Under the pieces are notes generated by a model. That model had not been told where the DNA came from, did no database searches, and saw nothing but the letters and a program-made list of their open reading frames with translations. Positions 1 to 64,000 of a stretch of DNA of 64,000 nucleotides are shown in pieces. A program made the translations under genes and the position numbers. Position 1 is the first letter of the stretch; each line of letters starts with the position of its first letter. Source of the stretch: Balneolaceae bacterium (GTDB taxonomy: Bacteria > Bacteroidota > Rhodothermia > Balneolales > Balneolaceae); assembly GCA_020832415.1 (NCBI GenBank), contig JAFIES010000115.1:1189-65188 (forward strand). The letters are read 5' to 3'.

Positions 1-1986
1 TACCGGTTGTTGAGCAAACATAGATCGTTTACCGTCTTTTTTATACCATTTTTCATTACCGATAATTGACAAGTAACCATCTTTATGAGTGAGATCGGTC
101 AGAAAGTCCATCGATTCCAAAGCAACTGCTTTGATTTCATCGTCATCTGATATTTCGGCAGCATGTAAAAGTGCAAGGGGCAAAAGGCCGTTGTCATACG
201 TGAGTATTGGCTCAAACCAACTCCAGCCGGGAGAGCTGTTTTTTTTATAATGACCAATTAATTTTCCGGCAAGATTTCTTAAAACCTTAATCATTGACTC
301 ATCCGAGGGATTCTCTTTCAGGTAATAGCTGATCCCTAACATTGTATTAGCGATGGCTCGTATGGATTTAATCTTTTCAAAATGCGGGGAAGCCTCAAAG
401 AAAATAAGTTTTCCTGTCTGGCAATAAGAATCATTAGGGGCATTGCCAATCAAATACCCAAGCGCCCAGATAGCTCTTCCAAATGAATCCTCCGAACCAA
501 CCTCATCAAGAAAGTTTCGCTCAAAGTTCATAAAATTCCTGAATGTTCCGTCTATGTTCTGCATATAATGAATATAGCTCAGGTATACCGGTGCTAATTT
601 TAGTGCAACCGTATCTTTCTTTTGTCTGTATGCCATAAGTACCAACAGCAGAGCACGGGCATTATCATCAAGACAATAGCCTTCTTTCAGGTAGGGAATA
701 CTGAATCTTGCATGCTGAATTATACCGGTATCATCCGTCAGGCGTATTATATGGTTCAAAGAAAATGGCGGCAGTAAAAGCGGATCAATTAACGTTTCGG
801 TCTTCGCACGAACTTCAGGCACACTTGATTTAATTTGTTTGACAAGTGTAATGTATTTGCCACCGGATTTCGCCCAGGTTGTTGTTTTGCCGTATTCACG
901 GGCTTTTTTTCTGATTTTCTTTAATTCTTTGGGATTATCCAGCAAGTCCAGCAGAATCTTTGAAAGTCCTTCGGAATCACTAAAGTTAAAAAACCGTCCC
1001 CGACCCTCATCCAGTAACTCCGATGCATGCCAGTACGGTGTTGAAATAACCGCCGAACCTACGCCAACTGCATAAGAGAGAGTTCCGCTCGTAATCTGTG
1101 CTTCATTCAGATAAGGGGTAATGTATATATCGCAGGCCGATAAATATTTAAACAGTTCTGTTTGATCAATAAATTCATTTATAAAAATGACATGATTTTC
1201 AAGGCCAAGCGTATTTACCAATTGATGAAGATAGTCGCGATATTCTTCGCCGGAATAACGAACCACATTTGGATGCGTCTTTCCCAGAACGATGTATAAC
1301 AGATCCGGATGTTTTTTTATTAACGCGGGTAAAGCATTAATTACGGTTTCAATTCCCTTATTCCGGCTGAGAATTCCAAAGGTGAGCAGCACCTTTTTAT
1401 GTTCGAGTTTAAATTCCTTTCTGGATTGCTCTTTATCAACCTGGATATCGGGAACACCATGTTCAATGATTGAAATCTTTTCTTCATCTGCGTCATAGAT
1501 CTCTGTCAGAAGCTCAATGGCTTTGTGGCTCATCACAACCACTTTTTGAGCCATTTTGCAGATTTTACTCAGTACTACCTTCTCGTTGTAGGAAGGATCT
1601 TTTACAATCGTATGAAGCGTTACGATGAGCGGAATTTCAAGACGATGAATCAACGGAAGGATATACAAACCGTTCTGACCCCCGAATATCCCGAACTCGT
1701 GTTGAATGATACAAACATCGGCGCCACTCAGATTGATAAACGTTGCCGCTTCCAGGTAATCACGCTGATGTTCCTGCCTGATGGTCAGTTTTACTTCTTC
1801 CGGATAATTATAGATCTGGCCATGATCATTCATAGCCACAATAAACCCGTCAACGTTTTCCTCACTGGCCTTATAGCCGTTTGTCGGTTGAGCAGGATTA
1901 GTTACCATCGACTGGTAAAGGTTTTGAGTAAACGTTGCAATACCACATTCGCGGGGAGGGTATGTTCCTATATAGGCAATTTTCAT
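1..1986 (-). CDS. Family 4 (GT-B, group 1) glycosyltransferase fused to a C-terminal helical domain. Partial: the 3' end runs off the window and 662 codons are visible.
   Basis: The supplied track omits it because there is no in-window stop. The reverse complement from the ATG at 1986-1984 reads MKIAYIGTYPPRECGIATFTQN... It contains IIQHEFGIFGG and AVISTPYWHAS blocks typical of GT4 enzymes. The frame stays open to base 1 (...GNEKWYKKDGKRSMFAQQPV). Plus-strand ORFs 839-1075, 1292-1498 and 1525-1992 are antisense shadows. Confidence 0.8.
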   Translation of the reverse strand, partial: MKIAYIGTYPPRECGIATFTQNLYQSMVTNPAQPTNGYKASEENVDGFIVAMNDHGQIYNYPEEVKLTIRQEHQRDYLEAATFINLSGADVCIIQHEFGIFGGQNGLYILPLIHRLEIPLIVTLHTIVKDPSYNEKVVLSKICKMAQKVVVMSHKAIELLTEIYDADEEKISIIEHGVPDIQVDKEQSRKEFKLEHKKVLLTFGILSRNKGIETVINALPALIKKHPDLLYIVLGKTHPNVVRYSGEEYRDYLHQLVNTLGLENHVIFINEFIDQTELFKYLSACDIYITPYLNEAQITSGTLSYAVGVGSAVISTPYWHASELLDEGRGRFFNFSDSEGLSKILLDLLDNPKELKKIRKKAREYGKTTTWAKSGGKYITLVKQIKSSVPEVRAKTETLIDPLLLPPFSLNHIIRLTDDTGIIQHARFSIPYLKEGYCLDDNARALLLVLMAYRQKKDTVALKLAPVYLSYIHYMQNIDGTFRNFMNFERNFLDEVGSEDSFGRAIWALGYLIGNAPNDSYCQTGKLIFFEASPHFEKIKSIRAIANTMLGISYYLKENPSDESMIKVLRNLAGKLIGHYKKNSSPGWSWFEPILTYDNGLLPLALLHAAEISDDDEIKAVALESMDFLTDLTHKDGYLSIIGNEKWYKKDGKRSMFAQQPV

Positions 1987-2617
1987 TTTTAGGTACCTTG
2001 ATGTTACTATACATCTGTTTTTATTATCCCTGACCGCTATCTTTTATCCCTTTACAGCGGCTCAGTGTTTCTGCTGCCCGGTAATCAATATTGATGATCA
2101 GCAGGCATTCCAAACCCGTCAACTTTAATAGTCCTCACGGCAGTTCTCTGTATGATCTGTGATTGGGCGTTGAAAACCGTTAGAGAATACCCGCTTAAAA
2201 AGGGTTCTGATATTCGTTTACCTGCTTGAGCAGAATTGAAGAACAAAACTTTAACCGGCATAAATAACAGGGGTAAACCTGTACTTGCCTGAATGATCCA
2301 TATTAGTAGGCTGGCCCTGAATTTTCTTATCACTGTAATCCGGGTTAAAAAGCTTGATGACCCTTAAAACTAATGAAATAGAATGAGTACCGATTTACAC
2401 TATCTTAAATAAGATTTACACATTTCAAATATTGATTATCAACCTGAATGAATGCCTGAGCAGCGCAGGCGGAGTCCGGGATATTACATTCATGAGATTA
2501 ACCATTTAAAAAAGCCTGTAAAACAAAAGCCTCCACCTTCATTACAAAACAAAGGAAAGAGGCTCTATTACAAAATTTATATCCGCTTAGGGGGTACCCG
2601 AAGCAAAACTAACATTT

Positions 2618-3061
2618 TTATAACAACAGAAGTATGATAATAATCAGCAACAATGTTGTAGCGCCAATGGTGATGGTTCGATTCGCTTGTTCCATGAAAT
2701 CCTGAGAGAAATTGGAGAAGTCGTCCAGGTCTTCATCCAGAATTTCATCAAACCCATCCAGCCCGTTTAACTCATTCTGTTTTTCTGAGATGTCACTTCT
2801 GAAAGAACTTAGCTGAGCGCTTTCATCTTCAGTTAAATCAGTCATTGATTCAATGCGATCTATTGCAACGATCATTTTGGAAAACGATTCATTCAGAATC
2901 ATTCGTTTTTCATCTGCATCGTCTGTTTGGTGCACCTGCTGAACGGTTTCATTAAAATGTTTTTTAAACGTTTCAGTGATGTTTGTTGATTGAGCTATAG
3001 CCACCGATTGAATGGCAAAAAGAAGAATCAATGAGGGGATAATTAGGCGTAAAGATTTCAT
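2618..3061 (-). CDS. Hypothetical exported protein with a C-terminal hydrophobic anchor
   Basis: There is an N-terminal signal peptide (MKSLRLIIPSLILLFAIQSVAIAQS), an acidic helical middle region and a C-terminal TM tail (TTLLLIIIILLLL). I recognise no family. Confidence 0.55.
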   Translation of the reverse strand: MKSLRLIIPSLILLFAIQSVAIAQSTNITETFKKHFNETVQQVHQTDDADEKRMILNESFSKMIVAIDRIESMTDLTEDESAQLSSFRSDISEKQNELNGLDGFDEILDEDLDDFSNFSQDFMEQANRTITIGATTLLLIIIILLLL

Positions 3062-3299
3062 TTTGTACCTGGTTATTATTTGGGATTAAATTATTTATAG
3101 CTTTAACCCGATTCAGTTAAAATGATAAATACTTTGTTTGTTAATATGTAAATAGAAGAGAAAAGAGGCGTTACACATTAAAACTTCTGTGTTGCATAAG
3201 TCACAGATTTAGAGAGGGAATCCATGGTTTTTGAACGTCACATCAATTGTTTGAACCGCAAACAGTTATCAATCAAGTTTGAGGAATATCCTTGCAGAT

Positions 3300-3743
3300 T
3301 TAATTTGCAGAAGCGGAATCTTCAAAGAATGCATTTAAGGAACTGCCAACGTTGTCTATTTTTACTGAAAAATCTTCTTTGAATTGATCCCAGTTATGCC
3401 TGCTTAAATCGCTGTAGTTATTGATCGTTCGTCTCAACTCCCTGTTTTCTGCTTCAAGTTCTATAATTCTGGCTTCGTTAATTATCCCTGATGTACCATC
3501 ATTCCCGGTTATCCTTCTTTTTATAGTAGCGATGGATCGATTATGACCTCTGATTTTTCCGGCCATTTCAATTCTAAAGGTTTGAATTTCGGCTGCCACT
3601 TCATCTCGGGAAATATTTAAATCTCTGTCTGCTTCCATTTCTGAAATTTCGGCTTGCTCCCGGTTTTGAGATAATCTGTCACAATTTGAGAATAGTAATG
3701 GAGAAATGATGAGTACTGCAATGATAATGGGGCTGTTTTTCAT
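3300..3743 (-). CDS. Hypothetical lipoprotein, coiled-coil-like
   Basis: The signal ends in a lipobox-like LLFSNC. The rest is charged and heptad-like (REQAEISEMEADRDLN..., ELEAENRELRR). Confidence 0.55.
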   Translation of the reverse strand: MKNSPIIIAVLIISPLLFSNCDRLSQNREQAEISEMEADRDLNISRDEVAAEIQTFRIEMAGKIRGHNRSIATIKRRITGNDGTSGIINEARIIELEAENRELRRTINNYSDLSRHNWDQFKEDFSVKIDNVGSSLNAFFEDSASAN

Positions 3744-4024
3744 GAGATCAATTGGTTAAAAAGAATCTCCGAAGAATTACATGGCCAAATGTTACAGTTT
3801 GTCACTTATGTGTTGCAGATATCACTGTTGCCTTAGGTTCAGGGCTCTTTTTTGGTATCATTCATTTCCAACAGGTTAGACTATATTTTTCTCTTATCTA
3901 CCTTGTAAAGAGTGAAGTTTCCGGATGTCAGAAATTTGGACTGAAATGCTATAATCCTATGTGGTACATTACCTGTTGGTAAGAGAGTTAAAATTCATAA
4001 GAAATCAATAAATCGGAGAATGTT

Positions 4025-5941
4025 ATGCAAGCAGATGAATTTTCAAGCTTCAAAACCGCTATTAATTATACCTTATCCTATCAAGCAAAGCTTAGTTATA
4101 TATTAATAACATCAGTTTTGATGATATTTTTGATGTTTGCTGGATTAAATTTGGCAGAAGCCAATCCGCAAAACAAAGAAGTTTTGATGCAATCGGATTT
4201 GATCATCAATACATTCGCCCGGCAAACAACCAACCTTGATGGAACCTGGGATATAATCATCGATCCCTATCAAACCGGATATTACGACTACAGGTACCAG
4301 CCAAACCCAAATGGCTATTTCAGGAACAGAAGTAACGTTGAACCGGATGATGCATGGGAATACAATTTTGAGCTGAGTGACAAACTTGAAGTTCCCGGCG
4401 ACTGGAATACACAGATGGAAAAACTGCACTGGTATGAAGGCACCATCTGGTACAAAAAGGATTTTCATTGGGAATTAGAAAGGGATAAGCGGGTATTCAT
4501 CTATTTTGGGGCGGTAAATTACGATGCAAGGGTCTGGATAAATGGCGAGTACGCCGGGAGACATATCGGGGGATTTACACCATTCAATTTCGAGGTTACC
4601 GATTTGATTCAGGATGGAGATAATTTTGTGGTTGTGATGGCAGATAATACCCGAAAACCGGAAGCCGTGCCAACGGTAGTTACAGACTGGGCGAATTATG
4701 GTGGCATTACGCGATCAGTTACGCTTATTGAAACAGAGCAGACCTTTGTTCAAGACTATTATATACAGCTTAATCAGGATAAGGATGATGAAATAATCGG
4801 GTGGGTCAGATTGAATGGAGATCAGCTCCGGCAGGAAGTTCACATCCACATACCTGAGGAAAATAGTGCACATACAGTACAAACAGATTCAGATGGGTTC
4901 GCATCGTTTACGTTTCCGGCTGAAGTAACGAGATGGTCAACAACCGACCCACGTCTTTATGATGTGAAAATTATAGCTGAAACGGATGAAATTACCGATC
5001 AGATTGGCTTTCGAACAATTGAAACAGCAGGAACGGATATTCTTCTGAATGGTAAACCTATCTTCCTACGGGGAGTAAATATTCATGAAGAAGCTCCTTA
5101 CCGAACCGGACGCGCGCACAGTTTAAATGATGCCCGTATTTTGCTTGATTGGGTAGAGGATATGGGAGCTAACTTTGTGCGACTATCACACTATCCGCAT
5201 AATGAGCATATGGTACGGGAGGCGGAGAGACGGGGAATTTTGGTTTGGTCGGAAATACCACTGTACTGGATGATTCAGTGGGATAATCCCGAAACGCTTG
5301 AAAATGCCCGCAATCAGCTATCTGAAATGATCCATCGTGATAAGAACCGGGCTGCTGTTATACTATGGGCAATGTCGAATGAGGCACCGGTAACGGATGC
5401 CCGGGTTCGATTTTTGCAAGAGATGATAAAGACAACCAAAGAATTAGACCCGTTTCGGCTTACAACCGCCGCACTTCAAAGCCGATGGATTGAAGAGGGG
5501 GAGAACATCACATTTATGATTGATGACCCCATTGGCGAGTATCTCGATGTTTTGGGAATCAACCAGTACTATGGCTGGTATGGTGGCGAAAATGCTCCAA
5601 TGGACCACTTAACATGGGCAACCATATATGATAAACCCCTGCTAATGAGTGAATTTGGTGCCGGAGCGAAACAGGGGTGGAATGTTCCCCCCGAACAGCG
5701 ATGGTCAGAAGAATTTCAGGCCGAGTTATACAGGCATACACTCGACATGTTTGATAAGATTGAATTTCTGAGCGGAACAGCTCCATGGATTTTGATGGAC
5801 TTCAGATCACCACGCCGACCTTTGCCGCATGTAAAGGATGGATTCAACCGGAAAGGCCTAGTATCAGAAACCGGAATCAGGAAAAAAGCTTTTGAAGTGA
5901 TGAAGGAATATTATGAACGAATCGAAAAATCTGAGGAGTAG
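4025..5941 (+). CDS. Glycoside hydrolase family 2 (beta-glucuronidase/beta-galactosidase-like)
   Basis: The 638-aa product has the GH2 layout. A sugar-binding N domain (WYKKDF, VNYDARVWINGEYAGRHIGGFTPF) precedes a TIM barrel. WAMSNEAP matches the acid/base Glu motif and LMSEFGAGA the nucleophile Glu motif. There is an N-terminal hydrophobic signal or anchor. Confidence 0.9.
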   Translation: MQADEFSSFKTAINYTLSYQAKLSYILITSVLMIFLMFAGLNLAEANPQNKEVLMQSDLIINTFARQTTNLDGTWDIIIDPYQTGYYDYRYQPNPNGYFRNRSNVEPDDAWEYNFELSDKLEVPGDWNTQMEKLHWYEGTIWYKKDFHWELERDKRVFIYFGAVNYDARVWINGEYAGRHIGGFTPFNFEVTDLIQDGDNFVVVMADNTRKPEAVPTVVTDWANYGGITRSVTLIETEQTFVQDYYIQLNQDKDDEIIGWVRLNGDQLRQEVHIHIPEENSAHTVQTDSDGFASFTFPAEVTRWSTTDPRLYDVKIIAETDEITDQIGFRTIETAGTDILLNGKPIFLRGVNIHEEAPYRTGRAHSLNDARILLDWVEDMGANFVRLSHYPHNEHMVREAERRGILVWSEIPLYWMIQWDNPETLENARNQLSEMIHRDKNRAAVILWAMSNEAPVTDARVRFLQEMIKTTKELDPFRLTTAALQSRWIEEGENITFMIDDPIGEYLDVLGINQYYGWYGGENAPMDHLTWATIYDKPLLMSEFGAGAKQGWNVPPEQRWSEEFQAELYRHTLDMFDKIEFLSGTAPWILMDFRSPRRPLPHVKDGFNRKGLVSETGIRKKAFEVMKEYYERIEKSEE

Positions 5942-6031
5942 TGAGTTTGGCGTTGTTGAGGGTAACCAATGATTATCAAATTCTTTCAATTTCTCACTGA
6001 AAATGGAAGGCTGTTAAATGAACAGGAAGAT

Positions 6032-6066
6032 AAAAAACCGCACTGCAGGATTGTATCCCGCAGTGC
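6032..6066 (-). terminator. Intrinsic terminator downstream of the M14 peptidase gene
   Basis: Hairpin 6040-6066 (gcactgcagga / tcccgcagtgc, 10 of 11 bp, 5-nt loop). It is followed on the minus strand by a T6 run (A-run 6032-6037 on the plus strand). Confidence 0.6.
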
Positions 6067-6077
6067 AGCCAATATAA

Positions 6078-8675
6078 TTAAGGCACACTGATGTGCTGCC
6101 CAAAGAAAATAGCGTTTAAAAACAGCTTATTGGTTCCGTACCAGTACCCCCAGAAATTGGGATTATCAGCAAAAAGGATGGTGCGTCCGCTGCCGAGACG
6201 ATCCACAACAATTGAGGCTGTATTGCTGATCTGTTCAAGATTCTGTTCAGAAACATACCCGCTTATGTGCGGCTCTGATGTGAATTGAGCAACAGTGCTA
6301 AAACTGTTTGAAGAGAGAGGCAGGATATTTGTATGGTCTCTGTAGACTGCCAGTGTACGATCGTGGTAACCAAAACCAAGCGGATGGGTAATGTCCAGAT
6401 CGGTTTCGAAAATGGCGCCGCCAATTCGCTGTGCTCCTTGTAAATTTTGAGCATCGGCAAAATCAATACGCTGTAGTTCGTTGTCAGAATCTGAACTGTT
6501 GTTAATTGATGAAAGGCTTGAATCACTTACCAATCCATTTGAAATAGCCCACTGTACGGCACTTTTGATGGCAATTACCGTTCCTCCATTTCTCACCCAG
6601 CGCTGGATGTTTTCGAGTTGATCATCGGTAACCCAGCTATAATTACCTGATACGAGAACGAGGGTGTTATAATCATTCAGATCGGCCCGGCCGAAATGGA
6701 GCCAGTCAATCTTCGTAATCGGCAGCTGAACTTTTGTATCCAGCAGATGCCATACCTGGCCCGCTTCGTTCGGATTGAAACCATGCCCCAGTGGCATTAG
6801 TACACGAGGTGCTTCAAGTGTGCGGAAATTACGGCTGCCCAGGTCGGAGCCTTCCAGGCTAAGCCCCGTTGATACCGACTGAAACCTCAGGCCGGTGAGT
6901 TTTTCGGCTTCTGTCACTACTCTGTGCAGCTCAGCCGGTGAGAGATCCTGAATGCTGACCGGCACGGAGATACTTCCGCGGGAGTAACTTTTTGGCCCCT
7001 CCGAGGTGTTTGCCGTAAACGGAACAAAGGAGACGGTTGTCTTCACACCATTTTTCTGAAGATGATAGAGTGCCTTCGGTGCATAGTAATCACTCCAGTC
7101 GAGCAGATAGGAGTAGCTGCTCTGCTCAACATGTTCGGTAATCTCACGGGTTTTATGCTCGGTGACCTGTTCACCCAGAGGCAAACTTCTGTCGGTTATT
7201 TCTGCATGAGGCAGACCATATCCCAGTGCAAGTGACCACGCCGTGGTACCATAAAACGTGCTGTCGGCAAACTCTTCTACCTTTTCAAAAACCGATCGAA
7301 CCATGCGGTACTGCGGCTGATTGGTTGGTACGATGTAGGAACTGTTCTGTTCAAACGTTTTGCCATCGTACTCTCTCGTTTCGGAGAGTTCATAGACCTC
7401 AAGCCGGTGCCGGAGCAGAAGGTTGAGCAGTTCTTCAGTTCGTGATTGATCGTACGAATCGCCAAATACATAACCCCGTACTGAATAGTTATTGGCCTCC
7501 TCAAGTGCTGATGTGAAAAAAGAGCGCTGATGATTCAAAAACAACTCTCTGTTCTCAACGGCTCCGCGTATTGTAGCGAGACTTGTCCTCAGCTGATTGC
7601 GGATTGCAAAAGGGAAAGTAAGAACGCCGGTATCACTATCCTGAATATGCCCTCTGGCACTTGCCTGTTCAAAAACCAGGCCCAGTCCGCCCTGAAAGTT
7701 TGGATAGGTGGAGCCGTATCCCGGATAAGTATTGTCAAAAACTTCTTTCGTGAAGTAGAGTGAGCCAATCTCATCCAGTGTTTCTGCGTAATATTCTGCT
7801 AACGTTTCAGTAAGAACGGTGTAGACTTCACGTGGCAGCAGCGGATTCTCAGAGCCGATCGGTTTGGTGGGTTCGAAGAAGTAGGTGCTGTTGGTTCCCA
7901 TTTCATGATAATCGGTGGTTATGTTGGGATACCATGTATGATGGAAATCAATCCTGGCCTTGCTTTCGGGGTGAACCAGCGGAAGCCAGTCTCGATTCAG
8001 ATCAAACCAGTAGTGGTTGGTCCGCCCGTTTGGCCAGCCCTCATTGTGCTCTCTGTCGAGAGGGTCTGATACGAGCGGATCACCTTTGTGCATGTTTGCC
8101 CAGTGTGTGTGGCGGTCTCTTCCGTCAGGATTCAGGGTCGGATCAATAAAAAACACACCTTCATTCAGATATTCGGTTACTTCATCACTGAGTGATGCCG
8201 TAAGATAATAGGCCGTGAGCATGGCTGTTTCGCTGGAGGATGTTTCGTTTCCATGAACTCCATAACCGAGATATACAATAATCGGCTGATTTTCATAATC
8301 ACCTGCAGGCTGTTGGGGATCCACAATCTTAATATGCTCCTCGCGAATCTGATCCAGGTTTGCATGATTTTCGGGCGAGGTGATCGTTAGGATTACCAGC
8401 GGACGATACCCATATGTCTGGCCGATCTCCTGATAGGTTACCCTGTCAGATAATAGCGCAAGTTCTTGAAAATAGGAAACAATACGATCGTACCGGGTAT
8501 GATGAGATCCTATATCATAACCAAGAAACTCTTTTGGAGAAGGAATTTCCGGGTTAAATTCTCCGGCATCCGGAAAATAGTAATTTTGTTGGGCAGCACT
8601 GTTGGGCACAGCAGTCAAAAATGCTATCAAAAGTGCAACAAAAAAGAGAGTAAAGTTTTTCACAGGAAGTTTCAT
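6078..8675 (-). CDS. Peptidase M14 (zinc carboxypeptidase-like), large Bacteroidota type with a C-terminal extra domain
   Basis: The 865-aa product has a signal peptide and an HxxE zinc motif in GYGVHGNETSSSE. Other M14-like blocks are FIDPTLNPDGRD and DYHEMG. It lies in the same orientation directly downstream of SusD/SusC. Confidence 0.88.
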   Translation of the reverse strand: MKLPVKNFTLFFVALLIAFLTAVPNSAAQQNYYFPDAGEFNPEIPSPKEFLGYDIGSHHTRYDRIVSYFQELALLSDRVTYQEIGQTYGYRPLVILTITSPENHANLDQIREEHIKIVDPQQPAGDYENQPIIVYLGYGVHGNETSSSETAMLTAYYLTASLSDEVTEYLNEGVFFIDPTLNPDGRDRHTHWANMHKGDPLVSDPLDREHNEGWPNGRTNHYWFDLNRDWLPLVHPESKARIDFHHTWYPNITTDYHEMGTNSTYFFEPTKPIGSENPLLPREVYTVLTETLAEYYAETLDEIGSLYFTKEVFDNTYPGYGSTYPNFQGGLGLVFEQASARGHIQDSDTGVLTFPFAIRNQLRTSLATIRGAVENRELFLNHQRSFFTSALEEANNYSVRGYVFGDSYDQSRTEELLNLLLRHRLEVYELSETREYDGKTFEQNSSYIVPTNQPQYRMVRSVFEKVEEFADSTFYGTTAWSLALGYGLPHAEITDRSLPLGEQVTEHKTREITEHVEQSSYSYLLDWSDYYAPKALYHLQKNGVKTTVSFVPFTANTSEGPKSYSRGSISVPVSIQDLSPAELHRVVTEAEKLTGLRFQSVSTGLSLEGSDLGSRNFRTLEAPRVLMPLGHGFNPNEAGQVWHLLDTKVQLPITKIDWLHFGRADLNDYNTLVLVSGNYSWVTDDQLENIQRWVRNGGTVIAIKSAVQWAISNGLVSDSSLSSINNSSDSDNELQRIDFADAQNLQGAQRIGGAIFETDLDITHPLGFGYHDRTLAVYRDHTNILPLSSNSFSTVAQFTSEPHISGYVSEQNLEQISNTASIVVDRLGSGRTILFADNPNFWGYWYGTNKLFLNAIFFGQHISVP

Positions 8676-8750
8676 TAAAGTTATAAGGTAGTTTTGGTTG
8701 ATGCCAGCGGCCTTGTCGTCTGGCCGCTGTTTATGGGTTGAATAATAAAG

Positions 8751-10085
8751 TTAATATCCTTCATTTTGAACAAGATCCGGGTCGGCATTTAAATCACTCA
8801 GAGGGATAGGGAGAACCCATCGGTTTCTGTCGGTAACTCCAAGTACATCGCCTGCCCGTTCAGTTCTCACAAGATCGAACCAGCGGTGGCCCTCAAGAGC
8901 AAACTCTAACCTTCTTTCGTTCTCAATTGCCAAGAGCAGCTCTTGTTGAGTAGATGGATTAATTTCTGCAACTCCGGCACGGGTCCGAACGGCATTCAGG
9001 TCTTCAGCTGACCCTGAAAGGTCATTGAGGTGTGCCCTCGCTTCAGATCGAATCAGGTATAATTCTGCGATTCTCAGAACATAAGCGGGATCATCACCGG
9101 TACTGCTTCGGAAATAGAGATTTCCGAAAGTAACACCATTTGCTTCTCCCACCAGTACATCCCGGTTCCCACCTGTTTCCGGATCTCTAACCAGGCTGAT
9201 CAACTCCTCTGTGGGCCTCCACTCTAGCCGTCCGCCAAGACTGGCCGGAAGGAAGTAGCCGTTATGGCCGTTACGGTTTGCATTATCATAGGCAAGTTCA
9301 AAAATTGACTCAATGGAGTTTTTATTTTGAATGAACTCCGAGTAAGGCTGAACAAGCTCATAACCCTGATGTTCAATAACCCGGGAAGAGTACTCTGCGG
9401 CCTGTTCCCACTCTTCAGTGTAGAGGTGAAGTCGCGCCCTTAGAGCATAAACCGTATGAAGTGTGGCGCGGTTACGATTTACCACATCCGGCAGAAGATT
9501 TTCCGCCAGCTGCAGATCGGCCAGCACCCGGGCATAGGTTTCCTGCAGGGAGCTGCGGCCAATTCCTGCTCCATCTTCGGGAGACCGGGTATAATCGAGT
9601 ATTAGAGGAACACCGCCCCAGGCTCTGGCTAAATCAAAATAGGCCAGTGCGCGGATAAAATATGCCTCGCCCTGGATTCGGTCTTTTTCAGACTGACTAA
9701 AAGCGGGATCATCAACTGATTGAACTTTCGCAATAATGTGGTTTGCACTGTTAATTGTTGAATAGATAGCGCTCCACGCACCTGAAACCGTTGAATTGTC
9801 AGCGGTTAACTGGTTAGCATCAAACTGCTGAAAGAAATTGAATGAACCACTCCATTCAACATTATCAGCCTGGAGATAGCCAATGGCCACATAATTCCGG
9901 CCGTAGTAATTGTTAGCTTGCAGCCTGCTGTATGTACCGGTAAGAGCGGCTTCTGCACTGGCTCTGTTAACAAATGCCTGGTCGTCAGTAATGTTCAGTT
10001 CAGGATTGTGATCCAGCACATCGCATGACCAAAGTACCGTTAAGGGTAGAAGTAATAGTGAAGTAATTAATTTTCTTGTTTTCAT
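8751..10085 (-). CDS. susD-like: SusD/RagB-family nutrient-binding outer-membrane lipoprotein
   Basis: It has a lipoprotein signal (LTVLWSCDVL) and TPR-like SusD blocks (RALAYFDLARAWGGVPL, AELYLIRSEA, RRLEFALEGHRWFDLVR). The C-terminal ...QNEGY is typical. It sits 20 nt downstream of a SusC gene. Confidence 0.93.
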   Translation of the reverse strand: MKTRKLITSLLLLPLTVLWSCDVLDHNPELNITDDQAFVNRASAEAALTGTYSRLQANNYYGRNYVAIGYLQADNVEWSGSFNFFQQFDANQLTADNSTVSGAWSAIYSTINSANHIIAKVQSVDDPAFSQSEKDRIQGEAYFIRALAYFDLARAWGGVPLILDYTRSPEDGAGIGRSSLQETYARVLADLQLAENLLPDVVNRNRATLHTVYALRARLHLYTEEWEQAAEYSSRVIEHQGYELVQPYSEFIQNKNSIESIFELAYDNANRNGHNGYFLPASLGGRLEWRPTEELISLVRDPETGGNRDVLVGEANGVTFGNLYFRSSTGDDPAYVLRIAELYLIRSEARAHLNDLSGSAEDLNAVRTRAGVAEINPSTQQELLLAIENERRLEFALEGHRWFDLVRTERAGDVLGVTDRNRWVLPIPLSDLNADPDLVQNEGY

Positions 10086-10105
10086 AATAAGGATGTTTAA
10101 AAGGT

Positions 10106-13100
10106 TTAGAAACTGAGGTTTACACCAAACTGAACGGTTCTTGGATTGGGTACAACAGCCTGATCAATTCCGCGTACATTCGAAATTGAATCTGCAGAGT
10201 TCACTTCCGGATCAAGTCCCGAATATCGTGTGAGTGTCCAGAGATTGGTCCCCTGGAAATAGACTCTGAGACTTTGCAGGCCAATCGACTGAACAACATT
10301 CAGTGGAAGTGTATATCCCAGTGATAGAGATCGAAGTCGCAGAAAAGATGCATCTTCAAGGTTTCTGTCGCTTGGAAGAGTATAGTTGTTTCCCTGAGTG
10401 GTCATTCGCGGAATATCGGTGATATCACCGGGTTGTTGCCACCGATCGAGCTGGCCGGGCAAAAATGTGATACTCCCGCTGTAGATACCGCCATGTTCCA
10501 TGAAAAAACGGTTCAGGTTGTACACCTTATTTCCATATTCAAAATTGAATAGTACACCCAGATCAAACCCGAGATAGCTGAACCGGTTATTGATGCCTCC
10601 AAAGAAATCGGGCAGAGCATTGCCGGCAATCTGGCGGTCGGCTACGGTAATTTGTCCGTCACCGTTAACATCTTCATAAATTGCATCCCCTGTTTGCGGA
10701 TCTACCTCAAGCTGACGATATACCCAGAAAGAGTACATGGAGTATCCCTCTTCCATTCTAATCCAGTCGCGAGAGTGACGGGTAATGGGTGATGGAAGAC
10801 GTTCAATTATGTTCACATTGCGTGCAATATTGAATGAAGTGGTCCATTGAAACCGCGTGCTTGAGATATTTGTGGAGTTCAAAGAAAATTCGATGCCCCG
10901 GTTGCTCATTTCACCTTCATTTTGGGTTATAAAATCAAAACCCAGTTTGTTTGGCACGGGAACATTGAGAAGCAGTCCCTCGGTATATTTGCTGTACACG
11001 TTCAGTTCAAGACCCAGCCGTTCGTTCAGCACGGCGAGATCAAGCCCAACATCCCACTGGGTAGTTGTTTCCCATCGAAGGTTTGGATTTCCCATCTGAA
11101 CGGGAGTGGTTCCGGGTGCCTCGAGGTAGTTGTTTCCTCCGCTCCATAATCCGAGTGATGCAAAATCATTAATTCCCGACTGGTTTCCGGTAATCCCGAT
11201 ATTGGCTGAGAGTTTTAACTCGTTAATGAAGTCCACATTTCTCAAAAACTCTTCTTGTGAGATTCTCCAGGCAATTCCTGCAGCCGGGAAATATCCCCAT
11301 CGATTATCAGCGCCGAAACGGGAGGATGCATCTGCACGGAAATTCACATCAAAGATGTAACGGTCTTTGTAGATGTAATTCCAATTGGTGAAAAATGAAG
11401 CAAGTCCCGATTTTGTTCCGCTTGAACTACCTGTTTGAAGAGAGGAGGAGGCAATTCTTCGAAAGTCATCACCCGGGAAATTGCGGCCGGTGAGCGAGCT
11501 TCTCTCAAAGCTTATTTCCTGAAGTGTATTACCAATAATACCTGTGAGGTTGTGATTTTCACCGATATTTGTTCGCCAGGTTAATATCTGTTCATTAATC
11601 CACGAATAATTTCTCGTATTTGTTGTATTTGCAACACCTTGAGGCTGTCCTGAAACCAACTGTGTACTATTGTACGTTTCATCGAGGTTGTCGCCATAAT
11701 CAACACTCCAGTTACTGCGCAGGCTTAGACCGGGTAAAATTTCCAGTTCGGCATACACATTACTGATTAATCGCAGGCCGGTAACGTTATAGCGGTCGCG
11801 CTCGTTAATCAGGGCAAGGTGGTTGTCAAAAATGCCATATTTTGCATAACTGCCATCTTCGTTGAAAATGGGTTGGTATGCCGGTACAAATATTGCAGAG
11901 TTGATTACGCCCTGTGCTGTATCGTTACTACGGCTGATATTCCGGGTGGTTCGCGATACGGTTGTGCTGGTTCCAATAGAGAGAAAGTCATTCACAATAT
12001 GGTCGAAATTAAACCGCCCGCTGAATCGCCCAAAAGATGCAGGTTTTACGATTCCTTCCTGATCTGACAAATCACCACCGATAAAATATCGGGTATTCTC
12101 TGAACCACCGGCTACCGATAGTTCATAATTTCGTGATGGAGCTACCTGGAAAAGATCGCTGATACGGTCATAAGTTGGCTGGTCTTCGGGAAGTCCGCGG
12201 CCACCTTCAGAGACGGGCCGGAATGGACGGCTTTCGAAACTGCCGCCATTGTTGATATGCACTTCATTCTGAAGCATCGCATCCTGATCGCCGGTTACCA
12301 CCTCAAATTTATTGGGTGCCCATGAATATGCAACCGATGTTCCGAACCGAACCAAAGATGGAGTGTTGGGCTGGCCCCTGCGTGTGGTTATCACCACTAC
12401 TCCATTGGCTCCGCGAGCTCCGTAAATTGCAGTTGCATTGGCATCTTTAAGAATATCGATCGACTCAATGTCACTCGGGTTGAGATCTGCAAGTGGATTT
12501 ACTACCTGCCCGCCAAGTGCCAGGCTTGAGGTTTGTGTATTACTGATAGGAACACCGTCTACAATGTATAGTGGATCATTTCCCGCATTGATGGAAGTTG
12601 AACCCCGAACACTTACGAAGATCCCTCCTCCGGGTGCTCCTGAAGAAGAAGATACCTGAACCCCGCTTGCTAGGCCTTGTAAAAGCTGGTCGGCACTTGC
12701 TGCCGGTATATCCGGAATCTGATCAGCAGAAATGGATGAGATGGATGAGGTTAATGTTTCCCTTCGCTGTGTGGTATACCCGGTAACCACAATTTCCGAA
12801 AGACGCTGAAGATCTTCAGATAACTCAACGGTGAGGGTTGTTTGGTCAGTAACAGTGAGCTCTTTTGTTTGATAACCGATGTAACTAAACCGCAGAACTA
12901 CAGTTTCCTCAGGCACAGTTAGTTCAAAGAAACCATCATGATCTGTTACCGTGCCGGATGAGGTACCGGGAATTGATACGTTAACACCGGGAAGACCAAA
13001 TCCTTCACGGGAATCAGTAACGGTTCCTGTTACCTGCCTGGATTGCTCGTTATTTGTCGCAAAAGAAGTTGTTGGGTGAAAAATTAGAAAAAGTATGAAG

Positions 13101-13117
13101 GAGATTATTTTGTACAT
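10106..13117 (-). CDS. susC-like: SusC/RagA-family TonB-linked outer-membrane transporter
   Basis: The 1003-aa product starts with a CarboxypepD_reg-like domain (VTGTVTDSREGFGLPGVNVSI...YIGYQTKE). The plug blocks are NDPLYIVDGVP and DIESIDILKDANATAIYGARGANGVVVITT. The barrel ends in ...GVNLSF. Confidence 0.95.
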   Translation of the reverse strand: MYKIISFILFLIFHPTTSFATNNEQSRQVTGTVTDSREGFGLPGVNVSIPGTSSGTVTDHDGFFELTVPEETVVLRFSYIGYQTKELTVTDQTTLTVELSEDLQRLSEIVVTGYTTQRRETLTSSISSISADQIPDIPAASADQLLQGLASGVQVSSSSGAPGGGIFVSVRGSTSINAGNDPLYIVDGVPISNTQTSSLALGGQVVNPLADLNPSDIESIDILKDANATAIYGARGANGVVVITTRRGQPNTPSLVRFGTSVAYSWAPNKFEVVTGDQDAMLQNEVHINNGGSFESRPFRPVSEGGRGLPEDQPTYDRISDLFQVAPSRNYELSVAGGSENTRYFIGGDLSDQEGIVKPASFGRFSGRFNFDHIVNDFLSIGTSTTVSRTTRNISRSNDTAQGVINSAIFVPAYQPIFNEDGSYAKYGIFDNHLALINERDRYNVTGLRLISNVYAELEILPGLSLRSNWSVDYGDNLDETYNSTQLVSGQPQGVANTTNTRNYSWINEQILTWRTNIGENHNLTGIIGNTLQEISFERSSLTGRNFPGDDFRRIASSSLQTGSSSGTKSGLASFFTNWNYIYKDRYIFDVNFRADASSRFGADNRWGYFPAAGIAWRISQEEFLRNVDFINELKLSANIGITGNQSGINDFASLGLWSGGNNYLEAPGTTPVQMGNPNLRWETTTQWDVGLDLAVLNERLGLELNVYSKYTEGLLLNVPVPNKLGFDFITQNEGEMSNRGIEFSLNSTNISSTRFQWTTSFNIARNVNIIERLPSPITRHSRDWIRMEEGYSMYSFWVYRQLEVDPQTGDAIYEDVNGDGQITVADRQIAGNALPDFFGGINNRFSYLGFDLGVLFNFEYGNKVYNLNRFFMEHGGIYSGSITFLPGQLDRWQQPGDITDIPRMTTQGNNYTLPSDRNLEDASFLRLRSLSLGYTLPLNVVQSIGLQSLRVYFQGTNLWTLTRYSGLDPEVNSADSISNVRGIDQAVVPNPRTVQFGVNLSF

Positions 13118-13808
13118 GATTATGTGTATGAATTTTGATCATGCCGGCCTGAAATCCATACAAAGAGTGTGGTAAAGGCATGATAAATACCTGCACCAAT
13201 TCTGTGGAATACAGAACAGCGATTATTGATTATTGATTGGGAGAGAGACGATTCACTCGGAAAGAGAGATCGTCATCCTGCTGAAACAGAGATGTGAGTT
13301 CGTGTCAGCAGCAACAATTGATCATACACATACACATGGTACCCGGAAGAGTTTTGTAAGATGAGAATTCTATCGGGGTACTGATTGAGTTGATTGTAAT
13401 GTTGTTATATGTATGCATGATTTATGGTGTAAAAAAGCACCTTACCATATGGCAGGTTGCTGAAAATTAAAGTTAATTTTACTCTTTGTTCGTTTGAACA
13501 GATAAAAGCTAAATCAAATAATGGGTTTAAAAAAATTTTTTTCAGTATCAAAAAAAGCACCCATAAATGTGGTGGTGATGATTATTGAAAGATCATTTAA
13601 AATCTTGAAATGAATTAGCTTATAAATACTTACCACAGAATAAATCCTTTTTATTTCTTTCTTTTAAGAAGGATGAGCATCGTTTTTCTTTCTTATGTAA
13701 TTCAATGCTCTTGAGCGTGAGTTTGCAGAAGTCTGTTCGAATTGCAAGATGGCATTCAAATGAATTGATGTTTAATTTCGAATAATTGAGCAGGATATCT
13801 ACCAACAT

Positions 13809-13837
13809 AAAAGGGTTTTGAAAGTCAAAACCCTTTT
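13809..13837. terminator. Strong symmetric hairpin (bidirectional terminator-like) in a 0.9 kb gene-free gap
   Basis: aaaagggttttg / caaaaccctttt forms a 12-bp perfect stem with a 5-nt loop. A/T runs sit on both sides. No annotated gene ends next to it. Confidence 0.4.
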
Positions 13838-14045
13838 AAGATTAATTGTGATATCAGCTATTCGGAATTCAATAAGAGAGGTCGAAAAAATCCATCACCT
13901 CATAGTAGTTTGAAACATCAACTCCGGCAGCTTCAAGTTGGGAGGCAGAGCCCACCCATTAATTTTTCCGGTTAGTGTATACGGATTGTGCTGATAATCT
14001 GTACATGTTGTATCTTTTACTTTCAGCACGCACAACTCCGTCTTT

Positions 14046-14450
14046 ATGGAAGACTCATTTCTCTTTGTTTATGGCACTCTCCGATCCGGTTCTCCCAAAA
14101 AATCGCCGGTAAAAAATGTGCTGCACTTATACGCAGAATGGTGGAGCCGGGCAGTGATGCAGGGTAAATTATATGAGATTGACTGGTACCCCGGGGTGGT
14201 TCAATCAGATAACCCGGATGATATTGTAGTGGGTGAAATTTTCAGAATTGTTGACGAAACCACGCTTTTGGCACGCTTGGATGAGTATGAAGGCTGCTCA
14301 GAGGATTTTCCCAAGCCACATGAGTATCAGCGAAAAAAGATTTCGGTTCAAACAGAAGATGGTGAAAACGTAATGGCATGGGTTTACCTCTATAACTGGG
14401 AAGTATATGAGGAGTCCAGAATAGAGTCAGGAGATTACTTAAATATCTGA
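14046..14450 (+). CDS. Gamma-glutamylcyclotransferase-like (AIG2/GGACT fold) protein
   Basis: It has the N-terminal FVYGTLRSG motif and LDEYEG with the conserved Glu. The size (134 aa) is typical. Confidence 0.85.
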   Translation: MEDSFLFVYGTLRSGSPKKSPVKNVLHLYAEWWSRAVMQGKLYEIDWYPGVVQSDNPDDIVVGEIFRIVDETTLLARLDEYEGCSEDFPKPHEYQRKKISVQTEDGENVMAWVYLYNWEVYEESRIESGDYLNI

Positions 14451-15545
14451 TTACAGGCTGAGCCAGGCACCGCCCTTCGAAGCACTCTCCATCACAGCTT
14501 TTACAATACGTATGTCTGCCAGCCCATCCTCACCGGGTACAATCGGGTCCCGGTTTTCTTTAATTGCAAGGGCATCATTATCCATTTGGCGCGCTTGTTG
14601 GTGGCCTTCATACGGCTCAAGAATGGTACCGCTGCTGGTCTCTCCCTGAACACCACTATACGCCTGAAACGGCCTTAGGTGATACCAGCCATTTTCACAG
14701 TCAATCTCAAGATAATTGATGGAGTCGCCCATGCTGGTTTCGCATTTGGCAATAATACCACCGGGAAATTCCATTTCAAGAACGGTGTATTCGTCTGCAT
14801 CCACAAAGAGATCAGTTCGTTCAGTGATCTGCTCACCGCGTACTGAGACCGGCTCAAGTCCAACGGCGTGCCTCACGGCATTTATCGGGTAGACACCCAT
14901 ATCATACAAAGCACCACCACCCATCTTCAGGCGAAGCCTCCAGTCATCTTCCGGAACATAAGCTCTGTATCCCGCACCCGATTTTGCACTCTTAATGGCA
15001 CCGTATGTTTGATCTTTTCCATAGCGAATGATGGTTTGGGTATTGGGTTCGTGCTGCATACGGTACCCGATGGTAAGCTGAACCCGATTATCTGATGCAG
15101 CTTTGATAATGGCTTCGCACTCTTCAACGGTACGCGCCATCGGTTTTTCACACCAAACATGTTTGCCCGCTTCTGCCCCGATGATAGAGTATTTTGCGTG
15201 AAGTGATGGCGGAGTTACAACATAAATGATGTCAATATCATCATTATTAGCTACCTCATGCATGTTTTCGTAGTTGTACACATTGCGATCGGGAATGGAG
15301 TACTCTTCCTGCCAGATGGGTATTTTTTCGGGTGAACCGGTTACAATTCCACGAAGCTCACAATGTTTAGTAAGCCTCAAACCTGGGGCCAGCAGATGTG
15401 TACTGTAGTTTCCCAGACCAACGAGAGCAACTCCCAATTTCTCTTTTTTTTCCGGAAGGATTAAGTTGGGAAAGCCAAGTGCTGATACAGCAAAAGCGGC
15501 TCCGGTTTGAGCAATAAATCGTTTACGTGTAATCTTGTTCGGCAT
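14451..15545 (-). CDS. Gfo/Idh/MocA-family NAD(P)-dependent oxidoreductase, Tat-exported
   Basis: A twin-arginine-type leader (TRKRFIAQTGAAFAVSALG) is followed by a Rossmann start (LGVALVGLGNYS) and an EKP motif (VWCEKPMA). Confidence 0.9.
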   Translation of the reverse strand: MPNKITRKRFIAQTGAAFAVSALGFPNLILPEKKEKLGVALVGLGNYSTHLLAPGLRLTKHCELRGIVTGSPEKIPIWQEEYSIPDRNVYNYENMHEVANNDDIDIIYVVTPPSLHAKYSIIGAEAGKHVWCEKPMARTVEECEAIIKAASDNRVQLTIGYRMQHEPNTQTIIRYGKDQTYGAIKSAKSGAGYRAYVPEDDWRLRLKMGGGALYDMGVYPINAVRHAVGLEPVSVRGEQITERTDLFVDADEYTVLEMEFPGGIIAKCETSMGDSINYLEIDCENGWYHLRPFQAYSGVQGETSSGTILEPYEGHQQARQMDNDALAIKENRDPIVPGEDGLADIRIVKAVMESASKGGAWLSL

Positions 15546-15716
15546 AGTTCTTAGGCTGAATGGATGCTGGTTTGATAGAATCTCATTATGTAAATATCTA
15601 AAAATTGGATATCAGATTCAGATAATTTGCTTAAAGAAAAGAGCAACTGTATATGGCATAGCATTACACTTTTTTGATTGGATGATGTATCATACTATTT
15701 TGATCACTAATCACAT

Positions 15717-16277
15717 ATGGCCGAACTATTGAAAGAAAAAGTAATCCGTTCATTCTATAATTTAGAAAATCAGAGAACTGCAATTCTGGCTAAAATAGAG
15801 TATTTGAGTCCGGAGCAGCTTGCCATGAACCCCGAAGAGGGTAAATGGAATATGCTTCAGGTTCTTGCGCATCTCGTAAAGGCTGAGTCTCTTTCCCTGA
15901 AATATATGGAGCGAATGTTCTCCAGGCGGGAGGAACTTTCCAATGCGGGTATCTCATCAACCATACGGTTTCAGTTATTGAAGTGGGGGCTGAACCTGCC
16001 AATAAAATATAAAGCACCTGCGATGGCAGATACGTCCGGGCAGAATCCTGCAATCAATGAATTAATGGAGGAGTGGGAGCGTGTGCGGGAAAGATTGAAT
16101 GATTTGATAAATAGGTGTGATGAAGATTGCCTGAAAAAAGCGATATATAAACACCCAAGAGCGGGTTATTTGAATGTAAGGCAAGCAGTTGAATTTATGT
16201 CGTTGCACATAAAACATCACGAGAAACAGATTGCTGATCTGCTAAAAATCGATCAGCAATGTGTAAATTCGTTTTAG
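15717..16277 (+). CDS. DinB-family (four-helix-bundle, metal-binding) protein
   Basis: The 186-aa product has WNMLQVLAHLVKAE and C-terminal LHIKHHEKQI His motifs typical of the DinB/DinB_2 family. Confidence 0.75.
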   Translation: MAELLKEKVIRSFYNLENQRTAILAKIEYLSPEQLAMNPEEGKWNMLQVLAHLVKAESLSLKYMERMFSRREELSNAGISSTIRFQLLKWGLNLPIKYKAPAMADTSGQNPAINELMEEWERVRERLNDLINRCDEDCLKKAIYKHPRAGYLNVRQAVEFMSLHIKHHEKQIADLLKIDQQCVNSF

Positions 16278-16939
16278 CCGCGAGCCGGGAACGGACTTAC
16301 CTGAACCAGCCGGGTAAATGCATCTGAAAGAAGGCCGGTATAGGTTTCATTCTGGTTTTGAAGCATCAAACGCTGATTGGTATTCAAGCGGCCCCAGGCA
16401 ACGGCATCACCTTTTTCATTATCCCAGATGAGATATTTTGATTCGAACCGAAGACGCTCTTCAATTTGGTTTTCATGGCCGGCATACGAATCGCCACCAA
16501 CTTCAGCCTGGTAAGGAGTAAAATGAAACTGATCCAGCATAACCACAAATCGGGTGCTTAACTCCCCATTTTTCAGTTGTGATCCCGGTTTTGGAGCTAC
16601 CATAGAGATTTCACCATTTGGCAGATTAAATTCCCTCAGGTCAAACTCAGTCTCTAATAGGGTTGTAGAATTCAGAAGCCCTTCAACGGTAGCATTGGTA
16701 CGCGATGAGAAAATACCGGTCATTCGCTGATCAAAAATCATTCTTTCAGCGGGACGCAGTGCACCAAAAACGTGATCAGGGAACTGATCGAATAAATAGT
16801 CATGCTCAACTACAAGCAGTGCAATGGATACATCCTGATCTTCGACACTAAAATCTTCAATAAGATATTGATTTGCCTGATTGGCGCATGAGATGAAAAG
16901 TAGTGGGGTGAAGATGATAAAGAAGATTCTACGCAGCAT
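16274..16939 (-). CDS. Hypothetical lipoprotein
   Basis: The signal carries a lipobox-like LLFISCAN. I recognise no family. Its stop overlaps the convergent DinB stop by 4 nt. Confidence 0.55.
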   Translation of the reverse strand: MLRRIFFIIFTPLLFISCANQANQYLIEDFSVEDQDVSIALLVVEHDYLFDQFPDHVFGALRPAERMIFDQRMTGIFSSRTNATVEGLLNSTTLLETEFDLREFNLPNGEISMVAPKPGSQLKNGELSTRFVVMLDQFHFTPYQAEVGGDSYAGHENQIEERLRFESKYLIWDNEKGDAVAWGRLNTNQRLMLQNQNETYTGLLSDAFTRLVQVSPFPARG

Positions 16940-17080
16940 TTTTAAAGATTTAATCTGACTTGGTGATAGTTTTACGATAAGAAAGTATAGCCATTCTCTG
17001 TTTATCGACGGCTAAAGATAATGCAATGGATGCTTAATGCCACACAGTTTAACAATTTTTAAAGCTTAATTGTTATCCGT

Positions 17081-17782
17081 TTATTTTATTTGGTTATAGA
17101 ACTCGAAAAGCTGGCGTAAATCATAAGGATTTTCAAGGTCTAAGTTATTCTCACTGATGAAGTTTCGGAGTTCATCTCTGTCGGCATCAAGACTTCGGGT
17201 AATACCTCGTTCACTCATTCGGCGTATTCTCTCAGTCTCACCGTCTTCGTAAATATAGAGTCTCATATTGGTAATAAACTCATCTCTCTGAGTGGCAGAA
17301 CCATATGTAGGTACATTTTGCTGAAATGAAATTTCATGCTTAAGTAATCCAAGAGCCGGCCCGTCAGAAAGTACCTGAACAAATTCGTCTTTTTCCAATC
17401 CGCGGGCTTCAAATCCTTTTTTGAAGGTCATCATGTTTGGCCCGTCATAGATTTCAAAAGATGTAATTTCGTCACCCAAAAAGGCAAGGATTGTTTGTCC
17501 ATCGGCGTATTCAACTCTGTTTTCGTACACATTAAAATTCATGGACAATGCTTCAGTTACATTACCATCATTCAAAGTTACAACTCCGTTTTGAAACTCT
17601 TCAAAAAGGTAAGGAGTACCAATGGTTTCAGTAGAGCGGGTTTCAGGTATAACGTTTCGGGTCATATCCCGCAGATCTTCTTTCGAAATCTCTGATTGTG
17701 CCTCTGAGATTGCTGGGAATAGTAAAAAAATTGAAAGAAAAAAAACCGGGACAGATTGGAAGAAAACTGGACGTGATATCAT
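17081..17782 (-). CDS. Hypothetical exported protein
   Basis: It has a signal peptide (FFLSIFLLFPAISEAQS). I recognise no family. Confidence 0.55.
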   Translation of the reverse strand: MISRPVFFQSVPVFFLSIFLLFPAISEAQSEISKEDLRDMTRNVIPETRSTETIGTPYLFEEFQNGVVTLNDGNVTEALSMNFNVYENRVEYADGQTILAFLGDEITSFEIYDGPNMMTFKKGFEARGLEKDEFVQVLSDGPALGLLKHEISFQQNVPTYGSATQRDEFITNMRLYIYEDGETERIRRMSERGITRSLDADRDELRNFISENNLDLENPYDLRQLFEFYNQIK

Positions 17783-18421
17783 ATTAAAAAAAATCAGTAT
17801 CTGTTTGATGTTATTAACATTACAAACAGATGAACATACTAACTATTGTGTTAAGATTGAATAAAACTTTGTAAATGAAGAGTGGAGTGCAAAATCTGCT
17901 TAGCATTTGAGGTGAGTAACATAAGTTTTACATGTTTTCATAAAGAAATTGAAACACAGTCGGTAAAAAAGCAGATCAGAAATTTTTAAGCTAAAAAAAT
18001 TACCAATACAAGGATACTTAACCTACTGTTTAAAAATATTATACGACTTTAAAATATAAATACACAGTAGAGAAATATTCAAAAATACGCAGGAAATTCA
18101 TCTCTCCATCTTTTCTGTTTTAATTTGTTAAAGTTTCACTTTTTTTAAGCATCTCTATATCGGTCTGAACTTCTCATCTCTTGGTTTTTTATATACATCC
18201 ATATAGTTTCTATCGTCGCTAAAGACTATGGCGACTTCATGACTCCAATCATGACATGGCTCTATTCCCATGTAAAACTCATGTTACCCTAAGCTGTTTT
18301 GTCCAAAATGGGTATTTCGAGCTTTTACCGCTATAAACACTACTCAACCGGTGGTTCAATTTCACCGGAATTATGTAAAGCGGTAATTAATAAATCAAAA
18401 CATAAAGAATGAGGTTAATCT

Positions 18422-21400
18422 ATGAAAAAGAAGATACTTAGGTATTTGTCTTCATTTATTGTAGTGATGCTGCTTGGTGGTTTTTCCGGCATAGCGCTGG
18501 CACAAACAGGCACACTTACAGGGACAATTACCGATGATGCTACAGGCGAAGCACTGGTTGGTGCTACTGTACTGGTGACGGATCTTCAGCGAGGTGCTCC
18601 ATCAAATATTGATGGAGAATATACCGTTGAAAATATTCCGGTTGGCACGTATGAGGTACGATTCTCGTATATCGGCTATCGTACACTGAACCAAGAGATA
18701 ACAATTACCGAAGGTGAGAATGTTGCAAATATTGAGCTTGCACTTGATGCCGCCGGCCTCGATGAAGTAGTTGTTACCGGTGTGGCAACGATCGATCGCC
18801 AGGCGTACACAGGTTCTGCAGCTACAGTGCGTACCGACAGGTTTGAAAACGTACCGGTTTCTTCGGTTGATCAGGCTCTGCAAGGCGCCGCACCGGGATT
18901 GAATGTTTCTGCTGCATCGGGTACACCGGGAGCTCAGCAAAGTATCCGGATTCGTGGTATCAGCTCAGTTAATGCGGGTGTGGATCCGCTCTATGTGATT
19001 GATGGTGTGCCGGTAGTTAGCGGATCAAACGCAGCATCAACCGCAACCAGTTCGCTCGGAGTACTTTCAAATATTAATCCATCGGACATTGAGTCGATAA
19101 CTGTTCTGAAAGATGCCGCTTCAACTGCTCCATACGGTGCTCGAGGTAGTAATGGTGTAATTGTAATTACAACCAAGCAAGGTGTTGACGGACGGACGGA
19201 ATATTCAGCTTCTGCTCAATTAGGATTTAATAACAGAGCAGTGCCAGGTGAGGGTGCAATGTCTGCTCCTCAGTACGACGATTTAGTACAGCAAACGTTT
19301 GGTGTTTCAATATGGGATGGCCAGACAGATACAGATTGGGGCGATGTAATTCTGAATGATAATGCTGCACAACAAGAGTATACACTCTCCGCACGCGGTG
19401 GTAATGAAACCACTAACTTTTACGTTTCGGGTGGAATTTTCGGGCAGGAAGGCCCGGTAATAGGTTCCAGTCTCGACAGATATTCAGGCTCTGTTGATAT
19501 TACACACCGGTTTGATGACCGCGTGAGAATCAGTAATTCATTAACCGGTTCTTTTGTTGAGCAGGATGGAATTCTCGAGGGTGCAGGCTACTTCGGAAGC
19601 CCTATTCTTGCAGAATATTTCATGCTTCCAATTGATCCGGCATTTAATGCCGATGGAACACCAAACATCGACAACCTCAGTACAGCTATTTTCAACCCGG
19701 TTTTTATTCAGGATAATGACATCAACCGAAAACGAAATTACAGATTGCTGAATAATGCAACACTCACCGTGAATCTGCAGGATAATCTCGCATTCTCATC
19801 TAAATTCGCGATTGATTACCTGGAAACAGTTGAGAAGTACTACAGAAACCGCCAGCACGGTGATGGTGTGGACAATCAGGGAAGTGTTGAAGATATCAAC
19901 AACAGAAACATCAACCTGGTATGGCAGAACTCAATAGAGTACCTGTGGGATCTGGATTCTGAAAATAGTTTCACATTCCGCGGTATTTCTGAGACACAGA
20001 AAAACTACTTCGAATACCTCTATGGTTATGGTACAGGCATTGCAGCTGATGGGTTGTTTAATCTTAATACAACAGCAAATCCGCAAAGCGTAAACAGTAT
20101 TACCACAGATTGGGGTGTACAGTCGTTTACAGGTCTGGTTAACTACGGCTGGAGGAATAAAATCTATTACGATATGAGTTTCCGCTATGAAGGAAATTAC
20201 CGATTCTCCGATGATGTGAGATGGGGTTCATTCTGGTCGGTTGGCCTCGCATATATACTTACCGAGGAGGATTTCTTCCGTGATATCAGTTGGCTCGATT
20301 ATTTACGGGCGCGGGTATCGTACGGTAAAACCGGAAACGCCGATATTGGGTTAAATCAGTTCCAGGCAACAGTTGGCTTTGGCAGTTACAATAACATGCC
20401 GCACATTATTGCCAATCAGCTTGGAAATCCAAACCTCACCTGGGAAACAGCCTACTCAATGGATCTCTCACTTGAGTTCGAAATGTTTGAATTTCTTTCA
20501 GGTAGTGCAACATTTTTCCGCAGAGATTCTCAGGACTTGCTGTTTGATGTGCCGCTTTCGAGAACTACCGGGCACACATCACAAACACAAAATGTGGGTG
20601 ATCTCTACAACCAGGGAATAGAGCTTGAGTTGAATGCAAATATACTTCGCACTCAAAATGTAAGCTGGAGTCTTGGTGGTAACCTAACAACTGTGCAGAA
20701 TGAAGTAACAAATCTGCCGGTTGATGGCGATGGCAATCCTATTGAAATCATCACAGGCACACGCTATGTAGCCGTTGAGGGCTATGCGGTGAACACATGG
20801 TTTATGCGAGAGTGGGCCGGTGTAGATCCCGCAAATGGAGATCCGCTCTGGTTTATGGATGATGGAAATGGTGGCAGAACCACAACCAATAACTGGAACG
20901 AAGCTACTGAGTACTCACAGGGAGCAAGTGCACAGCCAACACTTTTTGGTGGCATTAATACGCGCCTCGATGTGATGGACTTTTTCGTATCGGCCAATCT
21001 CTACTACTCATTCGGCAATAAAATTTATGATGGATGGGCAGTATATATGCGTTCCGATGGTGAGTTTGTCGGCGCATTTGGACAGTACGAGCGCCAGGCA
21101 GACAGATGGCAACAACCCGGAGATGTAGCAGAAAATCCGCTTCCGGTTGCTGGTGGAAATAACAACTCCAATCAGGCATCTACTCGTTTTCTGTACGATG
21201 GTGATTACCTGCGGTTAACTGATTTGAGTGTTGGCTATAACATTCCAAACAGCGTGCTTCAAAACGTTGGGCTAAACTCTGCAACAGTTTATATGCAGGG
21301 CAGAAACCTGTGGACCTATGTGTTTGATGATGACCTGAAAATGGATCCATATGTTGGTTCAGAAGGTTTTCTCGACCTGTTTGCACCACCCATGAAATCA

Positions 21401-21430
21401 GTGACACTTGGCGTAAAGTTTAACTTCTAA
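18422..21430 (+). CDS. susC-like: SusC/RagA-family TonB-linked outer-membrane transporter
   Basis: The 1002-aa product has CarboxypepD_reg ([21 protein letters not shown]...YIGYRT). The plug blocks are [11 protein letters not shown] and [30 protein letters not shown]. It ends in ...GVKFNF. Confidence 0.95.
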   Translation: [1002 protein letters not shown]

Positions 21431-21442
21431 ACAGAAGAAAAA

Positions 21443-22828
21443 ATGAAGAAAATTTTAAAATATTCACTTGTACTGCTGCTCACAGCAGGGTTTATTACAA
21501 GTTGTGATGGAATTCTGGAGCCCTCTGTAGATCAGGAGCAGCTTACGGAAGAAGCAATCAACACGGTTGAAGATTTAGAAGCATTTGTACTCGCCGTTCA
21601 TGATGTGTTGAACAGCACGGCACTTTTTGGCCGCGACTTTTATGTTGGGCCCGATGTAATGTCGGATAATGCCTGGTCGAATGGGAATTCCGGCCGGTTT
21701 ACCAACCATCGGGATTTTAACTTCCCGATAACCAATGCATACCCTGCAGGAATTTGGAATAATTTCTATCAGGCCATTGCCAATACAAACATTATCATCA
21801 ACTCTGATCTGGACGATGGCAGTCCGCGTGCCGAATATGCAAGAGGGCAGGGATATGCTCTCAGGGCATTCTCACACTTTCAGCTTCTGCTTGCTTTTGG
21901 CCAGCAGTATGTTGATGGAGGGGACGCGTCGCTCGGTGTGCCATATGCAGAAACCTATGCTGATGGGAATCTCTTCCCGTCACGAGATGCAATTGCTGAT
22001 GTCTGGACCAGTATTGAAGACGACTTCAATACAGCAATTTCACTGATGAGCCCCGAACTGGATGGTGATGCGACAACCATTAATTATATGGCGGTGCGTG
22101 CTCTGCAATCCCGGTTTTATCTGCATACCGGCAATTTTGATGCAGCAATTGCAGCTGCCGATGAGGTGATCAACTCCGGGCAGTTCTCAATTGTACCTGC
22201 ATCTGATCTGGTTTCAACTTGGGCATCAGGGAGCGGACCAAATTCACTCTTTGAGCTTGCATTTACCGATACCGATCGTCTGGGAGTAGATAACATTGCC
22301 CGAATTCTTCGGGATACCAACTACGGTGATGTTGAAATCACCGAAGATCTCTTCAGCGCATACGATGAAAACGATGCCCGCCTCGGTTTGATGACTGATG
22401 AGGGTGATGGGCGTTACAGAATGTCGGGCAAATATGTTGATGAACTCGGTACTGATAATGTCAGGATCATTCGATACGCGGAAGTTCTGCTCAATAAAGC
22501 AGAAGCTCTTTCCCGGCGTGGAGATCAGCCAGAAGCCCTTGAAATTATCAATAACCTTTCTGCTGAGCGCGGCAGTGCCAATCAATACGATGCCGGTACA
22601 CCTGAAAATGTACTTGCAGAACGCAGACTTGAGCTTGCATTAGAAGGTCAGCGGCTGTTTGACCTGGCACGGCATGAAATGGATGTGCCAAACCCGCCAA
22701 CTCCTTCCGGTTTTAGCCGATTTAATAATGGCGAGGACCTGCCTTTTGGCGATTATCGTTACGCATTGCCAATTCCAAATGCTGAGATGAATGCCAATGG
22801 TAACATGGTTCAAAACCAGGGATACTAA
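21443..22828 (+). CDS. susD-like: SusD/RagB-family nutrient-binding lipoprotein
   Basis: It has a lipoprotein signal (GFITSCDG) and SusD blocks (RAFSHFQLLLAFG, AEVLLNKAEAL, RRLELALEGQRLFDLAR). The C-terminus is ...QNQGY. It starts 12 nt after the SusC stop. Confidence 0.93.
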   Translation: MKKILKYSLVLLLTAGFITSCDGILEPSVDQEQLTEEAINTVEDLEAFVLAVHDVLNSTALFGRDFYVGPDVMSDNAWSNGNSGRFTNHRDFNFPITNAYPAGIWNNFYQAIANTNIIINSDLDDGSPRAEYARGQGYALRAFSHFQLLLAFGQQYVDGGDASLGVPYAETYADGNLFPSRDAIADVWTSIEDDFNTAISLMSPELDGDATTINYMAVRALQSRFYLHTGNFDAAIAAADEVINSGQFSIVPASDLVSTWASGSGPNSLFELAFTDTDRLGVDNIARILRDTNYGDVEITEDLFSAYDENDARLGLMTDEGDGRYRMSGKYVDELGTDNVRIIRYAEVLLNKAEALSRRGDQPEALEIINNLSAERGSANQYDAGTPENVLAERRLELALEGQRLFDLARHEMDVPNPPTPSGFSRFNNGEDLPFGDYRYALPIPNAEMNANGNMVQNQGY

Positions 22829-22860
22829 GGCTGATTGCACTATTAGCGAATGATTTAAAA

Positions 22861-22886
22861 GCCGGGTTCTGAAACCCGGCTTTTTT
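22861..22886 (+). terminator. Rho-independent terminator after SusD
   Basis: gccgggtt-ctga-aacccggc forms an 8-bp GC-rich stem. A T6 run follows at 22881-22886. Confidence 0.8.
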
Positions 22887-22944
22887 ATGCTGAAAATGTA
22901 CCGGGATTATTGTGTACAAAAATAACCCGATTGCATAAAAAACG

Positions 22945-24393
22945 ATGGATAATGGGCTCAATAAAGCATATTTTCATTTCTTAGTTAATTTTGCTCAATT
23001 TCACTTCTTCTTTCATTTTATGCTTCACTCTCTATTCATTATACTGCTTTTTCTATTTCAGCCTTTTGGTCAGAACAAATCAGACCTTGAGGGAAGGTGG
23101 TCTGGCTCAATTGAAATAAATGATGAAAGTCTCCGCATCAATATCATTTTTTCGTACAGCGATGGAATTTTGGATGGCTCGCTCGATATACCTCAGCAAA
23201 ATGCATTTAACTTACCAGTTGAGGTAACAGGGTTTGAAGGTGATTTAATAGAATTTCAATTCCAGACAGGAACAGGGCCTGCAATTTTTAGTGGCCGTTT
23301 ATATAACGGAGAGCCACATATTATTGGTGAATATGAGCAGCTGGGTGAAAAATTTCCATTTACACTTAAAAAAAGGCCTTCTGTTGAGGGTATACGTACA
23401 GGTATGCCGGAAGAAGATATACTTATTGAAACCCGTGCAGGGCAAATCAATGGAAGTTTGATTCTCACGGAACCGGAATCTCCCATCATTATCCTGTTAT
23501 CAGGTTCGGGGGCGCAGGATCGTGATGAAAATGTAGCCGGTTTCCGGGTATTTCGGGAACTTTCCGGGGCTCTTTATAATCACGGATTTTCATCATTCAG
23601 GTACGATGACAGGGGAATCGGCCGGTCTCAGGGCGAACAGGATGCAACTATTTATGATCTTGGTGAAGACCTTAAGGATGTGATGCGCCACCTGAAAATG
23701 AATTATGGCGATCGCTTCTCCGGCTTTGTACTGATTGGCCACAGCCAGGGAGGCATGGTTTCAACGCTTGCCGCCAACAGTGCCGATCTGAATGGTATAA
23801 TATTTATGGCGAGTCCATTTCTGCGGGGTGATGAAATCATAAATGAACAGATTATCCGGCTTTCAGAAAATTCGGGTGTAACTGAAGAAGTTTTAGAAAC
23901 CAATCTCAACTTTCAGCAGCGCATCTATGATGTGGTTCGCTCTGAGGGTGACTGGACAACAATAGAACAGGATCTATCGGATCGTTTGGAAGAACAGATC
24001 AATCAGTTGCCCGAACAGCAGCGAGCCGCACTGGGTGATATGTCATCGTTCATTCAAAGCCAGGTAGACAGGCAACTTTCAGCTGCAAAGAGCAGGTGGT
24101 TTAAGTCGATGATTGAGTTTGAAACAGCCGATTATATTTCAAAAATAGATGTGCCTATGCTGGCTCTCTTTGGTGAAAAAGATATGCAGGTGGTTGCCCA
24201 ATCGAACCGGACAAAAGCCGAAGAATTAAAATCAGAGTTTGGCCTGAAACTCGATGTCATTGTCATTGAAGAAGCCAATCACCTCTTTCAAAAAGCAAAC
24301 ACCGGCATGCCGGGTGAGTATGGCATGCTTGAGCGTTCGTTCGCGGCAGGATTTATAGACTCAATCATCAACTGGCTGCAAGAACTGGACTGA
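22945..24393 (+). CDS. Alpha/beta-hydrolase-fold serine hydrolase (esterase/peptidase-like), exported
   Basis: The nucleophile elbow is GHSQGG and a late His occurs in EEANHLF. The true start is probably the internal Met at 23020 (MLHSLFIILLFLFQPFGQ, a signal peptide), not 22945. Confidence 0.82.
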   Translation: MDNGLNKAYFHFLVNFAQFHFFFHFMLHSLFIILLFLFQPFGQNKSDLEGRWSGSIEINDESLRINIIFSYSDGILDGSLDIPQQNAFNLPVEVTGFEGDLIEFQFQTGTGPAIFSGRLYNGEPHIIGEYEQLGEKFPFTLKKRPSVEGIRTGMPEEDILIETRAGQINGSLILTEPESPIIILLSGSGAQDRDENVAGFRVFRELSGALYNHGFSSFRYDDRGIGRSQGEQDATIYDLGEDLKDVMRHLKMNYGDRFSGFVLIGHSQGGMVSTLAANSADLNGIIFMASPFLRGDEIINEQIIRLSENSGVTEEVLETNLNFQQRIYDVVRSEGDWTTIEQDLSDRLEEQINQLPEQQRAALGDMSSFIQSQVDRQLSAAKSRWFKSMIEFETADYISKIDVPMLALFGEKDMQVVAQSNRTKAEELKSEFGLKLDVIVIEEANHLFQKANTGMPGEYGMLERSFAAGFIDSIINWLQELD

Positions 24394-24439
24394 TTATTCT
24401 GCCCTGCTTTTAGTAGCGAATCAAAATCAACCGGTGTAT

Positions 24440-25906
24440 TTACCCGGCTTTCCAGTTTTTCATGGTGTCGCGAATCACATCCCGAAGTTTATCAACAGAA
24501 ACGCGCTCTTGCTGCATACTGTCGCGATGTCTGATTGTTACCGTATCTTCACCTTCTGATTCCACCCCGTCAAAATCAACCGTTACACAGAAAGGTGTTC
24601 CTGCTTCATCCTGCCGGCGGTATCGTTTACCGATGGAACCGGCTTCATCATACAGAACGGTATAATCTTCCTTAAGATCGGCCTCAATCTTATGTGCCAG
24701 ATCCTGCAGTTCCGGTTTTTTGATCAGCGGGAAAATACCCACTTTTGTAGGGGCAAGTTTCGGGTGGAGTTTCAAAACGGTTCGGTTGTCGCCATCCACT
24801 TCTTCCTCGCGATAAGAATCACAAAGTACCATTAGTGTGGTTCTGTCGAGCCTTACTGAGGTTTCAATTACATAGGGTATATACCGTTTCTGATTTTTCT
24901 GATCGAAATACTCCATCTTCTTGCCGGAAAACTCCTGGTGCTGAGACAGGTCAAAATCAGACCGGTTATGAATACCTTCAACCTCTTGCCAGCCAATAGG
25001 GTATTTATACTGAATATCGGCTGCGGCTCGTGCATAGTGGGCCAGTTTGTCATCAGGGTGTGGTGAAACTCTCAGGTTCTCTTCTCTTATACCGATGCTT
25101 TTGTGCCACTCAATTCTGGTTTGGAGCCATTTTTCATACTCATCACCATCAGTGCCGGGTTCTACGAAATATTGCATCTCCATCTGTTCAAACTCCCGCA
25201 TTCGAAATACAAACTGGCGTGCAACAACCTCATTCCGGAAAGCTTTCCCAATTTGGGCAATTCCGAACGGAACCTGCACACGGGCAGTGTCGAGTACATT
25301 CTTATAGTTCACAAAAATTCCCTGTGCGGTTTCCGGGCGCAGGTAGATCACATCGTCATCACCTTTGGCAAGTGCCCCGTAATGCGTTTTGAACATCAGG
25401 TTGAATTGCCGTACTTCGGTCCAGTCGAAAGCGCCTGAATCGGGAGACCGGATCTCTTCCTGCATGATGATATCGTACAGATCTTCACAGAGCCCTTTTC
25501 GGGTGCCGGTTGTATCGAGCTGTTCCTGAAGTTCATCAGCTTTTTCGTCGTTACCATCACGGCGCAGTTTCAGAATATACTGCTCAATAAGCATATCGGC
25601 CCGATAGCGTTTTTTCGACTGTTTATCATCGATCATAGGATCATTAAAACCATCCACGTGGCCGCTCGCTTCCCAAACTTTGGGGTGCATAAAAATAGCC
25701 GCATCAATCCCTACAATGTTTTCTTGAGCCTTGTTCATGGCTTTCCACCACAAACCCTGAATATTTCGTTTCAGCTCAACACCGAGAGGACCGTAATCGT
25801 AAACGGCTCCCAAACCTCCATAAATTTCAGATGATTGAAAGATAAATCCTCTTGATTTCGCGAGTGATACAATTTTTTCGAGGCTGTCTAAGTGAGTTAC
25901 AGACAT
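24440..25906 (-). CDS. glyQS: Glycine--tRNA ligase (homodimeric class II type)
   Basis: The N-terminus SLAKSRGFIFQSSEIYGGLGAVYDYGPLGVELKRNI matches GlyRS, as do LRPETAQGIFVNY and FGIAQIGKAFRNE. Length is 488 aa. Confidence 0.95.
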   Translation of the reverse strand: MSVTHLDSLEKIVSLAKSRGFIFQSSEIYGGLGAVYDYGPLGVELKRNIQGLWWKAMNKAQENIVGIDAAIFMHPKVWEASGHVDGFNDPMIDDKQSKKRYRADMLIEQYILKLRRDGNDEKADELQEQLDTTGTRKGLCEDLYDIIMQEEIRSPDSGAFDWTEVRQFNLMFKTHYGALAKGDDDVIYLRPETAQGIFVNYKNVLDTARVQVPFGIAQIGKAFRNEVVARQFVFRMREFEQMEMQYFVEPGTDGDEYEKWLQTRIEWHKSIGIREENLRVSPHPDDKLAHYARAAADIQYKYPIGWQEVEGIHNRSDFDLSQHQEFSGKKMEYFDQKNQKRYIPYVIETSVRLDRTTLMVLCDSYREEEVDGDNRTVLKLHPKLAPTKVGIFPLIKKPELQDLAHKIEADLKEDYTVLYDEAGSIGKRYRRQDEAGTPFCVTVDFDGVESEGEDTVTIRHRDSMQQERVSVDKLRDVIRDTMKNWKAG

Positions 25907-26141
25907 GGAGTATGAGTGTTGATTTATATTGAGTATGAAATTTTCACTGCCAGATATGCAGCTGATAAAAAAGATCCAAGCAGGAAAGATAGCAATTTTA
26001 TTCTCTTTGATGAACTTATTGTCCCGATGATTTGCTATTTTTGATGTTCTGAGCGCATTTGGTTACGATTCTTTTGATGGATTGAACACCGGAGCGCAAT
26101 AAACCACATATCACCAAAAATCTACAGAGCACTTTATAGTA

Positions 26142-27200
26142 ATGGCACAGTTTAAAGCAGGAATTCTCGGAGCAACTGGCGCGGTTGGCCAGAAATTTAT
26201 TCGACTTCTCCAAAATCACCCATGGTTCGAAATTCAGGCTCTTGGAGCATCCGGGCGATCAGCCGGTAAACCATACAGTGATGCTGCAAACTGGATAGAA
26301 AGTATTCCGCTGCCCAACTCTGTGAAAGATCTTAAAGTGAGAAACTGTGTTTCATCCGAATTTACAGATGTAGATTTTGTCTTTTCCGGACTCGATTCAT
26401 CCGTAGCAACCGAAATTGAAGCTGACTTTGCAAAAGCGGGAATCCCGGTCATCAGTAATGCAAAAAATTACCGTACAGATCCCACTGTACCGCTGCTTAT
26501 ACCGGAAGTAAATCCCGATCATATTGAACTGATCAACACCCAAGCGTTTACCTCTGATGGTTCCGGTTGGATAGTAACCAATCCCAATTGTGTGGCTATA
26601 CCGTTAACCATGAGCCTTAAGCCGCTATATGATGCCTTTGGAATTCACTCTGTTGTGGTTACTTCACTACAGGCAATTTCCGGTGCCGGTTATCCCGGTG
26701 TTCCGAGTCTCGATATCCTTGGAAATGTGATTCCATTTATTGGTGGTGAGGAATCGAAAATCCGCGAAGAACCACTTAAGCTTCTCGGAAACCTTGAAAA
26801 TGGCAGGATCGATCACGCTGTTTTTCCTGTGCAGGCAACGGCAACACGCGTTCCGGTAATTAATGGACATCTGTTAACTGTAAATGTGAAATTAGAAAAG
26901 AGTCCATCTGATGCTACAGAAATTGCCGAAGCGATGAAATCATGGAAAAGCCCGATTGGTAAATTGGGCCTTCCATCTGCTCCGCAATTTCCACTGCATG
27001 TTTTTGAAGATGAGAGATATCCTCAGCCGAGACTCCATGCCGATAGCGAAAACGGCATGCAAACAGCAGTTGGGCGGGTACGGTCCGGTGATGTGATGGA
27101 TGTGAGTTACATCGCAATGGCACACAACACCATTCGAGGGGCAGCCGGCGGTGCTATTCTCAATGCAGAGTTGCTGGTGAAAAAGGGGTTTATCAAATAA
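26142..27200 (+). CDS. asd: Aspartate-semialdehyde dehydrogenase
   Basis: GILGATGAVGQKF is the Rossmann motif and NPNCVAI holds the active-site Cys. SLQAISGAGY and AHNTIRGAAGGAILNAELL are also characteristic. Confidence 0.95.
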   Translation: MAQFKAGILGATGAVGQKFIRLLQNHPWFEIQALGASGRSAGKPYSDAANWIESIPLPNSVKDLKVRNCVSSEFTDVDFVFSGLDSSVATEIEADFAKAGIPVISNAKNYRTDPTVPLLIPEVNPDHIELINTQAFTSDGSGWIVTNPNCVAIPLTMSLKPLYDAFGIHSVVVTSLQAISGAGYPGVPSLDILGNVIPFIGGEESKIREEPLKLLGNLENGRIDHAVFPVQATATRVPVINGHLLTVNVKLEKSPSDATEIAEAMKSWKSPIGKLGLPSAPQFPLHVFEDERYPQPRLHADSENGMQTAVGRVRSGDVMDVSYIAMAHNTIRGAAGGAILNAELLVKKGFIK

Positions 27201-27303
27201 AAAATATCGACATTACCCCCCTTAGACCAGAACTTCACTTTTTCTAATCCGATAAAAAAACGCAGAGGATGCGCTCGATGTGACGTGCTGAAAGGCCAGA
27301 AAT

Positions 27304-27342
27304 GGCGCGAACGTCTCGTTTGCGCCTTAGCCTTGTTTTTTG
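27304..27342 (+). terminator. Hairpin plus T-run between convergent asd and a hypothetical gene
   Basis: ggcgcgaac-gtctc-gtttgcgcc forms a 9-bp stem with one G.U pair. A T6 run lies 9 nt downstream, which is a sub-optimal distance. Confidence 0.4.
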
Positions 27343-27367
27343 TTATCTGAATGGCACAAACCCGCAA

Positions 27368-27754
27368 TTAATCATCGTCCAGATATTTCAAACGAAACTC
27401 AGAAAGCCGAACTCTTGCACTGCTGATTGTTCGTTCGGCTGCTTTTGTGTCTGATCGTTTTACCTTAAGCACACAACGTCCCTGTTGTGCTCCCGGCATA
27501 CCTTCAAGGGTTTTTAAAGATTTGGTTTCAACTATTACCTGAGCACTGAACCAGCCTTTATGAATTGCCAGGGTTTCAATCTCATCAAATGAAAGCTCTA
27601 TTTCCCGAATTCCTGATTTAGCAAGGCCTGTAGCAGGATCAATTTGCTCAAACTCAATTCGAATGGTCTCTTTTAAAAGATGAAGCAATCCATGCTCCCT
27701 GGTATATCCATTTTCAAGATGAGTAACTGTAAATGGAATTGTATTTTTTTTCAC
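27368..27754 (-). CDS. Hypothetical protein (128 aa)
   Basis: It is a clean ORF with plausible composition. I recognise no family. Confidence 0.5.
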   Translation of the reverse strand: MKKNTIPFTVTHLENGYTREHGLLHLLKETIRIEFEQIDPATGLAKSGIREIELSFDEIETLAIHKGWFSAQVIVETKSLKTLEGMPGAQQGRCVLKVKRSDTKAAERTISSARVRLSEFRLKYLDDD

Positions 27755-27861
27755 TTTAAAGGGATTAATTAATGCAGCAGAAAAAATAAAAGAAAAAAGT
27801 GTAAGGTTTTCAGTTTTTCGGGTTCATACATATGAGAACACGAACAAAAAAAGAGAAAATT

Positions 27862-27934
27862 GAGAAGTGCTTGAGCACACTTCTCAAAGTCCTTCGGGGA
27901 GTTGTGGTGGATAATCGCAACTCCCTATTTTTTT
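27862..27934 (+). terminator. Two tandem hairpins ending in a T-run: an orphan intrinsic terminator, possibly the 3' end of a small RNA
   Basis: Hairpin 1 is 27862-27885 (gagaagtg/cacttctc). Hairpin 2 is 27897-27925 (gggagttg/caactccc), followed by tattttttt at 27926-27934. No plus-strand CDS lies upstream of it. Confidence 0.4.
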
Positions 27935-28085
27935 GATTCTGAGTATAGCTCAATGTATTATCTGAACAGATCAACGGAAAGTATTAGATAATCGATATGA
28001 TTTCTGATCATTTTTTGAGCAATCTCTTTTGAGTCATTATTCCAATTATAGTATGTTAAGAGTCAACATGCATTAAAGCAGCTCT

Positions 28086-31000
28086 ATGACTCTACTGTTA
28101 CGATCTATCCGCTACTCCTTAATATTCATCATTAGTGTTATTACACTTGGCCCTGCTCTTCAGGCACAGCAAGTAGTATTCGAGGAAGATTTCGAAGGCT
28201 ATTCAAGTGTTGCCGATTTTATAAACAATTCACCCTGGTCAGGGGATTTGGAGGATTTCACCCTGGTTACGGAAAATGGGAATCAGTTGTTGAGATTGAA
28301 TGCGTCTGAAGCTGGTTTATCTGAATTGAGTTTTGAATCAGAAACAGCTTATGGAACTTGGGAGTTCTACTACAGACCTGAGGTTGCCCCCAGTAATGCT
28401 AATAGGACACATTTCTTCCTGATCTCTGAAACAGATGATTTTAATATTATTGGTAGTGGTGCAACGAGTTCTACAAACGGTTATGTTTTACGAGCAGGTG
28501 ATAATACTGGCAATCGAGTATTTAAGCTGGGCAGAGTAGTTAATGGCAGCTTGGCAACCACAAACATTTTTCTTGAAACGAATACAGTTATAGAGGAAGG
28601 TGTTGGATACTTTGTACGTATTACAAGATCTGAAAACGGTGACTGGCAAATCATATTAAGAAATGATGTAAATGATGATGAAGAGATTACAGTAGTTGCA
28701 AATGATAATATTTACACAACTTCTTCCCATTCTGGAATTGCAGTTATATATAGTGGCCTGAATACAGAAAACTTCTTTTTCGATGATTTCATCATCTCAG
28801 AAGAAACCGACGAATTCCTTGCCGAAAGCGTTGAACTAACCCGTGCCAATCAACTCGACATTACCTTCAATAATACTGTTGATGAATTTACAGTACTCAC
28901 CTCCAATTTTAGTGTTGACGGCGGCGCGGGCAACCCCTCATCAGCAGAGGTTTTGGATGGAGAGGATAATGTGGTACGCCTCACATTCAGCGATCCTTTT
29001 GGCGATGGCGATTTCAACCTCACCATCAACAATGTGCAGGATGAATTCGGGCAGGAAATTGAACCCGGTACGGAACTGCCATTTTCGGTAACAAATCCGT
29101 TTGATGTGGAAAGCATCACCGCGGTTTCATCCACATCGCTTGAAGTGGAATTTACGGAGGCACCGGATGAAGCCACACTGTCGACCTCAAATTTCACACT
29201 TTCGGGAGGTGGCATAACCGGCAGCATTCAGCCCGATAATATTGAGTATACAGAAGGGGAGGAGTCCGTTTTTCTCAATTTTGGTACGGCACTCTCGCTG
29301 GGGGATTATCAGCTTACCATTGATGATGTTCTCAGCGAATTCGACTGGCCCCTGCGTGGCGATAACGTCTTCGATTTTGAAGTGGAGAACCCGTTCATTG
29401 TAACCGATTTCAATGCCTTGAACCGTACTACATTCGAAATCACCTTCTCTCAAGATATTCAGTCCGGCGGAGACAATACAGCTAACTATTCCATTGCCGG
29501 AATCGGATCACCCCAAATTGCCGAAGTACCTGCCGGTTCACCCAATGTGGTCATTATTCAGTTTGCCGATCCGCTTGACGAAGGCGATTTTGAACTGCAG
29601 ATCGAAAACATCACCAGTGTGGACAGCTGGCAGATTGATGACGGAACCGCTGCAGAGTTTGCACTTATAAACAACTTTGAACTTGATACACTCGATCTCT
29701 TTCGTGGCGATGAAATTACTCTCGAATTTTCAGACGTACCCGATGAGGCTACACTCATTACATCCAATTTCGAAATAAGCGGCATCGGCAATCCTGCAGA
29801 TATTTCCTATGATCCCTTAGCCGATCCCAACATTGTGGTACTTGAGTTAAACGAGCCTCTTTTTTCAGACGATTACACACTGATTACAACAAATTTACTC
29901 AGTGAATTTGGCTGGCCGCTTTTCGGTGACACAGAATTCGCATTTACTGTGGATAATCCGTTTGAAGTATCGGATTTCGAAATTGTGAGCACTACAGAAT
30001 TTGTGGTAACCTTTTCGCAGAACTTGCTTGCAGGATCGGTGAATACTTCCGCATTCGTAATTAACGGAATCGGCTCGCCCAATAATGCCTCCATCGAGAA
30101 TGATAATGCGGTACGCATCACGTTTAATGACTCGGTTGATGAAGGCGATCAGGAGCTGATCATCAACGATATCCGGAGTTTGGAAGGCTGGCAAATAGCA
30201 CCCGATACCACCATCCCTTTTGCTCTTTTTGGGGATTATGAACCCGGTGATCTTGTCGTCAGTGAACTCTATTATCGTGTGCCCATATCGTGGAGAACGT
30301 CGGAGTTTGACAGGCCAAGATATCTGGAAATCTTCAACCGTTCCGATAAAACCCTGAACCTTCGCAACTTTACCCTTACAGGGCAAAACATCAGTGTGGA
30401 TAGTGATCTGCCAATTTCTCCGGGAGAATATCTTGTACTGACACGCGGAGTTCCCGTTTTTGAAGAGCGTTTTGGTGAACGGAATTTCGTTGAGGTAGAC
30501 AATTTCCCCACTTTAAATCTCACCACATCAAGCAGTGTTGTTTTTGAAACGGATGAAGGCGAGCTCATTGAGCAGTTTACATACGTAGCGAGTACCTGGG
30601 GTGGAAATGAAGTTTCCCTGGAGCGTATTTCGTTTGATGTGCCTTCTGAATTTCGTGATAACTGGGCCGAATCGGAGGATATACTTACCGGTTCGCCGGG
30701 TCTGCCCAATACCGTTTCGCCACCAACCGATGTGCCACAGGCTGTTTCAGCGGCATTTCCTGCGCCTCAAACGCTTCGCATTACATTTTCCCGAACCCTT
30801 TCGGAATCTTCCCTGGAATCATTATCCAACTTCAGCCTGAACAACAATGCGGTCTTTACATCGGTAGAATTTACCTCTGATGAACGAACCATTGAATTTG
30901 AACTGGACGATACACTTGAAGATCAGTTTGAATACACACTCTCCTATCAAAATATTGATGATATTTTCGGTAATTCAGTATCAGGCGCTCAGCAGTTCAA

Positions 31001-34000
31001 CTTTGTGTTTGAAAACCCGTTCAGAATACTCTCAGCCGGCCTGGAGAATGATACCGATCTTTTGGTTCAATTTACCTTGCCCATTCAAACACCACAGCTT
31101 GTTGGTACCGGAAGTTTTGAGCTGTCTGATGGCACATCACCATCCTCTGTAAGTGTAGCAAACTCTGAGACTCTTCGCCTCTCATTCTCAGAGCCGTTTG
31201 ATGTTGGCAGCTATCTCATCATAGCGAATGATATTACAAGCCTTGAAAATGGATGGGAGCTGGAAGAGAATTCAGAATTTGAATTTTTCAGGTTCGACGA
31301 ATACCAGCCGGGTGATATTGTGATCAATGAATTTATGTATCGCCCGCCGGAGGGATATCCGCGCTATGTGGAAATTCATAATGTGTCGGGCAGGTTTTTA
31401 AATTTGAGAGACTGGGAGTTGCGAAGAGCTGAAGGAGCATCCTCGAATGGTGGAGCTTTCAGTGAGTTCGATCTGCCCATTGAACCTGGCGGATTTGTAG
31501 TTATCACACCGAATGCATCTCTTCTTGAGGAAATTTTTGGTGATGGCCCCTGGGTTCAGATGAATAATTATCCCGGGCTTACCCAAACAACGCCCGATCG
31601 CATTCGCCTGATCGACAGCGAAGGGGATGTAGTTGAGTTTGTAGATTACAACCCGTCAACCTGGGGTGGAAATGGTGTGGCTTTGGAAAGAAGACGAACG
31701 GATTTAACACCCGAATTTTCAGAAAACTGGGACGAATCACCAAATGAACTGCTGGGGACACCGGGTCAGCCGAATGAGGTGAATCCGAATTTTGAACTGG
31801 TTGCTGAAACAGTTGAAGCACTCAGCAGAGAAGAAGTGAGAGTTGTTTTTAATGCAGATATACGTGAATCAGATGCAATTCCGGCTAATTTCTCTGTGGG
31901 AGGTACAAATCCCGAGTCGATTGTGTTCGAAAACGGAAATGAGGTACTGCTTGAGTTTAGCTCCAATCTCTCTCGCGGTGAGCGAACACTTACAATCAAT
32001 TCTGTACGTACTTTGGGTGGCTTTGAGATAGCTTCCAATTCGCAATACAGCTTTTTTGTGTTTGATCCCCATCAAAGTGGCGACATTGTTATCAATGAGT
32101 TTATGTACCGGCCTGCATCCGGTTTTGTGAGATATGTAGAGCTCTATAATCGTTCAAACAGGTTGATCAATTTGCGTGACTGGGAACTTCGCAGGGCCGA
32201 AGGTGCACCAAGTAATGGAGGTGTTTTTAGCGATTCTGATCTGGCTATACAACCGGGTGGTTACATTGTCATCACTCCTGACGACGAGCTACTTGAAGAG
32301 ATTTACGGATCAGGACCGTGGGTACAGATGAACAATTTCCCTGGTTTTACTCAGACAGTGGCTGATCAGATCAGACTGATAAATCCCGATGGTGATGTTG
32401 AGCAATTTATTGAGTATGTACCATCCACCTGGGGAGGCAATGGGGTGTCACTTGAACGAAGAAGTGTCAGTTCGCCGGAAAATAATCTGAATAACTGGGG
32501 TGAATCACTTGCAGAGCTGTTTGGAACGCCCGGTGAAGTAAATACAGTGGAACCTGATGATAAACTGCCAGAACTGATTCGGGCAGGATTTGTGAGTGCT
32601 GATACTGTTTCTGTAGAATTTTCAGGCTCTCTCGATCTGGATCAGATTTCAACCGGTAATTTTGAAATCAGCAGCAGTTTAAATATTGCCGCCGTTGAAT
32701 TTATTGATCCATTTAATGCATTGCTTGTTTTGAGTGGATCCATGAACTCAGGCACTACATATACAGTTACAGCATCCAATATCCCGGATATTTTTGGAAA
32801 TGTTTTAAGCAGTGCCCAGGCTCAGTTTTCCTACTATCTTGTTGAACAGGCTGAGCCCGGTGATGTGGTGATCAACGAATTTATGTACAACGAACCGGAC
32901 GATTACACCCGATATATTGAGCTCTTTAACCGAAGCAGTAAAGCTGTCGATTTGGCCGGATGGCGACAGGCCAATGACACGGGAACACGGCGCACTATTA
33001 CCAATCAGCAGACCATACTGCCGCCAAATTCTTATATCGTAATCGTTCCGAATGAGAACTTACTCTCCATTTTTCCTGATTTACCGTTTGTGAATGCCGG
33101 AGGAAATTTATCCGCATTGAAAAACGGGGGTGATGAAATTGTTATCGAAAATAACCTTGGGGAAGTGATGGACTCCCTGCGATACAGCCCAACATGGGGA
33201 GGTAATGGTGTGGCTCTTGAACGGCGCCGTGCAGACAGATCACCACTATTCCGGGAAAACTGGGCAGAATCACCCAACGAATTGTTTGGAACACCGGGTG
33301 CACCCAATGATGTAGAGCGTGATTTCAACCTGACAGCAACAACCGCTCGGGCAACATCCCGACGCGCAGTTGAAGTTGTGTTCAATGCAAATATCAGGGA
33401 AGATGATCTGATAACCTCAAATTTTTCAGTGAATGGTGCGAATCCATCCGAGATTACTTTTGAAGAGACCGATACAATTCTATTAGAGTTTGACAACAAC
33501 TTCCCGATAGGAAGCCGGACTCTCACAATTTCTAACATTCGTACACTTGGCGGGTTTCAGATAGCCGATAACTCACAGTTTACATTTACAGTGTTTGATG
33601 AATTCGAGGATGGGGATATTGTAATCAACGAATTTATGTATCGTCCGCCAACGGGATATGTACGATATGTTGAGCTTTTTAATAACTCTGACAAACTGCT
33701 CAATCTGCGTAACTGGAGGCTTCAGAGGCGTCAAATTTCAAGTGAATCAAGAAGAATTATTTCTGAAGACGATCTGCTTCTTGAACCGGGTGATTTTATC
33801 GTAATCACAGAAGATGAAGAGCGAATGGTTGAAATTTTTGGTGAGCGAAACTTCTACGAAATTTCAAGCTTTCCCAATTTTACAGTAACCGCAGCCGATC
33901 AAATAAGGCTCTTCACAGATACAGATCTGTTGGCAGATTCACTGGAATATACACCATCTTCATGGGGTGGAAACGGGGTGGCACTGGAGAGAATCAGTGC

Positions 34001-36107
34001 GGATGCACCGGCTACACTACAACAAAATTGGGAGGAATCGCCCAATGAACTACTCGGTACACCCGGATTGCCAAATGATGTTACTCCGGATACCCAGCCA
34101 CCCGTTCTGCTGAGCGGTGTTCAGTTCGAAGATCAGGGATTCAGGCTGCGTTTCAATAAAGAGCTTGACTCTGAAACGGCACTTACAGCTTCCAATTACT
34201 CCATTTCACCGTCAATGTCTGTTTCAATGGTTGGCTTAGATGGAACAGACGTTATTCTTTTCGTTAGTGGTGATTTGGTGAATGATCAGGTATATGAAAT
34301 AACTGCACAGAACATAAGTGATATTTTTGGAAATGTGATGCAGCCAACAACCATATCTGTTCGATATCTCGAATTTGGGGATGCTCAACCACGGGAGATT
34401 GTAATCAATGAAATTCTCTACAGAAGATTACAGGCCGGAAGCCCGGAGTTTGTTGAGATTTTCAACCGGACTGAGCAGAATTTTGATCTTACCGGATGGA
34501 GCCTCGCCGATGCCACCGGCAGTGCCAATATTCCGGCGGGAACGGCCATTCGGGAGAACGATTATCTGGTATTTACAGATACAGAATCATTTGCAGCAGA
34601 GAACGAAAGAATTATCTATCTGCCCGGATTTCGATCACTCAACAACACAACTGACGCCGTTGTGATACGAAATTCTTCAGGAACTGCAATCGACAGTCTT
34701 ACCTACCGGGCATCGTGGTATAACAACCCCGCAGGAGTCTCACTCGAGCGAAGAGACCCGGCGGCTATTTCCATCGACCGGGCAAATTGGGCTCCAAGTA
34801 CGGATGAACGCGGCTCAACACCTGCAGAAGAAAACAGCAGGTTTGAACCGGATGAAACACCGCCTTCTGTAATTTTTGCAAACATATTTCACCCTGATTC
34901 TCTTGAGGTTGTTTTCAGTGAATTTATAGATCTGACGAATGAAACCGGGACCGGTTCAAACAAAAATGGTATGATGGCGAATCGATTGGATCAGAGAAAT
35001 GATACACCCAACAACACAAGGTTTTTGATAAATGGATCGGTTACAGATCTGTTGAAATATGACGCCCGCTTTGGAAATCGGGTAGTACTGAGTGCAGCCG
35101 GCACTACTTTTGGCGAATCGATTACACTGACTATCGAAAACCTGGGAGATTTTCAGGGAAATATTTCAACAGAGATTGAGCAGCCTGTAGCACAGCCTCT
35201 TCAGCCCGGCGATCTTGTTTTCAATGAAATTATGTACAATCCGCTGGCTGACGATCGCGATGGAATTCCTGATCAGTCTGAATATATTGAAATCTACAAT
35301 CGCAGGTCGTATGCGGTATCACTGGAGGGGATTTTTCTGCACGATGAACCGAATGAAAATGATGAAATTGTACGTATTGAACCTTTAACGAGCTCTCAGA
35401 GATGGTTGCCGGCAAATGGTTATGCACTTTTTTATCCTGAGCCTACAGCGAGGCCGTTTACAGAGAGCCGGACAGCACGGTTCTTTGAACTGAGTGATGA
35501 TTTTGAGCCATTTGCTTTTCAGGCTATTCGAACTACGCTGAGTCTTCCGAATGCCGGTCGCAGAGTGTACCTCGCCGACAGCACCCGAACAGTTATCGAT
35601 ATGGTAGATTACAGCCCCGACTGGCACAATCCAAACCTGGTGGATACACGGGGAATTTCGCTCGAACGCGTTAATCCGGATTTAGAAACAAACGATCCAT
35701 CCAATTGGAGCTCAAACACCACCATTCAGGGCGGGAGTCCCGGGATGCAAAACTCAATATTTCAGGAAACGGCAGTATCCATTACAGATACCGGTGTTTT
35801 TCTTGATCCGAACCCCTTCTCTCCTGATGGTGATGGGTTTGAGGATAATCTCTTTATCAATTATAAATTTGATGAACCCGACTATCTGCTGCGGGTACGA
35901 ATTTACGATCGATACGGGCGATTGGTGAGAACCCTTGCTGAAGGTACTGCTGCCGGTTTCGAGGGATCGATTATTTGGGATGGCCTTACGGATGATGGGC
36001 AGAGAAACCGGATAGGTATCTACATTGTATTTGTTGAGGCATACAACAGCAGCAGCGGCAGAAACAGGGCATTCAGGGAAACCGCAGTACTTGCGAGGCA
36101 GTTTTAG
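28086..36107 (+). CDS. Giant secreted multi-domain protein (2673 aa). It has a jelly-roll-like N domain, Ig-like repeats, seven lamin-tail-domain (LTD) modules and a C-terminal FlgD-Ig/T9SS-CTD-like beta-sandwich.
   Basis: The signal peptide ends ...GPALQAQQ. The LTD signature recurs seven times: INEFMYRP..RYVE[LI].N.S...LNLR.W.L ... WGGNGV[AS]LERR...NW.ESPNEL.GTPG.PN. The C-terminus reads NPFSPDGDGFEDNLFINY...VRIYDRYGRLVRTL...IIWDGLTDDGQRNRIGIYIVFVEAY. Confidence 0.9.
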   Translation: MTLLLRSIRYSLIFIISVITLGPALQAQQVVFEEDFEGYSSVADFINNSPWSGDLEDFTLVTENGNQLLRLNASEAGLSELSFESETAYGTWEFYYRPEVAPSNANRTHFFLISETDDFNIIGSGATSSTNGYVLRAGDNTGNRVFKLGRVVNGSLATTNIFLETNTVIEEGVGYFVRITRSENGDWQIILRNDVNDDEEITVVANDNIYTTSSHSGIAVIYSGLNTENFFFDDFIISEETDEFLAESVELTRANQLDITFNNTVDEFTVLTSNFSVDGGAGNPSSAEVLDGEDNVVRLTFSDPFGDGDFNLTINNVQDEFGQEIEPGTELPFSVTNPFDVESITAVSSTSLEVEFTEAPDEATLSTSNFTLSGGGITGSIQPDNIEYTEGEESVFLNFGTALSLGDYQLTIDDVLSEFDWPLRGDNVFDFEVENPFIVTDFNALNRTTFEITFSQDIQSGGDNTANYSIAGIGSPQIAEVPAGSPNVVIIQFADPLDEGDFELQIENITSVDSWQIDDGTAAEFALINNFELDTLDLFRGDEITLEFSDVPDEATLITSNFEISGIGNPADISYDPLADPNIVVLELNEPLFSDDYTLITTNLLSEFGWPLFGDTEFAFTVDNPFEVSDFEIVSTTEFVVTFSQNLLAGSVNTSAFVINGIGSPNNASIENDNAVRITFNDSVDEGDQELIINDIRSLEGWQIAPDTTIPFALFGDYEPGDLVVSELYYRVPISWRTSEFDRPRYLEIFNRSDKTLNLRNFTLTGQNISVDSDLPISPGEYLVLTRGVPVFEERFGERNFVEVDNFPTLNLTTSSSVVFETDEGELIEQFTYVASTWGGNEVSLERISFDVPSEFRDNWAESEDILTGSPGLPNTVSPPTDVPQAVSAAFPAPQTLRITFSRTLSESSLESLSNFSLNNNAVFTSVEFTSDERTIEFELDDTLEDQFEYTLSYQNIDDIFGNSVSGAQQFNFVFENPFRILSAGLENDTDLLVQFTLPIQTPQLVGTGSFELSDGTSPSSVSVANSETLRLSFSEPFDVGSYLIIANDITSLENGWELEENSEFEFFRFDEYQPGDIVINEFMYRPPEGYPRYVEIHNVSGRFLNLRDWELRRAEGASSNGGAFSEFDLPIEPGGFVVITPNASLLEEIFGDGPWVQMNNYPGLTQTTPDRIRLIDSEGDVVEFVDYNPSTWGGNGVALERRRTDLTPEFSENWDESPNELLGTPGQPNEVNPNFELVAETVEALSREEVRVVFNADIRESDAIPANFSVGGTNPESIVFENGNEVLLEFSSNLSRGERTLTINSVRTLGGFEIASNSQYSFFVFDPHQSGDIVINEFMYRPASGFVRYVELYNRSNRLINLRDWELRRAEGAPSNGGVFSDSDLAIQPGGYIVITPDDELLEEIYGSGPWVQMNNFPGFTQTVADQIRLINPDGDVEQFIEYVPSTWGGNGVSLERRSVSSPENNLNNWGESLAELFGTPGEVNTVEPDDKLPELIRAGFVSADTVSVEFSGSLDLDQISTGNFEISSSLNIAAVEFIDPFNALLVLSGSMNSGTTYTVTASNIPDIFGNVLSSAQAQFSYYLVEQAEPGDVVINEFMYNEPDDYTRYIELFNRSSKAVDLAGWRQANDTGTRRTITNQQTILPPNSYIVIVPNENLLSIFPDLPFVNAGGNLSALKNGGDEIVIENNLGEVMDSLRYSPTWGGNGVALERRRADRSPLFRENWAESPNELFGTPGAPNDVERDFNLTATTARATSRRAVEVVFNANIREDDLITSNFSVNGANPSEITFEETDTILLEFDNNFPIGSRTLTISNIRTLGGFQIADNSQFTFTVFDEFEDGDIVINEFMYRPPTGYVRYVELFNNSDKLLNLRNWRLQRRQISSESRRIISEDDLLLEPGDFIVITEDEERMVEIFGERNFYEISSFPNFTVTAADQIRLFTDTDLLADSLEYTPSSWGGNGVALERISADAPATLQQNWEESPNELLGTPGLPNDVTPDTQPPVLLSGVQFEDQGFRLRFNKELDSETALTASNYSISPSMSVSMVGLDGTDVILFVSGDLVNDQVYEITAQNISDIFGNVMQPTTISVRYLEFGDAQPREIVINEILYRRLQAGSPEFVEIFNRTEQNFDLTGWSLADATGSANIPAGTAIRENDYLVFTDTESFAAENERIIYLPGFRSLNNTTDAVVIRNSSGTAIDSLTYRASWYNNPAGVSLERRDPAAISIDRANWAPSTDERGSTPAEENSRFEPDETPPSVIFANIFHPDSLEVVFSEFIDLTNETGTGSNKNGMMANRLDQRNDTPNNTRFLINGSVTDLLKYDARFGNRVVLSAAGTTFGESITLTIENLGDFQGNISTEIEQPVAQPLQPGDLVFNEIMYNPLADDRDGIPDQSEYIEIYNRRSYAVSLEGIFLHDEPNENDEIVRIEPLTSSQRWLPANGYALFYPEPTARPFTESRTARFFELSDDFEPFAFQAIRTTLSLPNAGRRVYLADSTRTVIDMVDYSPDWHNPNLVDTRGISLERVNPDLETNDPSNWSSNTTIQGGSPGMQNSIFQETAVSITDTGVFLDPNPFSPDGDGFEDNLFINYKFDEPDYLLRVRIYDRYGRLVRTLAEGTAAGFEGSIIWDGLTDDGQRNRIGIYIVFVEAYNSSSGRNRAFRETAVLARQF
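30246..35753 (+). repeat. Intragenic tandem array of seven LTD-plus-Ig-like modules
   Basis: LTD modules start at 30246, 31311, 32079, 32859, 33612, 34392 and 35209. From module 2 onward the period is about 750-820 bp. Modules 2+3 and 4+5 form a higher-order repeat of about 1.54 kb (31311->32859, 32079->33612). Confidence 0.8.
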
Positions 36108-36139
36108 AATCAATCTTCAAATAAAAACACGGGCATTTT

Positions 36140-37687
36140 ATGAAATGTGCAGTAGCTGCCGGGCACACTGAAACTGCAAAGAGTGCGGCCAACGTGTTAA
36201 AAGAAGGAGGAAACGCATTTGATGCGGTAGTTGCAGCACATCTAACTGCATGTGTTGCTGAACCGGTCCTCTCATCACTTGGGGGAGGCGGCTTTTTGCT
36301 TGCCAAAAGTGCAACCGGGAAATCGGTTTGTTATGATTTTTTTGCACAAACACCATTTGTAAAAAACAGAGAGACAGCCGGTTCATTTTTTAATATCTCT
36401 GCCGATTTCGGTACGGTAAAGCAGAATTTTCGGGTAGGCCCGGGTTCCATTGCAACACCCGGTACTGTTAAAGGTTTATTCAGTATCCATAAGGATCTCT
36501 GTTCGATGCCATTTGAAAGGCTCGCTGACCACGCTTCAAATCTTGCCAAAAATGGTGTTGTGATGAATAAGTTCCAGGCTGAAATATTGCGGATTGTAAA
36601 ACCCATCTACCAAATTGATAGTGATGTAAAGAAGTATTTCTCATCTGATGTTGACGGCAATTTGCTAAGAGAAGGAGATCTGTTCAAAAACCCGGAGTTT
36701 GCAGATGTTTTGGAAGGTTTATCCAAAGAAGGAGAAGCATTTTTTTATGATGGAGAAATTGCAAAATCTATTCAAAATGTAAGTGCGGGGTCAGGCGGGC
36801 ATCTTACTGCTGAAGATTTAAAAAATTACGAGGTCGAAAGAAGAGAACCGCTTGCGTGTGAGCTGTTCAACAATACGTTTATCATTAATCCACCACCCGC
36901 ATCGGGAGGTATTTTAGTGGCATTTGCCGCAAAACTGTGTGAAGCCGCTGGTCTTAATCGGTTCAAACCGGGAACCGCTGATTATTTAGAGCGGCTTGCA
37001 GAAGTTCAGAAGCTTACAAATAAAGCGAGAATTGAGCAGGTGATGGATGATCAAAGTGAAAACCGGTTAAATGAACTGCTGGGCGATGATCTGATCAATC
37101 TATACAGAGCCGAAATCAGTCAGAGGTTTTCATCGGGCAGGGGTACAACTCAGATAAGTGTTGCCGATCAGTTTGGCAATTTTGCATCCTTAACTACCAG
37201 CAATGGGGAGGGTAGTGGCGTGTTGGTTCCGGGCACATCAATAATGATGAACAACATGCTTGGTGAAGAGGATCTTTTTCCCGGAGGAGCCGGAAGTTGG
37301 GAGCCAAATCAAAGAATATCATCCATGATGGCTCCCGGTATTCTTCAGTTAAATGATGGCCAGGAAATTGCATTTGGATCGGGTGGATCGAATCGAATAC
37401 GAACAGCTATTTTACAAGTACTGCTGAATATAATGGCTTATCAGGGTGACATCAGAAAGGCCACTGAGGCATCACGGATTCATGTGGAGGGAGATACATT
37501 AAATATTGAGGGTGGCTTCGATATGCAAACCATTCGGCATCTCGAAAAACTGTTCAAGGATACTGAAATTTGGGATAATCAAAGCCTCTTTTTTGGAGGT
37601 GTCCACCTTGTGGGCAGATCGAAAGATGGTCTCTTCTCAGGCTTCGGAGATCCCCGGCGCGGTGGAGTATTTTTGACTGTTGATTAA
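36140..37687 (+). CDS. ggt: Gamma-glutamyltransferase-family (Ntn-hydrolase) protein without a signal peptide
   Basis: The N-terminus AAGHTETAKSAANVLKEGGNAFDAVVAAHLTACVAEPVLSSLGGGGFLL is GGT-like. GRGTTQISVADQFGN is the autoprocessing Thr site and GSGGSNRIRTA is a further GGT block. The gene starts 32 nt after the giant gene with no terminator hairpin between them. Confidence 0.88.
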   Translation: MKCAVAAGHTETAKSAANVLKEGGNAFDAVVAAHLTACVAEPVLSSLGGGGFLLAKSATGKSVCYDFFAQTPFVKNRETAGSFFNISADFGTVKQNFRVGPGSIATPGTVKGLFSIHKDLCSMPFERLADHASNLAKNGVVMNKFQAEILRIVKPIYQIDSDVKKYFSSDVDGNLLREGDLFKNPEFADVLEGLSKEGEAFFYDGEIAKSIQNVSAGSGGHLTAEDLKNYEVERREPLACELFNNTFIINPPPASGGILVAFAAKLCEAAGLNRFKPGTADYLERLAEVQKLTNKARIEQVMDDQSENRLNELLGDDLINLYRAEISQRFSSGRGTTQISVADQFGNFASLTTSNGEGSGVLVPGTSIMMNNMLGEEDLFPGGAGSWEPNQRISSMMAPGILQLNDGQEIAFGSGGSNRIRTAILQVLLNIMAYQGDIRKATEASRIHVEGDTLNIEGGFDMQTIRHLEKLFKDTEIWDNQSLFFGGVHLVGRSKDGLFSGFGDPRRGGVFLTVD

Positions 37688-37700
37688 ACAAGAAGTTTAT

Positions 37701-38561
37701 TTATAAACTTGTTTCTGCAATTTTTAACAGCTGCTGCAGATCCTCAACGCGCCCGGTATTCTTCGCTTTTGCATAAGCATGCATCAAATTCCGGATGCAG
37801 CGTTTCAGAATCTCCGCTTCATCGGCTTTTTTCAAGTGTTCCGGGCGTGGTTCAATTCCATTTTTTTTCAGAAAATAGCAGCATTGATTGTAGGTAACTA
37901 TGGAGCCGCTATCGAAGGGATCAATAAGTATTTCACGATCGTGCATTTTATACATCAGCATGAAATGAATCGGCATATTCACTCCGTAAAACGGCAGGCC
38001 TAATCGGCGGGCCAGGAAAATCACAATGGCACTGAGCATAATGGGCAAACCTTTTCTGCGATCAATCACCCTGTCGAGATATGCATTATCCGTGTTATGA
38101 TAATCTTTTGCATCACCGCGAAACCGAAGCTCACGAAATACAAATTGCAGCATGATCTGCATTTTCTCGGTCATGGATGGTGTATACGCTATCTCGCTGC
38201 CAATTTGAGAGCTCAGTTTATTCAGTTTCTTGCGATACTCCTCAACACGCAGAGTAGGGTTGCCAAATTTGCTTAGCAGCAGTAGGGCATCTTCCAGTTG
38301 GCGCCTGTCATTTACACCCTGTTCAGCGAGTTCCGCAAACTCATCCAGAATGGAACCATACGTAATGGAGGAGATAATCTCATTGATAGAATCTTTTTCG
38401 GTTTCACGGATTGATTCACTCCGGAACTGATCCAGCAGCGGGACAGCATTTTCTCCAAGCTCTTTAAATCGGTTACGTACTCCGTGCTGTACCTCCGGAT
38501 CGGGATCATCAAGCAGGTAAATCAGCGATTCTATTTCATTCGGTTTGGGATGTTCTGCCAT
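37701..38561 (-). CDS. SirB1/YchA-type transglutaminase-like protein with an N-terminal HEAT-like repeat
   Basis: RKGLPIMLSAIVIFLARRLGLPFYGVNMPIHFMLMY matches the UPF0162/SirB1 N-domain core. The N-terminus is LLDDPDPEVQHGVRNRF. Confidence 0.7.
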   Translation of the reverse strand: MAEHPKPNEIESLIYLLDDPDPEVQHGVRNRFKELGENAVPLLDQFRSESIRETEKDSINEIISSITYGSILDEFAELAEQGVNDRRQLEDALLLLSKFGNPTLRVEEYRKKLNKLSSQIGSEIAYTPSMTEKMQIMLQFVFRELRFRGDAKDYHNTDNAYLDRVIDRRKGLPIMLSAIVIFLARRLGLPFYGVNMPIHFMLMYKMHDREILIDPFDSGSIVTYNQCCYFLKKNGIEPRPEHLKKADEAEILKRCIRNLMHAYAKAKNTGRVEDLQQLLKIAETSL

Positions 38562-38811
38562 AATTTTTTTTAAGTAAACACTCTGTACTGGATAACGATT
38601 CCAAACTTAGGCACGAATTTTACCCAAATCAATTTTTATAATAATTGATGATTCATTGCCCGAAAATGAGATCAGAATAATCAGAAAGGCATCAATTTGG
38701 CCGTATTATCAAATAATTTCCTGTTTTTGAATAGTAAAATGTAAATTAAATATTATACTTGTTTTAACAGGAAGTTCTTTAAATCTAATTTCACACTAAA
38801 ATCAATAAGAA

Positions 38812-40752
38812 ATGGGTGTAGAAACAGTAAAACTGGCAGAAAGCAAAGAACAGGTTCAGGAGTTTATCAAATACCTGCTAAAGGATATCCGGGCGATGGA
38901 AAAGATGCTTTCGGAAGATTATTTCGAGACAGATACCATTCGCATCGGGGCCGAACAGGAACTTTGCCTGGTTGATAAATATGCAAAGCCGGCGCCTATC
39001 TCTATTGAACTGCTTGAAGTACTGAATGATGAAGCCTTTACGACCGAACTTGCCCGCTTCAACCTTGAAACCAATCTTGACCCCCTTGAATTTAAGGGAA
39101 AATGCCTGTCTCAGCTCGAAGCCAATATTCTCAATCAGCTTGATAAAGCCCGCGAAGCGATAAAGCAATTTGAAGGAGATGTTGTTTTGACCGGTGTATT
39201 ACCAACCATCAGGAAATCAGATCTGGATATTGAAAATCTTACACCACTGCCCCGATACAGGGCTTTGTGCGATGCCATCAATAAACTTCGGGGCGATGAA
39301 TACGACCTGCGTATCCAGGGTATGGACGAGTTACTGATGCGTTTTGATACACCACTTTTAGAAGCGTGTAATACCGGGTTTCAGGTTCATCTTCAGGTAA
39401 ACCCCGATGAATTTGTGAATAAATACAACCTTGCCCAGGCGATAACAGGACCCGTACTGGCTGGGGCTGTAAATTCCCCCCTGTTATTTGGAAAGCGCTT
39501 ATGGGCCGAGACACGAATTGCACTGTTCCATCAGTCTGTGGATACGCGCCAGGTTGGCGACCACCTCCGCGATAACAGCCCCCGTGTAACGTTTGGCAAC
39601 GAGTGGCTGAAGAACAGCATTCTTGAAATTTATAAAGAGGATATAGCCCGGTACAGAGTGATGCTCAGCTCAAACCTTACCGAGGATGTAGATGAAATTC
39701 TTGAATCCGGCGGGGTGCCAAAACTCATGGCATTGCAAGTGCATAATGGAACGGTGTATCGATGGAACAGGCCTTGTTATGGAATCAGCAACGGTAAGCC
39801 GCACTTAAGGATTGAGAATCGAATTTTTCCGTCTGGGCCAACCGTAACCGACGAAATTGCAAACGCATCGTTCTGGCTTGGATTGTTAAATGGTATGGAC
39901 AGTGAATATCCAGATATCTCAAAAGTTCTCGATTTTGATGATGCCAGAATGAATTTTATCGCTGCGTCAAAACTTGGCCTGGATACAAAATTTAAATGGG
40001 TTAGGGATAAACGATATTCAGCAGTTGAGCTTATCACTAAAGAGTTGCTGCCACTGGCAAGGGAAGGGCTTAAGAATGCCAATGTGTATGAAGGTGATAT
40101 CACCAGTTATCTCGATGTGATTGAAGAGCGAACGGAGTCTGCACAAACAGGTAGCTACTGGATGGTAAAATCGTACAATTCTTTAAGTAAAGTTGTGAGT
40201 AAAGAACAGGCTCTTACCGCTGTTACCAATGCAATGATAAAAAATCAGCGAAAAGGAGAGCCTGTGCACAAATGGGGCCTTGCTAAACCGGATGACATGG
40301 AGATGTGGCAGCCATCATCCCTGCTGGTGGAAGAATTTATGACAACAGACCTGTTTACTGTTCAAAAAGATGATATTATCGAGCTTGTAGCTAATCTCTT
40401 TGAGTGGAGACGAATACGGTATGTGCCGGTGGAAGACGACAGTAAACACCTTGTTGGACTGATAACCATGCGGATGATTTTCAGGGAGTTTAATGATATT
40501 CTACACAACAGGGGCTCTTCGAGCAAAGCAGTTGAAGATATTATGATCAAAAACCCTATCACGATTCACCCCGAGGCTTCAATCCTTGAGGCGATAGAGA
40601 TTATGGACAGTCAGAAAATAGGATGCTTGCCTGTAGTAAAAAATAACCGGCTTGTTGGTATTATTACTGAGCAAAATTATATGACAATTACATCAAGACT
40701 GCTGAAACAGATGCATAAAAATAACGGAAAAAAGGACCTCAGCGATAGCTGA
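38812..40752 (+). CDS. GCS2-family (YbdK/EgtA-like) carboxylate-amine ligase fused to a C-terminal CBS pair
   Basis: The GCS2 blocks are RIGAEQELCLVD, ACNTGFQVHLQV, WAETRIALFHQS and PHLRIENR. Two CBS repeats sit at the C-terminus (FMTTDLFTVQKDD..., IMIKNPITIHPEASILEAIEIMDSQKIGCLPVV). Confidence 0.85.
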   Translation: MGVETVKLAESKEQVQEFIKYLLKDIRAMEKMLSEDYFETDTIRIGAEQELCLVDKYAKPAPISIELLEVLNDEAFTTELARFNLETNLDPLEFKGKCLSQLEANILNQLDKAREAIKQFEGDVVLTGVLPTIRKSDLDIENLTPLPRYRALCDAINKLRGDEYDLRIQGMDELLMRFDTPLLEACNTGFQVHLQVNPDEFVNKYNLAQAITGPVLAGAVNSPLLFGKRLWAETRIALFHQSVDTRQVGDHLRDNSPRVTFGNEWLKNSILEIYKEDIARYRVMLSSNLTEDVDEILESGGVPKLMALQVHNGTVYRWNRPCYGISNGKPHLRIENRIFPSGPTVTDEIANASFWLGLLNGMDSEYPDISKVLDFDDARMNFIAASKLGLDTKFKWVRDKRYSAVELITKELLPLAREGLKNANVYEGDITSYLDVIEERTESAQTGSYWMVKSYNSLSKVVSKEQALTAVTNAMIKNQRKGEPVHKWGLAKPDDMEMWQPSSLLVEEFMTTDLFTVQKDDIIELVANLFEWRRIRYVPVEDDSKHLVGLITMRMIFREFNDILHNRGSSSKAVEDIMIKNPITIHPEASILEAIEIMDSQKIGCLPVVKNNRLVGIITEQNYMTITSRLLKQMHKNNGKKDLSDS

Positions 40753-40769
40753 ACATATTTAAAATACAG

Positions 40770-42677
40770 GTGCTTAATATGGGGCAGCAAAAGCTTTCAA
40801 TTGCAAAAGATCCTGAATCGAGGAAGAAGTTTCTTCTACATTTGCTGCATGATGTAGAAGCAATCGAAAAAATGCTCGAAGATGGACAGTTTGAATCAGG
40901 TATTAGCCGAATCGGTGCTGAGCAAGAGTTTTGTCTTGTGGATAAACATTTCAGGCCGTCTTTAAACTCGCTTCAGGTATTGGAGAAGATATCAGATCCC
41001 CATTTTACACCTGAACTTGCCAGGTATAACCTCGAAATAAATCTGGATCCGCTAAAATTCAGCGATGACTGTTTCTCGGTGATGGAAACGAGTTTGCGAA
41101 ATTTGCTCAATAAAGCAGAGTTGGCGGCCGGTTCATTCGAAGAGAAAATTGTACTGACTGGTATCCTGCCTACCATTGATTACAGAGCAGTTCAGATGGA
41201 GTATATGACTCCAAAACAGCGCTATGAAGCACTTGCCAATATCATTGCTGAATTGAGGGGTGAAGATTTTGAATTGAATATTACGGGTGTGGATGAGCTT
41301 ATTTTGAAACATCACAATATTCTTTTTGAGGCGTGTAATACCAGCTTTCAATGCCACTTACAGATAGAGCCGGATGAATTTCCTGATATGTATAACTGGG
41401 CGCAGATGTTATCAGGTCCGGTGCTGTCGGTAGCGGCAAATTCGCCGTTATTGATTGGAAAACAGCTATGGGCTGAAACACGGATACCCCTTTTTCAGCA
41501 AAGTATTGATACACGTGGTAAGGGGTATCACCTGAGGGAGCGTGCGCAGCGGGTAACGTTCGGTAACAGATGGATAGAAAATGTAGGAGATGTATATAAA
41601 AACGACATAGCCAGGCATACCCTTCTCTTTATGACAGATATCAAAAAAGATTCTCTGGATGTTTTAAAGGAGGGGAAAATACCAAATCTCAGGGCATTAC
41701 AGCTCCATAACGGAACCATTTATAAATGGAACCGACCTTGCTATGGCGTTACAAATGGTGTGCCGCATCTGCGCATTGAAAACAGATATTTGCCATCCGG
41801 TCCAACTGTAGATGATGAAATCGCCAATCTTGCACTTTGGTGTGGTTTAATGAGCAGTATGCCTGATAAGTTCAGGGGAAATTGGAGTAATATGCCGTTT
41901 GAAGAGGCTAAAGAGAATTTTCACAAAGCGGCAATGTGGGGTATCCAAAGTGGAATGGTGTGGGATGGGCGCCTCACTTCTGCACGAAATCTTATTCTGG
42001 ATCAGTTGCTGCCCATGGCACAAGAGGGGCTCGAATCAAAGAACATTAACTCGGGCGATATCGATAAATATCTTTCGATTATTGAACAGCGGGCTGCCCG
42101 CCATGCTACCGGCTCAAGATGGATCGTAAACAGTTATCGCAAACTAAAAAAAGAACTGGCAAGAGATGAAGCCGCAATTGCTCTCACGGTAATCATGCAC
42201 AACAGAAGATTATCGGGCTCGCCTGTTCATGAATGGGAGCCTGCAACTCTTGAGGAGGCCGAAAAACTTGAACTTCACTATGAATTTGTGAGCAATGTAA
42301 TGACCACAGACCTGATTACAGTGAATGAAAACGATTTGGCTTACCTTGTGCTCAAAATAATGGATTGGAGAAACATACGGCATTTGCCTGTTGAAGATAG
42401 CCGTGGATATCTGAAAGGAATTATTACAAAAAAGAGATTGGTTCAGTATCTTAGTGATCCCAAAAAGAAAGACCTCGCAACAGCCGGAGATGTGATGGAG
42501 AAAGATCCTGTAACCATTGGCCCAAACGAGGATATAAAATTTGCCATGCTCTTGATGCTTGATAAAGGGGTAAGCAGTTTGCCTGTGGTAGAACACGGAG
42601 AACTGATTGGAATAATAACAGACAAGGATACAAGAGACGTGTGGAATAAGATGAAGAAAAAAACTGATGCAGATTAA
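40770..42677 (+). CDS. Second GCS2-family carboxylate-amine ligase fused to a CBS pair, paralog of 38812-40752
   Basis: It carries the same blocks (RIGAEQEFCLVD, ACNTSFQCHLQI, WAETRIPLFQQS, PHLRIENR) plus two CBS repeats. The gap from the upstream paralog is 17 nt. Confidence 0.85.
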   Translation: MLNMGQQKLSIAKDPESRKKFLLHLLHDVEAIEKMLEDGQFESGISRIGAEQEFCLVDKHFRPSLNSLQVLEKISDPHFTPELARYNLEINLDPLKFSDDCFSVMETSLRNLLNKAELAAGSFEEKIVLTGILPTIDYRAVQMEYMTPKQRYEALANIIAELRGEDFELNITGVDELILKHHNILFEACNTSFQCHLQIEPDEFPDMYNWAQMLSGPVLSVAANSPLLIGKQLWAETRIPLFQQSIDTRGKGYHLRERAQRVTFGNRWIENVGDVYKNDIARHTLLFMTDIKKDSLDVLKEGKIPNLRALQLHNGTIYKWNRPCYGVTNGVPHLRIENRYLPSGPTVDDEIANLALWCGLMSSMPDKFRGNWSNMPFEEAKENFHKAAMWGIQSGMVWDGRLTSARNLILDQLLPMAQEGLESKNINSGDIDKYLSIIEQRAARHATGSRWIVNSYRKLKKELARDEAAIALTVIMHNRRLSGSPVHEWEPATLEEAEKLELHYEFVSNVMTTDLITVNENDLAYLVLKIMDWRNIRHLPVEDSRGYLKGIITKKRLVQYLSDPKKKDLATAGDVMEKDPVTIGPNEDIKFAMLLMLDKGVSSLPVVEHGELIGIITDKDTRDVWNKMKKKTDAD

Positions 42678-43824
42678 AGAAGCCGACAAGGAAGTTTTAG
42701 AAGATAATGAACGGCTGTGCTGGCATTACAACTCTGAGAAACCGGGTCCGGTTTTGGTTCTCTTAGTGGGTATTCACGGGAATGAGCCCGCAGGTGTAGA
42801 GGCAGTAAAAAGAATCGCTAAAAAAAGCGCGAATTTTGAAGGAAGATTTTACGGCAGTGTGTATGCCATTGCAGGAAACCTGAAAGCCCTTGAACAGGGA
42901 GTTCGATACATCGATACAGACCTGAACCGTTTGTGGGAACTGTTCAATACAAGCAGGGACTACTCCCTGAAAAATGGGGCCGTAAAACCAGTAGAATATC
43001 TCGAAAGCCTTGAGATTAAGCGTGTAATCGAAGCGATTATTAATAGACATGCTGATCAATTAGATGATTTTGTTTTTGCGGATCTCCATACCACATCATC
43101 TCAAAGTTGTGCATTTATTTTACTGAATGATACTCTCTCAAACAGAGAACTTGCCCGAAAATTTCCTGTTCCTCAAATACTCGGTATTGAAGAGAATATT
43201 CAGGGTACACTTCTCAGTTACATCAACAACCTCGGGTTTAGAGCGCTTGGGTTTGAGGCCGGTGCGCACGATGATGAAATATCGATTGAGCGGAGTGTTG
43301 CATTTTTGCATTTGCTCCTTCACCAGGCCGGCAATATTGAACTAACCGATGTTGAACGTCGAAAATACAGTGACATTATTGAGGTGTACGAAGATGTGCC
43401 AAATACGTACTACGAAGTAATCCATCATAAATTGGTGGATAATGCCGAGGATTTTCAAATGATTGAGGGATTTGAAAACTTTATTCCAATTGAAAAGAAT
43501 ACACCTCTTGCATATGAACATGGAATATTAATTCGTGCGCCTAAAAGCGGCCGGATCTTTATGCCTCTATACCAGAAAAAAGGCCATGATGGTTTTCTCA
43601 TAGTAAAAGAGGTTTCTCCATTTTGGCTCGAAGTGTCAGGATATCTCAGGAGAAGTTCTGTTCACGGCTTTCTCAGGTTTTTACCGGGAGTAACCCGAAC
43701 CGGCAATCGCAGCTTCGAAGTTGACCTGAATGTAGCCAGATTTCTTGTAAAAGATATTTTTCATCTTCTTGGCTACAGGGTTACAGAAAAAAATGAATTT
43801 ACGCTTATTTGTTACCGGCGATAA
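42667..43824 (+). CDS. Succinylglutamate desuccinylase/aspartoacylase (AstE/AspA) family zinc deacylase
   Basis: LLVGIHGNEPAGVEA holds the HxxE zinc motif, and DLHTTSS and GFEAGAHDD are further family blocks. It overlaps the upstream ligase gene by 11 nt. Confidence 0.82.
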   Translation: MQIKEADKEVLEDNERLCWHYNSEKPGPVLVLLVGIHGNEPAGVEAVKRIAKKSANFEGRFYGSVYAIAGNLKALEQGVRYIDTDLNRLWELFNTSRDYSLKNGAVKPVEYLESLEIKRVIEAIINRHADQLDDFVFADLHTTSSQSCAFILLNDTLSNRELARKFPVPQILGIEENIQGTLLSYINNLGFRALGFEAGAHDDEISIERSVAFLHLLLHQAGNIELTDVERRKYSDIIEVYEDVPNTYYEVIHHKLVDNAEDFQMIEGFENFIPIEKNTPLAYEHGILIRAPKSGRIFMPLYQKKGHDGFLIVKEVSPFWLEVSGYLRRSSVHGFLRFLPGVTRTGNRSFEVDLNVARFLVKDIFHLLGYRVTEKNEFTLICYRR

Positions 43825-43871
43825 ACCCTATATTTGCCCCAAAACCACTATTTGATGCAATCTGAACCTCT

Positions 43872-44576
43872 ATGTTAGATTATCGATTTGTTGATGGAAC
43901 CCGGCTAACCTCCGTACTCGAAGCGCTGATATTTGCCAGCCCGGAACCTATAACCTGGGAGAAACTTTCAGCGATTATCAAAGAGAGCGAGGAAGAGCTT
44001 GAACTTGACAAGCCCACCATACGGCGTATTGTTGATCAGCTCAATGAACGATTTGAAGAGAATGATCTCTCCTTCAGAATTGAAGAGACCGGCGGCGGAT
44101 ATACCTATGTTACACAACCCCGGTTTCATCCATGGCTCAGTATTTTTCAACATGAAAATGCGTATCGGAAATTATCACAATCGGCCATTGAAACACTGGC
44201 AATTGTGGCGTACCGGCAACCCATCACCAAACCTGAGGTGGATAGTATCCGCGGTGTGGATTCGGGATATATTCTAAGGCAGCTTCTTGAAAAAATGCTC
44301 GTGAAAGTATCCGGCCGGGCCGATTCCCCGGGCAAACCCCTTCTCTATAAAACCACACCCTACTTTCTCAAACATTTTGGAATCAACTCTGTTGATGAAC
44401 TCCCTAAACCGCGCGAAATTGATGAAATTCTGAAAGATGATGATATGGCCGAACATCGCCGGCTTTTGATGGAGAGACAGATGGAGCTGGAAGATCAGCA
44501 GGCACAGGAGCTGTTTGAGGAATTTTCAGAGAATCACGAAGAGAGTGAAGAAGATCAGCAAAATCCGGACTTATAA
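43872..44576 (+). CDS. scpB: Segregation and condensation protein B
   Basis: LEALIFASPEPITWEKL and AIETLAIVAYRQPITKPEVDSIRGVDSGYILRQLLEK are ScpB winged-helix blocks. The tail is acidic. Confidence 0.9.
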   Translation: MLDYRFVDGTRLTSVLEALIFASPEPITWEKLSAIIKESEEELELDKPTIRRIVDQLNERFEENDLSFRIEETGGGYTYVTQPRFHPWLSIFQHENAYRKLSQSAIETLAIVAYRQPITKPEVDSIRGVDSGYILRQLLEKMLVKVSGRADSPGKPLLYKTTPYFLKHFGINSVDELPKPREIDEILKDDDMAEHRRLLMERQMELEDQQAQELFEEFSENHEESEEDQQNPDL

Positions 44577-44676
44577 TTTTTTGGTTGAAATTTGATTTGT
44601 ATTGCTGAATAAAATGAAAAAATTCAGTAAGCTAATGGGATAACATCGTTCTACCAGTTAATCAAATTTTAATCAT

Positions 44677-45057
44677 ATGAAAATCAGATCATTATTATTG
44701 AGCATACTGCTCGTAGTTGCTTTTTCAAATCTATCTTATGCATCATCAGAAGAGTCGCCACTGGTGGGCTCCTGGGAGTTTAACGTTACCGGAGCTCCAT
44801 GGGAGTACAGCCGGGGTTTGATTATTGTTGAACCGGGAGAGGATGGCGAGCTGTCGGGAAAAGTTGAATTTAGTACGGGGAGAGTGGTTCAAATAGCTTC
44901 AATTCTCGTTGAAGACGAAAGTGTGGTTTTTGAGGTAGTTGTGGATGGGTATGATGTGAAATCAGACCTGCAACTTTCCGGAGATGACCTGCAGGGAGTT
45001 GTACAGACGATTGAAGGAAACATGAACTTTTCTGCAAAAAGAGCAGTTTCAGAATAG
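44677..45057 (+). CDS. Hypothetical small secreted protein
   Basis: It has a signal peptide (LLVVAFSNLSYASS) and a beta-rich 100-aa body. I recognise no family. Confidence 0.55.
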   Translation: MKIRSLLLSILLVVAFSNLSYASSEESPLVGSWEFNVTGAPWEYSRGLIIVEPGEDGELSGKVEFSTGRVVQIASILVEDESVVFEVVVDGYDVKSDLQLSGDDLQGVVQTIEGNMNFSAKRAVSE

Positions 45058-45102
45058 TTTTTACCCCTCATTTGCTGGGAAAAAATCGGGTGTTGAGATT
45101 GA

Positions 45103-45585
45103 GTGTATTTAGTGTGTATATTAATACACACTAAATATTCAAGAAACTCATTACTATTGGCTGAGAAAAGTATCACAGCATCCATCCTTTGGGACAAATT
45201 TGGAATTGGGGTTTCAGGCATTTGCGCAATACACTGCCTGTTTTTTCCCGCAATAATCTCACTGCTTCCCGTTTTTACTTCCATATCGTTTTTACACGAA
45301 TGGGCACATCCTCTATTTCTCATTTTACTGTTACCGATTGTCTACTACGCCGCAAAGAGAAGCCATTTCGACAGGTTTATTACATCTCTGTTAATTGTCG
45401 GGTTTCTTTTTGTGCTTGCCGGATGGCTTTTGGGCCATTTTTGGCTGGGTTTGGTTGTAGAAACTTCTCTTACTGTAATCGGGAGTTTTATTCTTATATC
45501 AGGTCACTGGTTGAATTATAAACATCACAGATCGTGTAAGGTTAAATCTCACAATCACCACCCGATTGAAATGCAAAAAAAATAA
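45103..45585 (+). CDS. MerC-like integral membrane protein
   Basis: DKFGIGVSGICAIHCLFFPAIISLLP resembles the MerC N-terminal Cys-containing TM helix. There are four TM segments and a His-rich tail (KHHRSCKVKSHNHHP). The first 18 track codons translate the palindrome, so the real start is probably the TTG at 45157. Confidence 0.68.
   Translation: MYLVCILIHTKYSRNSLLLAEKSITASILWDKFGIGVSGICAIHCLFFPAIISLLPVFTSISFLHEWAHPLFLILLLPIVYYAAKRSHFDRFITSLLIVGFLFVLAGWLLGHFWLGLVVETSLTVIGSFILISGHWLNYKHHRSCKVKSHNHHPIEMQKK
45106..45137. promoter_or_regulatory. 32-bp palindrome, candidate operator in front of the MerC-like gene and metal island
   Basis: TATTTAGTGTGTAT-ATTA-ATACACACTAAATA has perfect 14-bp arms and a 4-bp spacer. 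It lies just upstream of the likely TTG start (45157) of the MerC-like gene. Confidence 0.5.
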
Positions 45586-45589
45586 CATC

Positions 45590-45919
45590 ATGAAACGTCT
45601 CAATTTTACTCTCGATAAATCCACTGTTGAACTGCTCAATGATCTGTCAGAAAAGTACTATGAGGGGAATAAATCGCAGACGGTTCGTGCCGCGCTCGAA
45701 AGTCTTGCGGCAAGGCAGGGTCATGATGGCTGGGTAATCAGCGGGTACACACCGCTTCGAATTGATCATGATGCGAATTGCCACACATGTGGTACAGATT
45801 ACAATGAGGGCAACATTCTTTTCCGCCCTGTTTTTGAGAGAGGTAACAGTCCGGCAGCAATTCAGCAGATACCCAGTGAAGAGTGGGTAGAGTGCTCAAG
45901 TTGTGTGGAAAAACAGTGA
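45590..45919 (+). CDS. Ribbon-helix-helix (CopG/Arc-like) protein with a C-terminal CxxC...CxxC zinc-ribbon-like domain
   Basis: MKRLNFTLDKSTVELLNDLSEKYYEGNKSQTVRAALESLA follows an RHH pattern. The Cys pairs are CHTCG and CSSC. The ATG at 45590 lies 4 nt after the MerC-like stop, so the track start at 45566 is less likely. Confidence 0.6.
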   Translation: MKRLNFTLDKSTVELLNDLSEKYYEGNKSQTVRAALESLAARQGHDGWVISGYTPLRIDHDANCHTCGTDYNEGNILFRPVFERGNSPAAIQQIPSEEWVECSSCVEKQ

Positions 45920-45942
45920 TACTGAAACACTTTTTTTGAATT

Positions 45943-46293
45943 TTGAAAAAATTTCAAACGAACATATCAACCTATAAAAAGTTTCCGGCTCTTTTAGCTA
46001 CGCTCGGCTTACTGTTTATTGTGCTGCATCCTCTCGAGCATGCGGCAGAAACGTTTTTATTTGAAAGTGATACAGTACACCATGAATTACCTGCAGACAA
46101 AAAGAATGATACAACAGAATCAGACTGTATCGAATGTGTTCTGGTTACTTCAATGGTTACCGATTGTGAACCAACATCGGTAATTCTTCAAATCAAAAGT
46201 GATTATATCTCAGCTACAGAATTCAGTTTTTTGAAATTAAAGCAGGCTGATTTTGGCTTTTCTCTTCGCGCTCCCCCGCATTTATACGTTTAA
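45943..46293 (+). CDS. Small membrane-anchored CxxC protein ending in an RAPP motif, paralog of 49537-49887
   Basis: It has one N-terminal TM helix, His residues (HPLEHAAE, VHHE), an acidic stretch, then CIEC and C-terminal ...FSLRAPPHLYV. The start codon is TTG. Confidence 0.55.
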   Translation: MKKFQTNISTYKKFPALLATLGLLFIVLHPLEHAAETFLFESDTVHHELPADKKNDTTESDCIECVLVTSMVTDCEPTSVILQIKSDYISATEFSFLKLKQADFGFSLRAPPHLYV

Positions 46294-46387
46294 ATCACTA
46301 AGCACATCCAAAACCGGATTCTTAAACGAAATTCCGGTAAACGTATAAACGCCCCGAGGCTTTCAGGCTTGGGATAATCTTATATAA

Positions 46388-47443
46388 ATGATTAAAAATA
46401 AGATACCTATAACTATTTTATGTGGTTTTTTGGGATCGGGTAAGACCACTCTTTTGAACCACATTCTTGAAAATAATAAAGGTAAAAAAGTTGCTGTAAT
46501 TATTAATGAATTTGGCGAAGTGAACGTCGATTCCAAACTGGTTAAACATACATCTGAAAAGGTGATTGAGCTCTCAAACGGCTGCATCTGCTGCACGCTG
46601 CGCGGTGATTTGATTGAGGGAGTTCACGATTTGATACAGGAGCATAACATCGATCATATCGTGATTGAATCGACAGGAATCGGGGAGCCGGTACCCATTG
46701 CACAGGCGTTTTACGTTCAGCCTGAACTGCTGGCGCTTGAACCGGGCATCCCAAACGTTCAGCATCGTGTATTTGTGGATTCAATCATTACTGTGGTAGA
46801 TAGCTCCCAGTTTATGGAAATGTATCAGCGAAACAGCACGGTAGAGGGTGACGACTTCAACCGCGGTTACGGTCAGCTCCTGGCCGAACAGATTGAGGGC
46901 GCCGATATTCTTATTCTGAACAAAACCGACCAGGCATCAGTAACTCAAATCGATACGCTGAAAGAGCTTTTCTCAACGATGAACCCGAGAGCAGTTATGT
47001 TTGAATCAGAATATGGCCAAGTTGATCCGCAGGAAATCCTTAACACAGGAATTTTTGATATACAAACTGCTGAGCAGTCGTCACTTTGGGTTGCAGAGCT
47101 GGAGAAGGAACCGGGTTCTGAGTCAGAAGAGTATGGAATTGAAACTTTCGTCTATACAACAACCAATCGATTTGAAGAGACAAAACTGATAGATACACTA
47201 AACAGTGGTCTGCCCGAAAATATTTTTCGGTCGAAGGGATTGATTGCTATTGAGGGTTCTGATGCTGCATTTCTATGGAGTCAGGCAGGCAAGTTTTTGC
47301 AATTCGAACAGATAGGGCGCTTTCAGGATGCTGAGAATGCACGAAGTGAAATCGTATTCATCGGCCAAAACCTGAACAGAGAGTGGATTAAAGATAAACT
47401 TGATAACGCTGTAACCTCTACTTCGTTCGCGAGAACGAAATAA
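46388..47443 (+). CDS. COG0523-family G3E GTPase (CobW/ZigA/YeiR-like metallochaperone)
   Basis: It has a Walker A motif ([12 protein letters not shown]), the metal-binding motif [20 protein letters not shown] and a CobW_C-like C domain. Confidence 0.9.
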
Positions 47444-47539
47444 ACATAAGTCACTAAGCATGGGAGGGTGATGCCTTCCATGCTCTTTTACACATCCAGA
47501 AAATCATTTGTAAAACCTTTAACAATAGAACAGATATTT

Positions 47540-48310
47540 ATGAATGCTGAACATGCAATCACCCGAAAAAAAGCACTCAAATTCATGGCGCTTGGATCCT
47601 TCACATCCATTTTGGCTCCGGCGGTTTTTACTACATCCTGCGCGGCGAATAACCGGACCGGCGGATATCAATCCTATGATGAGATCTTCAATGAGGTCTA
47701 CCCATTTTCGCTTGCTGATCTTCCCTACAGTTATGATGCGCTTGAGACGGCAATCGACGCCAATACGATGGAGATCCATCATGGGCGTCACCATCAGGGA
47801 TATATCAATAATCTGAATAACGCTCCTGAAGATCATGCAGACCTGCAGGAGATGACGCTTATCGATCTAGTTGCCGGTTTGAACAATTTGCCCGAGGAAG
47901 TGAGAACGGCCGTAAGAAATCACGGTGGCGGGCACCTGAACCACGCCATGTTCTGGAATACGATGAGTGCAGAGGGTGGTTCACCCAATGGTGCGCTCAA
48001 GGAGGCCATTGATCGTGATTTTGGAAGTGAAGACTCTCTGAAAGAGGAGTTCTCCTCAGCTGCGGGCGGTGTGTTTGGAAGCGGCTGGGCATGGCTGGCA
48101 TCCGATAGCAACGGAGGCCTCCAAGTAGTGCAAACCCCAAACCAGGACAATCCGCTTACTGATGGGCTGACACCGCTTGTAGGAGTAGATGTTTGGGAAC
48201 ACGCCTATTATCTCAACTATCAAAACCGGCGCGGAGATTATGTGAATGCTTTTTGGGACCTGATTTACTGGGATAAGGTGGCGGAAATTTATGATGAATC
48301 ACAGAGCTGA
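47540..48310 (+). CDS. Fe/Mn-family superoxide dismutase with an N-terminal export (Tat-like/lipoprotein-like) leader
   Basis: The catalytic core is LPYSYDALETAIDANTMEIHHGRHHQGYINNLN ... DVWEHAYYLNYQNRRGDYV. It is preceded by about 50 extra residues (MNAEHAITRKKALKFMALGSFTSILAPAVFTTSCAAN). The track start at 47468 looks too far upstream. Confidence 0.9.
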   Translation: MNAEHAITRKKALKFMALGSFTSILAPAVFTTSCAANNRTGGYQSYDEIFNEVYPFSLADLPYSYDALETAIDANTMEIHHGRHHQGYINNLNNAPEDHADLQEMTLIDLVAGLNNLPEEVRTAVRNHGGGHLNHAMFWNTMSAEGGSPNGALKEAIDRDFGSEDSLKEEFSSAAGGVFGSGWAWLASDSNGGLQVVQTPNQDNPLTDGLTPLVGVDVWEHAYYLNYQNRRGDYVNAFWDLIYWDKVAEIYDESQS

Positions 48311-49491
48311 TGAATCCAACAGACTCTGTACTAGACTGGATCATTGTGGGAGGGGGTATACACGGTACTTACCTCTCCAATGTTCTCATTAAAAAGCGGG
48401 TTACAGGCAGAGATAATCTTCGGGTAATTGATCCACACGATGAGGCTTTGACCTCCTGGAAAAGAGTTACAGAGAATGTAGGTATGGAATACCTGCGATC
48501 GCCCAAAGTGCATCACCTTGATTTGGAGCCGTTTTCACTTAAACACTACTCGCAGTGCACCGACTGTTCAGAGAGACAATTTATAGCTCCTAACGACAGG
48601 CCATCTTTAAGCCTGTTCAATCACCATGCCGAATCGGTTATCAGAAGAAATGGTCTTGAGAAACTAAGAGTTAAGGAATGGGCTGTCAGGATTGATCCGG
48701 GAACAGCATATCACACGGTTCATACTGAATATGATTGCCTTAAGGCAAAAAACCTGATACTTGCTACCGGCAGTGGCAGTGCTGAATGGCCTCTGTGGGC
48801 AATTAATGCAATGAATGAGGGAGCATTGATACAACATGTTCTGGATCCAAAGTACGATGCTAATCAACTACCCACAGAAGCTGAGATTCTGGTAGTTGGC
48901 GGGGGTATGTCAGCTGTTCAAACCGCCCTCTCTATCTCAACTGAAAAAAGGCGAGTCACACTTGTATCGCCACATTCGCTTCGAATGAATAACTATGACT
49001 CTGATCCGGGCTGGATGGGACCGAAATATCTCAGAAAATTTCGTTCGGTTTCTTGTTTTACTAAACGACGAAAGCTCATCGAGCAGGCACGAAATCGAGG
49101 TACTGTGACCTCCGATCTTTACCATGCATTCAGAAATCAGGTTAAAAAAGTAAGTTGTGTGCGGGTGGTTGACAGTATAATTAGCTGCACAGTATTGACT
49201 GAAGGGCTGAATTTACTACAGTTACAAAGTGGAGAAAAGCTGGCCTGTAATGCGATAGTTTTGGCAACCGGCTACCGAAACAGACGCCCCGGAGGAGAGA
49301 TGATCAGCAGGTTGATTGATCAATATAATCTGAGGTGTTCTGCTTGCGGATATCCTGTCCCCCAATCAAACCTTGAATGGTTCGACCGGATCTATTTAAG
49401 CGGACCGCTTGCAGAGCTGGAAGTGGGTCCTGCTGCACAAAATGTTATTGGAGCCCGTATGGCAGCGGAAAAAATTTTAAATATGTATTGA
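48310..49491 (+). CDS. FAD/NAD(P)-binding two-dinucleotide-fold oxidoreductase (class-B flavin-monooxygenase-like)
   Basis: It has GxGxxG twice (IIVGGGIHG, LVVGGGMSA) and an ATG-type motif (IVLATGYRN). Its start overlaps the SOD stop (ATGA at 48307-48310). Confidence 0.78.
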   Translation: MNPTDSVLDWIIVGGGIHGTYLSNVLIKKRVTGRDNLRVIDPHDEALTSWKRVTENVGMEYLRSPKVHHLDLEPFSLKHYSQCTDCSERQFIAPNDRPSLSLFNHHAESVIRRNGLEKLRVKEWAVRIDPGTAYHTVHTEYDCLKAKNLILATGSGSAEWPLWAINAMNEGALIQHVLDPKYDANQLPTEAEILVVGGGMSAVQTALSISTEKRRVTLVSPHSLRMNNYDSDPGWMGPKYLRKFRSVSCFTKRRKLIEQARNRGTVTSDLYHAFRNQVKKVSCVRVVDSIISCTVLTEGLNLLQLQSGEKLACNAIVLATGYRNRRPGGEMISRLIDQYNLRCSACGYPVPQSNLEWFDRIYLSGPLAELEVGPAAQNVIGARMAAEKILNMY

Positions 49492-49536
49492 AAAAATAAT
49501 TTTTAGCCAAAGCTAAAAAATTTATTATCTTCATGT

Positions 49537-49887
49537 GTGTTTGGTTTGGAAACTAAAATAATGATCAATTGGATGAATAAAGTATGGACCGGACTGATTC
49601 TCCTACTGGCTTTGGAGATGGCATTGGTCTATCCAGCTCACATTATCATTGATCATTCAGGGTTGTTTGGCCATCATCATCACCATGATCATCCATATGA
49701 AGATTACCCTGAAGATGATCTATGTCTGTTTTGTGTGAATATGGGTGGGATGGAGCATTCAGAGGTTTTGATAACTCAACCTGCCGTCAGTATTGCAGAT
49801 GATTTTTCGGATTTTATTCAATCATTTAAAACAAGAAATGAACTTTCGATTCAAACTCGTGCACCGCCTTTCGGTTTAAATAAATAA
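49537..49887 (+). CDS. Small membrane-anchored His-rich CxxC protein ending in an RAPP motif, paralog of 45943-46293
   Basis: It has a TM helix, then GHHHHHDHPYEDYPEDD, CLFC and C-terminal ...IQTRAPPFGLNK. It lies 51 nt upstream of a TonB-dependent receptor. The true start may be the Met at 49561. Confidence 0.6.
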   Translation: MFGLETKIMINWMNKVWTGLILLLALEMALVYPAHIIIDHSGLFGHHHHHDHPYEDYPEDDLCLFCVNMGGMEHSEVLITQPAVSIADDFSDFIQSFKTRNELSIQTRAPPFGLNK

Positions 49888-49938
49888 AGAATCAAGAAGA
49901 CAAATCAGAGTTAACAAATAAGTTTATCAGGTAGAATA

Positions 49939-52161
49939 ATGAAAAGATATATAAAACTGGCAGTTGTGTTGCTGCTTTTTGGGCTGGGAGTAAATGAATC
50001 CCGCGCCACCAGCACAAATGAAACCCTCAAGGGAGAGATAAAAGATGCTGTAACCGGTGAAGCCATCCCGGGAGCTACTGTTTTTATAGAAGAGCTTGAA
50101 AGAGGAGCTGCGGCTGATATTAACGGTCAATTTGAATTTAGAAATGTAGCACCGGGCAGCTATACATTAAATGTGTCTTCTATTGGATTAAGATCGGTTC
50201 AAATAACCGTTGATCATCCGGGGGAAGGTTTTATTACAATACAATTGACACCGGTTTTACTCAGAGGAGAAGAGGTAGTTGTAACAGGATCTCCGCTGGG
50301 TCGCAATATCCGTTACCAACCGGCACAGGCGATGAACCGGGAAGCTTTGCAACAAAAAGCGGCACCCAGCCTGGGAGAAATTCTGGATGGGAGTCCGGGT
50401 GTTTCGGCCCGTTCGTTTGGTTCGGCTCCATCGCGTCCCGTTATTCGGGGCCTTGATGGCGATCGGGTTTTGGTACTGCAGAACGGTGAACGGATGGGAG
50501 ATCTATCCGGTACAGCAGTCGATCATGCGGTATCTCTGGATCCGCTTTCGATGGATCGCGTGGAAGTGATCCGTGGACCGGCAAGCTTGTTGTATGGTTC
50601 CAGTGCAATTGGCGGAGTAGTAAACTTATTTAGTAATGATATGCCGAGAGACTGGGACAAAGGTTCATCAGGCAGTCTGGCAACACACGTGGCTACTGTA
50701 AATGATATGGGCGCAGGTTTGGCGCGTTATCAATATGGATCTGATCATTTTGCTGCCACAGGGCGTTTTATTTATCGTGATGGGGGTGATCTGCGTACTC
50801 CTGAGGGCAGACTGCCCGATACAGCGATCAATAATCTGAGTTACGGCACGGGAGTAGCTTATCGTTCCGGTCGATTTCAAACAGGACTTTCCTTTTCAGG
50901 TATGGATTATACATATGGCTTGCCGGAAGCGATCGATGATCCAAACGAAAATGTAGAAATTCGAATGAATCGAACCAATATTCAAAGTGTTTCTACCCTT
51001 GAGATGGGCCGCTTTTTTGAGCTGGCAGAACTACGGCTGCAATACAGCGATTATAAGCATGATGAAATAGAAACCGAGATAAACCCGGACGGAACTGTAG
51101 ATGAAGACCTGGAGATCTCTTTCGATCAGCAAACAATCAGCAGTTCGCTGGTGCTTCGGCACAGGCCTGTAGGACTATTTGAAGGAGCTATTGGATTCAG
51201 CTTTAACTATTCGCAGCTGGATGTTGGAGGGGACGAGGCACTTACGCCGAATGCAGAAAGCTATTTTTTGGCTGCATATTTATATGAAGAAATCAGCCTT
51301 AATCGTTTCTTAACCATGAAAGCCGGTACAAGGGTTGAATTCAAGGAGTTGTTTGTAAAAACCAACGAGCTTTTTTCGGATGCAGAACAGTTCGAAGATC
51401 GCTCTGACCTGATATTTGCCGGTGCAGTTGGATTGAATTTTAGTCCGAACAGGAACTGGGAGTCGGGTATCCAGCTTGCAAGGGCATTCCGTACTCCGGG
51501 GGTTGAAGAACTCTATTCAGATGCTCCTCATCTTGCTGCCGGTTCATATGATATTGGCGATCCCACACTCGACAATGAGATCAGCCTGGGTTCAGACTTT
51601 TTTATTCGATATAGTAACAATAGGGTGAGAAGTGAACTCTCGTTATTCGCAAATCGCATCAACAACTTCATTAACTTTTCGCCAACCGGTGAAATTCATG
51701 AGCCATCCGGTCTGCCCATTTTTGTTTATGGTTCAACTGATGCATTCTTAACCGGGTTTGAATTTCAAACAGATGTTGCGATGAGTGAACAGCTGCGTGT
51801 TGGAGTTGGCTTTGATTATGTGCGTGGTATAGAACGGTCGGGCGATCAAAACGATCTTCCATTCATTCCCCCTTTCAGAACTCATTTATCTGCAATGTAC
51901 GATAGTGGCAGCTGGTGGGGAGGTCCCCGGATGCGTATTGCAACCACACAAAACCGTGTTGCACCCAATGAAGATGTGACCGATGGATATATACTGGTCG
52001 GAATGGATGCCGGGTATCGTTTTGGGCATGGAGTTTCATTCACTCTCCGGGTGGACAATCTTCTAAATGAAAGCTATCGCGATCATCTGAGCCGTGTAGA
52101 AGACCGCAATAACCCGATGCCGGCGCGTAATATTAATGCGATGTTGAGGTGGGAGTTTTAG
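49939..52161 (+). CDS. TonB-dependent outer-membrane receptor with a CarboxypepD_reg N domain
   Basis: It has a signal peptide and LKGEIKDAVTGEAIPGATVFI. The plug block is DRVEVIRGPASLLYGSSAIGGVVNL. The barrel ends in ...NAMLRWEF. Confidence 0.92.
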   Translation: MKRYIKLAVVLLLFGLGVNESRATSTNETLKGEIKDAVTGEAIPGATVFIEELERGAAADINGQFEFRNVAPGSYTLNVSSIGLRSVQITVDHPGEGFITIQLTPVLLRGEEVVVTGSPLGRNIRYQPAQAMNREALQQKAAPSLGEILDGSPGVSARSFGSAPSRPVIRGLDGDRVLVLQNGERMGDLSGTAVDHAVSLDPLSMDRVEVIRGPASLLYGSSAIGGVVNLFSNDMPRDWDKGSSGSLATHVATVNDMGAGLARYQYGSDHFAATGRFIYRDGGDLRTPEGRLPDTAINNLSYGTGVAYRSGRFQTGLSFSGMDYTYGLPEAIDDPNENVEIRMNRTNIQSVSTLEMGRFFELAELRLQYSDYKHDEIETEINPDGTVDEDLEISFDQQTISSSLVLRHRPVGLFEGAIGFSFNYSQLDVGGDEALTPNAESYFLAAYLYEEISLNRFLTMKAGTRVEFKELFVKTNELFSDAEQFEDRSDLIFAGAVGLNFSPNRNWESGIQLARAFRTPGVEELYSDAPHLAAGSYDIGDPTLDNEISLGSDFFIRYSNNRVRSELSLFANRINNFINFSPTGEIHEPSGLPIFVYGSTDAFLTGFEFQTDVAMSEQLRVGVGFDYVRGIERSGDQNDLPFIPPFRTHLSAMYDSGSWWGGPRMRIATTQNRVAPNEDVTDGYILVGMDAGYRFGHGVSFTLRVDNLLNESYRDHLSRVEDRNNPMPARNINAMLRWEF

Positions 52162-52230
52162 ATTGGCATGATAATTATCTGAGATCCAAGTCAATTCATC
52201 TAATTTGATGGTGTTAAAGATTCAAGCATT

Positions 52231-52530
52231 TTGAACTTATCGACACTCATCGATGTAGAGTTTTATAGTAAATCTCTACATATTACATCCATGAAATGCT
52301 CCACCGGAAAAAACCAATACTCCACAAAGTCTATTGCGGAAGCATCGCTGATCGATATTCACATCCATCGCAATTTTCAACCGGATCAGGGGCCGCAAAA
52401 TGTTTATCAATGTGAGATTTGTGAAGAATGGCATTTCACCAGTAAATCACCCGGCAGGAATGAGCGCTTACAGGAGATGATCGACTCCGGAGAGATGCAG
52501 CGAATGCAGAGGGCAAGGCGATGGGAATGA
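52231..52530 (+). CDS. Hypothetical small protein with a C...CxxC...WH zinc-ribbon-like pattern
   Basis: The sequence is MKCSTGKNQY...VYQCEICEEWHFTSK with a basic tail. The likely start is the internal Met at 52291. I recognise no family. Confidence 0.45.
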   Translation: MNLSTLIDVEFYSKSLHITSMKCSTGKNQYSTKSIAEASLIDIHIHRNFQPDQGPQNVYQCEICEEWHFTSKSPGRNERLQEMIDSGEMQRMQRARRWE

Positions 52531-52738
52531 TTTTTAATTGTCAAGCCATACTTGATAGTGGTCAGGTTTCGATATGATATGTGGCCCGCCCGCGATATGA
52601 CAATGCATATGATGGAGCTGGTGTGCGCAACGCCCGACAGGCTTAACCTGATGATGAAAGGCGATCTGGTGTTTCATCATTGGATGTGATAGAATGCAAT
52701 TTTTTCAGTTCAAGGAACTCATTTAGCGAATTAATTCA

Positions 52739-54199
52739 TTAGGTGCCACAAAAGGTTTTGTACTGTTCATCAAATCCCGGGGGCACAAATTGCAGCTCTT
52801 TTGCTTCCCACTGTTCACGATAAGGGTTTTTTAGTTTTTCGAGCAGGGTATCAAATTTTGCATAATCACCATCACCGGAAGCTTCTGTCAGTGCTTCTTC
52901 GACGAGATGATTTCTAGGGATAAGGAGCGGATTTATCTGAGCCATTCTTCGGCGCGCCTCGCTGAGCCCGCCATGCTGTTTTTCAATAACAGCTCTCCAC
53001 TGATTATGCCAATTCCGGAACTCCTGATCAGCTTTAAAATGGCCGGGGGTTTCATCAGGGTTGGCAATGACGAGAAAGGTATTTGTATAATCGGCTTTCG
53101 ACTTCTCCATCCACGATATGATCTGATCTGTCAGATCTTTCTCTTGTTTACCTGATGTGCTGAAACCGAGCTTTTTCCCCATCATCCGATACCATTCATC
53201 ATTAAAACGAGGCTCAAACTCCCGGATCACTTCCTCAGCAGCTTTTCTTGCTTTTTCTTCATCATCATCGATGAATGGGAGAAGAGTGCCGGCAAAAATA
53301 GCCAGGTTCCACTGCACGATTCCCGGCTGGTTGCTAAAGGCGTAGCGCTTGTTGATATCAACCGAACTAAAGGCAGTGGATGGATCGAACGCATTCATAA
53401 ATGAGCACGGTCCAAAATCGATTGATTCACCGCTGATGCTCATATTATCTGTATTTAGCACACCATGGATAAAACCGATACGCATCCACTCTAAAACCAG
53501 ATTTAGCTGCTTCTCAGCAACGCGTTTTAACAAGCCCAGTGCTCTGTTTTCTGTTTCCTCCAGATCAGGGTAGTGCCTGTTAATGGTGTAATTAAGAAAT
53601 TCTTGCTGTTTTTTCCGGGATAAAAATCGGTATACATACTCGAATGTGCCAATGCGAATATGGCTGGAGGCCACCCTTGTGAGAATCGCTCCGGGATGGA
53701 CAGTTTCCCGGTAAACGGGCTGACCCGTCTCTGCTACAGCAAGGCTCTCAGATGTGGGAATGCCAAGATGATGCAGAGATTCACTGATCAGATACTCTCT
53801 GAGCATGGAGTAAAGGGTAGCGCGCCCATCACCGGATCTTGAATAGGGAGTTCTGCCACTACCTTTGAACTGTATATCATATCGTTTTCCATCCGGAGAA
53901 ATATGTTCACCAAGCACAATAGCTCTTCCATCACCAAGCATAGTAAAGTGCCCAAACTGATGCCCCGCGTAGGCTTGAGATATTGGCTCTGCAGCGTACG
54001 GAAGTTGATTACCGGTGAAGATAGCTGCAACATCAGCATGATCAGTTTTAGAAAAGTCCAGACCCAGCTCATCAGCCAGGCGGGAGTTTAGGAAAATCAA
54101 TTCAGGCTTTTCAACCGGTATTGGGTCCACTATAGAGAAGAACCCCTGTGATAGTTTTTTGTAGCTATTATCGAATTTCCATCCTTGGTTATTCTTCAT
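52739..54199 (-). CDS. selO: Protein adenylyltransferase SelO (YdiU/UPF0061)
   Basis: The SelO blocks are FDNSYKKL, QAYAGHQFGHFTMLGDGRAI, KGSGRTPYSR.GDGRA, REYLISE, HIRIGTFE and GFIHGVLNTDNMSISGESIDFGP. Confidence 0.92.
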   Translation of the reverse strand: MKNNQGWKFDNSYKKLSQGFFSIVDPIPVEKPELIFLNSRLADELGLDFSKTDHADVAAIFTGNQLPYAAEPISQAYAGHQFGHFTMLGDGRAIVLGEHISPDGKRYDIQFKGSGRTPYSRSGDGRATLYSMLREYLISESLHHLGIPTSESLAVAETGQPVYRETVHPGAILTRVASSHIRIGTFEYVYRFLSRKKQQEFLNYTINRHYPDLEETENRALGLLKRVAEKQLNLVLEWMRIGFIHGVLNTDNMSISGESIDFGPCSFMNAFDPSTAFSSVDINKRYAFSNQPGIVQWNLAIFAGTLLPFIDDDEEKARKAAEEVIREFEPRFNDEWYRMMGKKLGFSTSGKQEKDLTDQIISWMEKSKADYTNTFLVIANPDETPGHFKADQEFRNWHNQWRAVIEKQHGGLSEARRRMAQINPLLIPRNHLVEEALTEASGDGDYAKFDTLLEKLKNPYREQWEAKELQFVPPGFDEQYKTFCGT

Positions 54200-54313
54200 G
54201 ATGTCGATCTTGTGAGTGTATTAAATAGTTGCTTGTAATGGGTTCAGGTTAAACGTTCTAAAGTGGAGCCGCATCTGAAAAATCTCAAACATATTCCGAA
54301 GACCGTTTGTTCA

Positions 54314-54421
54314 GTTGAGTTTCTGAATCAATTGCCCATCAAGTCATCGGATGAGTCCATGCTGAAACAACAAGGGAGGGGAAAATAAGTGAAGTTCTTC
54401 GGAAAAACTCATCCGATGACT
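54314..54421 (+). repeat. Long-stem hairpin repeat, copy 1
   Basis: The 15-bp perfect stem is AGTCATCGGATGAGT (54342-54356) / ACTCATCCGATGACT (54407-54421) around a 50-nt loop. The flank gttgagttt...tcaattgcccatca is shared with copy 3. Confidence 0.85.
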
Positions 54422-54459
54422 GTTCGTTCAACAACCGTTTACCCTGTTTACGGTATTAG

Positions 54460-54538
54460 AGTCATCGGATGAGTCCATGCCGAGACAACGAAGGCGGATT
54501 AGTATGGGAGATTTTTCAAATAAACTCATCCGATGATT
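54460..54538 (+). repeat. Long-stem hairpin repeat, copy 2 (diverged loop)
   Basis: It uses the same stem arms (54460-54474 / 54524-54538, one mismatch). The loop starts with the conserved ccatgc.ga.acaac. Confidence 0.8.
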
Positions 54539-54567
54539 ATTCAATCAGTAACTAAGTACTAATTTTT

Positions 54568-55257
54568 TTATGGAATCCCTCTCCGAAACTGTTCTCTGAG
54601 TTCTACAATATAGATCGCCAATTGATCACGCACATCCTTGCCCCTGTTGTAAAACTCATTGAACGTTTTCTCGTCGATGAACTCCTTTTTTTTGATCTCC
54701 TGTAGGGCTGTCAGCATTCGGTTTGCGGCAAAGAGCCCGCGTTTACAGTTGGCTATGTTTCCGCCGATGCTTTCCAGATCGAACCCAAAACCGAAGCCAC
54801 CAGCAATTTTTGCCGGTGGAATAATCACTGAACGCGTAAAAGTATCTACTGATTCATCATCAATTTCATTGAGTTCATTATCAATCAGTTTCATGGCATC
54901 AAGCGTATATTGGTAGGCATCCTGATAGATCGGTAAATTTTCGAAACTGTCGAAATCATCAGGCTTAAAATCGACAGCCTTTTTCCACTCATCGCCCTCT
55001 TCATACTCTTCGATCGAAAATTCTTCCAGAAATTTATTCTCATCGAGAAAGCTATCAAGTGTATGCAACCATCCCATCTCAATGGCTATTAGTTTATCGC
55101 GATCAGGGTGGTCTTCATATATTTTATAAAGATGTAAATATTGGTCTGTACGCCGGTCAGACTCTTTCATGAACTCTTCCCAACGATGTTCGTCCCAGAT
55201 TTCAGGTTCGTTTTCTTCTTCGTTATCAATAGGTTCATTCACATCACTCATGATCAC
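54568..55257 (-). CDS. Hypothetical highly acidic protein (229 aa)
   Basis: It is a clean ORF with an Asp/Glu-rich N half and GGFGFGFDLESIGGNIANCKRG in the C half. I recognise no family. The hairpin repeats bracket it. Confidence 0.6.
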   Translation of the reverse strand: MIMSDVNEPIDNEEENEPEIWDEHRWEEFMKESDRRTDQYLHLYKIYEDHPDRDKLIAIEMGWLHTLDSFLDENKFLEEFSIEEYEEGDEWKKAVDFKPDDFDSFENLPIYQDAYQYTLDAMKLIDNELNEIDDESVDTFTRSVIIPPAKIAGGFGFGFDLESIGGNIANCKRGLFAANRMLTALQEIKKKEFIDEKTFNEFYNRGKDVRDQLAIYIVELREQFRRGIP

Positions 55258-55307
55258 CTCTTTTTTGATTTTGGATAATTTGGATTTCTCTCAGCCTAAA
55301 TGTATAT

Positions 55308-55416
55308 GTTGAGTTTTAATGAGTCAATTGCCCATCAAGTCATCGGATGAGTCCATGTTGAAACAACAAGGGAGGGTAAAATATGTGAGGTTCTTCGGAA
55401 AACTCATCCGATGACT
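55308..55416 (+). repeat. Long-stem hairpin repeat, copy 3
   Basis: The stem is 55338-55352 / 55402-55416, a perfect 15 bp. The loop and 5' flank are nearly identical to copy 1. Confidence 0.85.
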
Positions 55417-55484
55417 GCCAGCCCCAAGAATCAACCTGATTTACAAGTTGACATCCATTTTTTTTCGGCTTACCCTTACACAGC

Positions 55485-55695
55485 AACAGGTTCCCGTTAG
55501 CAATGCTCTCGGGATGAAAAGGGAATCCGGTGACTTGGCCTCAGAAGTTTATTCCAGGCCGGGAAGTCCGGAACTATCCCCGTAGCTGTAATCTCCATAT
55601 AACTTTCAGCAATTCTTTGCCACTGTCCACACGATATGACGGGAAGGCTGCTGAAGGGGAGTAAGTCAGAAGACCTGCCTGTATGCTGTAAATTC
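55485..55695 (+). promoter_or_regulatory. Cobalamin (B12) riboswitch
   Basis: The conserved core elements occur in order: AAAAGGGAATCCGGTGA (55517-55533), TCCGGAACTATCCCCGTAGCTGTAA, GCCACTG (55619-55625), GGGAAGGC (55641-55648) and the B12 box AGTCAGAAGACCTGCC (55664-55679). It lies about 120 nt upstream of a TonB-dependent receptor. Confidence 0.85.
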
Positions 55696-55815
55696 AGGCT
55701 TTCGGAGGAAAAGCCGGGAATGTGCTCTCTTTGTATCCATTAAAGGTATATCGATTGCTGCTCCCACCATTTTTTCTCGAAAGCTCATCGGTTAACTTTA
55801 AAATTTCATAAAACC

Positions 55816-57711
55816 ATGAGCAAAATTCTCATTTCTTTATTTGGGGCACTACTTTTTGCCCCGGCAGTTCTGGCGCAACCGGCTCCGGCTGCAACAGATA
55901 CACTCAATCTCGATCAGATTGTTATTACGGCATCTAAAATTCCACTATCACAGCGTGAAACTACCAAGCCGGTTATCATCATCAACCGTGCAGAAATTGA
56001 AAGAAACAGCGGACGTGATATTTCGCAGATTCTCAATCAGCAGAGTGGTATTCGTGTGAATGATGCATACGGAGCACCATCAAACGGCCGTATTCTCTAC
56101 ATGCAGGGTGCCGCGGCACAGAATACTCTCATCCTGGTGGATGGTTTCCCAATCAGTGACCCATCCGGAGTTGGCGGATTGTTCGATCTAAGGCTGCTTC
56201 CTACAAATAACCTGGAGCGAATCGAGGTATTAAAAGGAAGCCAGTCCACACTTTATGGAACGGATGCCATTGCAGGTGTAGTCAACTTGATAACCCGCAG
56301 TGGGGGCGAAGAGCCGATTAGTGGAACCGGACGCCTGAGTTATGGCTCATACAATACACTCAATGGTAATTTAGGCGTGAATGGCACTGCCGGCAACAGG
56401 GTGAGATACTCGCTCCACTACAACCGTGAGACAAGCGATGGGTTTAGTGCGGCCAGAAACCCTGGAACACCTGAAACTTTTGGTGATGATGGATATGAAC
56501 TCAATGCATTTTACGGAAAAACAGATTTCTTGATTACTGAGAATCTGACAGTATCGCCATTTTTGAATTATTCAAGCAATAAAGGTGATTATGATGCCGG
56601 TTCCTTCGAGGATGCTGATAATTTCTACACACTTGAAATGCTCAATCCCGGTCTTCAGGCTCAATATGCAAATGGCTCATTTCGCCTGAATGCCGGTTAC
56701 AATTATACGAGAACAGCCCGATCTTTTGAGTCTCAGTTTGGAATGAATGAATTTGAAGGGCGTTTTCACAATGCAGATATATTCGGTAATTATCAGTTTG
56801 GTGACTACGTGCAGATGCTTGCGGGGTTCAATTTTCAGGAGTTTTCCATTCCCGGCAATGAAGATATCGCAGAACGCGATGCAAGCATTATAAGTCCCTA
56901 TTCAACACTTTACCTTAAAAATCTTCGCGGATTCAGTGCTGAACTGGGCTACCGCCTCAACAACCATTCTGAATATGGAAACAACTCCACGTTCAGTTTT
57001 TCACCATCATTTAATGTTGTTGAGAATGTGAAGGTTTATGGATCAATCAGTACCGGGTTTAAAGCACCAACTCTGGATGAACTCTTCGGGCCGTTTGGTG
57101 CCAATCCGGAACTTGATCCTCAGAGAAGTCTCTATGTCAATGCCGGTATAGAAGCGTACCTGATCGATCAGTCTTTAAAATTATCCGCTCAGTATTTCAA
57201 CCGGGAGATTGATGACCTTATCATATTCTCTACTCAGGGGTATATCAACCGCGACAAACAGAATGATTACGGAATCGAGCTCACGGCAGACTGGATTGTT
57301 AGCAGCAGGGTACAAACAGGATTTTGGTATAATTTTGTTGATGGAGAAATTACCACCATTGGTGACGATGGAAGCCAATTAACACAGGGAAACCTGATCA
57401 GAAGGCCAAAACACAGCACGGGAATACAGGCAGGTGTTGCAGTAACCGATCAGTTTTATATTCGTGTTGATGGGGAGTATAACGGGGAAAGACAGGATCT
57501 TTTCTTCAATCCGGCGAATAATTTTGCACAGGAAGATATTACTCTGGATGCTTACACACTGGTAAATCTGTATGCTGAGTATAAGCTCAAAAATAATCGT
57601 TTTACCCTGTTTGGCGATGTAAAAAATCTGTTCAATACAGACTTTACTGAGGTATATGGATTTAATACCACGGGAATTGCCATCAAAGGCGGACTGCGAT
57701 TTTCAATCTAA
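55816..57711 (+). CDS. btuB: TonB-dependent vitamin B12/corrinoid receptor
   Basis: It has a signal peptide, a TonB-box-like DQIVITASK and the plug block ERIEVLKGSQSTLYGTDAIAGVVNLITR. The size (631 aa) fits, and a B12 riboswitch lies directly upstream. Confidence 0.88.
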   Translation: MSKILISLFGALLFAPAVLAQPAPAATDTLNLDQIVITASKIPLSQRETTKPVIIINRAEIERNSGRDISQILNQQSGIRVNDAYGAPSNGRILYMQGAAAQNTLILVDGFPISDPSGVGGLFDLRLLPTNNLERIEVLKGSQSTLYGTDAIAGVVNLITRSGGEEPISGTGRLSYGSYNTLNGNLGVNGTAGNRVRYSLHYNRETSDGFSAARNPGTPETFGDDGYELNAFYGKTDFLITENLTVSPFLNYSSNKGDYDAGSFEDADNFYTLEMLNPGLQAQYANGSFRLNAGYNYTRTARSFESQFGMNEFEGRFHNADIFGNYQFGDYVQMLAGFNFQEFSIPGNEDIAERDASIISPYSTLYLKNLRGFSAELGYRLNNHSEYGNNSTFSFSPSFNVVENVKVYGSISTGFKAPTLDELFGPFGANPELDPQRSLYVNAGIEAYLIDQSLKLSAQYFNREIDDLIIFSTQGYINRDKQNDYGIELTADWIVSSRVQTGFWYNFVDGEITTIGDDGSQLTQGNLIRRPKHSTGIQAGVAVTDQFYIRVDGEYNGERQDLFFNPANNFAQEDITLDAYTLVNLYAEYKLKNNRFTLFGDVKNLFNTDFTEVYGFNTTGIAIKGGLRFSI

Positions 57712-57759
57712 AAATCCTTTCGGTTTTGATTACGACATCGGGATCTGAACCCAGAAAAC

Positions 57760-58458
57760 ATGAAGCATAAAACTGTATTTCACTGGAGCGGGGGCAAAGA
57801 CAGCTCTCTTGCCCTGCTCCGTTTGCTCCGGCACAAGTCATACTCTGTTGAACGGCTGCTCACCACAGTGGATCAAAACAGCAGAAGGATCGCTATGCAT
57901 GGAGTGAGGGAAGAGCTGCTTCATGTACAGGCGGAAAGTATTGGAATTCCACTTACCATACTTCAGATGCCGGATCAACCCGATATGGAAACATACAATA
58001 AGCGGATGGGCGAGCAGATGCAATCGTTCAGAGAGCAGGGGTTTACTCATGCTGCATTTGGTGATATTTATCTTGAAGATTTAAAACAATACCGGGAAAA
58101 CGAGATGAAAAAAGCCGGTTTTAAATCGGTTTTCCCTATCTGGAAGGAAGATACAAAGCAGCTTGCAAGCCAGTTTACTGAGTCCGGTTTCAGCGCAATT
58201 ACCGTATGTGTAGATTCTGCCGCGCTGCCCCGGGAATTTGCCGGCAGGGAAGCGGACCGGCATTTCTTCGAGAACCTGCCTGTCGAAACAGATCCATGCG
58301 GAGAGAATGGGGAGTTCCATACATTCGTGTATGAAGGCCCCATCTTTCAAAAAAAGATCCCGTTTAAAAAAAAAGCTGTAACGTATAAGAAAATTGAGGG
58401 GCCAAACTCCTCTGAAATGGGATTTTGGTATTGCGATCTGTTGCCGGTATGTAATTAA
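57760..58458 (+). CDS. PP-loop ATP pyrophosphatase of the Dph6/MJ0570 (DUF71) type
   Basis: The PP-loop is HWSGGKDSSLAL. Further blocks are AFGDIYLEDLKQYRE, PIWK and CGENGEFHTFVYEGPIF. It lies 48 nt downstream of btuB on the same strand. Confidence 0.78.
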   Translation: MKHKTVFHWSGGKDSSLALLRLLRHKSYSVERLLTTVDQNSRRIAMHGVREELLHVQAESIGIPLTILQMPDQPDMETYNKRMGEQMQSFREQGFTHAAFGDIYLEDLKQYRENEMKKAGFKSVFPIWKEDTKQLASQFTESGFSAITVCVDSAALPREFAGREADRHFFENLPVETDPCGENGEFHTFVYEGPIFQKKIPFKKKAVTYKKIEGPNSSEMGFWYCDLLPVCN

Positions 58459-58480
58459 TCTTTTACATAGAAAAAAAGAA

Positions 58481-58927
58481 TTACATCAGTCTTTGATCAA
58501 ATGTGAAAGGCAGCTTTTTACGGATCTCAACCCGCTTAAAATCGGGGTGGTTCGGGTTGATAAGAATATTATATTCATCCCGAATGATAGATGATGGTAC
58601 CCGAAGCAGGAGAGAAGATGTACTCGCCGCCCAGCTATCACCCTTGGCCCGACATATCTGGTAATTGGATATGTGATGCCAGTTGTACGGTAATTCATCC
58701 GAACGGATAATCTTCAAAGAGCTGCTATCCGGAATTGATATTTCAATTAATTGAAATTGGTGATTCAGTCCTTCACCTGATCGGTGAACCAGATTTTCAA
58801 GGCAAGCCAGTGCCCGTGATTCTGCAGTGTAGAGAACATGAACTCCTTTTGAGTTCCATCTTGCAGGGTACCCCGATCCTGAAAGAGAATCTGCCCATTT
58901 GGAAAGTGTTATGCGGTAAACAATCAT
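58481..58927 (-). CDS. RES-domain toxin (NAD+-degrading MbcT/ParT-like family)
   Basis: The Arg-Glu-Ser signature is present: YPARWNSKGVHVLYTAESRALACLENLVH ... LLRVPSSII. Its start abuts the upstream antitoxin gene. Confidence 0.88.
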   Translation of the reverse strand: MIVYRITLSKWADSLSGSGYPARWNSKGVHVLYTAESRALACLENLVHRSGEGLNHQFQLIEISIPDSSSLKIIRSDELPYNWHHISNYQICRAKGDSWAASTSSLLLRVPSSIIRDEYNILINPNHPDFKRVEIRKKLPFTFDQRLM

Positions 58928-59377
58928 TTAGGCCAGCGTACCATATTCAATACTCTGCAACTCTTCATAGATCAGATCGATGCCGCCGGACGTTTGCATG
59001 AGATTGAGGGGTGTATGGCCGCCAAGGCCATGAGCCGGTTTTCTGAGCCACCGATCGAAAGAGAAGATTTCACCGAAAACCTCTTCTCCTTTTTGATAGA
59101 GTGTAATCATTTTGAGAATCTGCTCGCTGTTTAATGCGTTGAGATTTTTTTCTTCTTTCTGATATCGCTGAATGGTTTTAAATGAGACATCGAGCAGATT
59201 GGATAACTCTTCTTTTGAAAGGCCCGATACGGCAAGAAGATCGAAGAAGGCGGTGACAGATACCCCATTCTGAGCCTCGTTCACCAGGTTGAAACTATTC
59301 TCTTGCGATGCATTGTATTTAATGGCAACATCGTTTACCTCTGCAGGGTGTTGGGTATTTTTATAGCGTGTTGACAT
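58928..59377 (-). CDS. Xre-like HTH plus DUF2384 (MbcA/ParS-type) antitoxin
   Basis: The C-terminus reads FDRWLRKPAHGLGGHTPLNLMQTSGGIDLIYEELQSIEYG. The HTH region is LSKEELSNLLDVSFKTIQRYQK. Its stop is contiguous with the RES gene start. Confidence 0.85.
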   Translation of the reverse strand: MSTRYKNTQHPAEVNDVAIKYNASQENSFNLVNEAQNGVSVTAFFDLLAVSGLSKEELSNLLDVSFKTIQRYQKEEKNLNALNSEQILKMITLYQKGEEVFGEIFSFDRWLRKPAHGLGGHTPLNLMQTSGGIDLIYEELQSIEYGTLA

Positions 59378-59396
59378 AACCTATCCATACTTTAGT

Positions 59397-59423
59397 ATTT
59401 TGTCTTCGAAATATAGACAAAAT
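59397..59423. promoter_or_regulatory. Palindrome upstream of the antitoxin, candidate toxin-antitoxin operator
   Basis: ATTTTGTCT-N9-AGACAAAAT has perfect 9-bp arms. It lies 20 nt upstream of the antitoxin start codon. Confidence 0.45.
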
Positions 59424-59521
59424 TCTCAAGGTTTAAAAATTTTGCTTCTAATCTCTCGGATTATTTGCCAATTGTTTTCTATTATATACCTATAGGTCTA
59501 AAATAAAAGAGGGAGTTTCCC

Positions 59522-60991
59522 ATGTCAGATGAATCAATCAGGGGGTACTTTTCAAGGCCCCGTATTGGGCTTTTTGCAGGCCCGCTCGTCTTTGCTACTA
59601 TGCTGCTCATCCCAACGCCAGAAGCCCTTACTCCCGAAGCTTGGGGAGTGGCTGCCGTAGGTATATTAATGGCCATTTGGTGGGTATCGGAAGCAATTCC
59701 TATCCCGGCAACAGCACTTCTGCCCATTGTTATGTTTCCGGTTTTGCAGGTGGGAACTATTGCAGAAGCAACCCAGCCGTTTGCCAACCCGCTTATCTAT
59801 CTCTTTATGGGTGGTTTTATCATTGCACTGGCCATGGAGCGTACCAATCTCCATAAACGGATCGCCCTGAATATTGTACTTCTCGTGGGTACAAAACCAA
59901 AATCCATTATTATTGGATTTATGATTTCAGCAGCGTTTCTAAGCATGTGGGTAAGCAATACAGCCACAGCAATGATGATGCTCCCGATAGCTCTCTCCAT
60001 TATTGGCCTGGTTGAATCGGATGAAAGCATGGACAAAGCCGAGCTGGAGACCAACTTTGCTGTTGTGATGCTACTTGGCCTTGCATATTCGTGTAATATC
60101 GGGGGAATAGCCACACTCATCGGCACGCCTCCAAATGCATTAATGGCCGGTTACATGTTCGAAACATATGGTGTGGATATTGGGTTTGGCCAGTGGATGA
60201 TGGTAGGCCTGCCGCTTGTGATCATATCACTGCCGCTTGTTTACTTCCTCCTCACACGGGTTGTCTTCCCGATTAAACTGAAGATTATTCCGGGAGGATA
60301 TGGGCTCATCAAAGATCAGCTTGAGAAATCAGGAAAAATGTCAAGTCAGGAGAAAATGGTAGGAGTTGTATTTTTGATGACAGCCACTCTATGGGTTACC
60401 CGACCGCTGCTCGAACCATATATCCCGAACATCTCTGATACCGGAATCGCTATATTTGGTGCCTTTCTGATGTTCCTGCTACCGGTAAATTTCAAAAAAT
60501 TTGAGTTTGTACTTACCTGGGATGATGCCAAACAGCTGCCTTGGGAAGTGTTGATTCTTTTTGGTGGGGGATTAAGTCTTGCAGCCGCCATTACATCAAC
60601 CGGTTTGGCAACGTGGATTGGTAATTCTCTTCAGGTGCTGGAATTTTTACACATCATCCTTCTGATTCTGCTCTCACTCTTTGTGATCATTTTCCTCACT
60701 GAGGTAACAAGTAATACAGCAACCGCAGCGGCATTTTTACCAATTCTTGCATCTGTATCCATCGCAATGGGATACGATCCGCTGTTGCTGGTAATTCCTG
60801 CAGCCATAGGTGCAAGCTGTGCATTTATGCTGCCTGTAGCCACACCGCCCAATGCTATTGTTTTTGGTAGCGGATTGGTAAGTATACCTCAAATGGCACG
60901 GGCCGGATTTATATTCAACATCGCCATGGTTTTCGTGATTACAATAGTGCTCTATCTGATGATTGGGATGGTATTTGGAGTAGTGATTTAA
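59522..60991 (+). CDS. DASS/SLC13-family Na+-coupled anion (di/tricarboxylate or sulfate) symporter
   Basis: Both hairpin-tip motifs are present (WVSNTATAMMMLPI and TEVTSNTATAAAFLPI), together with PVATPPNAIVF. It has about 12-14 TM segments. Confidence 0.9.
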   Translation: MSDESIRGYFSRPRIGLFAGPLVFATMLLIPTPEALTPEAWGVAAVGILMAIWWVSEAIPIPATALLPIVMFPVLQVGTIAEATQPFANPLIYLFMGGFIIALAMERTNLHKRIALNIVLLVGTKPKSIIIGFMISAAFLSMWVSNTATAMMMLPIALSIIGLVESDESMDKAELETNFAVVMLLGLAYSCNIGGIATLIGTPPNALMAGYMFETYGVDIGFGQWMMVGLPLVIISLPLVYFLLTRVVFPIKLKIIPGGYGLIKDQLEKSGKMSSQEKMVGVVFLMTATLWVTRPLLEPYIPNISDTGIAIFGAFLMFLLPVNFKKFEFVLTWDDAKQLPWEVLILFGGGLSLAAAITSTGLATWIGNSLQVLEFLHIILLILLSLFVIIFLTEVTSNTATAAAFLPILASVSIAMGYDPLLLVIPAAIGASCAFMLPVATPPNAIVFGSGLVSIPQMARAGFIFNIAMVFVITIVLYLMIGMVFGVVI

Positions 60992-61139
60992 TTCACCGTT
61001 AAATAGGATCACAAACGAGGATAAAGGCCCCCAATGATTTGGGGGTACTCATAGTACATCTTCCTCACAAATATTGGCCGTGCTGGTTACACTTTTTCAA
61101 TCCGTTCTATGATCCTGAAAAGGCTTGGTATTAAACTTC

Positions 61140-61196
61140 AAGTGGCAGGAGCACGGTACATCTACCCTACTGATATATCGGCCGTGCCTATGGCAC
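61140..61196 (+). repeat. 57-nt repeat unit U, copy a
   Basis: aagtggcaggagcacggtacatctaccctactgatatatcggccgtgcctatggcac closely matches 62340-62396. Its 3' half, ...actgatatatcggccgtgcc...ggcac, is almost identical. Confidence 0.8.
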
Positions 61197-61283
61197 CGAT
61201 CCTTGGGTGAAATTGTTAATGTGGAATTGTAGAATTTTTTTAAGAATCAGGGATTTAGTCTCTTAAGAATAAAAAAATTACTT

Positions 61284-61478
61284 TCAGGCAACTTCGTATA
61301 GCAGGCTGCCGGGGTTCTTAGTGCGTTTTGATGCATCCAGGAGCTCTATCCCCACAACATTACCAGACTCATCATAATCTATAATGATACCCGGCTTATC
61401 TTCATCGCTTTCAACAACTTCCTCATCCGAAAATTTCAGATACATTGCATCTGCTGCTTGATCATACTTAATATTCAT
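61284..61478 (-). CDS. DUF2283-family small protein (putative antitoxin-like partner)
   Basis: MNIKYDQAADAMYLKFSDEEVVESDEDKPGIIIDYDESGNVVGIELLDASK matches the DUF2283 pattern. It overlaps the upstream gene by 11 nt. Confidence 0.78.
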   Translation of the reverse strand: MNIKYDQAADAMYLKFSDEEVVESDEDKPGIIIDYDESGNVVGIELLDASKRTKNPGSLLYEVA

Positions 61479-61731
61479 ACTTATCCAGTTTAGAGGTTTT
61501 ATAGGCAGTTATTATAAGCATAGGTTTTTTGCATCTATTCACAAAAACACGTAAAAGTAACCTATTATTGTTTTGAGTGAATACTTTTTGGTAGATACGT
61601 TTACAATCCGATTCATTGATTACCCGATCATGATTTTGAATCGCATCAATAATTTCTTCTTGACGAATACCTCTTGCAGCACATCGTGCAGTTGCATGGT
61701 TAGAAAACTCAAGATTATCGTGTTCATTCAT
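61468..61731 (-). CDS. DUF4258-family small protein (putative toxin-like partner)
   Basis: FSNHATARCAARGIRQEEIIDAIQN fits the DUF4258 core (H..R...RGI). It is 87 aa and paired with the DUF2283 gene. Confidence 0.72.
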   Translation of the reverse strand: MNEHDNLEFSNHATARCAARGIRQEEIIDAIQNHDRVINESDCKRIYQKVFTQNNNRLLLRVFVNRCKKPMLIITAYKTSKLDKYEY

Positions 61732-61941
61732 TGCTGTAAATTAACAAAAACACTGAAACTTGTAACAGACAAATCAGCCATGTATATCAAAAAAGGTATT
61801 TCTGCTTTTGCCATACAATCAGGAATTGATACTTCAATATATAGTATGTTTCCTCTAGTAGAAGAACTATAGTACATATACATTGAAATTCGGGCATGTC
61901 TAAAGACACTTCTTCAGCAGCAAATCTTTAAGCAATTCGCA

Positions 61942-62256
61942 AAGTGGCAGAGCCACGACTTATGTTGTAACAGCGGGATTCATCCCGCTGGATAGATGAC
62001 AACTCGAAGTACCTGAGTGGCAGCTCCATAGTGCATCTACACGCAAATATCGGGAGGGCTTAAATACCCTTAATCAGCCAGAAATAAGACCCTGAAAGGG
62101 TCTATGAACATAGCCCGGGGCATCGCCCCAGGTAAACGCACAGATGAAGAAATACCATCGGCCCTCATCCAATTACAGCACAAAGCACATTCCGATGGTT
62201 GTTCTCCGGACAGAATCACCGCCCAGTCAACCCCTGACTGGTTCACATATACCACC
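61942..62256 (+). repeat. About 315-nt mosaic repeat, copy A
   Basis: It aligns along its whole length with 62533-62848. It carries a chain of short palindromes: gtggcagagccac, cagcgggattcatcccgctg, gaccctgaaagggtc, cccggggcatcgcccc and accatcgg...ccgatggt. Confidence 0.85.
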
Positions 62257-62339
62257 CCTCGATTTCAATTGGAACGTTGATAACATCTGTTGCCTCGAGC
62301 TGTGATGTGTGACCCTTTCAGGGTCTGGTATAAACCCCC

Positions 62340-62396
62340 AACTGGCAGAAGTACGATACATCTCCCTCACTGATATATCGGCCGTGCCGAGGGCAC
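62340..62396 (+). repeat. 57-nt repeat unit U, copy b
   Basis: aactggcagaagtacgatacatctccctcactgatatatcggccgtgccgagggcac pairs with copy a at 61140-61196. Confidence 0.8.
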
Positions 62397-62532
62397 TTTT
62401 TTTTGAGGTGGTGATCACGGCAAACCACAGATTAAAATCTGTGGTTACAACATCCGGCGTGCCTAACGGCACTTAATCAGTGGCAAACTTTTGGGTGAAA
62501 TTGTGACCCTTTCAGGTTCTGATTTTATATAC

Positions 62533-62848
62533 AAGTGGCAGAGCCACGACCAATCTTGTAACAGCGGGATTCATCCCGCTGCTTAAGAACCCACTCAAAG
62601 TCTCTGAGTGGCAGCGCCACGATACATCTGCCCTGAAATATCGGTTGGGCATAAATACCCTAATCAACCAGAATTAAGACCCTGAAAAGGTCAAAAAACA
62701 TAGCCCGGGGCACCGCCCCGGGAATAGGATAGGCAAAAAAATACCATCGGTCCTTCAATCAGTTACAGGATATACCCCATTCCGATGGTTGTTCTCCGGA
62801 TGAAATCAACGCAAAGTTAACCCCTGAGCAGCTCACAAATACTACTCC
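62533..62848 (+). repeat. About 315-nt mosaic repeat, copy B
   Basis: It is a direct repeat of 61942-62256, roughly three quarters identical by eye. The palindromic stems are better conserved than the intervening segments. It ends 5 nt before the GntR stop codon. Confidence 0.85.
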
Positions 62849-62853
62849 ACAGA

Positions 62854-63207
62854 TCAGGGCAGACCCAGCTTTTTGATCTCATCAAACGTATAACCAAGCC
62901 GTTTCATCGAGTTGATGAAAACGGGAAGATCATTTTCTATAAACTCCTTCCGCTTCAGTTCAAGAACAGTTTGATAGGCATCATCGGCAATGAAATGGCC
63001 AATTCCACGCTTATTCACCAGGATACCTTTCTCCTGCAGCAGCTGAAATGCCCTCATGGCAGTATTCGGGTTCACTTCCATTTTTACGGCAATTTCCCGC
63101 ACGGAGGGAATCCGATCTTCGGGAGTCCACTTTTTTTCCAGAATCTGGTTGCAGAAATAGTTCGAAATCTGCTGATAGATCGGTTGATTATCTGAGAAGT
63201 TCATCAC
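62854..63207 (-). CDS. GntR-family transcriptional regulator, short YtrA-like subtype
   Basis: The winged HTH reads PIYQQISNYFCNQILEKKWTPEDRIPSVREIAVKMEVNPNTAMRAFQLLQEKGILVNKRGIGHFI. The 117-aa length is typical of YtrA. Confidence 0.88.
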   Translation of the reverse strand: MMNFSDNQPIYQQISNYFCNQILEKKWTPEDRIPSVREIAVKMEVNPNTAMRAFQLLQEKGILVNKRGIGHFIADDAYQTVLELKRKEFIENDLPVFINSMKRLGYTFDEIKKLGLP

Positions 63208-63983
63208 GCAACCTGTTTTCGTTTCAGTTGCAGGTACGTTAAGAGAAGCATCACAAGTGTAAAGAGTACACTGTAGATGAACTGTAACGTCTCGGATATG
63301 AGCCCGCTAATGCCATCAAAATGCATACTGAAATTCACTTCACCTTCGTAGGAGAGGCCAAGGATCAGCATAATTGTGGCAAATGTTATCAACAGGCCGA
63401 TCACAATGACGATGTAGGCCAAAACGGTCTTCAAAAAATTGTTCTTTCTGAAGTAGATAGCCCCGAACATGAATATGCTTTGATAGACAAAGTAGCTCAT
63501 GATGGTCTCAATCACATCGCCCGAGATTGGGTTGAAAAGAGCGAAACCGCCCCAGTTTCCGGTAATGAGTGCTGACAAAGTTTCCACACTGAAACTGAGC
63601 AACACAATAGACAGCATGGCAAAAATAGTGTATGCCACGGTTGTAACAACCCATGCCGAAAAGAACTTCTCGAAATTTGTGGCCGGCAAAGTTAGAAACT
63701 GGTAGCAGGTGTTGGGAGAGTGTACTTCATGGAAAATCCGGCTTGTAATGGCCAGCCCACCGAGAGTATAAGCAAATATAGCAGGCCCCTGGAGCAGTGC
63801 ACTGAAGGCAGGCACTGTATCACCAGATGTGATAATAACAGGAACAAGCCAAAGTGTGAATAAAATACCTGCAATACCCAACAGGCCAACCAGCCAGTTT
63901 TTCTGGTTTAGTAAAAAGAACCGGTTGGAGAGATGCCGAACCCTGCTAAGTGAGAATGCCGAAACGGTTTGTGATTGATTCAT
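63204..63983 (-). CDS. Integral membrane protein of the YtrA-type operon (ABC-2-permease-like)
   Basis: It has about six TM segments. Its stop overlaps the GntR start (4 nt) and its start overlaps the stop of an upstream ORF (ATGA). Confidence 0.65.
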   Translation of the reverse strand: MNQSQTVSAFSLSRVRHLSNRFFLLNQKNWLVGLLGIAGILFTLWLVPVIITSGDTVPAFSALLQGPAIFAYTLGGLAITSRIFHEVHSPNTCYQFLTLPATNFEKFFSAWVVTTVAYTIFAMLSIVLLSFSVETLSALITGNWGGFALFNPISGDVIETIMSYFVYQSIFMFGAIYFRKNNFLKTVLAYIVIVIGLLITFATIMLILGLSYEGEVNFSMHFDGISGLISETLQFIYSVLFTLVMLLLTYLQLKRKQVA

Positions 63984-64000
63984 ATCAGGCCTCCTTTTCG
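63980..64000 (-). CDS. 3' end of an upstream ORF running off the window. No function can be called from 6 codons.
   Basis: The minus-strand frame reads ...RKGGLI-stop, with the TGA at 63982-63980 overlapping the next ATG. An ABC ATPase would be expected only by operon analogy. Confidence 0.3.
   Translation of the reverse strand, partial: RKGGLI

What the first reader, a model, noticed from the sequence alone, without database searches (positions are those of the whole stretch)
38812..43824. Operon of two tandem GCS2-type ligases, each fused to a CBS pair, coupled to an AstE/AspA-family deacylase: a candidate uncharacterised amide-metabolite pathway
Seen in sequence:
- 38812-40752 and 40770-42677 are clear paralogs.
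- They share these blocks: RIGAEQE[LF]CLVDK, ELAR[FY]NLE[TI]NLDPL, VLTG[VI]LPTI, EACNT[GS]FQ[VC]HLQ, LWAETRI.LF.QS, RVTFGN, HNGT[VI]Y[RK]WNRPCYG..NG.PHLRIENR..PSGPTV.DEIAN.
- Each ends in two CBS repeats.
- They are 17 nt apart, and the second overlaps the zinc deacylase gene (HGNEPAG) by 11 nt, so the three genes look translationally linked.

Established knowledge:
- The GCS2/YbdK/EgtA fold catalyses ATP-dependent gamma-glutamyl-type amide ligation.
- AstE/AspA-family enzymes hydrolyse N-acyl amino acids (succinylglutamate, N-acetylaspartate, N-acetyl-diaminobutyrate via DoeB).
- CBS pairs bind adenosyl ligands or sense ionic strength.

Inference:
- Two sequential ligases plus a deacylase, all potentially CBS-gated, suggest synthesis and turnover of a small di- or tri-amide.
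- The product could be a low-molecular-weight thiol analogue or an N-acyl/gamma-glutamyl compatible solute.
- I know of no characterised pathway with this architecture.
- A leaderless GGT-like enzyme (36140-37687) lies 1.1 kb upstream and a GGCT-like gene sits at 14046-14450. This fits gamma-glutamyl chemistry but does not prove it.
Basis: partly seen in the sequence, partly recalled or inferred. Interest (0 to 1): 0.7.

Follow-up and report, generated by a model that had tools for sequence, protein, structure and literature searches.

The report
CBS-gated ligase paired with amidohydrolase
A salt-loving bacterium carries two diverged copies of a sensor-fused, ATP-dependent amide-forming enzyme next to a zinc amide-cleaving enzyme; the one-ligase-plus-one-hydrolase core recurs across many bacterial phyla and is sometimes fused into one protein, so it probably makes and breaks a small amide-linked metabolite that nobody has identified.

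Summary
LigA (38812-40752) and LigB (40770-42677) are 45% identical paralogues. Each has a ~490-aa catalytic domain and a C-terminal CBS pair. The AstE/AspA-type zinc hydrolase gene (42667-43824) overlaps LigB by 11 nt.

GCS2 membership is weak by sequence but strong by structure. An AlphaFold model (pLDDT 94) matches yeast, plant and E. coli glutamate-cysteine ligases and YbdK. The GhExE Mg/ATP signature and all family-invariant residues are present in both paralogues.

The conserved unit is a pair, not a triad.
- One ligase plus one AstE/AspA hydrolase are adjacent in 24 of 72 usable loci, spanning at least five phyla.
- The pair is also adjacent in all three CBS-less homologue contexts I examined.
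- At least four representatives fuse ligase and hydrolase into one polypeptide.

LigB is a deep-branching extra paralogue found only in a Rhodohalobacter-like clade. It is absent from R. halophilus. The GGT and GGCT-like neighbours are not syntenic in relatives.

No curated family, solved structure or paper that I found covers this module. My best reading is a CBS-gated make-and-break (or put-on/take-off) system for a gamma-glutamyl- or beta-aspartyl-type amide. The substrate is unknown.

The parts
38562..38811 (+). AT-rich intergenic region upstream of LigA (divergent from the Transglut_core2 gene); presumed promoter region
   Evidence: Sequence read. One weak sigma-70-like match lies at 38727-38756, but matches in the region are no more frequent than in shuffles. 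No Rfam riboswitch was found.
38812..40281 (+). LigA catalytic domain (residues 1-490): glutamate-cysteine-ligase-fold carboxylate-amine ligase
   Evidence: Pfam GCS2 28.8 bits against a cutoff of 21. AF2 model pLDDT 94.2. Foldseek hits 3ig5, 1r8g and 2gwc at E 1e-14 to 1e-12. GhExE at G46-E50; E86, H193, R333, E335 and R337 are conserved.
40312..40752 (+). LigA C-terminal CBS pair (Bateman module)
   Evidence: Pfam CBS 90.5 bits, two stretches. PDB CBS proteins match residues 504-636. The G-h-h-T-x-x-D/N motif is kept only in CBS2, where position 622 is D or N in 72 of 78 family members.
40770..42245 (+). LigB catalytic domain (likely true start ATG 40779): diverged paralogue of LigA
   Evidence: 45% identical to LigA. 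Keeps all 27 family-invariant residues of alignment A2 and all motifs. Orthologues at 67% identity or more occur only in Rhodohalobacter/Balneolaceae. 30 clade-specific fixed differences lie in the catalytic domain.
42270..42677 (+). LigB C-terminal CBS pair
   Evidence: Pfam CBS 90.8 bits, two stretches. CBS2 motif GIITDKD.
42667..43824 (+). AstE/AspA-family zinc amidohydrolase, long type, overlapping LigB by 11 nt
   Evidence: PF24827 62.8 bits against a cutoff of 25. Aspartoacylase 2gu2 E 2.6e-8. H37, E40, H141, E197, R80, N87 and R88 are invariant in 20 ligase-linked homologues. Foldseek matches AstE, DoeB, ASPA, ACY3 and CphZ. The ~70-aa C-terminal extension (residues 316-385) occurs only in long-type members.
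43872..44576 (+). scpB, downstream on the same strand; syntenic with the module throughout Balneolaceae and probably functionally unrelated
   Evidence: Pfam SMC_ScpB 171.9 bits. Ligase-hydrolase-ScpB order is seen in L001, L003-L006, L016, L089-L093 and L095.

Best explanation
The functional unit is a conserved two-enzyme module.

- The ligase is an ATP-dependent carboxylate-amine ligase of the glutamate-cysteine-ligase fold. It should phosphorylate a carboxylate, most likely the gamma-carboxylate of Glu or an analogous omega-carboxylate, and join it to an amine.
- It usually carries a C-terminal CBS pair that probably acts as an adenosyl-ligand or ionic-strength sensor gating activity.
- The partner is an AstE/AspA-type zinc amidohydrolase. 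Its ASPA-like Arg/Asn/Arg clamp should bind an N-acyl amino acid with a free alpha-carboxylate and cleave an amide of that kind.

Together they would form and cleave a gamma-glutamyl- or beta-aspartyl-type amide. This could be regulated build-up and breakdown of one small dipeptide-like metabolite pool. Alternatively it could attach and later remove a transient gamma-glutamyl handle.

In this Rhodohalobacter-like genome a second, old and diverged ligase paralogue (LigB) sits between the ancestral ligase (LigA) and the hydrolase, and is translationally coupled to the hydrolase. Both ligases look catalytically competent. They probably differ in substrate or regulation, or form a heteromer.

Shown: folds, catalytic residues, gene linkage, fusions and phyletic spread. 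Inferred: the chemistry, the role of the CBS pair and the physiological purpose.
For: Ligase identity:
- Pfam GCS2 above threshold for LigA. The precomputed Pfam annotation lists PF04107 for both paralogues.
- The AF2 model (pLDDT 94.2, pTM 0.94) matches yeast GCL 3ig5 (E 1.4e-14, TMq 0.77), YbdK 1r8g (TMt 0.78), plant GCL 2gwc and E. coli GshA. Matches to GS and PafA/Dop are much weaker.
- The GhExE signature that defines carboxylate-amine ligases (PMC2588565) is present as GAEQE in both.
- E48, E50, E86, Q191, R333, E335 and R337 are invariant across 39 diverse homologues, including LigB.

Hydrolase identity:
- PF24827 hit.
- Zn ligands, general base and carboxylate clamp are invariant.
- The fold matches AstE, DoeB, ASPA, ACY3 and CphZ. 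CphZ shows that this family can cleave omega-linked isodipeptides such as beta-Asp-Arg (PMC9974463).

Linkage:
- A hydrolase homologue lies immediately downstream on the same strand in 24 of 72 loci. These span Bacteroidota, Planctomycetota, Myxococcota, Gemmatimonadota and Acidobacteriota.
- The same pairing holds in 3 of 3 CBS-less contexts at ~34% identity, with genes overlapping by 7-19 nt in two.
- Single-polypeptide fusions are P0130 and P0157 (ligase-CBS-hydrolase) and P0226 and P0222 (ligase-hydrolase). P0130 was verified as one ORF.
- No other neighbour is conserved.

CBS as a functional partner:
- It is fused in most members. In L086 it is encoded as separate genes on both sides of the ligase.
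- The CBS2 ribose-binding-type motif is conserved.

LigB:
- The triad was seen directly in 7 loci, and the LigB-hydrolase overlap in all six where gene coordinates could be compared.
- Both paralogue clades are strongly conserved, with 43 fixed differences between them.
Against: - No substrate evidence exists. Sequence similarity to any characterised ligase is 11-17%, and every NCBIfam equivalog scores far below its cutoff.
- Two thirds of ligase loci lack an adjacent hydrolase, including most Saprospiraceae. The ligase may therefore work without it, or the partner may be encoded elsewhere.
- A synthetase and a hydrolase acting on the same bond would form a futile cycle unless reciprocally regulated. 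No such regulation is shown.
- The hydrolase model is only moderate (pLDDT 76.6).
- The CBS ligand is unknown.
Confidence: 0.55

Rival explanations
1. Transient gamma-glutamyl handle, following the EgtA/EgtC logic. The ligase is a true gamma-glutamyl-cysteine (or gamma-glutamyl-amine) synthetase. Other enzymes encoded elsewhere modify the amine part. The AstE/AspA hydrolase then removes the glutamate, as EgtC does in mycobacterial ergothioneine synthesis or PuuD does in putrescine catabolism.
For: The best structural matches are genuine glutamate-cysteine ligases. LigA has a weak NCBIfam hit to EgtA (E 4.4e-4). In L091, bona fide egtB (561 bits against 360) and egtD (399 against 291) lie directly upstream of LigA-LigB-hydrolase. 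The window also holds GGT, GGACT-like and DinB/MST-like genes, and L053 has a GGT just downstream of the ligase. This reading avoids a futile cycle.
Against: egtB and egtD are absent from the 64-kb window and from the other 91 loci searched. Only 1 of 7 triad loci has them. No modifying enzyme is conserved next to the pair. From background knowledge, many non-actinobacterial EgtB enzymes use free cysteine. All GCL/EgtA equivalog models are far below cutoff. The family also occurs in proteobacterial lineages that, from general knowledge, already have canonical glutathione enzymes.
Confidence: 0.2
2. LigA and LigB act sequentially to build a di- or tri-amide (a glutathione-like thiol or an N-acyl/gamma-glutamyl solute), and the deacylase turns it over.
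For: Both paralogues keep all catalytic residues and have clade-specific fixed substitutions suggesting different specificity. The three genes are tightly packed and the triad is stable in 7 loci.
Against: The widespread architecture is one ligase plus one hydrolase. R. halophilus, Gracilimonas and every other phylum sampled lack LigB. A two-ligase pathway therefore cannot be the module's general function. From background knowledge, the second step of glutathione-type synthesis normally uses a different fold (ATP-grasp).
Confidence: 0.12
3. Protein or peptide modification. The ligase would attach an amino acid or peptide to a protein carboxylate or lysine, as PafA does. The M14-like hydrolase would trim or reverse the modification, as Dop or cytosolic carboxypeptidases do.
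For: PafA and Dop share the carboxylate-amine ligase fold and are detectable structural neighbours. Paired paralogues were proposed to form heterodimers in that system (PMC2588565). The AstE/AspA fold is related to M14 peptidases.
Against: Structural similarity to PafA/Dop is weak (TM 0.34-0.43) compared with the small-molecule GCLs (0.57-0.78). No conserved small ORF or candidate substrate gene lies nearby. The hydrolase keeps the ASPA-type small-molecule carboxylate clamp and matches MpaA, Csd4 and carboxypeptidases only weakly.
Confidence: 0.07
4. Adjacency without function: ligase and hydrolase are unrelated genes that happen to be neighbours.
For: Two thirds of ligase loci lack the hydrolase next door. 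In Balneolaceae the block is also syntenic with the unrelated scpB.
Against: There are independent fusions in at least four representatives. The adjacency persists at 34% ligase identity across phyla while every other neighbour changes. Overlapping stop and start codons are conserved.
Confidence: 0.03

Closest known systems
YbdK / GCS2 carboxylate-amine ligases (E. coli YbdK, PDB 1r8g; Pfam PF04107)
   Same: Same fold (Foldseek E 1.2e-12, TMt 0.78). Same GhExE Mg/ATP signature and E/R strand; hhalign aligns 'PHfgtvEvR' with 'PHLRIENR'. LigA passes the Pfam threshold.
   Different: Only 11-13% identical. The catalytic domain is ~120 aa larger. A C-terminal CBS pair is present. A conserved AstE/AspA partner and fusions to it exist. 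The NCBIfam YbdK subfamily model scores 15.7 bits (LigB, the only paralogue that hits it) against a cutoff of 176.
Glutamate-cysteine ligases (yeast Gsh1 3ig5, plant GCL 2gwc, E. coli GshA 1v4g; mycobacterial EgtA)
   Same: Best structural matches overall (3ig5 E 1.4e-14, TMq 0.77). Equivalent metal-binding strand motifs. Annotators call the CBS-less homologues 'glutamate--cysteine ligase'.
   Different: No GCL or EgtA equivalog model comes near its cutoff. A profile of the family finds no GCL in PDB by sequence. No GshB or thiol pathway is conserved nearby. The CBS fusion and the hydrolase partner are, to my knowledge, not features of known GCLs.
AstE / aspartoacylase / DoeB (EutE) / CphZ zinc amidohydrolases
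   Same: The hydrolase has the Pfam catalytic domain, the H-E-H zinc site, the general-base Glu and the ASPA R63/N70/R71-type clamp. It also has the family fold. CphZ shows that the family can cleave omega-linked isodipeptides.
   Different: 15-21% identical to these structures. It lies below all equivalog cutoffs (53 against 180, 45 against 170, 38 against 306). The long type has an extra ~70-aa C-terminal extension. Its partner is a GCL-fold ligase, not Ast, ectoine or cyanophycin genes.
Glutathionylspermidine synthetase/amidase (E. coli Gss); functional analogy recalled from background knowledge
   Same: A ligase and an amidase for the same amide bond are encoded together, and in Gss fused in one polypeptide. 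This shows that a make-and-break pair need not be futile if differentially regulated. It parallels the ligase-CBS-hydrolase fusions.
   Different: The folds are entirely different (ATP-grasp synthetase plus CHAP amidase). There is no CBS domain and no homology.
EgtA/EgtC (ergothioneine) and PuuA/PuuD (putrescine) gamma-glutamyl put-on/take-off pairs; from background knowledge
   Same: A GS/GCL-superfamily ligase adds a gamma-glutamyl group that a dedicated hydrolase later removes. One relative (L091) has egtB-egtD adjacent to the module.
   Different: EgtC and PuuD are amidotransferase-type hydrolases, not AstE/AspA. The intervening pathway enzymes are not conserved next to this module.

Membership tests
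Carboxylate-amine ligase superfamily / GCS2 (PF04107) | GhExE Mg2+/ATP-binding signature on the first core strand (PMC2588565) | tested here: met
   LigA has G46-A-E48-Q-E50 and LigB has G49-A-E-Q-E53. The signature is invariant in 39 diverse homologues. Definition read.
Carboxylate-amine ligase superfamily / GCS2 (PF04107) | Score above the Pfam gathering threshold | tested here: inconclusive
   LigA scores 28.8 bits against 21, but only residues 46-158 align. LigB has no hit at E<=0.01 in the local Pfam-A scan. The precomputed annotation with the newer PF04107.19 lists GCS2 for both.
Carboxylate-amine ligase superfamily / GCS2 (PF04107) | GS/GCL-type fold | tested here: met
   LigA 1-490 AF2 model has pLDDT 94.2. 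Foldseek probability is 1.00 to 3ig5, 1r8g, 2gwc, 1tt4 and 1v4g. LigB was not modelled separately, but it is 48% identical over this domain.
Carboxylate-amine ligase superfamily / GCS2 (PF04107) | ATP-dependent amide-forming activity | not testable with these tools
   Requires an enzyme assay.
Glutamate-cysteine ligase proper (EC 6.3.2.2: GshA, EgtA, plant GCL) | Match to a curated equivalog model above its cutoff | tested here: not met
   The best matches are EgtA TIGR03444 at 19.2 bits against 370.8 (LigA) and YbdK TIGR02050 at 15.7 against 176.4 (LigB). CbS-less homologues score <=31 bits against cutoffs of 332-427.
Glutamate-cysteine ligase proper (EC 6.3.2.2: GshA, EgtA, plant GCL) | Genomic association with downstream thiol-pathway genes (gshB, egtB-E) | tested here: not met
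   No such gene is conserved among neighbours in 80 loci. egtB/egtD occur in 1 of the 92 loci and the window searched. Whole genomes could not be searched.
CBS pair (Bateman module) | Two tandem CBS motifs | tested here: met
   Two Pfam CBS stretches in each ligase. PDB CBS-pair proteins align over residues 504-636.
CBS pair (Bateman module) | Ribose-binding G-h-h-T/S-x-x-D/N motif, indicating an adenosyl-ligand site (motif recalled from background knowledge) | tested here: inconclusive
   The motif is present in CBS2 only: GIITEQN in LigA, GIITDKD in LigB, and D or N in 72 of 78 family members. It is absent in CBS1. Ligand identity cannot be tested here.
AstE/AspA family (PF24827, M14-like zinc amidohydrolases) | Pfam catalytic-domain match above threshold and the family fold | tested here: met
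   62.8 bits against 25. Foldseek E 3e-13 to 1e-9 to AstE, DoeB, ASPA, ACY3 and CphZ. The model has a moderate pLDDT of 76.6.
AstE/AspA family (PF24827, M14-like zinc amidohydrolases) | H-E-H zinc triad, general-base Glu and Arg/Asn/Arg carboxylate clamp (ASPA H21, E24, H116, E178, R63, N70, R71; the first six positions map from the alignment, the E178 numbering and residue roles are from background knowledge) | tested here: met
   H37, E40, H141, E197, R80, N87 and R88 are invariant in 20 ligase-linked homologues.
AstE, aspartoacylase or DoeB as specific enzymes | Equivalog-level match | tested here: not met
   Aspartoacylase NF002601 scores 53.1 against 180. AstE NF003706 scores 45.3 against 170. 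TIGR03242 scores 37.8 against 305.65.
Pup-ligase/Dop-type protein modification | Close structural similarity to PafA/Dop and a small Pup-like ORF nearby | tested here: not met
   TM is 0.34-0.43 to 4bjr, 4b0r and 9cku. No conserved small ORF is found in the neighbourhoods.
Known anti-phage defence systems (PADLOC) | Match to any PADLOC model | tested here: not met
   No hits for any of the three proteins at E<=0.01.

The most novel reading that the evidence does not exclude
The ligase(+/-CBS)-AstE/AspA pair is the dedicated synthesis and breakdown machinery for a so far unrecognised, widespread small gamma-glutamyl- or beta-aspartyl-type dipeptide metabolite. Candidates are a low-molecular-weight thiol or an anionic compatible solute. 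The pool would be set by a nucleotide or ionic-strength signal read by the CBS pair. It would be used by Bacteroidota, Planctomycetota, Myxococcota, Acidobacteriota, Gemmatimonadota and some marine Gammaproteobacteria. In Rhodohalobacter-like halophiles a second ligase would widen the product range.
Probability: 0.3. Interest if true: 0.8.

Novelty: new variant of a known kind. Interest (0 to 1): 0.6.

Why it matters
Both enzyme folds are well known, but three things here appear unstudied.
- This ligase branch has about 700 clusters at 50% identity below E 1e-30, and matching stretches in 599 or more records of a one-genome-per-species collection.
- It is fused to a CBS sensor.
- It has a conserved, sometimes fused, partnership with an AstE/AspA hydrolase.

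I found no curated family, solved structure or paper covering any of this.

The module is a compact, self-contained and directly testable entry point. Two or three soluble enzymes could be expressed and assayed. The product would be an unknown amide metabolite in several poorly studied phyla.

A thiol product would bear on the open question of which low-molecular-weight thiols these lineages use. An osmolyte product would add a new class of regulated compatible solute. It would also add a new enzyme class to those known to be controlled by CBS domains.

The result also corrects current annotation. Both 'CBS domain-containing protein' and 'glutamate--cysteine ligase' are unsupported as functional names.

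Tried and rejected
- Sequence searches of PDB with LigA and with a 39-sequence catalytic-domain profile found only CBS proteins and nothing significant for the catalytic domain. Only the structure comparison worked.
- hhalign of the profile against E. coli YbdK and GshA gave motif-consistent but statistically weak local alignments. I could not map substrate-binding residues reliably. Model coordinates are not exposed, so no pocket analysis was possible.
I redid it with a less diverse alignment, hence the moderate pLDDT.
- The promoter and terminator scan was not above the shuffled expectation. The Rfam scan found no riboswitch upstream. PADLOC gave no hits.
- Seven literature searches found nothing on this module. 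One further query failed on syntax. The PMC id I recalled for Aravind's 2009 amidoligase survey is not held, so I could not check whether that paper mentions this neighbourhood.
- I looked for alternative hydrolases downstream of ligases that lack the AstE/AspA gene. I found only unrelated genes and one GGT.
- I tested the ergothioneine lead. egtB/egtD are adjacent in only one locus and absent from the window, so I rejected it as a general explanation.
- I rejected GGT, GGACT and Transglut_core2 as parts of the system because they are not syntenic in relatives.
- I rejected 'recent tandem duplication'. LigA is 64-69% identical to single-copy Balneolaceae orthologues, whereas LigB is 48% or less identical to everything outside its own clade and branches deep in an NJ tree.

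Full report
**1. The observation**

LigA and LigB are 45% identical and 66% similar over 634 residues. All the quoted motif blocks occur in both. Each protein ends in two Pfam CBS repeats (90.5 and 90.8 bits against a cutoff of 24).

The LigA stop is TGA at 40750-40752. NCBI's 632-aa model (P0290) and the parallel 'MG...' N-terminus of LigA favour ATG 40779, a 26-nt gap. The third gene's ATG at 42667 overlaps the LigB TAA by 11 nt, and its start agrees with the database model (P0410). The window comes from a Balneolaceae bacterium close to Rhodohalobacter.

**2. What the proteins are**

*Ligases.* By sequence the GCS2 assignment is thin.
- LigA scores 28.8 bits against a cutoff of 21, over residues 46-158 only.
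- LigB has no hit in the local Pfam scan.
- All NCBIfam GCL, YbdK and EgtA models score far below their cutoffs.
- Neither LigA nor a 39-sequence profile of the catalytic domain finds any solved ligase by sequence.

Structure settles the question. An AlphaFold2 model of LigA 1-490 has pLDDT 94.2 and pTM 0.94. It matches these structures with probability 1.00 at only 11-17% identity:
- yeast glutamate-cysteine ligase 3ig5 (E 1.4e-14, TMq 0.77)
- YbdK 1r8g (TMt 0.78)
- plant GCL 2gwc
- E. coli GshA

Glutamine synthetases and PafA/Dop match much more weakly.

The GhExE signature that defines carboxylate-amine ligases (PMC2588565) is present as GAEQE in both paralogues. E48, E50, E86, Q191, R333, E335 and R337 are invariant in 39 diverse homologues, LigB included. 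hhalign places GAEQE...NLETN on E. coli GshA GLERE...LLEFIT, and PHLRIENR on YbdK PHfgtvEvR. These alignments are consistent but statistically weak. Both paralogues therefore look like active ATP-dependent carboxylate-amine ligases. They belong to a remote branch of the GCL superfamily that no curated equivalog model covers.

*Hydrolase.* The third protein hits PF24827 AstE_AspA_cat (62.8 bits against 25) and rat aspartoacylase 2gu2 (E 2.6e-8). In an alignment of 20 ligase-linked homologues, three sets of residues are invariant:
- the zinc ligands H37, E40 and H141
- the general base E197
- R80, N87 and R88, which correspond to ASPA R63, N70 and R71

A moderate AF2 model (pLDDT 76.6) matches AstE, DoeB/EutE, ASPA, ACY3 and the cyanophycin dipeptidase CphZ. 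Its matches to MpaA, Csd4 and the carboxypeptidases are far weaker. CphZ hydrolyses the omega-linked isodipeptide beta-Asp-Arg (PMC9974463). This shows that the family is not restricted to N-acetyl or N-succinyl substrates. No equivalog model (AstE, ASPA) is reached.

**3. Comparative genomics: the unit is a pair, not a triad**

The catalytic domain defines a large family. There are 713 representatives at 50% clustering below E 1e-30. These fall into a ~640-aa CBS-fused group, a ~495-aa CBS-less group at 34-38% identity, and some longer forms. The 80 loci kept span Bacteroidota, Planctomycetota, Myxococcota, Acidobacteriota, Gemmatimonadota, Calditrichia and Lysobacterales.

Of 72 loci with at least 1 kb downstream of the ligase, 24 have a hydrolase homologue starting within about 180 nt on the same strand. 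These 24 span at least five phyla. The pairing also holds in all three CBS-less contexts I examined: Pontibacterium sinense L082; L083/L084, with a 19-nt overlap; and L085, with a 7-nt overlap.

Four representatives are single-polypeptide fusions:
- P0130 and P0157: ligase-CBS-hydrolase
- P0226 and P0222: ligase-hydrolase

These were found. P0130 was verified as one continuous ORF, and L068 probably carries a fifth fusion. No other neighbour is conserved. By inspection of their sequences, the recurrent clusters look like PriA, ComM, ThyA and similar housekeeping genes, plus a lipoprotein specific to Saprospiraceae.

The CBS pair is frequent but optional. In L086 a CBS-less ligase is flanked by two stand-alone CBS genes. 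Within the fused family, only CBS2 keeps the G-h-h-T-x-x-D/N motif typical of adenosyl-ligand sites.

**4. LigB is a lineage-specific addition**

I saw the LigA-LigB-hydrolase-ScpB block directly in seven loci:
- the window
- L001
- L089 (Rhodohalobacter sp. SW132)
- L091
- L092
- L093 (R. barkolensis)
- L095/L096

In the six of these where gene coordinates could be compared, LigB overlaps the hydrolase by 4-17 nt (L001 gives only tblastn alignment coordinates).

R. halophilus (L090) has one ligase and a short-type hydrolase. Gracilimonas and the other Balneolaceae also have a single ligase. LigA is 64-69% identical to those single-copy orthologues. LigB is 48% or less identical to anything outside its own clade, and it branches deep in an NJ tree rather than next to LigA.

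Both clades are strongly conserved: 343 and 276 of 633 columns are at least 95% conserved. They differ at 43 fixed positions, 30 of them in the catalytic domain and several charge-changing. Both copies have therefore been maintained for a long time, with diverged properties.

The upstream context differs in every triad locus: GGT and Transglut_core2 here, and PriA, a beta-lactamase-family gene, a GDSL lipase or egtB-egtD elsewhere.

**5. How it most likely works**

*Shown:*
- A GCL-fold ligase with an intact Mg/ATP site.
- An AstE/AspA hydrolase with an intact zinc site and an ASPA-type carboxylate clamp.
- Evolutionary coupling of the two by adjacency, overlapping codons and fusion.
- A CBS pair as a frequent covalent or neighbouring partner.

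*Inferred:* The ligase activates a carboxylate, most plausibly the gamma-carboxyl of Glu given its closest structural relatives, and couples it to an amine. The hydrolase cleaves an N-acyl amino-acid-type amide.

The two may act on the same compound. That would allow regulated accumulation and release of a small dipeptide-like pool, a logic with precedents in glutathionylspermidine synthetase/amidase and in cyanophycin synthetase with its hydrolases. Alternatively, they may bracket other steps as a removable gamma-glutamyl handle, as with EgtA/EgtC and PuuA/PuuD. The absence of any other conserved neighbour, together with the CBS sensor, favours the self-contained make-and-break reading. I put that at about 0.55, with the handle model at about 0.2.

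The handle model gains one intriguing datum. In L091, bona fide egtB and egtD sit directly upstream of the triad. They are absent from the window and from the other 91 loci.

Protein modification (about 0.07) and chance adjacency (about 0.03) are disfavoured.

**6. Comparison with what is known, and novelty**

Both folds are known. No NCBIfam equivalog, PDB entry, PADLOC model or paper that I could find covers this branch or this pairing. I could not read Aravind's 2009 amidoligase survey, so prior mention there is not excluded. I classify the finding as a new variant of a known kind: a GCL-superfamily ligase with a CBS sensor and a dedicated AstE/AspA partner.

**7. Verdict**

The ligase-hydrolase link and the uncharacterised status hold. 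The 'two sequential ligases' idea and the GGT/GGCT context do not.
- Interest is 0.6. The module is widespread, compact and experimentally tractable, but its substrate is unknown and both enzyme classes are familiar.

Noticed in passing
L091:311-2606 (ENA ERZ1757541 contig_6011): Bona fide egtB (TIGR03440, 561 bits against a cutoff of 360) and egtD (TIGR03438, 399 against 291) lie directly upstream of a LigA-LigB-hydrolase-ScpB block in a close relative. They are absent from the window and the other 91 loci.
   Followed up: yes
P0134 (800 aa) and P0123 (786 aa), from the exhaustive search: P0134 is a ligase-CBS pair fused to a C-terminal HIT (histidine triad) domain, and P0123 has three CBS repeats. 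The HIT fusion may hint at an adenylated or dinucleoside-polyphosphate ligand for the CBS module.
   Followed up: partly
L086:3574-5897: A CBS-less ligase (P0154, 490 aa) is flanked on both sides by stand-alone CBS-domain genes (140 and 121 aa). This looks like a split version of the fused architecture. No AstE/AspA gene is adjacent.
   Followed up: partly
window 43612-43824 (hydrolase residues 316-385): Long-type hydrolases (this window, Gracilimonas, Planctomycetota, Myxococcota, Gemmatimonadota) carry a ~70-aa C-terminal extension with a conserved FHLLGYR motif. Short-type partners of 305-319 aa lack it. In all six triad loci where its length was seen, LigB is followed by the long type. Function unknown.
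   Followed up: partly
window 14046-14450 and 15717-16277: A GGACT/AIG2-like gamma-glutamyl cyclotransferase (87.7 bits) lies 1.3 kb from a DinB_2/mycothiol-S-transferase-like protein. Both suggest thiol or gamma-glutamyl metabolism in this organism, but they are 23-25 kb from the operon and I did not test their synteny.
   Followed up: partly
window 36140-37687 and L053:2454-4172: A GGT-family protein with no visible N-terminal signal sequence lies 1.1 kb upstream of LigA in the window. An unrelated uncultured bacterium (L053) has a GGT immediately downstream of its ligase, in the place of the hydrolase. These are two independent GGT adjacencies among about 90 loci, which is suggestive but weak.
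   Followed up: partly
window 28086-36107: A 2673-aa ORF on the + strand has an N-terminal hydrophobic leader and many internal repeats. It looks like a giant secreted or cell-surface protein. Not analysed.
   Followed up: no
L012, L013, L019-L021, L026, L029, L030, L034, L035, L044, L056, L057 (upstream of the ligase): In Saprospiraceae/Lewinellaceae loci, which lack the adjacent hydrolase, a conserved ~180-aa lipoprotein-like gene of unknown function lies divergently upstream of the ligase in 13 loci.
   Followed up: no
window 37701-38561 (- strand): A Transglut_core2/SirB1-like gene lies divergently upstream of LigA. The same family appears at this position in L091 and probably L001, but not in L089, L092, L093 or L095.
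   Followed up: partly

Follow-up and report, generated by a model that had tools for sequence, protein, structure and literature searches.

A stretch of 64,000 nucleotides from a Balneolaceae bacterium (GCA_020832415.1 JAFIES010000115.1:1189-65188; hereafter the window) contains what is probably a conserved metal-starvation island, with zinc the best-supported metal. The cluster reported in the first-pass annotation is real, and we confirm all twelve of its elements at or near their listed positions, on the plus strand and with short gaps. That annotation read the cluster as a single co-regulated module for metal acquisition and sparing, which holds in part: a metal locus is conserved, with synteny in about 80 Balneolaceae and Rhodothermales genomes, but the single block breaks up into a mosaic with three or more control units, and cassettes are reshuffled between genomes. 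One unit is the Op1 promoter, a second the miniA leader together with an RNA element, and a third the Op2 promoter followed by the miniB leader. Domain calls come from Pfam and NCBIfam profile searches, and structural relatives from sequence/profile comparison with the PDB. The features are:

44677–45057, plus strand: ORF for a secreted 126-aa protein, 5′ of the operator and promoter
45093–45122, plus strand: sigma-70-like promoter (−35 TTGAGA, 18-nt spacer, −10 TATATT)
45106–45137, unstranded: putative operator Op1, perfect 32-bp palindrome
45111–45132: conserved 22-bp core of Op1, AGTGTGTATATTAATACACACT
45157–45585, plus strand: MerC-like inner-membrane protein (Pfam MerC 4.8e-20, 72.6 bits)
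45590–45919, plus strand: NikR-like RHH protein, 109 aa (N-terminal ribbon-helix-helix, C-terminal Cys4/His domain)
45943–46293, plus strand: miniA, putative 116-aa leader peptide (membrane anchor, HPxxH, CIEC, RAPP, HLYV, stop)
46281–46373, plus strand: three-helix RNA element (covariation, 15 loci)
46388–47443, plus strand: COG0523 GTPase metallochaperone (GCICC motif; Pfam cobW 8.4e-55, CobW_C 1.2e-19)
47463–47489, plus strand: terminator-like hairpin with T tail, 3′ of COG0523 and 5′ of SOD (consensus match only)
47540–48310, plus strand: Fe/Mn superoxide dismutase, SOD (Pfam Sod_Fe_N, Sod_Fe_C)
48310–49491, plus strand: cytoplasmic FAD/NAD(P) flavoprotein (Pyr_redox_2 1.7e-14, NAD_binding_9)
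49490–49529, unstranded: putative operator Op2, inverted repeat with AT-rich symmetric flanks
49502–49517: core of Op2, TTTAGCCAAAGCTAAA
49561–49887, plus strand: miniB, putative His-rich leader peptide (membrane anchor, HHHHH run, CLFC, RAPP, FGLNK, stop)
49939–52161, plus strand: ZnuD-like TonB-dependent receptor (Plug, TonB barrel and CarboxypepD_reg domains)
52291–52530, plus strand: 79-aa Cys/His small protein (probable start 52291)
52552–52689, plus strand: non-genic remnant of an outer-membrane channel gene (Phenol_MetA_deg type)

The edges of the island are narrower than originally drawn. The secreted 126-aa protein, without a match in Pfam or NCBIfam, is an optional neighbour on the 5′ side of the operator and promoter: about 15 loci have a homologue (33–78% identity) placed between ScpB and MerC, and many other relatives have none. 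The 79-aa Cys/His gene, listed before as a Cys-ribbon member and also without a Pfam or NCBIfam family, is probably a conserved backbone neighbour outside the island that moves with SelO instead; in the relative L003 it lies beyond SelO, distant from the receptor. The supposed Met/His-rich micro-ORF at 52552–52689 is a gene remnant with 58% identity over 33 aa to an intact homologue in the relative L001 (10186–11199), which matches Pfam PF13557.

The palindrome Op1 is a genuine perfect inverted repeat (14+4+14), single-copy in the window against a chance expectation of 0. Its proposed role as a cis-element is strengthened by a conserved core, AGTGTGTA-N6-TACACACT, which overlaps the promoter of the MerC-like/RHH operon and lies 25–60 nt 5′ of that operon in 58 distinct related loci. 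Across the sequence data read for further copies, the core occurs in Balneolaceae genomes solely at this operon, and Op1 adjoins the RHH operon in every gene order, including divergent RHH<>MerC–flavoprotein and RHH–MerC–COG0523–receptor arrangements. The promoter was called by a consensus scan that alone is not above chance; its −10 sits within the palindrome, and a TTG keeps a constant distance from the palindrome, at the −35 position, in the 58 loci. The MerC-like gene (likely but uncertain start TTG 45157) and the RHH gene (likely start ATG 45590) are paired in every case. The MerC-like protein carries the motif CAIHC...FFPA in its first helix and a His-rich tail. The RHH protein has no Pfam domain and at least 459 homologues, all unnamed, among which C64, C67, C102 and C105 are invariant and H45 and H65 are kept in at least 90% of sequences. 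Its N terminus is predicted to fold as beta-alpha-alpha, and a family profile searched against the PDB matched only NikR (E. coli NikR 1q5v, E 4.4e-4, residues 1–75); the C-terminal domain is unlike that of NikR, and a Foldseek search with the RHH model returned no relative (best E 0.73). With NikR as the only PDB relative by sequence and constant linkage to the palindrome, the earlier suggestion of a local regulator is credible, and the RHH protein is a candidate metal-sensing repressor. As had been noted, the window lacks any Fur-family gene; it also holds no Zur gene or recognisable Zur box.

The small proteins miniA and miniB, previously listed as uncharacterised, look by analogy like metal-sensing ribosome-arrest leader peptides with the anatomy of CruR and CutF (DUF2946), and are better read as acting in cis than as structural metal proteins (PMC9426467). 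Both carry a CxxC and end with RAPP 4–5 residues before the stop codon: in miniA a 43-residue spacer separates CIEC (residues 62–65) from RAPP (codons 46267–46278), and in miniB (likely start ATG 49561) 41 residues separate CLFC from RAPP (codons 49858–49869). R[AG]PP is avoided outside the mini-proteins, with only two occurrences among the 45 genes and 18,161 residues of the window, one each in miniA and miniB, and with 19 of 20 occurrences in 289,000 residues from related loci falling within 10 residues of the C terminus of proteins of at most 160 aa. The mini-protein family is small (27 representatives among 1.84 billion proteins) and conserves throughout only an N-terminal membrane anchor, CxxC, spacer length and R(A/G)PP beside the stop codon. 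CxxC and R[AG]PP are its sole invariant sequence; the spacer is held at 41–43 residues (28 loci) with freely variable sequence, and R[AG]PP stands 0–7 residues from the stop. Neither miniA nor miniB matches Pfam at E ≤ 0.1. PF11162 (DUF2946) is matched by 11 of the 28 family members from about position 40 to the profile end at 12–20.6 bits, all below the cut-off of 23.7 bits, and the spacer length speaks against kinship, as it is 45 ± 2 in DUF2946. Directly 3′ of the mini-protein, the next gene is most often COG0523 (13 loci); about 5 loci have a TonB-dependent receptor gene there instead, and 1 has SOD. RAPP leader ORFs are widespread 5′ of TonB-dependent receptor genes, and RAPP stalls the ribosome when its third codon is in the P site and its fourth in the A site (PMC12992588, PMC10951233).

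Between miniA and COG0523 lies a three-helix RNA element whose first strand is formed by the final codons of miniA. Helix P1 pairs 46281–46291 with 46339–46349, P2 pairs 46314–46318 with 46333–46337 and P3 pairs 46353–46358 with 46368–46373, with a C-rich, G-poor single-stranded tract between helices. The element has no Rfam family and a folding z of −3.29, and its architecture recurs identically with different sequences in 15 loci. Paired cells make up 90% of the alignment (73% in shuffles), and compensatory changes occur in 17 of the 22 pairs; these values are biased in favour of structure since the alignment was fitted to the structure model. Synonymous sites are variable in the FSLRAPP codons and not in the LYV–stop codons that form P1. 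Constrained folding with P1 held open left accessibility of the COG0523 start unchanged, and the miniB–receptor spacer revealed no convincing conserved structure.

In about 19 loci the Op2 motif, TTTAGnCnnGnCTAAA, is followed after 12–66 nt by a TonB-dependent receptor gene or by a miniB–receptor pair; it also occurs 5′ of other receptor classes. The choice between Zn, Cu and Mn/Fe, called undecidable in the first-pass annotation, can be narrowed, and similarity favours zinc because ZigA, YjiA and ZnuD are the nearest families and relatives carry Zur-type ABC cassettes. COG0523 is closest to ZigA in NCBIfam (307 bits, cut-off 600) and to YjiA in the PDB (3.8e-32); the receptor is closest to ZnuD in both (198 bits, cut-off 950; PDB 1.8e-40, 142 bits, versus 2.5e-18, 69 bits for OprC), and the scores of both proteins are far short of the equivalog cut-offs (ZigA and ZnuD). 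Two kinds of ABC cassette in relatives, a split MacB-type system that has a long His-rich loop and is accompanied by DUF3299, and a system of ABC-2 type, resemble Zur-regulated counterparts, PA4063-66 and Caulobacter znuGHI (PMC11481552, PMC4176598). Features compatible with copper are CxxC, the mostly copper-linked DUF2946 and Met/His-rich outer-membrane genes beside the L001 copy. The SOD (likely start ATG 47540) scores higher as Mn-SOD (226 bits) than as Fe-SOD (166 bits), both under cut-off, and its Tat-like signal TRKKALKF (SRRKALKF in the L057 homologue) and lipobox TTSC indicate that it is probably an exported lipoprotein. The flavoprotein has no PDB relative by sequence, and its gene forms one operon with MerC in Rhodothermales.

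Could the island instead respond to copper limitation, with leaders that detect Cu(I) at CxxC in the manner of CruR, a receptor that imports copper and an Fe/Mn SOD that replaces a Cu,Zn-SOD when copper is short? We give this a small but appreciable chance. The receptor is far nearer to ZnuD in bits and is placed with ZnuD by NCBIfam; COG0523 proteins are tied to Zn, Co or Fe and not Cu, with ZigA and YjiA nearest here; ABC cassettes of Zur-regulon type with long His-rich loops occur in relatives; and the island has no copper chaperone, multicopper oxidase or P-type ATPase. Set against this, CxxC is the classic Cu(I) site, those DUF2946 members that have been characterised sense copper (PMC9426467, PMC9973294), the C-terminal third of the receptor resembles OprC (2.5e-18) and TonB-copper, MerC-type transporters handle thiophilic metals, and both the 52552–52689 remnant and its intact L001 homologue are Met/His-rich.

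It is unlikely that the mini-proteins are true exported metal binders working in trans as periplasmic chaperones or receptor partners, with RAPP and the RNA helices incidental. The export anchor and the typical metal ligands of the His-rich stretches and CxxC would suit such a role, as would the lack of predicted start-codon unmasking and of conserved structure in the miniB spacer, but the roughly 42 residues between CxxC and R[AG]PP vary freely, unlike a folded domain, R[AG]PP is avoided elsewhere and always 0–7 residues before the stop in mini-proteins, their position directly 5′ of the target gene is fixed, and DUF2946, the nearest family, has two members shown to act in cis (PMC9426467, PMC9973294). 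We regard as very improbable a chance pile-up of separate metal cassettes without shared regulation at a recombination-prone spot 3′ of ScpB, with the palindromes as terminators or structural repeats. SOD, flavoprotein, ABC systems, receptor and M14 peptidases do vary between genomes, a deletion has left a gene remnant behind, COG0523 has a terminator-like hairpin on its 3′ side and the AT-rich Op2 stem runs into T/A-rich sequence; yet Op1 keeps a fixed register with the conserved −35 TTG and lies 5′ of the operon rather than after a gene, even with divergent RHH, the variable cassettes are all metal-related, and leader–target and Op2–receptor pairings survive the shuffling.

The account we find reasonably likely is a starvation island, most likely for zinc, with three control layers: RHH/Op1, the leader peptides and an Op2 regulator. 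For each layer we infer its activity, be it arrest, metal response or DNA binding. The Op1-overlapped promoter would drive the MerC-like transporter and the NikR-like RHH protein, which when metal-loaded may bind Op1 and repress its own operon and possibly read-through genes. Rather than working proteins, miniA and miniB would be upstream leader ORFs of the CruR/CutF (DUF2946) type, the nascent chain presenting a membrane anchor, a His-rich stretch, CxxC and then, exactly 41–43 residues on, a RAPP predicted to arrest the ribosome while its two prolines occupy the P and A sites. Without metal, arrest would persist and keep the downstream gene on; once metal binds the His/Cys site, close to the translocon or tunnel exit, arrest would be released and the gene turned off, following CruR polarity. 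The target of miniA would be COG0523, perhaps also SOD and flavoprotein, and that of miniB the ZnuD-like receptor. A ribosome arrested on miniA would cover the P1 5′ strand of the RNA element. Since simple unmasking of the COG0523 start codon is not what folding predicts, we favour a mechanism of termination type, through Rho or otherwise. Op2, 5′ of miniB and the receptor, may serve a putative second, trans-acting regulator. Among the cargo, the receptor, MerC-like transporter and COG0523 would acquire and allocate metal, and metal may be spared if the Tat-exported Fe/Mn SOD substitutes for a Cu,Zn enzyme.

Among known systems, CruR (Bp2923) of Bordetella pertussis is a DUF2946 upstream ORF that controls the TonB-dependent transporter BfrG (PMC9426467). 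The mini-proteins share with it a small ORF, an export signal, an invariant CxxC, a fixed spacer, RAPP a few residues from the stop and the expected polarity, in which metal-free arrest leaves the uptake gene on; miniB likewise has a TonB-dependent receptor gene directly 3′, and miniA a long structured spacer with a C-rich tract 3′ of the ORF. They differ in host (Balneolaceae rather than Proteobacteria), GC content (about 43% versus 72%), spacer (41–43 residues versus 45), additional HPxxH and His-rich segments, scores under the Pfam threshold and likely metal (zinc, not copper). One target here is a cytoplasmic COG0523 GTPase, a leader target unmentioned in the main text of the CruR, CutF and RAPP papers cited here. 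CutF of Rhodobacter capsulatus, the DUF2946 leader of the cutFOG operon, acts through stalling (PMC9973294; bioRxiv 10.1101/2025.02.05.636593), and shares an exported nascent peptide, a Cys motif and a C-terminal proline arrest site. Its proposed switch is a spacer stem-loop melted by the stalled ribosome, and P1 of miniA begins two codons past RAPP; the helices here, however, leave the start codon uncovered, and no unmasking of it is predicted by folding. CutF has CxxxC and PPP, and its stalling is metal-induced and switches on a detoxifying oxidase, whereas the genes targeted here serve uptake and allocation, for which we expect the reverse polarity.

Like NikR (PDB 1q5v), the RHH protein combines an N-terminal ribbon-helix-helix of clear sequence similarity with a C-terminal domain rich in metal ligands, and its gene sits beside a metal transporter behind a palindromic operator. 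By contrast, it has 109 aa versus 133 in NikR, its C-terminal domain carries His and four invariant Cys, with beta strands predicted, in place of an ACT-like tetramerisation domain, and the Op1 half-sites are contiguous (8-N6-8) rather than 16 bp apart. Zur regulons with COG0523 (ZigA/YeiR/YjiA), ZnuD and PA4063-66 or znuGHI-type ABC systems (PMC11481552, PMC4176598) share the COG0523 GTPase and ZnuD-like receptor, to which relatives add the split MacB-type ABC and ABC-2 systems; unlike these regulons, the island is apparently controlled through the RHH protein, by leader peptides and by a palindrome of another kind (Op2), and it also includes the MerC-like transporter, exported Fe/Mn SOD and flavoprotein. 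By the genes listed in a table of PMC4176598, Caulobacter crescentus CC1775-CC1778 (DUF2946, GntR, sodA, TonB-dependent receptor) resembles the SOD–miniB–receptor segment in clustering a DUF2946-type small protein, an Fe/Mn SOD and a receptor; as tabulated, it differs from the window in having a GntR regulator and no COG0523, and its expression is reported as reduced in a zur mutant, which sets it apart from classic Zur-repressed units. Judged by sequence, the closest known kinds appear to be the DUF2946 leaders CruR and CutF, NikR and the Zur regulons, and the RHH protein and Op1 look like a new NikR-like repressor/operator pair.

The twelve elements that the first-pass annotation placed at 44677-52689 are all recovered in an ORF check of the window, on the plus strand with short gaps, and its domain assignments hold in Pfam and NCBIfam. 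The elements discussed here are:

Features of the island
45106-45137, Op1, palindrome before the operon of MerC-like and ribbon-helix-helix (RHH) genes
Plus strand, MerC-like gene, Pfam MerC at 4.8e-20
45590-45919, plus strand, RHH protein, 109 aa with CxxC...CxxC
45943-46293, plus strand, miniA, CxxC...RAPP mini-protein upstream of the COG0523 gene
46281-46373, RNA element between miniA and the COG0523 gene, helices P1, P2 and P3
Plus strand, COG0523 gene, cobW and CobW_C domains, GCICC
Plus strand, SOD gene, Fe/Mn SOD N- and C-terminal domains
Plus strand, flavoprotein gene, Pyr_redox_2
49502-49517, core of Op2, second palindrome, before miniB and the receptor gene
49561-49887, plus strand, miniB, CxxC...RAPP mini-protein upstream of the ZnuD-like receptor
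Plus strand, receptor gene, TonB-dependent, plug and barrel

Two proposed members are reassigned. The 'Met/His micro-ORF' at 52552-52689 is what remains of a Phenol_MetA_deg outer-membrane channel gene. This gene is intact in L001, a related locus from another genome, relative to which the remnant marks a deletion. The Cys-ribbon gene tracks the SelO backbone instead of the island. The reported absence of a Fur/Zur regulator agrees with our finding of no Fur-family gene within the window. On inspection, evident Shine-Dalgarno sequences are missing from most genes here.

Eighty loci retrieved by the RHH protein and annotated by BLAST with the window's proteins share a stable core, in which ScpB is followed by an optional 126-aa protein, the MerC-like gene and the RHH gene. 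The cassettes after this core vary, and include miniA-COG0523, a TonB-dependent receptor, a split MacB-type ABC system with DUF3299, ABC-2, SOD, the flavoprotein and M14 peptidases. Rhodothermales loci carry either a flavoprotein-MerC operon divergent from the RHH gene or the order RHH-MerC-COG0523-receptor. Given this cassette variation and rearranged order, the locus is a conserved metal island, mosaic in make-up. The original interpretation stands in part, as to the metal island and the RHH protein as a plausible regulator. The window's RHH protein is 99% identical to that of locus L014, from another Balneolaceae metagenome-assembled genome (MAG), and its flavoprotein 84% identical to one from a Balneolaceae MAG. 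On the left flank, two tandem paralogous genes for GCS2 (glutamate-cysteine-ligase family 2) and CBS-domain proteins precede an AstE/AspA-like gene and ScpB (38812-42677), a block conserved in all close relatives. The flavoprotein query of genome contigs returned only two loci, of which one, from a Spirochaete (L002), was dropped as not syntenic.

MiniA and miniB recall arrest peptides that couple metal availability to a downstream gene. CruR comprises an export signal, CxxC, 45 ± 2 residues and RAPP three residues before the stop, and controls, in response to copper, the TonB-dependent transporter encoded behind it (PMC9426467); its relative CutF works similarly (PMC9973294; bioRxiv 10.1101/2025.02.05.636593). 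Ribosomes arrest at RAPP when its third codon is in the P site and its fourth in the A site, and RAPP leader ORFs before TonB-dependent receptors are reported to be widespread (PMC12992588, PMC10951233). Although only 26% identical, miniA and miniB are built alike, with a membrane anchor, HPxxH, a His-rich stretch, and a CxxC that 41-43 variable residues separate from RAPP, after which come four to five residues and the stop. Alignment inspection places a basic N-terminus and then a hydrophobic segment of 15-20 residues in both and in 26 relatives. Word-indexed searches recovered 7 and 3 relatives, a full HMMER scan of 1.84 billion representatives recovered 27, and a motif scan of the related loci yielded 28 leader ORFs and one spurious match.

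CxxC and R[A/G]PP are the sole invariant features of this family. C62 and C65 never change in 28 sequences, CxxC is found in 28 of 28 leader ORFs of the loci, the spacing from CxxC to R[AG]PP is always 41, 42 or 43 residues, and 0-7 residues follow R[AG]PP in all members. Among the window's 45 genes R[AG]PP occurs in miniA and miniB only, and of its 20 occurrences in related loci (289,000 residues), 19 lie at the C-terminus of these small proteins. The next gene on the same strand codes for a COG0523 protein (13 loci), a TonB-dependent receptor (about 5) or SOD (1). Eleven of 28 members score 12-20.6 bits against Pfam DUF2946 (PF11162), near its gathering threshold of 23.7 bits and aligned to the profile's end; miniA and miniB themselves have no match to it at E ≤ 0.1. 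The small proteins, initially read as parts of a single co-regulated acquisition and sparing module, are best explained as regulatory arrest leaders, a mechanism that we propose from their sequence anatomy and conservation and under which control would be layered and not single. MiniB and its receptor would form a new, distant member of the CruR class. In L001 the receptor is followed by a Cys/APPP mini-ORF, a DUF2911 protein, a Rieske protein and the intact channel gene. The small ORF downstream of the L001 receptor (8397-8783) encodes a membrane anchor, several Cys residues and a C-terminal IIAPPPKG, matching CutF's PPP ending and not RAPP, and may be another arrest leader, for the DUF2911, Rieske and channel genes.

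The spacer between miniA and the COG0523 gene (92-99 nt) folds into three helices (z = -3.29). The 5′ strand of P1 is made up of the last 3-4 codons and stop of miniA, beginning two codons past RAPP, with P2 inside P1 and P3 after it. Divergent loci keep the same architecture in different sequence, with P1 pairing, for example, as TACGT/ACGTA, TACATGT/ACATGTA or TACCGT/ACGGTA. A covariance model was built and used to align 14 loci; in this alignment, which is thus fitted to the model, 90% of cells are paired, compared with 73% in shuffles and 26-46% when partners are slid, and 17 of 22 pairs show compensatory changes. In close relatives the FSLRAPP codons show synonymous variation and the LYV-stop codons show none, which points to RNA-level constraint on the latter.

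A ribosome arrested with its P site at 46273-46275 would lie over most of the P1 5′ strand (46281-46291). When the ribosome footprint was held single-stranded in folding of the 14 loci, accessibility of the COG0523 start was unchanged, so CutF-type unmasking of the start codon is not predicted. A C-rich, G-poor single-stranded tract after the miniA stop codon is conserved, and a CruR-like Rho mechanism would, speculatively, fit it. The short miniB-receptor spacer shows no convincing conserved structure, and no Rfam family matched within the island.

The RHH protein belongs to a family of at least 459 homologues, nearly all of them without a name or called hypothetical (one is labelled a ferredoxin by one source) and none with a Pfam domain. 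C64, C67, C102 and C105 are invariant, H45 and H65 nearly so. Secondary structure is predicted as a strand (2-7), two helices (10-24 and 29-42) and then a beta-rich domain, and the only match of the family profile to the PDB below E 0.1 is E. coli NikR (1q5v, E 4.4e-4, residues 1 to 75-80). From the single sequence AlphaFold gave a poor model (pLDDT 59), and Foldseek with the whole alignment-based model (pLDDT 74.6) found nothing significant; the assignment therefore rests on the NikR profile match, which supports a ribbon-helix-helix DNA-binding fold at the N-terminus. The C-terminal half differs from NikR: we found no sequence or fold match to its ACT-like tetramerisation domain with the His3Cys Ni site, and this half instead has four invariant Cys, His and predicted beta strands.

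Op1 is a perfect 32-bp repeat (14+4+14) present once in the window (chance expectation 0). In 58 distinct loci its core, AGTGTGTA-N6-TACACACT, stands 25-60 nt ahead of the MerC/RHH operon, and the palindrome stays with the RHH operon through all rearrangements seen. A search for further copies, suggested in the first-pass annotation, bore this out: across the whole genome collection all Balneolaceae matches lie at the RHH locus. Matches in other phyla have neither MerC nor RHH nearby and were set aside; their count fits the roughly 139 that 16 specified bases should match by chance in 596 Gb. A conserved TTG stands at the -35 distance, and the middle of the palindrome, in the window TATATT, coincides with the -10 position; because a promoter consensus scan alone performs at chance level (17 found, 16.8 expected), only this conserved -35/-10 register around Op1 carries weight. 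NikR likewise has a palindromic operator, and here a conserved palindrome overlapping the -10 always adjoins the RHH gene. We infer that Op1 is a candidate operator bound by the RHH protein, which would be a NikR-like metal-sensing repressor. A second putative operator, Op2, has the core TTTAGnCnnGnCTAAA with AT-rich symmetric flanks. About 19 loci carry it 12-66 nt before the receptor gene, or before miniB and the receptor, and it also occurs before other receptor classes. Within the window both Op1 and Op2 contain TTTAG...CTAAA. Relatives, however, do not conserve the TTTAG flank of Op1, and we therefore treat the two palindromes as distinct sites and not as variants of one.

Family resemblances make zinc the somewhat favoured metal. 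The COG0523 protein (cobW PF02492, 8.4e-55; CobW_C PF07683, 1.2e-19; CxCC-type motif GCICC) has ZigA as its best NCBIfam family (307.5 bits, below the 600-bit equivalog cut-off) and YjiA as its closest solved chain. The receptor's best family is ZnuD (198 bits, below the 950-bit equivalog cut-off), and its closest solved chain is ZnuD at 1.8e-40, compared with 2.5e-18 for OprC. Relatives also carry a split MacB-type ABC system with a long His-rich loop and DUF3299, and an ABC-2/DUF3526 system, cassettes that resemble Zur-regulated PA4063-66 and Caulobacter znuGHI (PMC11481552, PMC4176598). In locus L019 the MacB-type permease (9949-11337) contains an insertion of about 50 residues that are almost all His, Glu or Asp (HEHHEHEDEHDHEH...). 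CxxC, the copper record of DUF2946 and the Met/His-rich outer-membrane genes nearby would suit copper, which set against these zinc-family matches we consider unlikely.

The MerC-like protein (PF03203, 72.6 bits against a cut-off of 27.6) has a CAIHC-LFFPA Cys pair in its first helix. MerR, MerA and MerP/MerT are absent from the window and related loci and, unlike in a mer system, the partners here are the RHH protein, COG0523, the receptor and a non-MerA flavoprotein, the last pairing with MerC in Rhodothermales. We found no solved relative of the flavoprotein by sequence. In L001 (2327-3400) and L019 (16948-17991), SOD or ABC cassettes have as neighbour the gene of a thioredoxin-reductase-like flavoprotein that carries a Tat-type signal (DRKSFLKTSALG); an exported pyridine-nucleotide-disulphide oxidoreductase would be unusual. 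SOD has a Tat-like signal (TRKKALKF; SRRKALKF in locus L057) and a lipobox; it is probably an exported lipoprotein and could reasonably be taken to replace a Cu,Zn-SOD of the periplasm. At 47463-47489 the COG0523 and SOD genes are separated by a terminator-like hairpin with a T tail, so SOD and the flavoprotein may either be transcribed as a unit of their own or rely on read-through.

Elsewhere in the window, a cobalamin riboswitch (RF00174, 55471-55697, plus strand; 104 bits, gathering score 31.5) lies directly 5′ of a second TonB-dependent receptor (55816-57711), presumably a B12 receptor. Copies of a repeat of about 83 nt with internal inverted repeats (54324-54406, 54460-54497 and 55320-55402; 87-97% identity), which may be a small mobile or REP-like element, flank the gene of a 229-aa acidic protein (54568-55257, minus strand). 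A RES-domain toxin and an Xre/MbcA/ParS-type antitoxin are paired at 58481-59377 (minus strand).

Taken as a whole, one possible circuit in Balneolaceae and relatives, which we put forward tentatively and regard as somewhat doubtful in its entirety, would have arrest leaders distant from DUF2946 sensing zinc or another non-copper metal, a miniA-type leader governing COG0523 through a hitherto undescribed three-helix RNA transducer, and a Cys4 NikR-like RHH repressor in place of Zur. If so, the arrest-leader mechanism reaches a distant phylum and probably zinc too, a cytoplasmic COG0523 metallochaperone becomes a new target class for such leaders, and Zur-regulon-type genes without a nearby Zur box in these genomes are explained. 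The covarying RNA element would offer a handle on the unsolved step from ribosome arrest to downstream expression, and an unnamed family of at least 459 proteins would become candidate NikR-like metalloregulators with a clearly defined operator.

To our knowledge, the metal-sensing arrest peptides CruR and CutF are a recent discovery and have so far been studied for copper in Proteobacteria only. The main text of the CruR, CutF and RAPP papers makes no mention of COG0523 as a leader target, and a two-tier transcriptional and co-translational metal-starvation circuit is not described in that literature. The mini-proteins share with CruR an N-terminal anchor, CxxC, RAPP near the stop and an adjacent downstream metal-homeostasis gene; their CxxC-RAPP spacing agrees with CruR in principle but not in value, being fixed at 41-43 residues here and at 45 there. 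Three variations on known systems would be new: miniA with its RNA element and COG0523, the probable zinc specificity, and the putative Cys4 NikR-like regulator with its operator.
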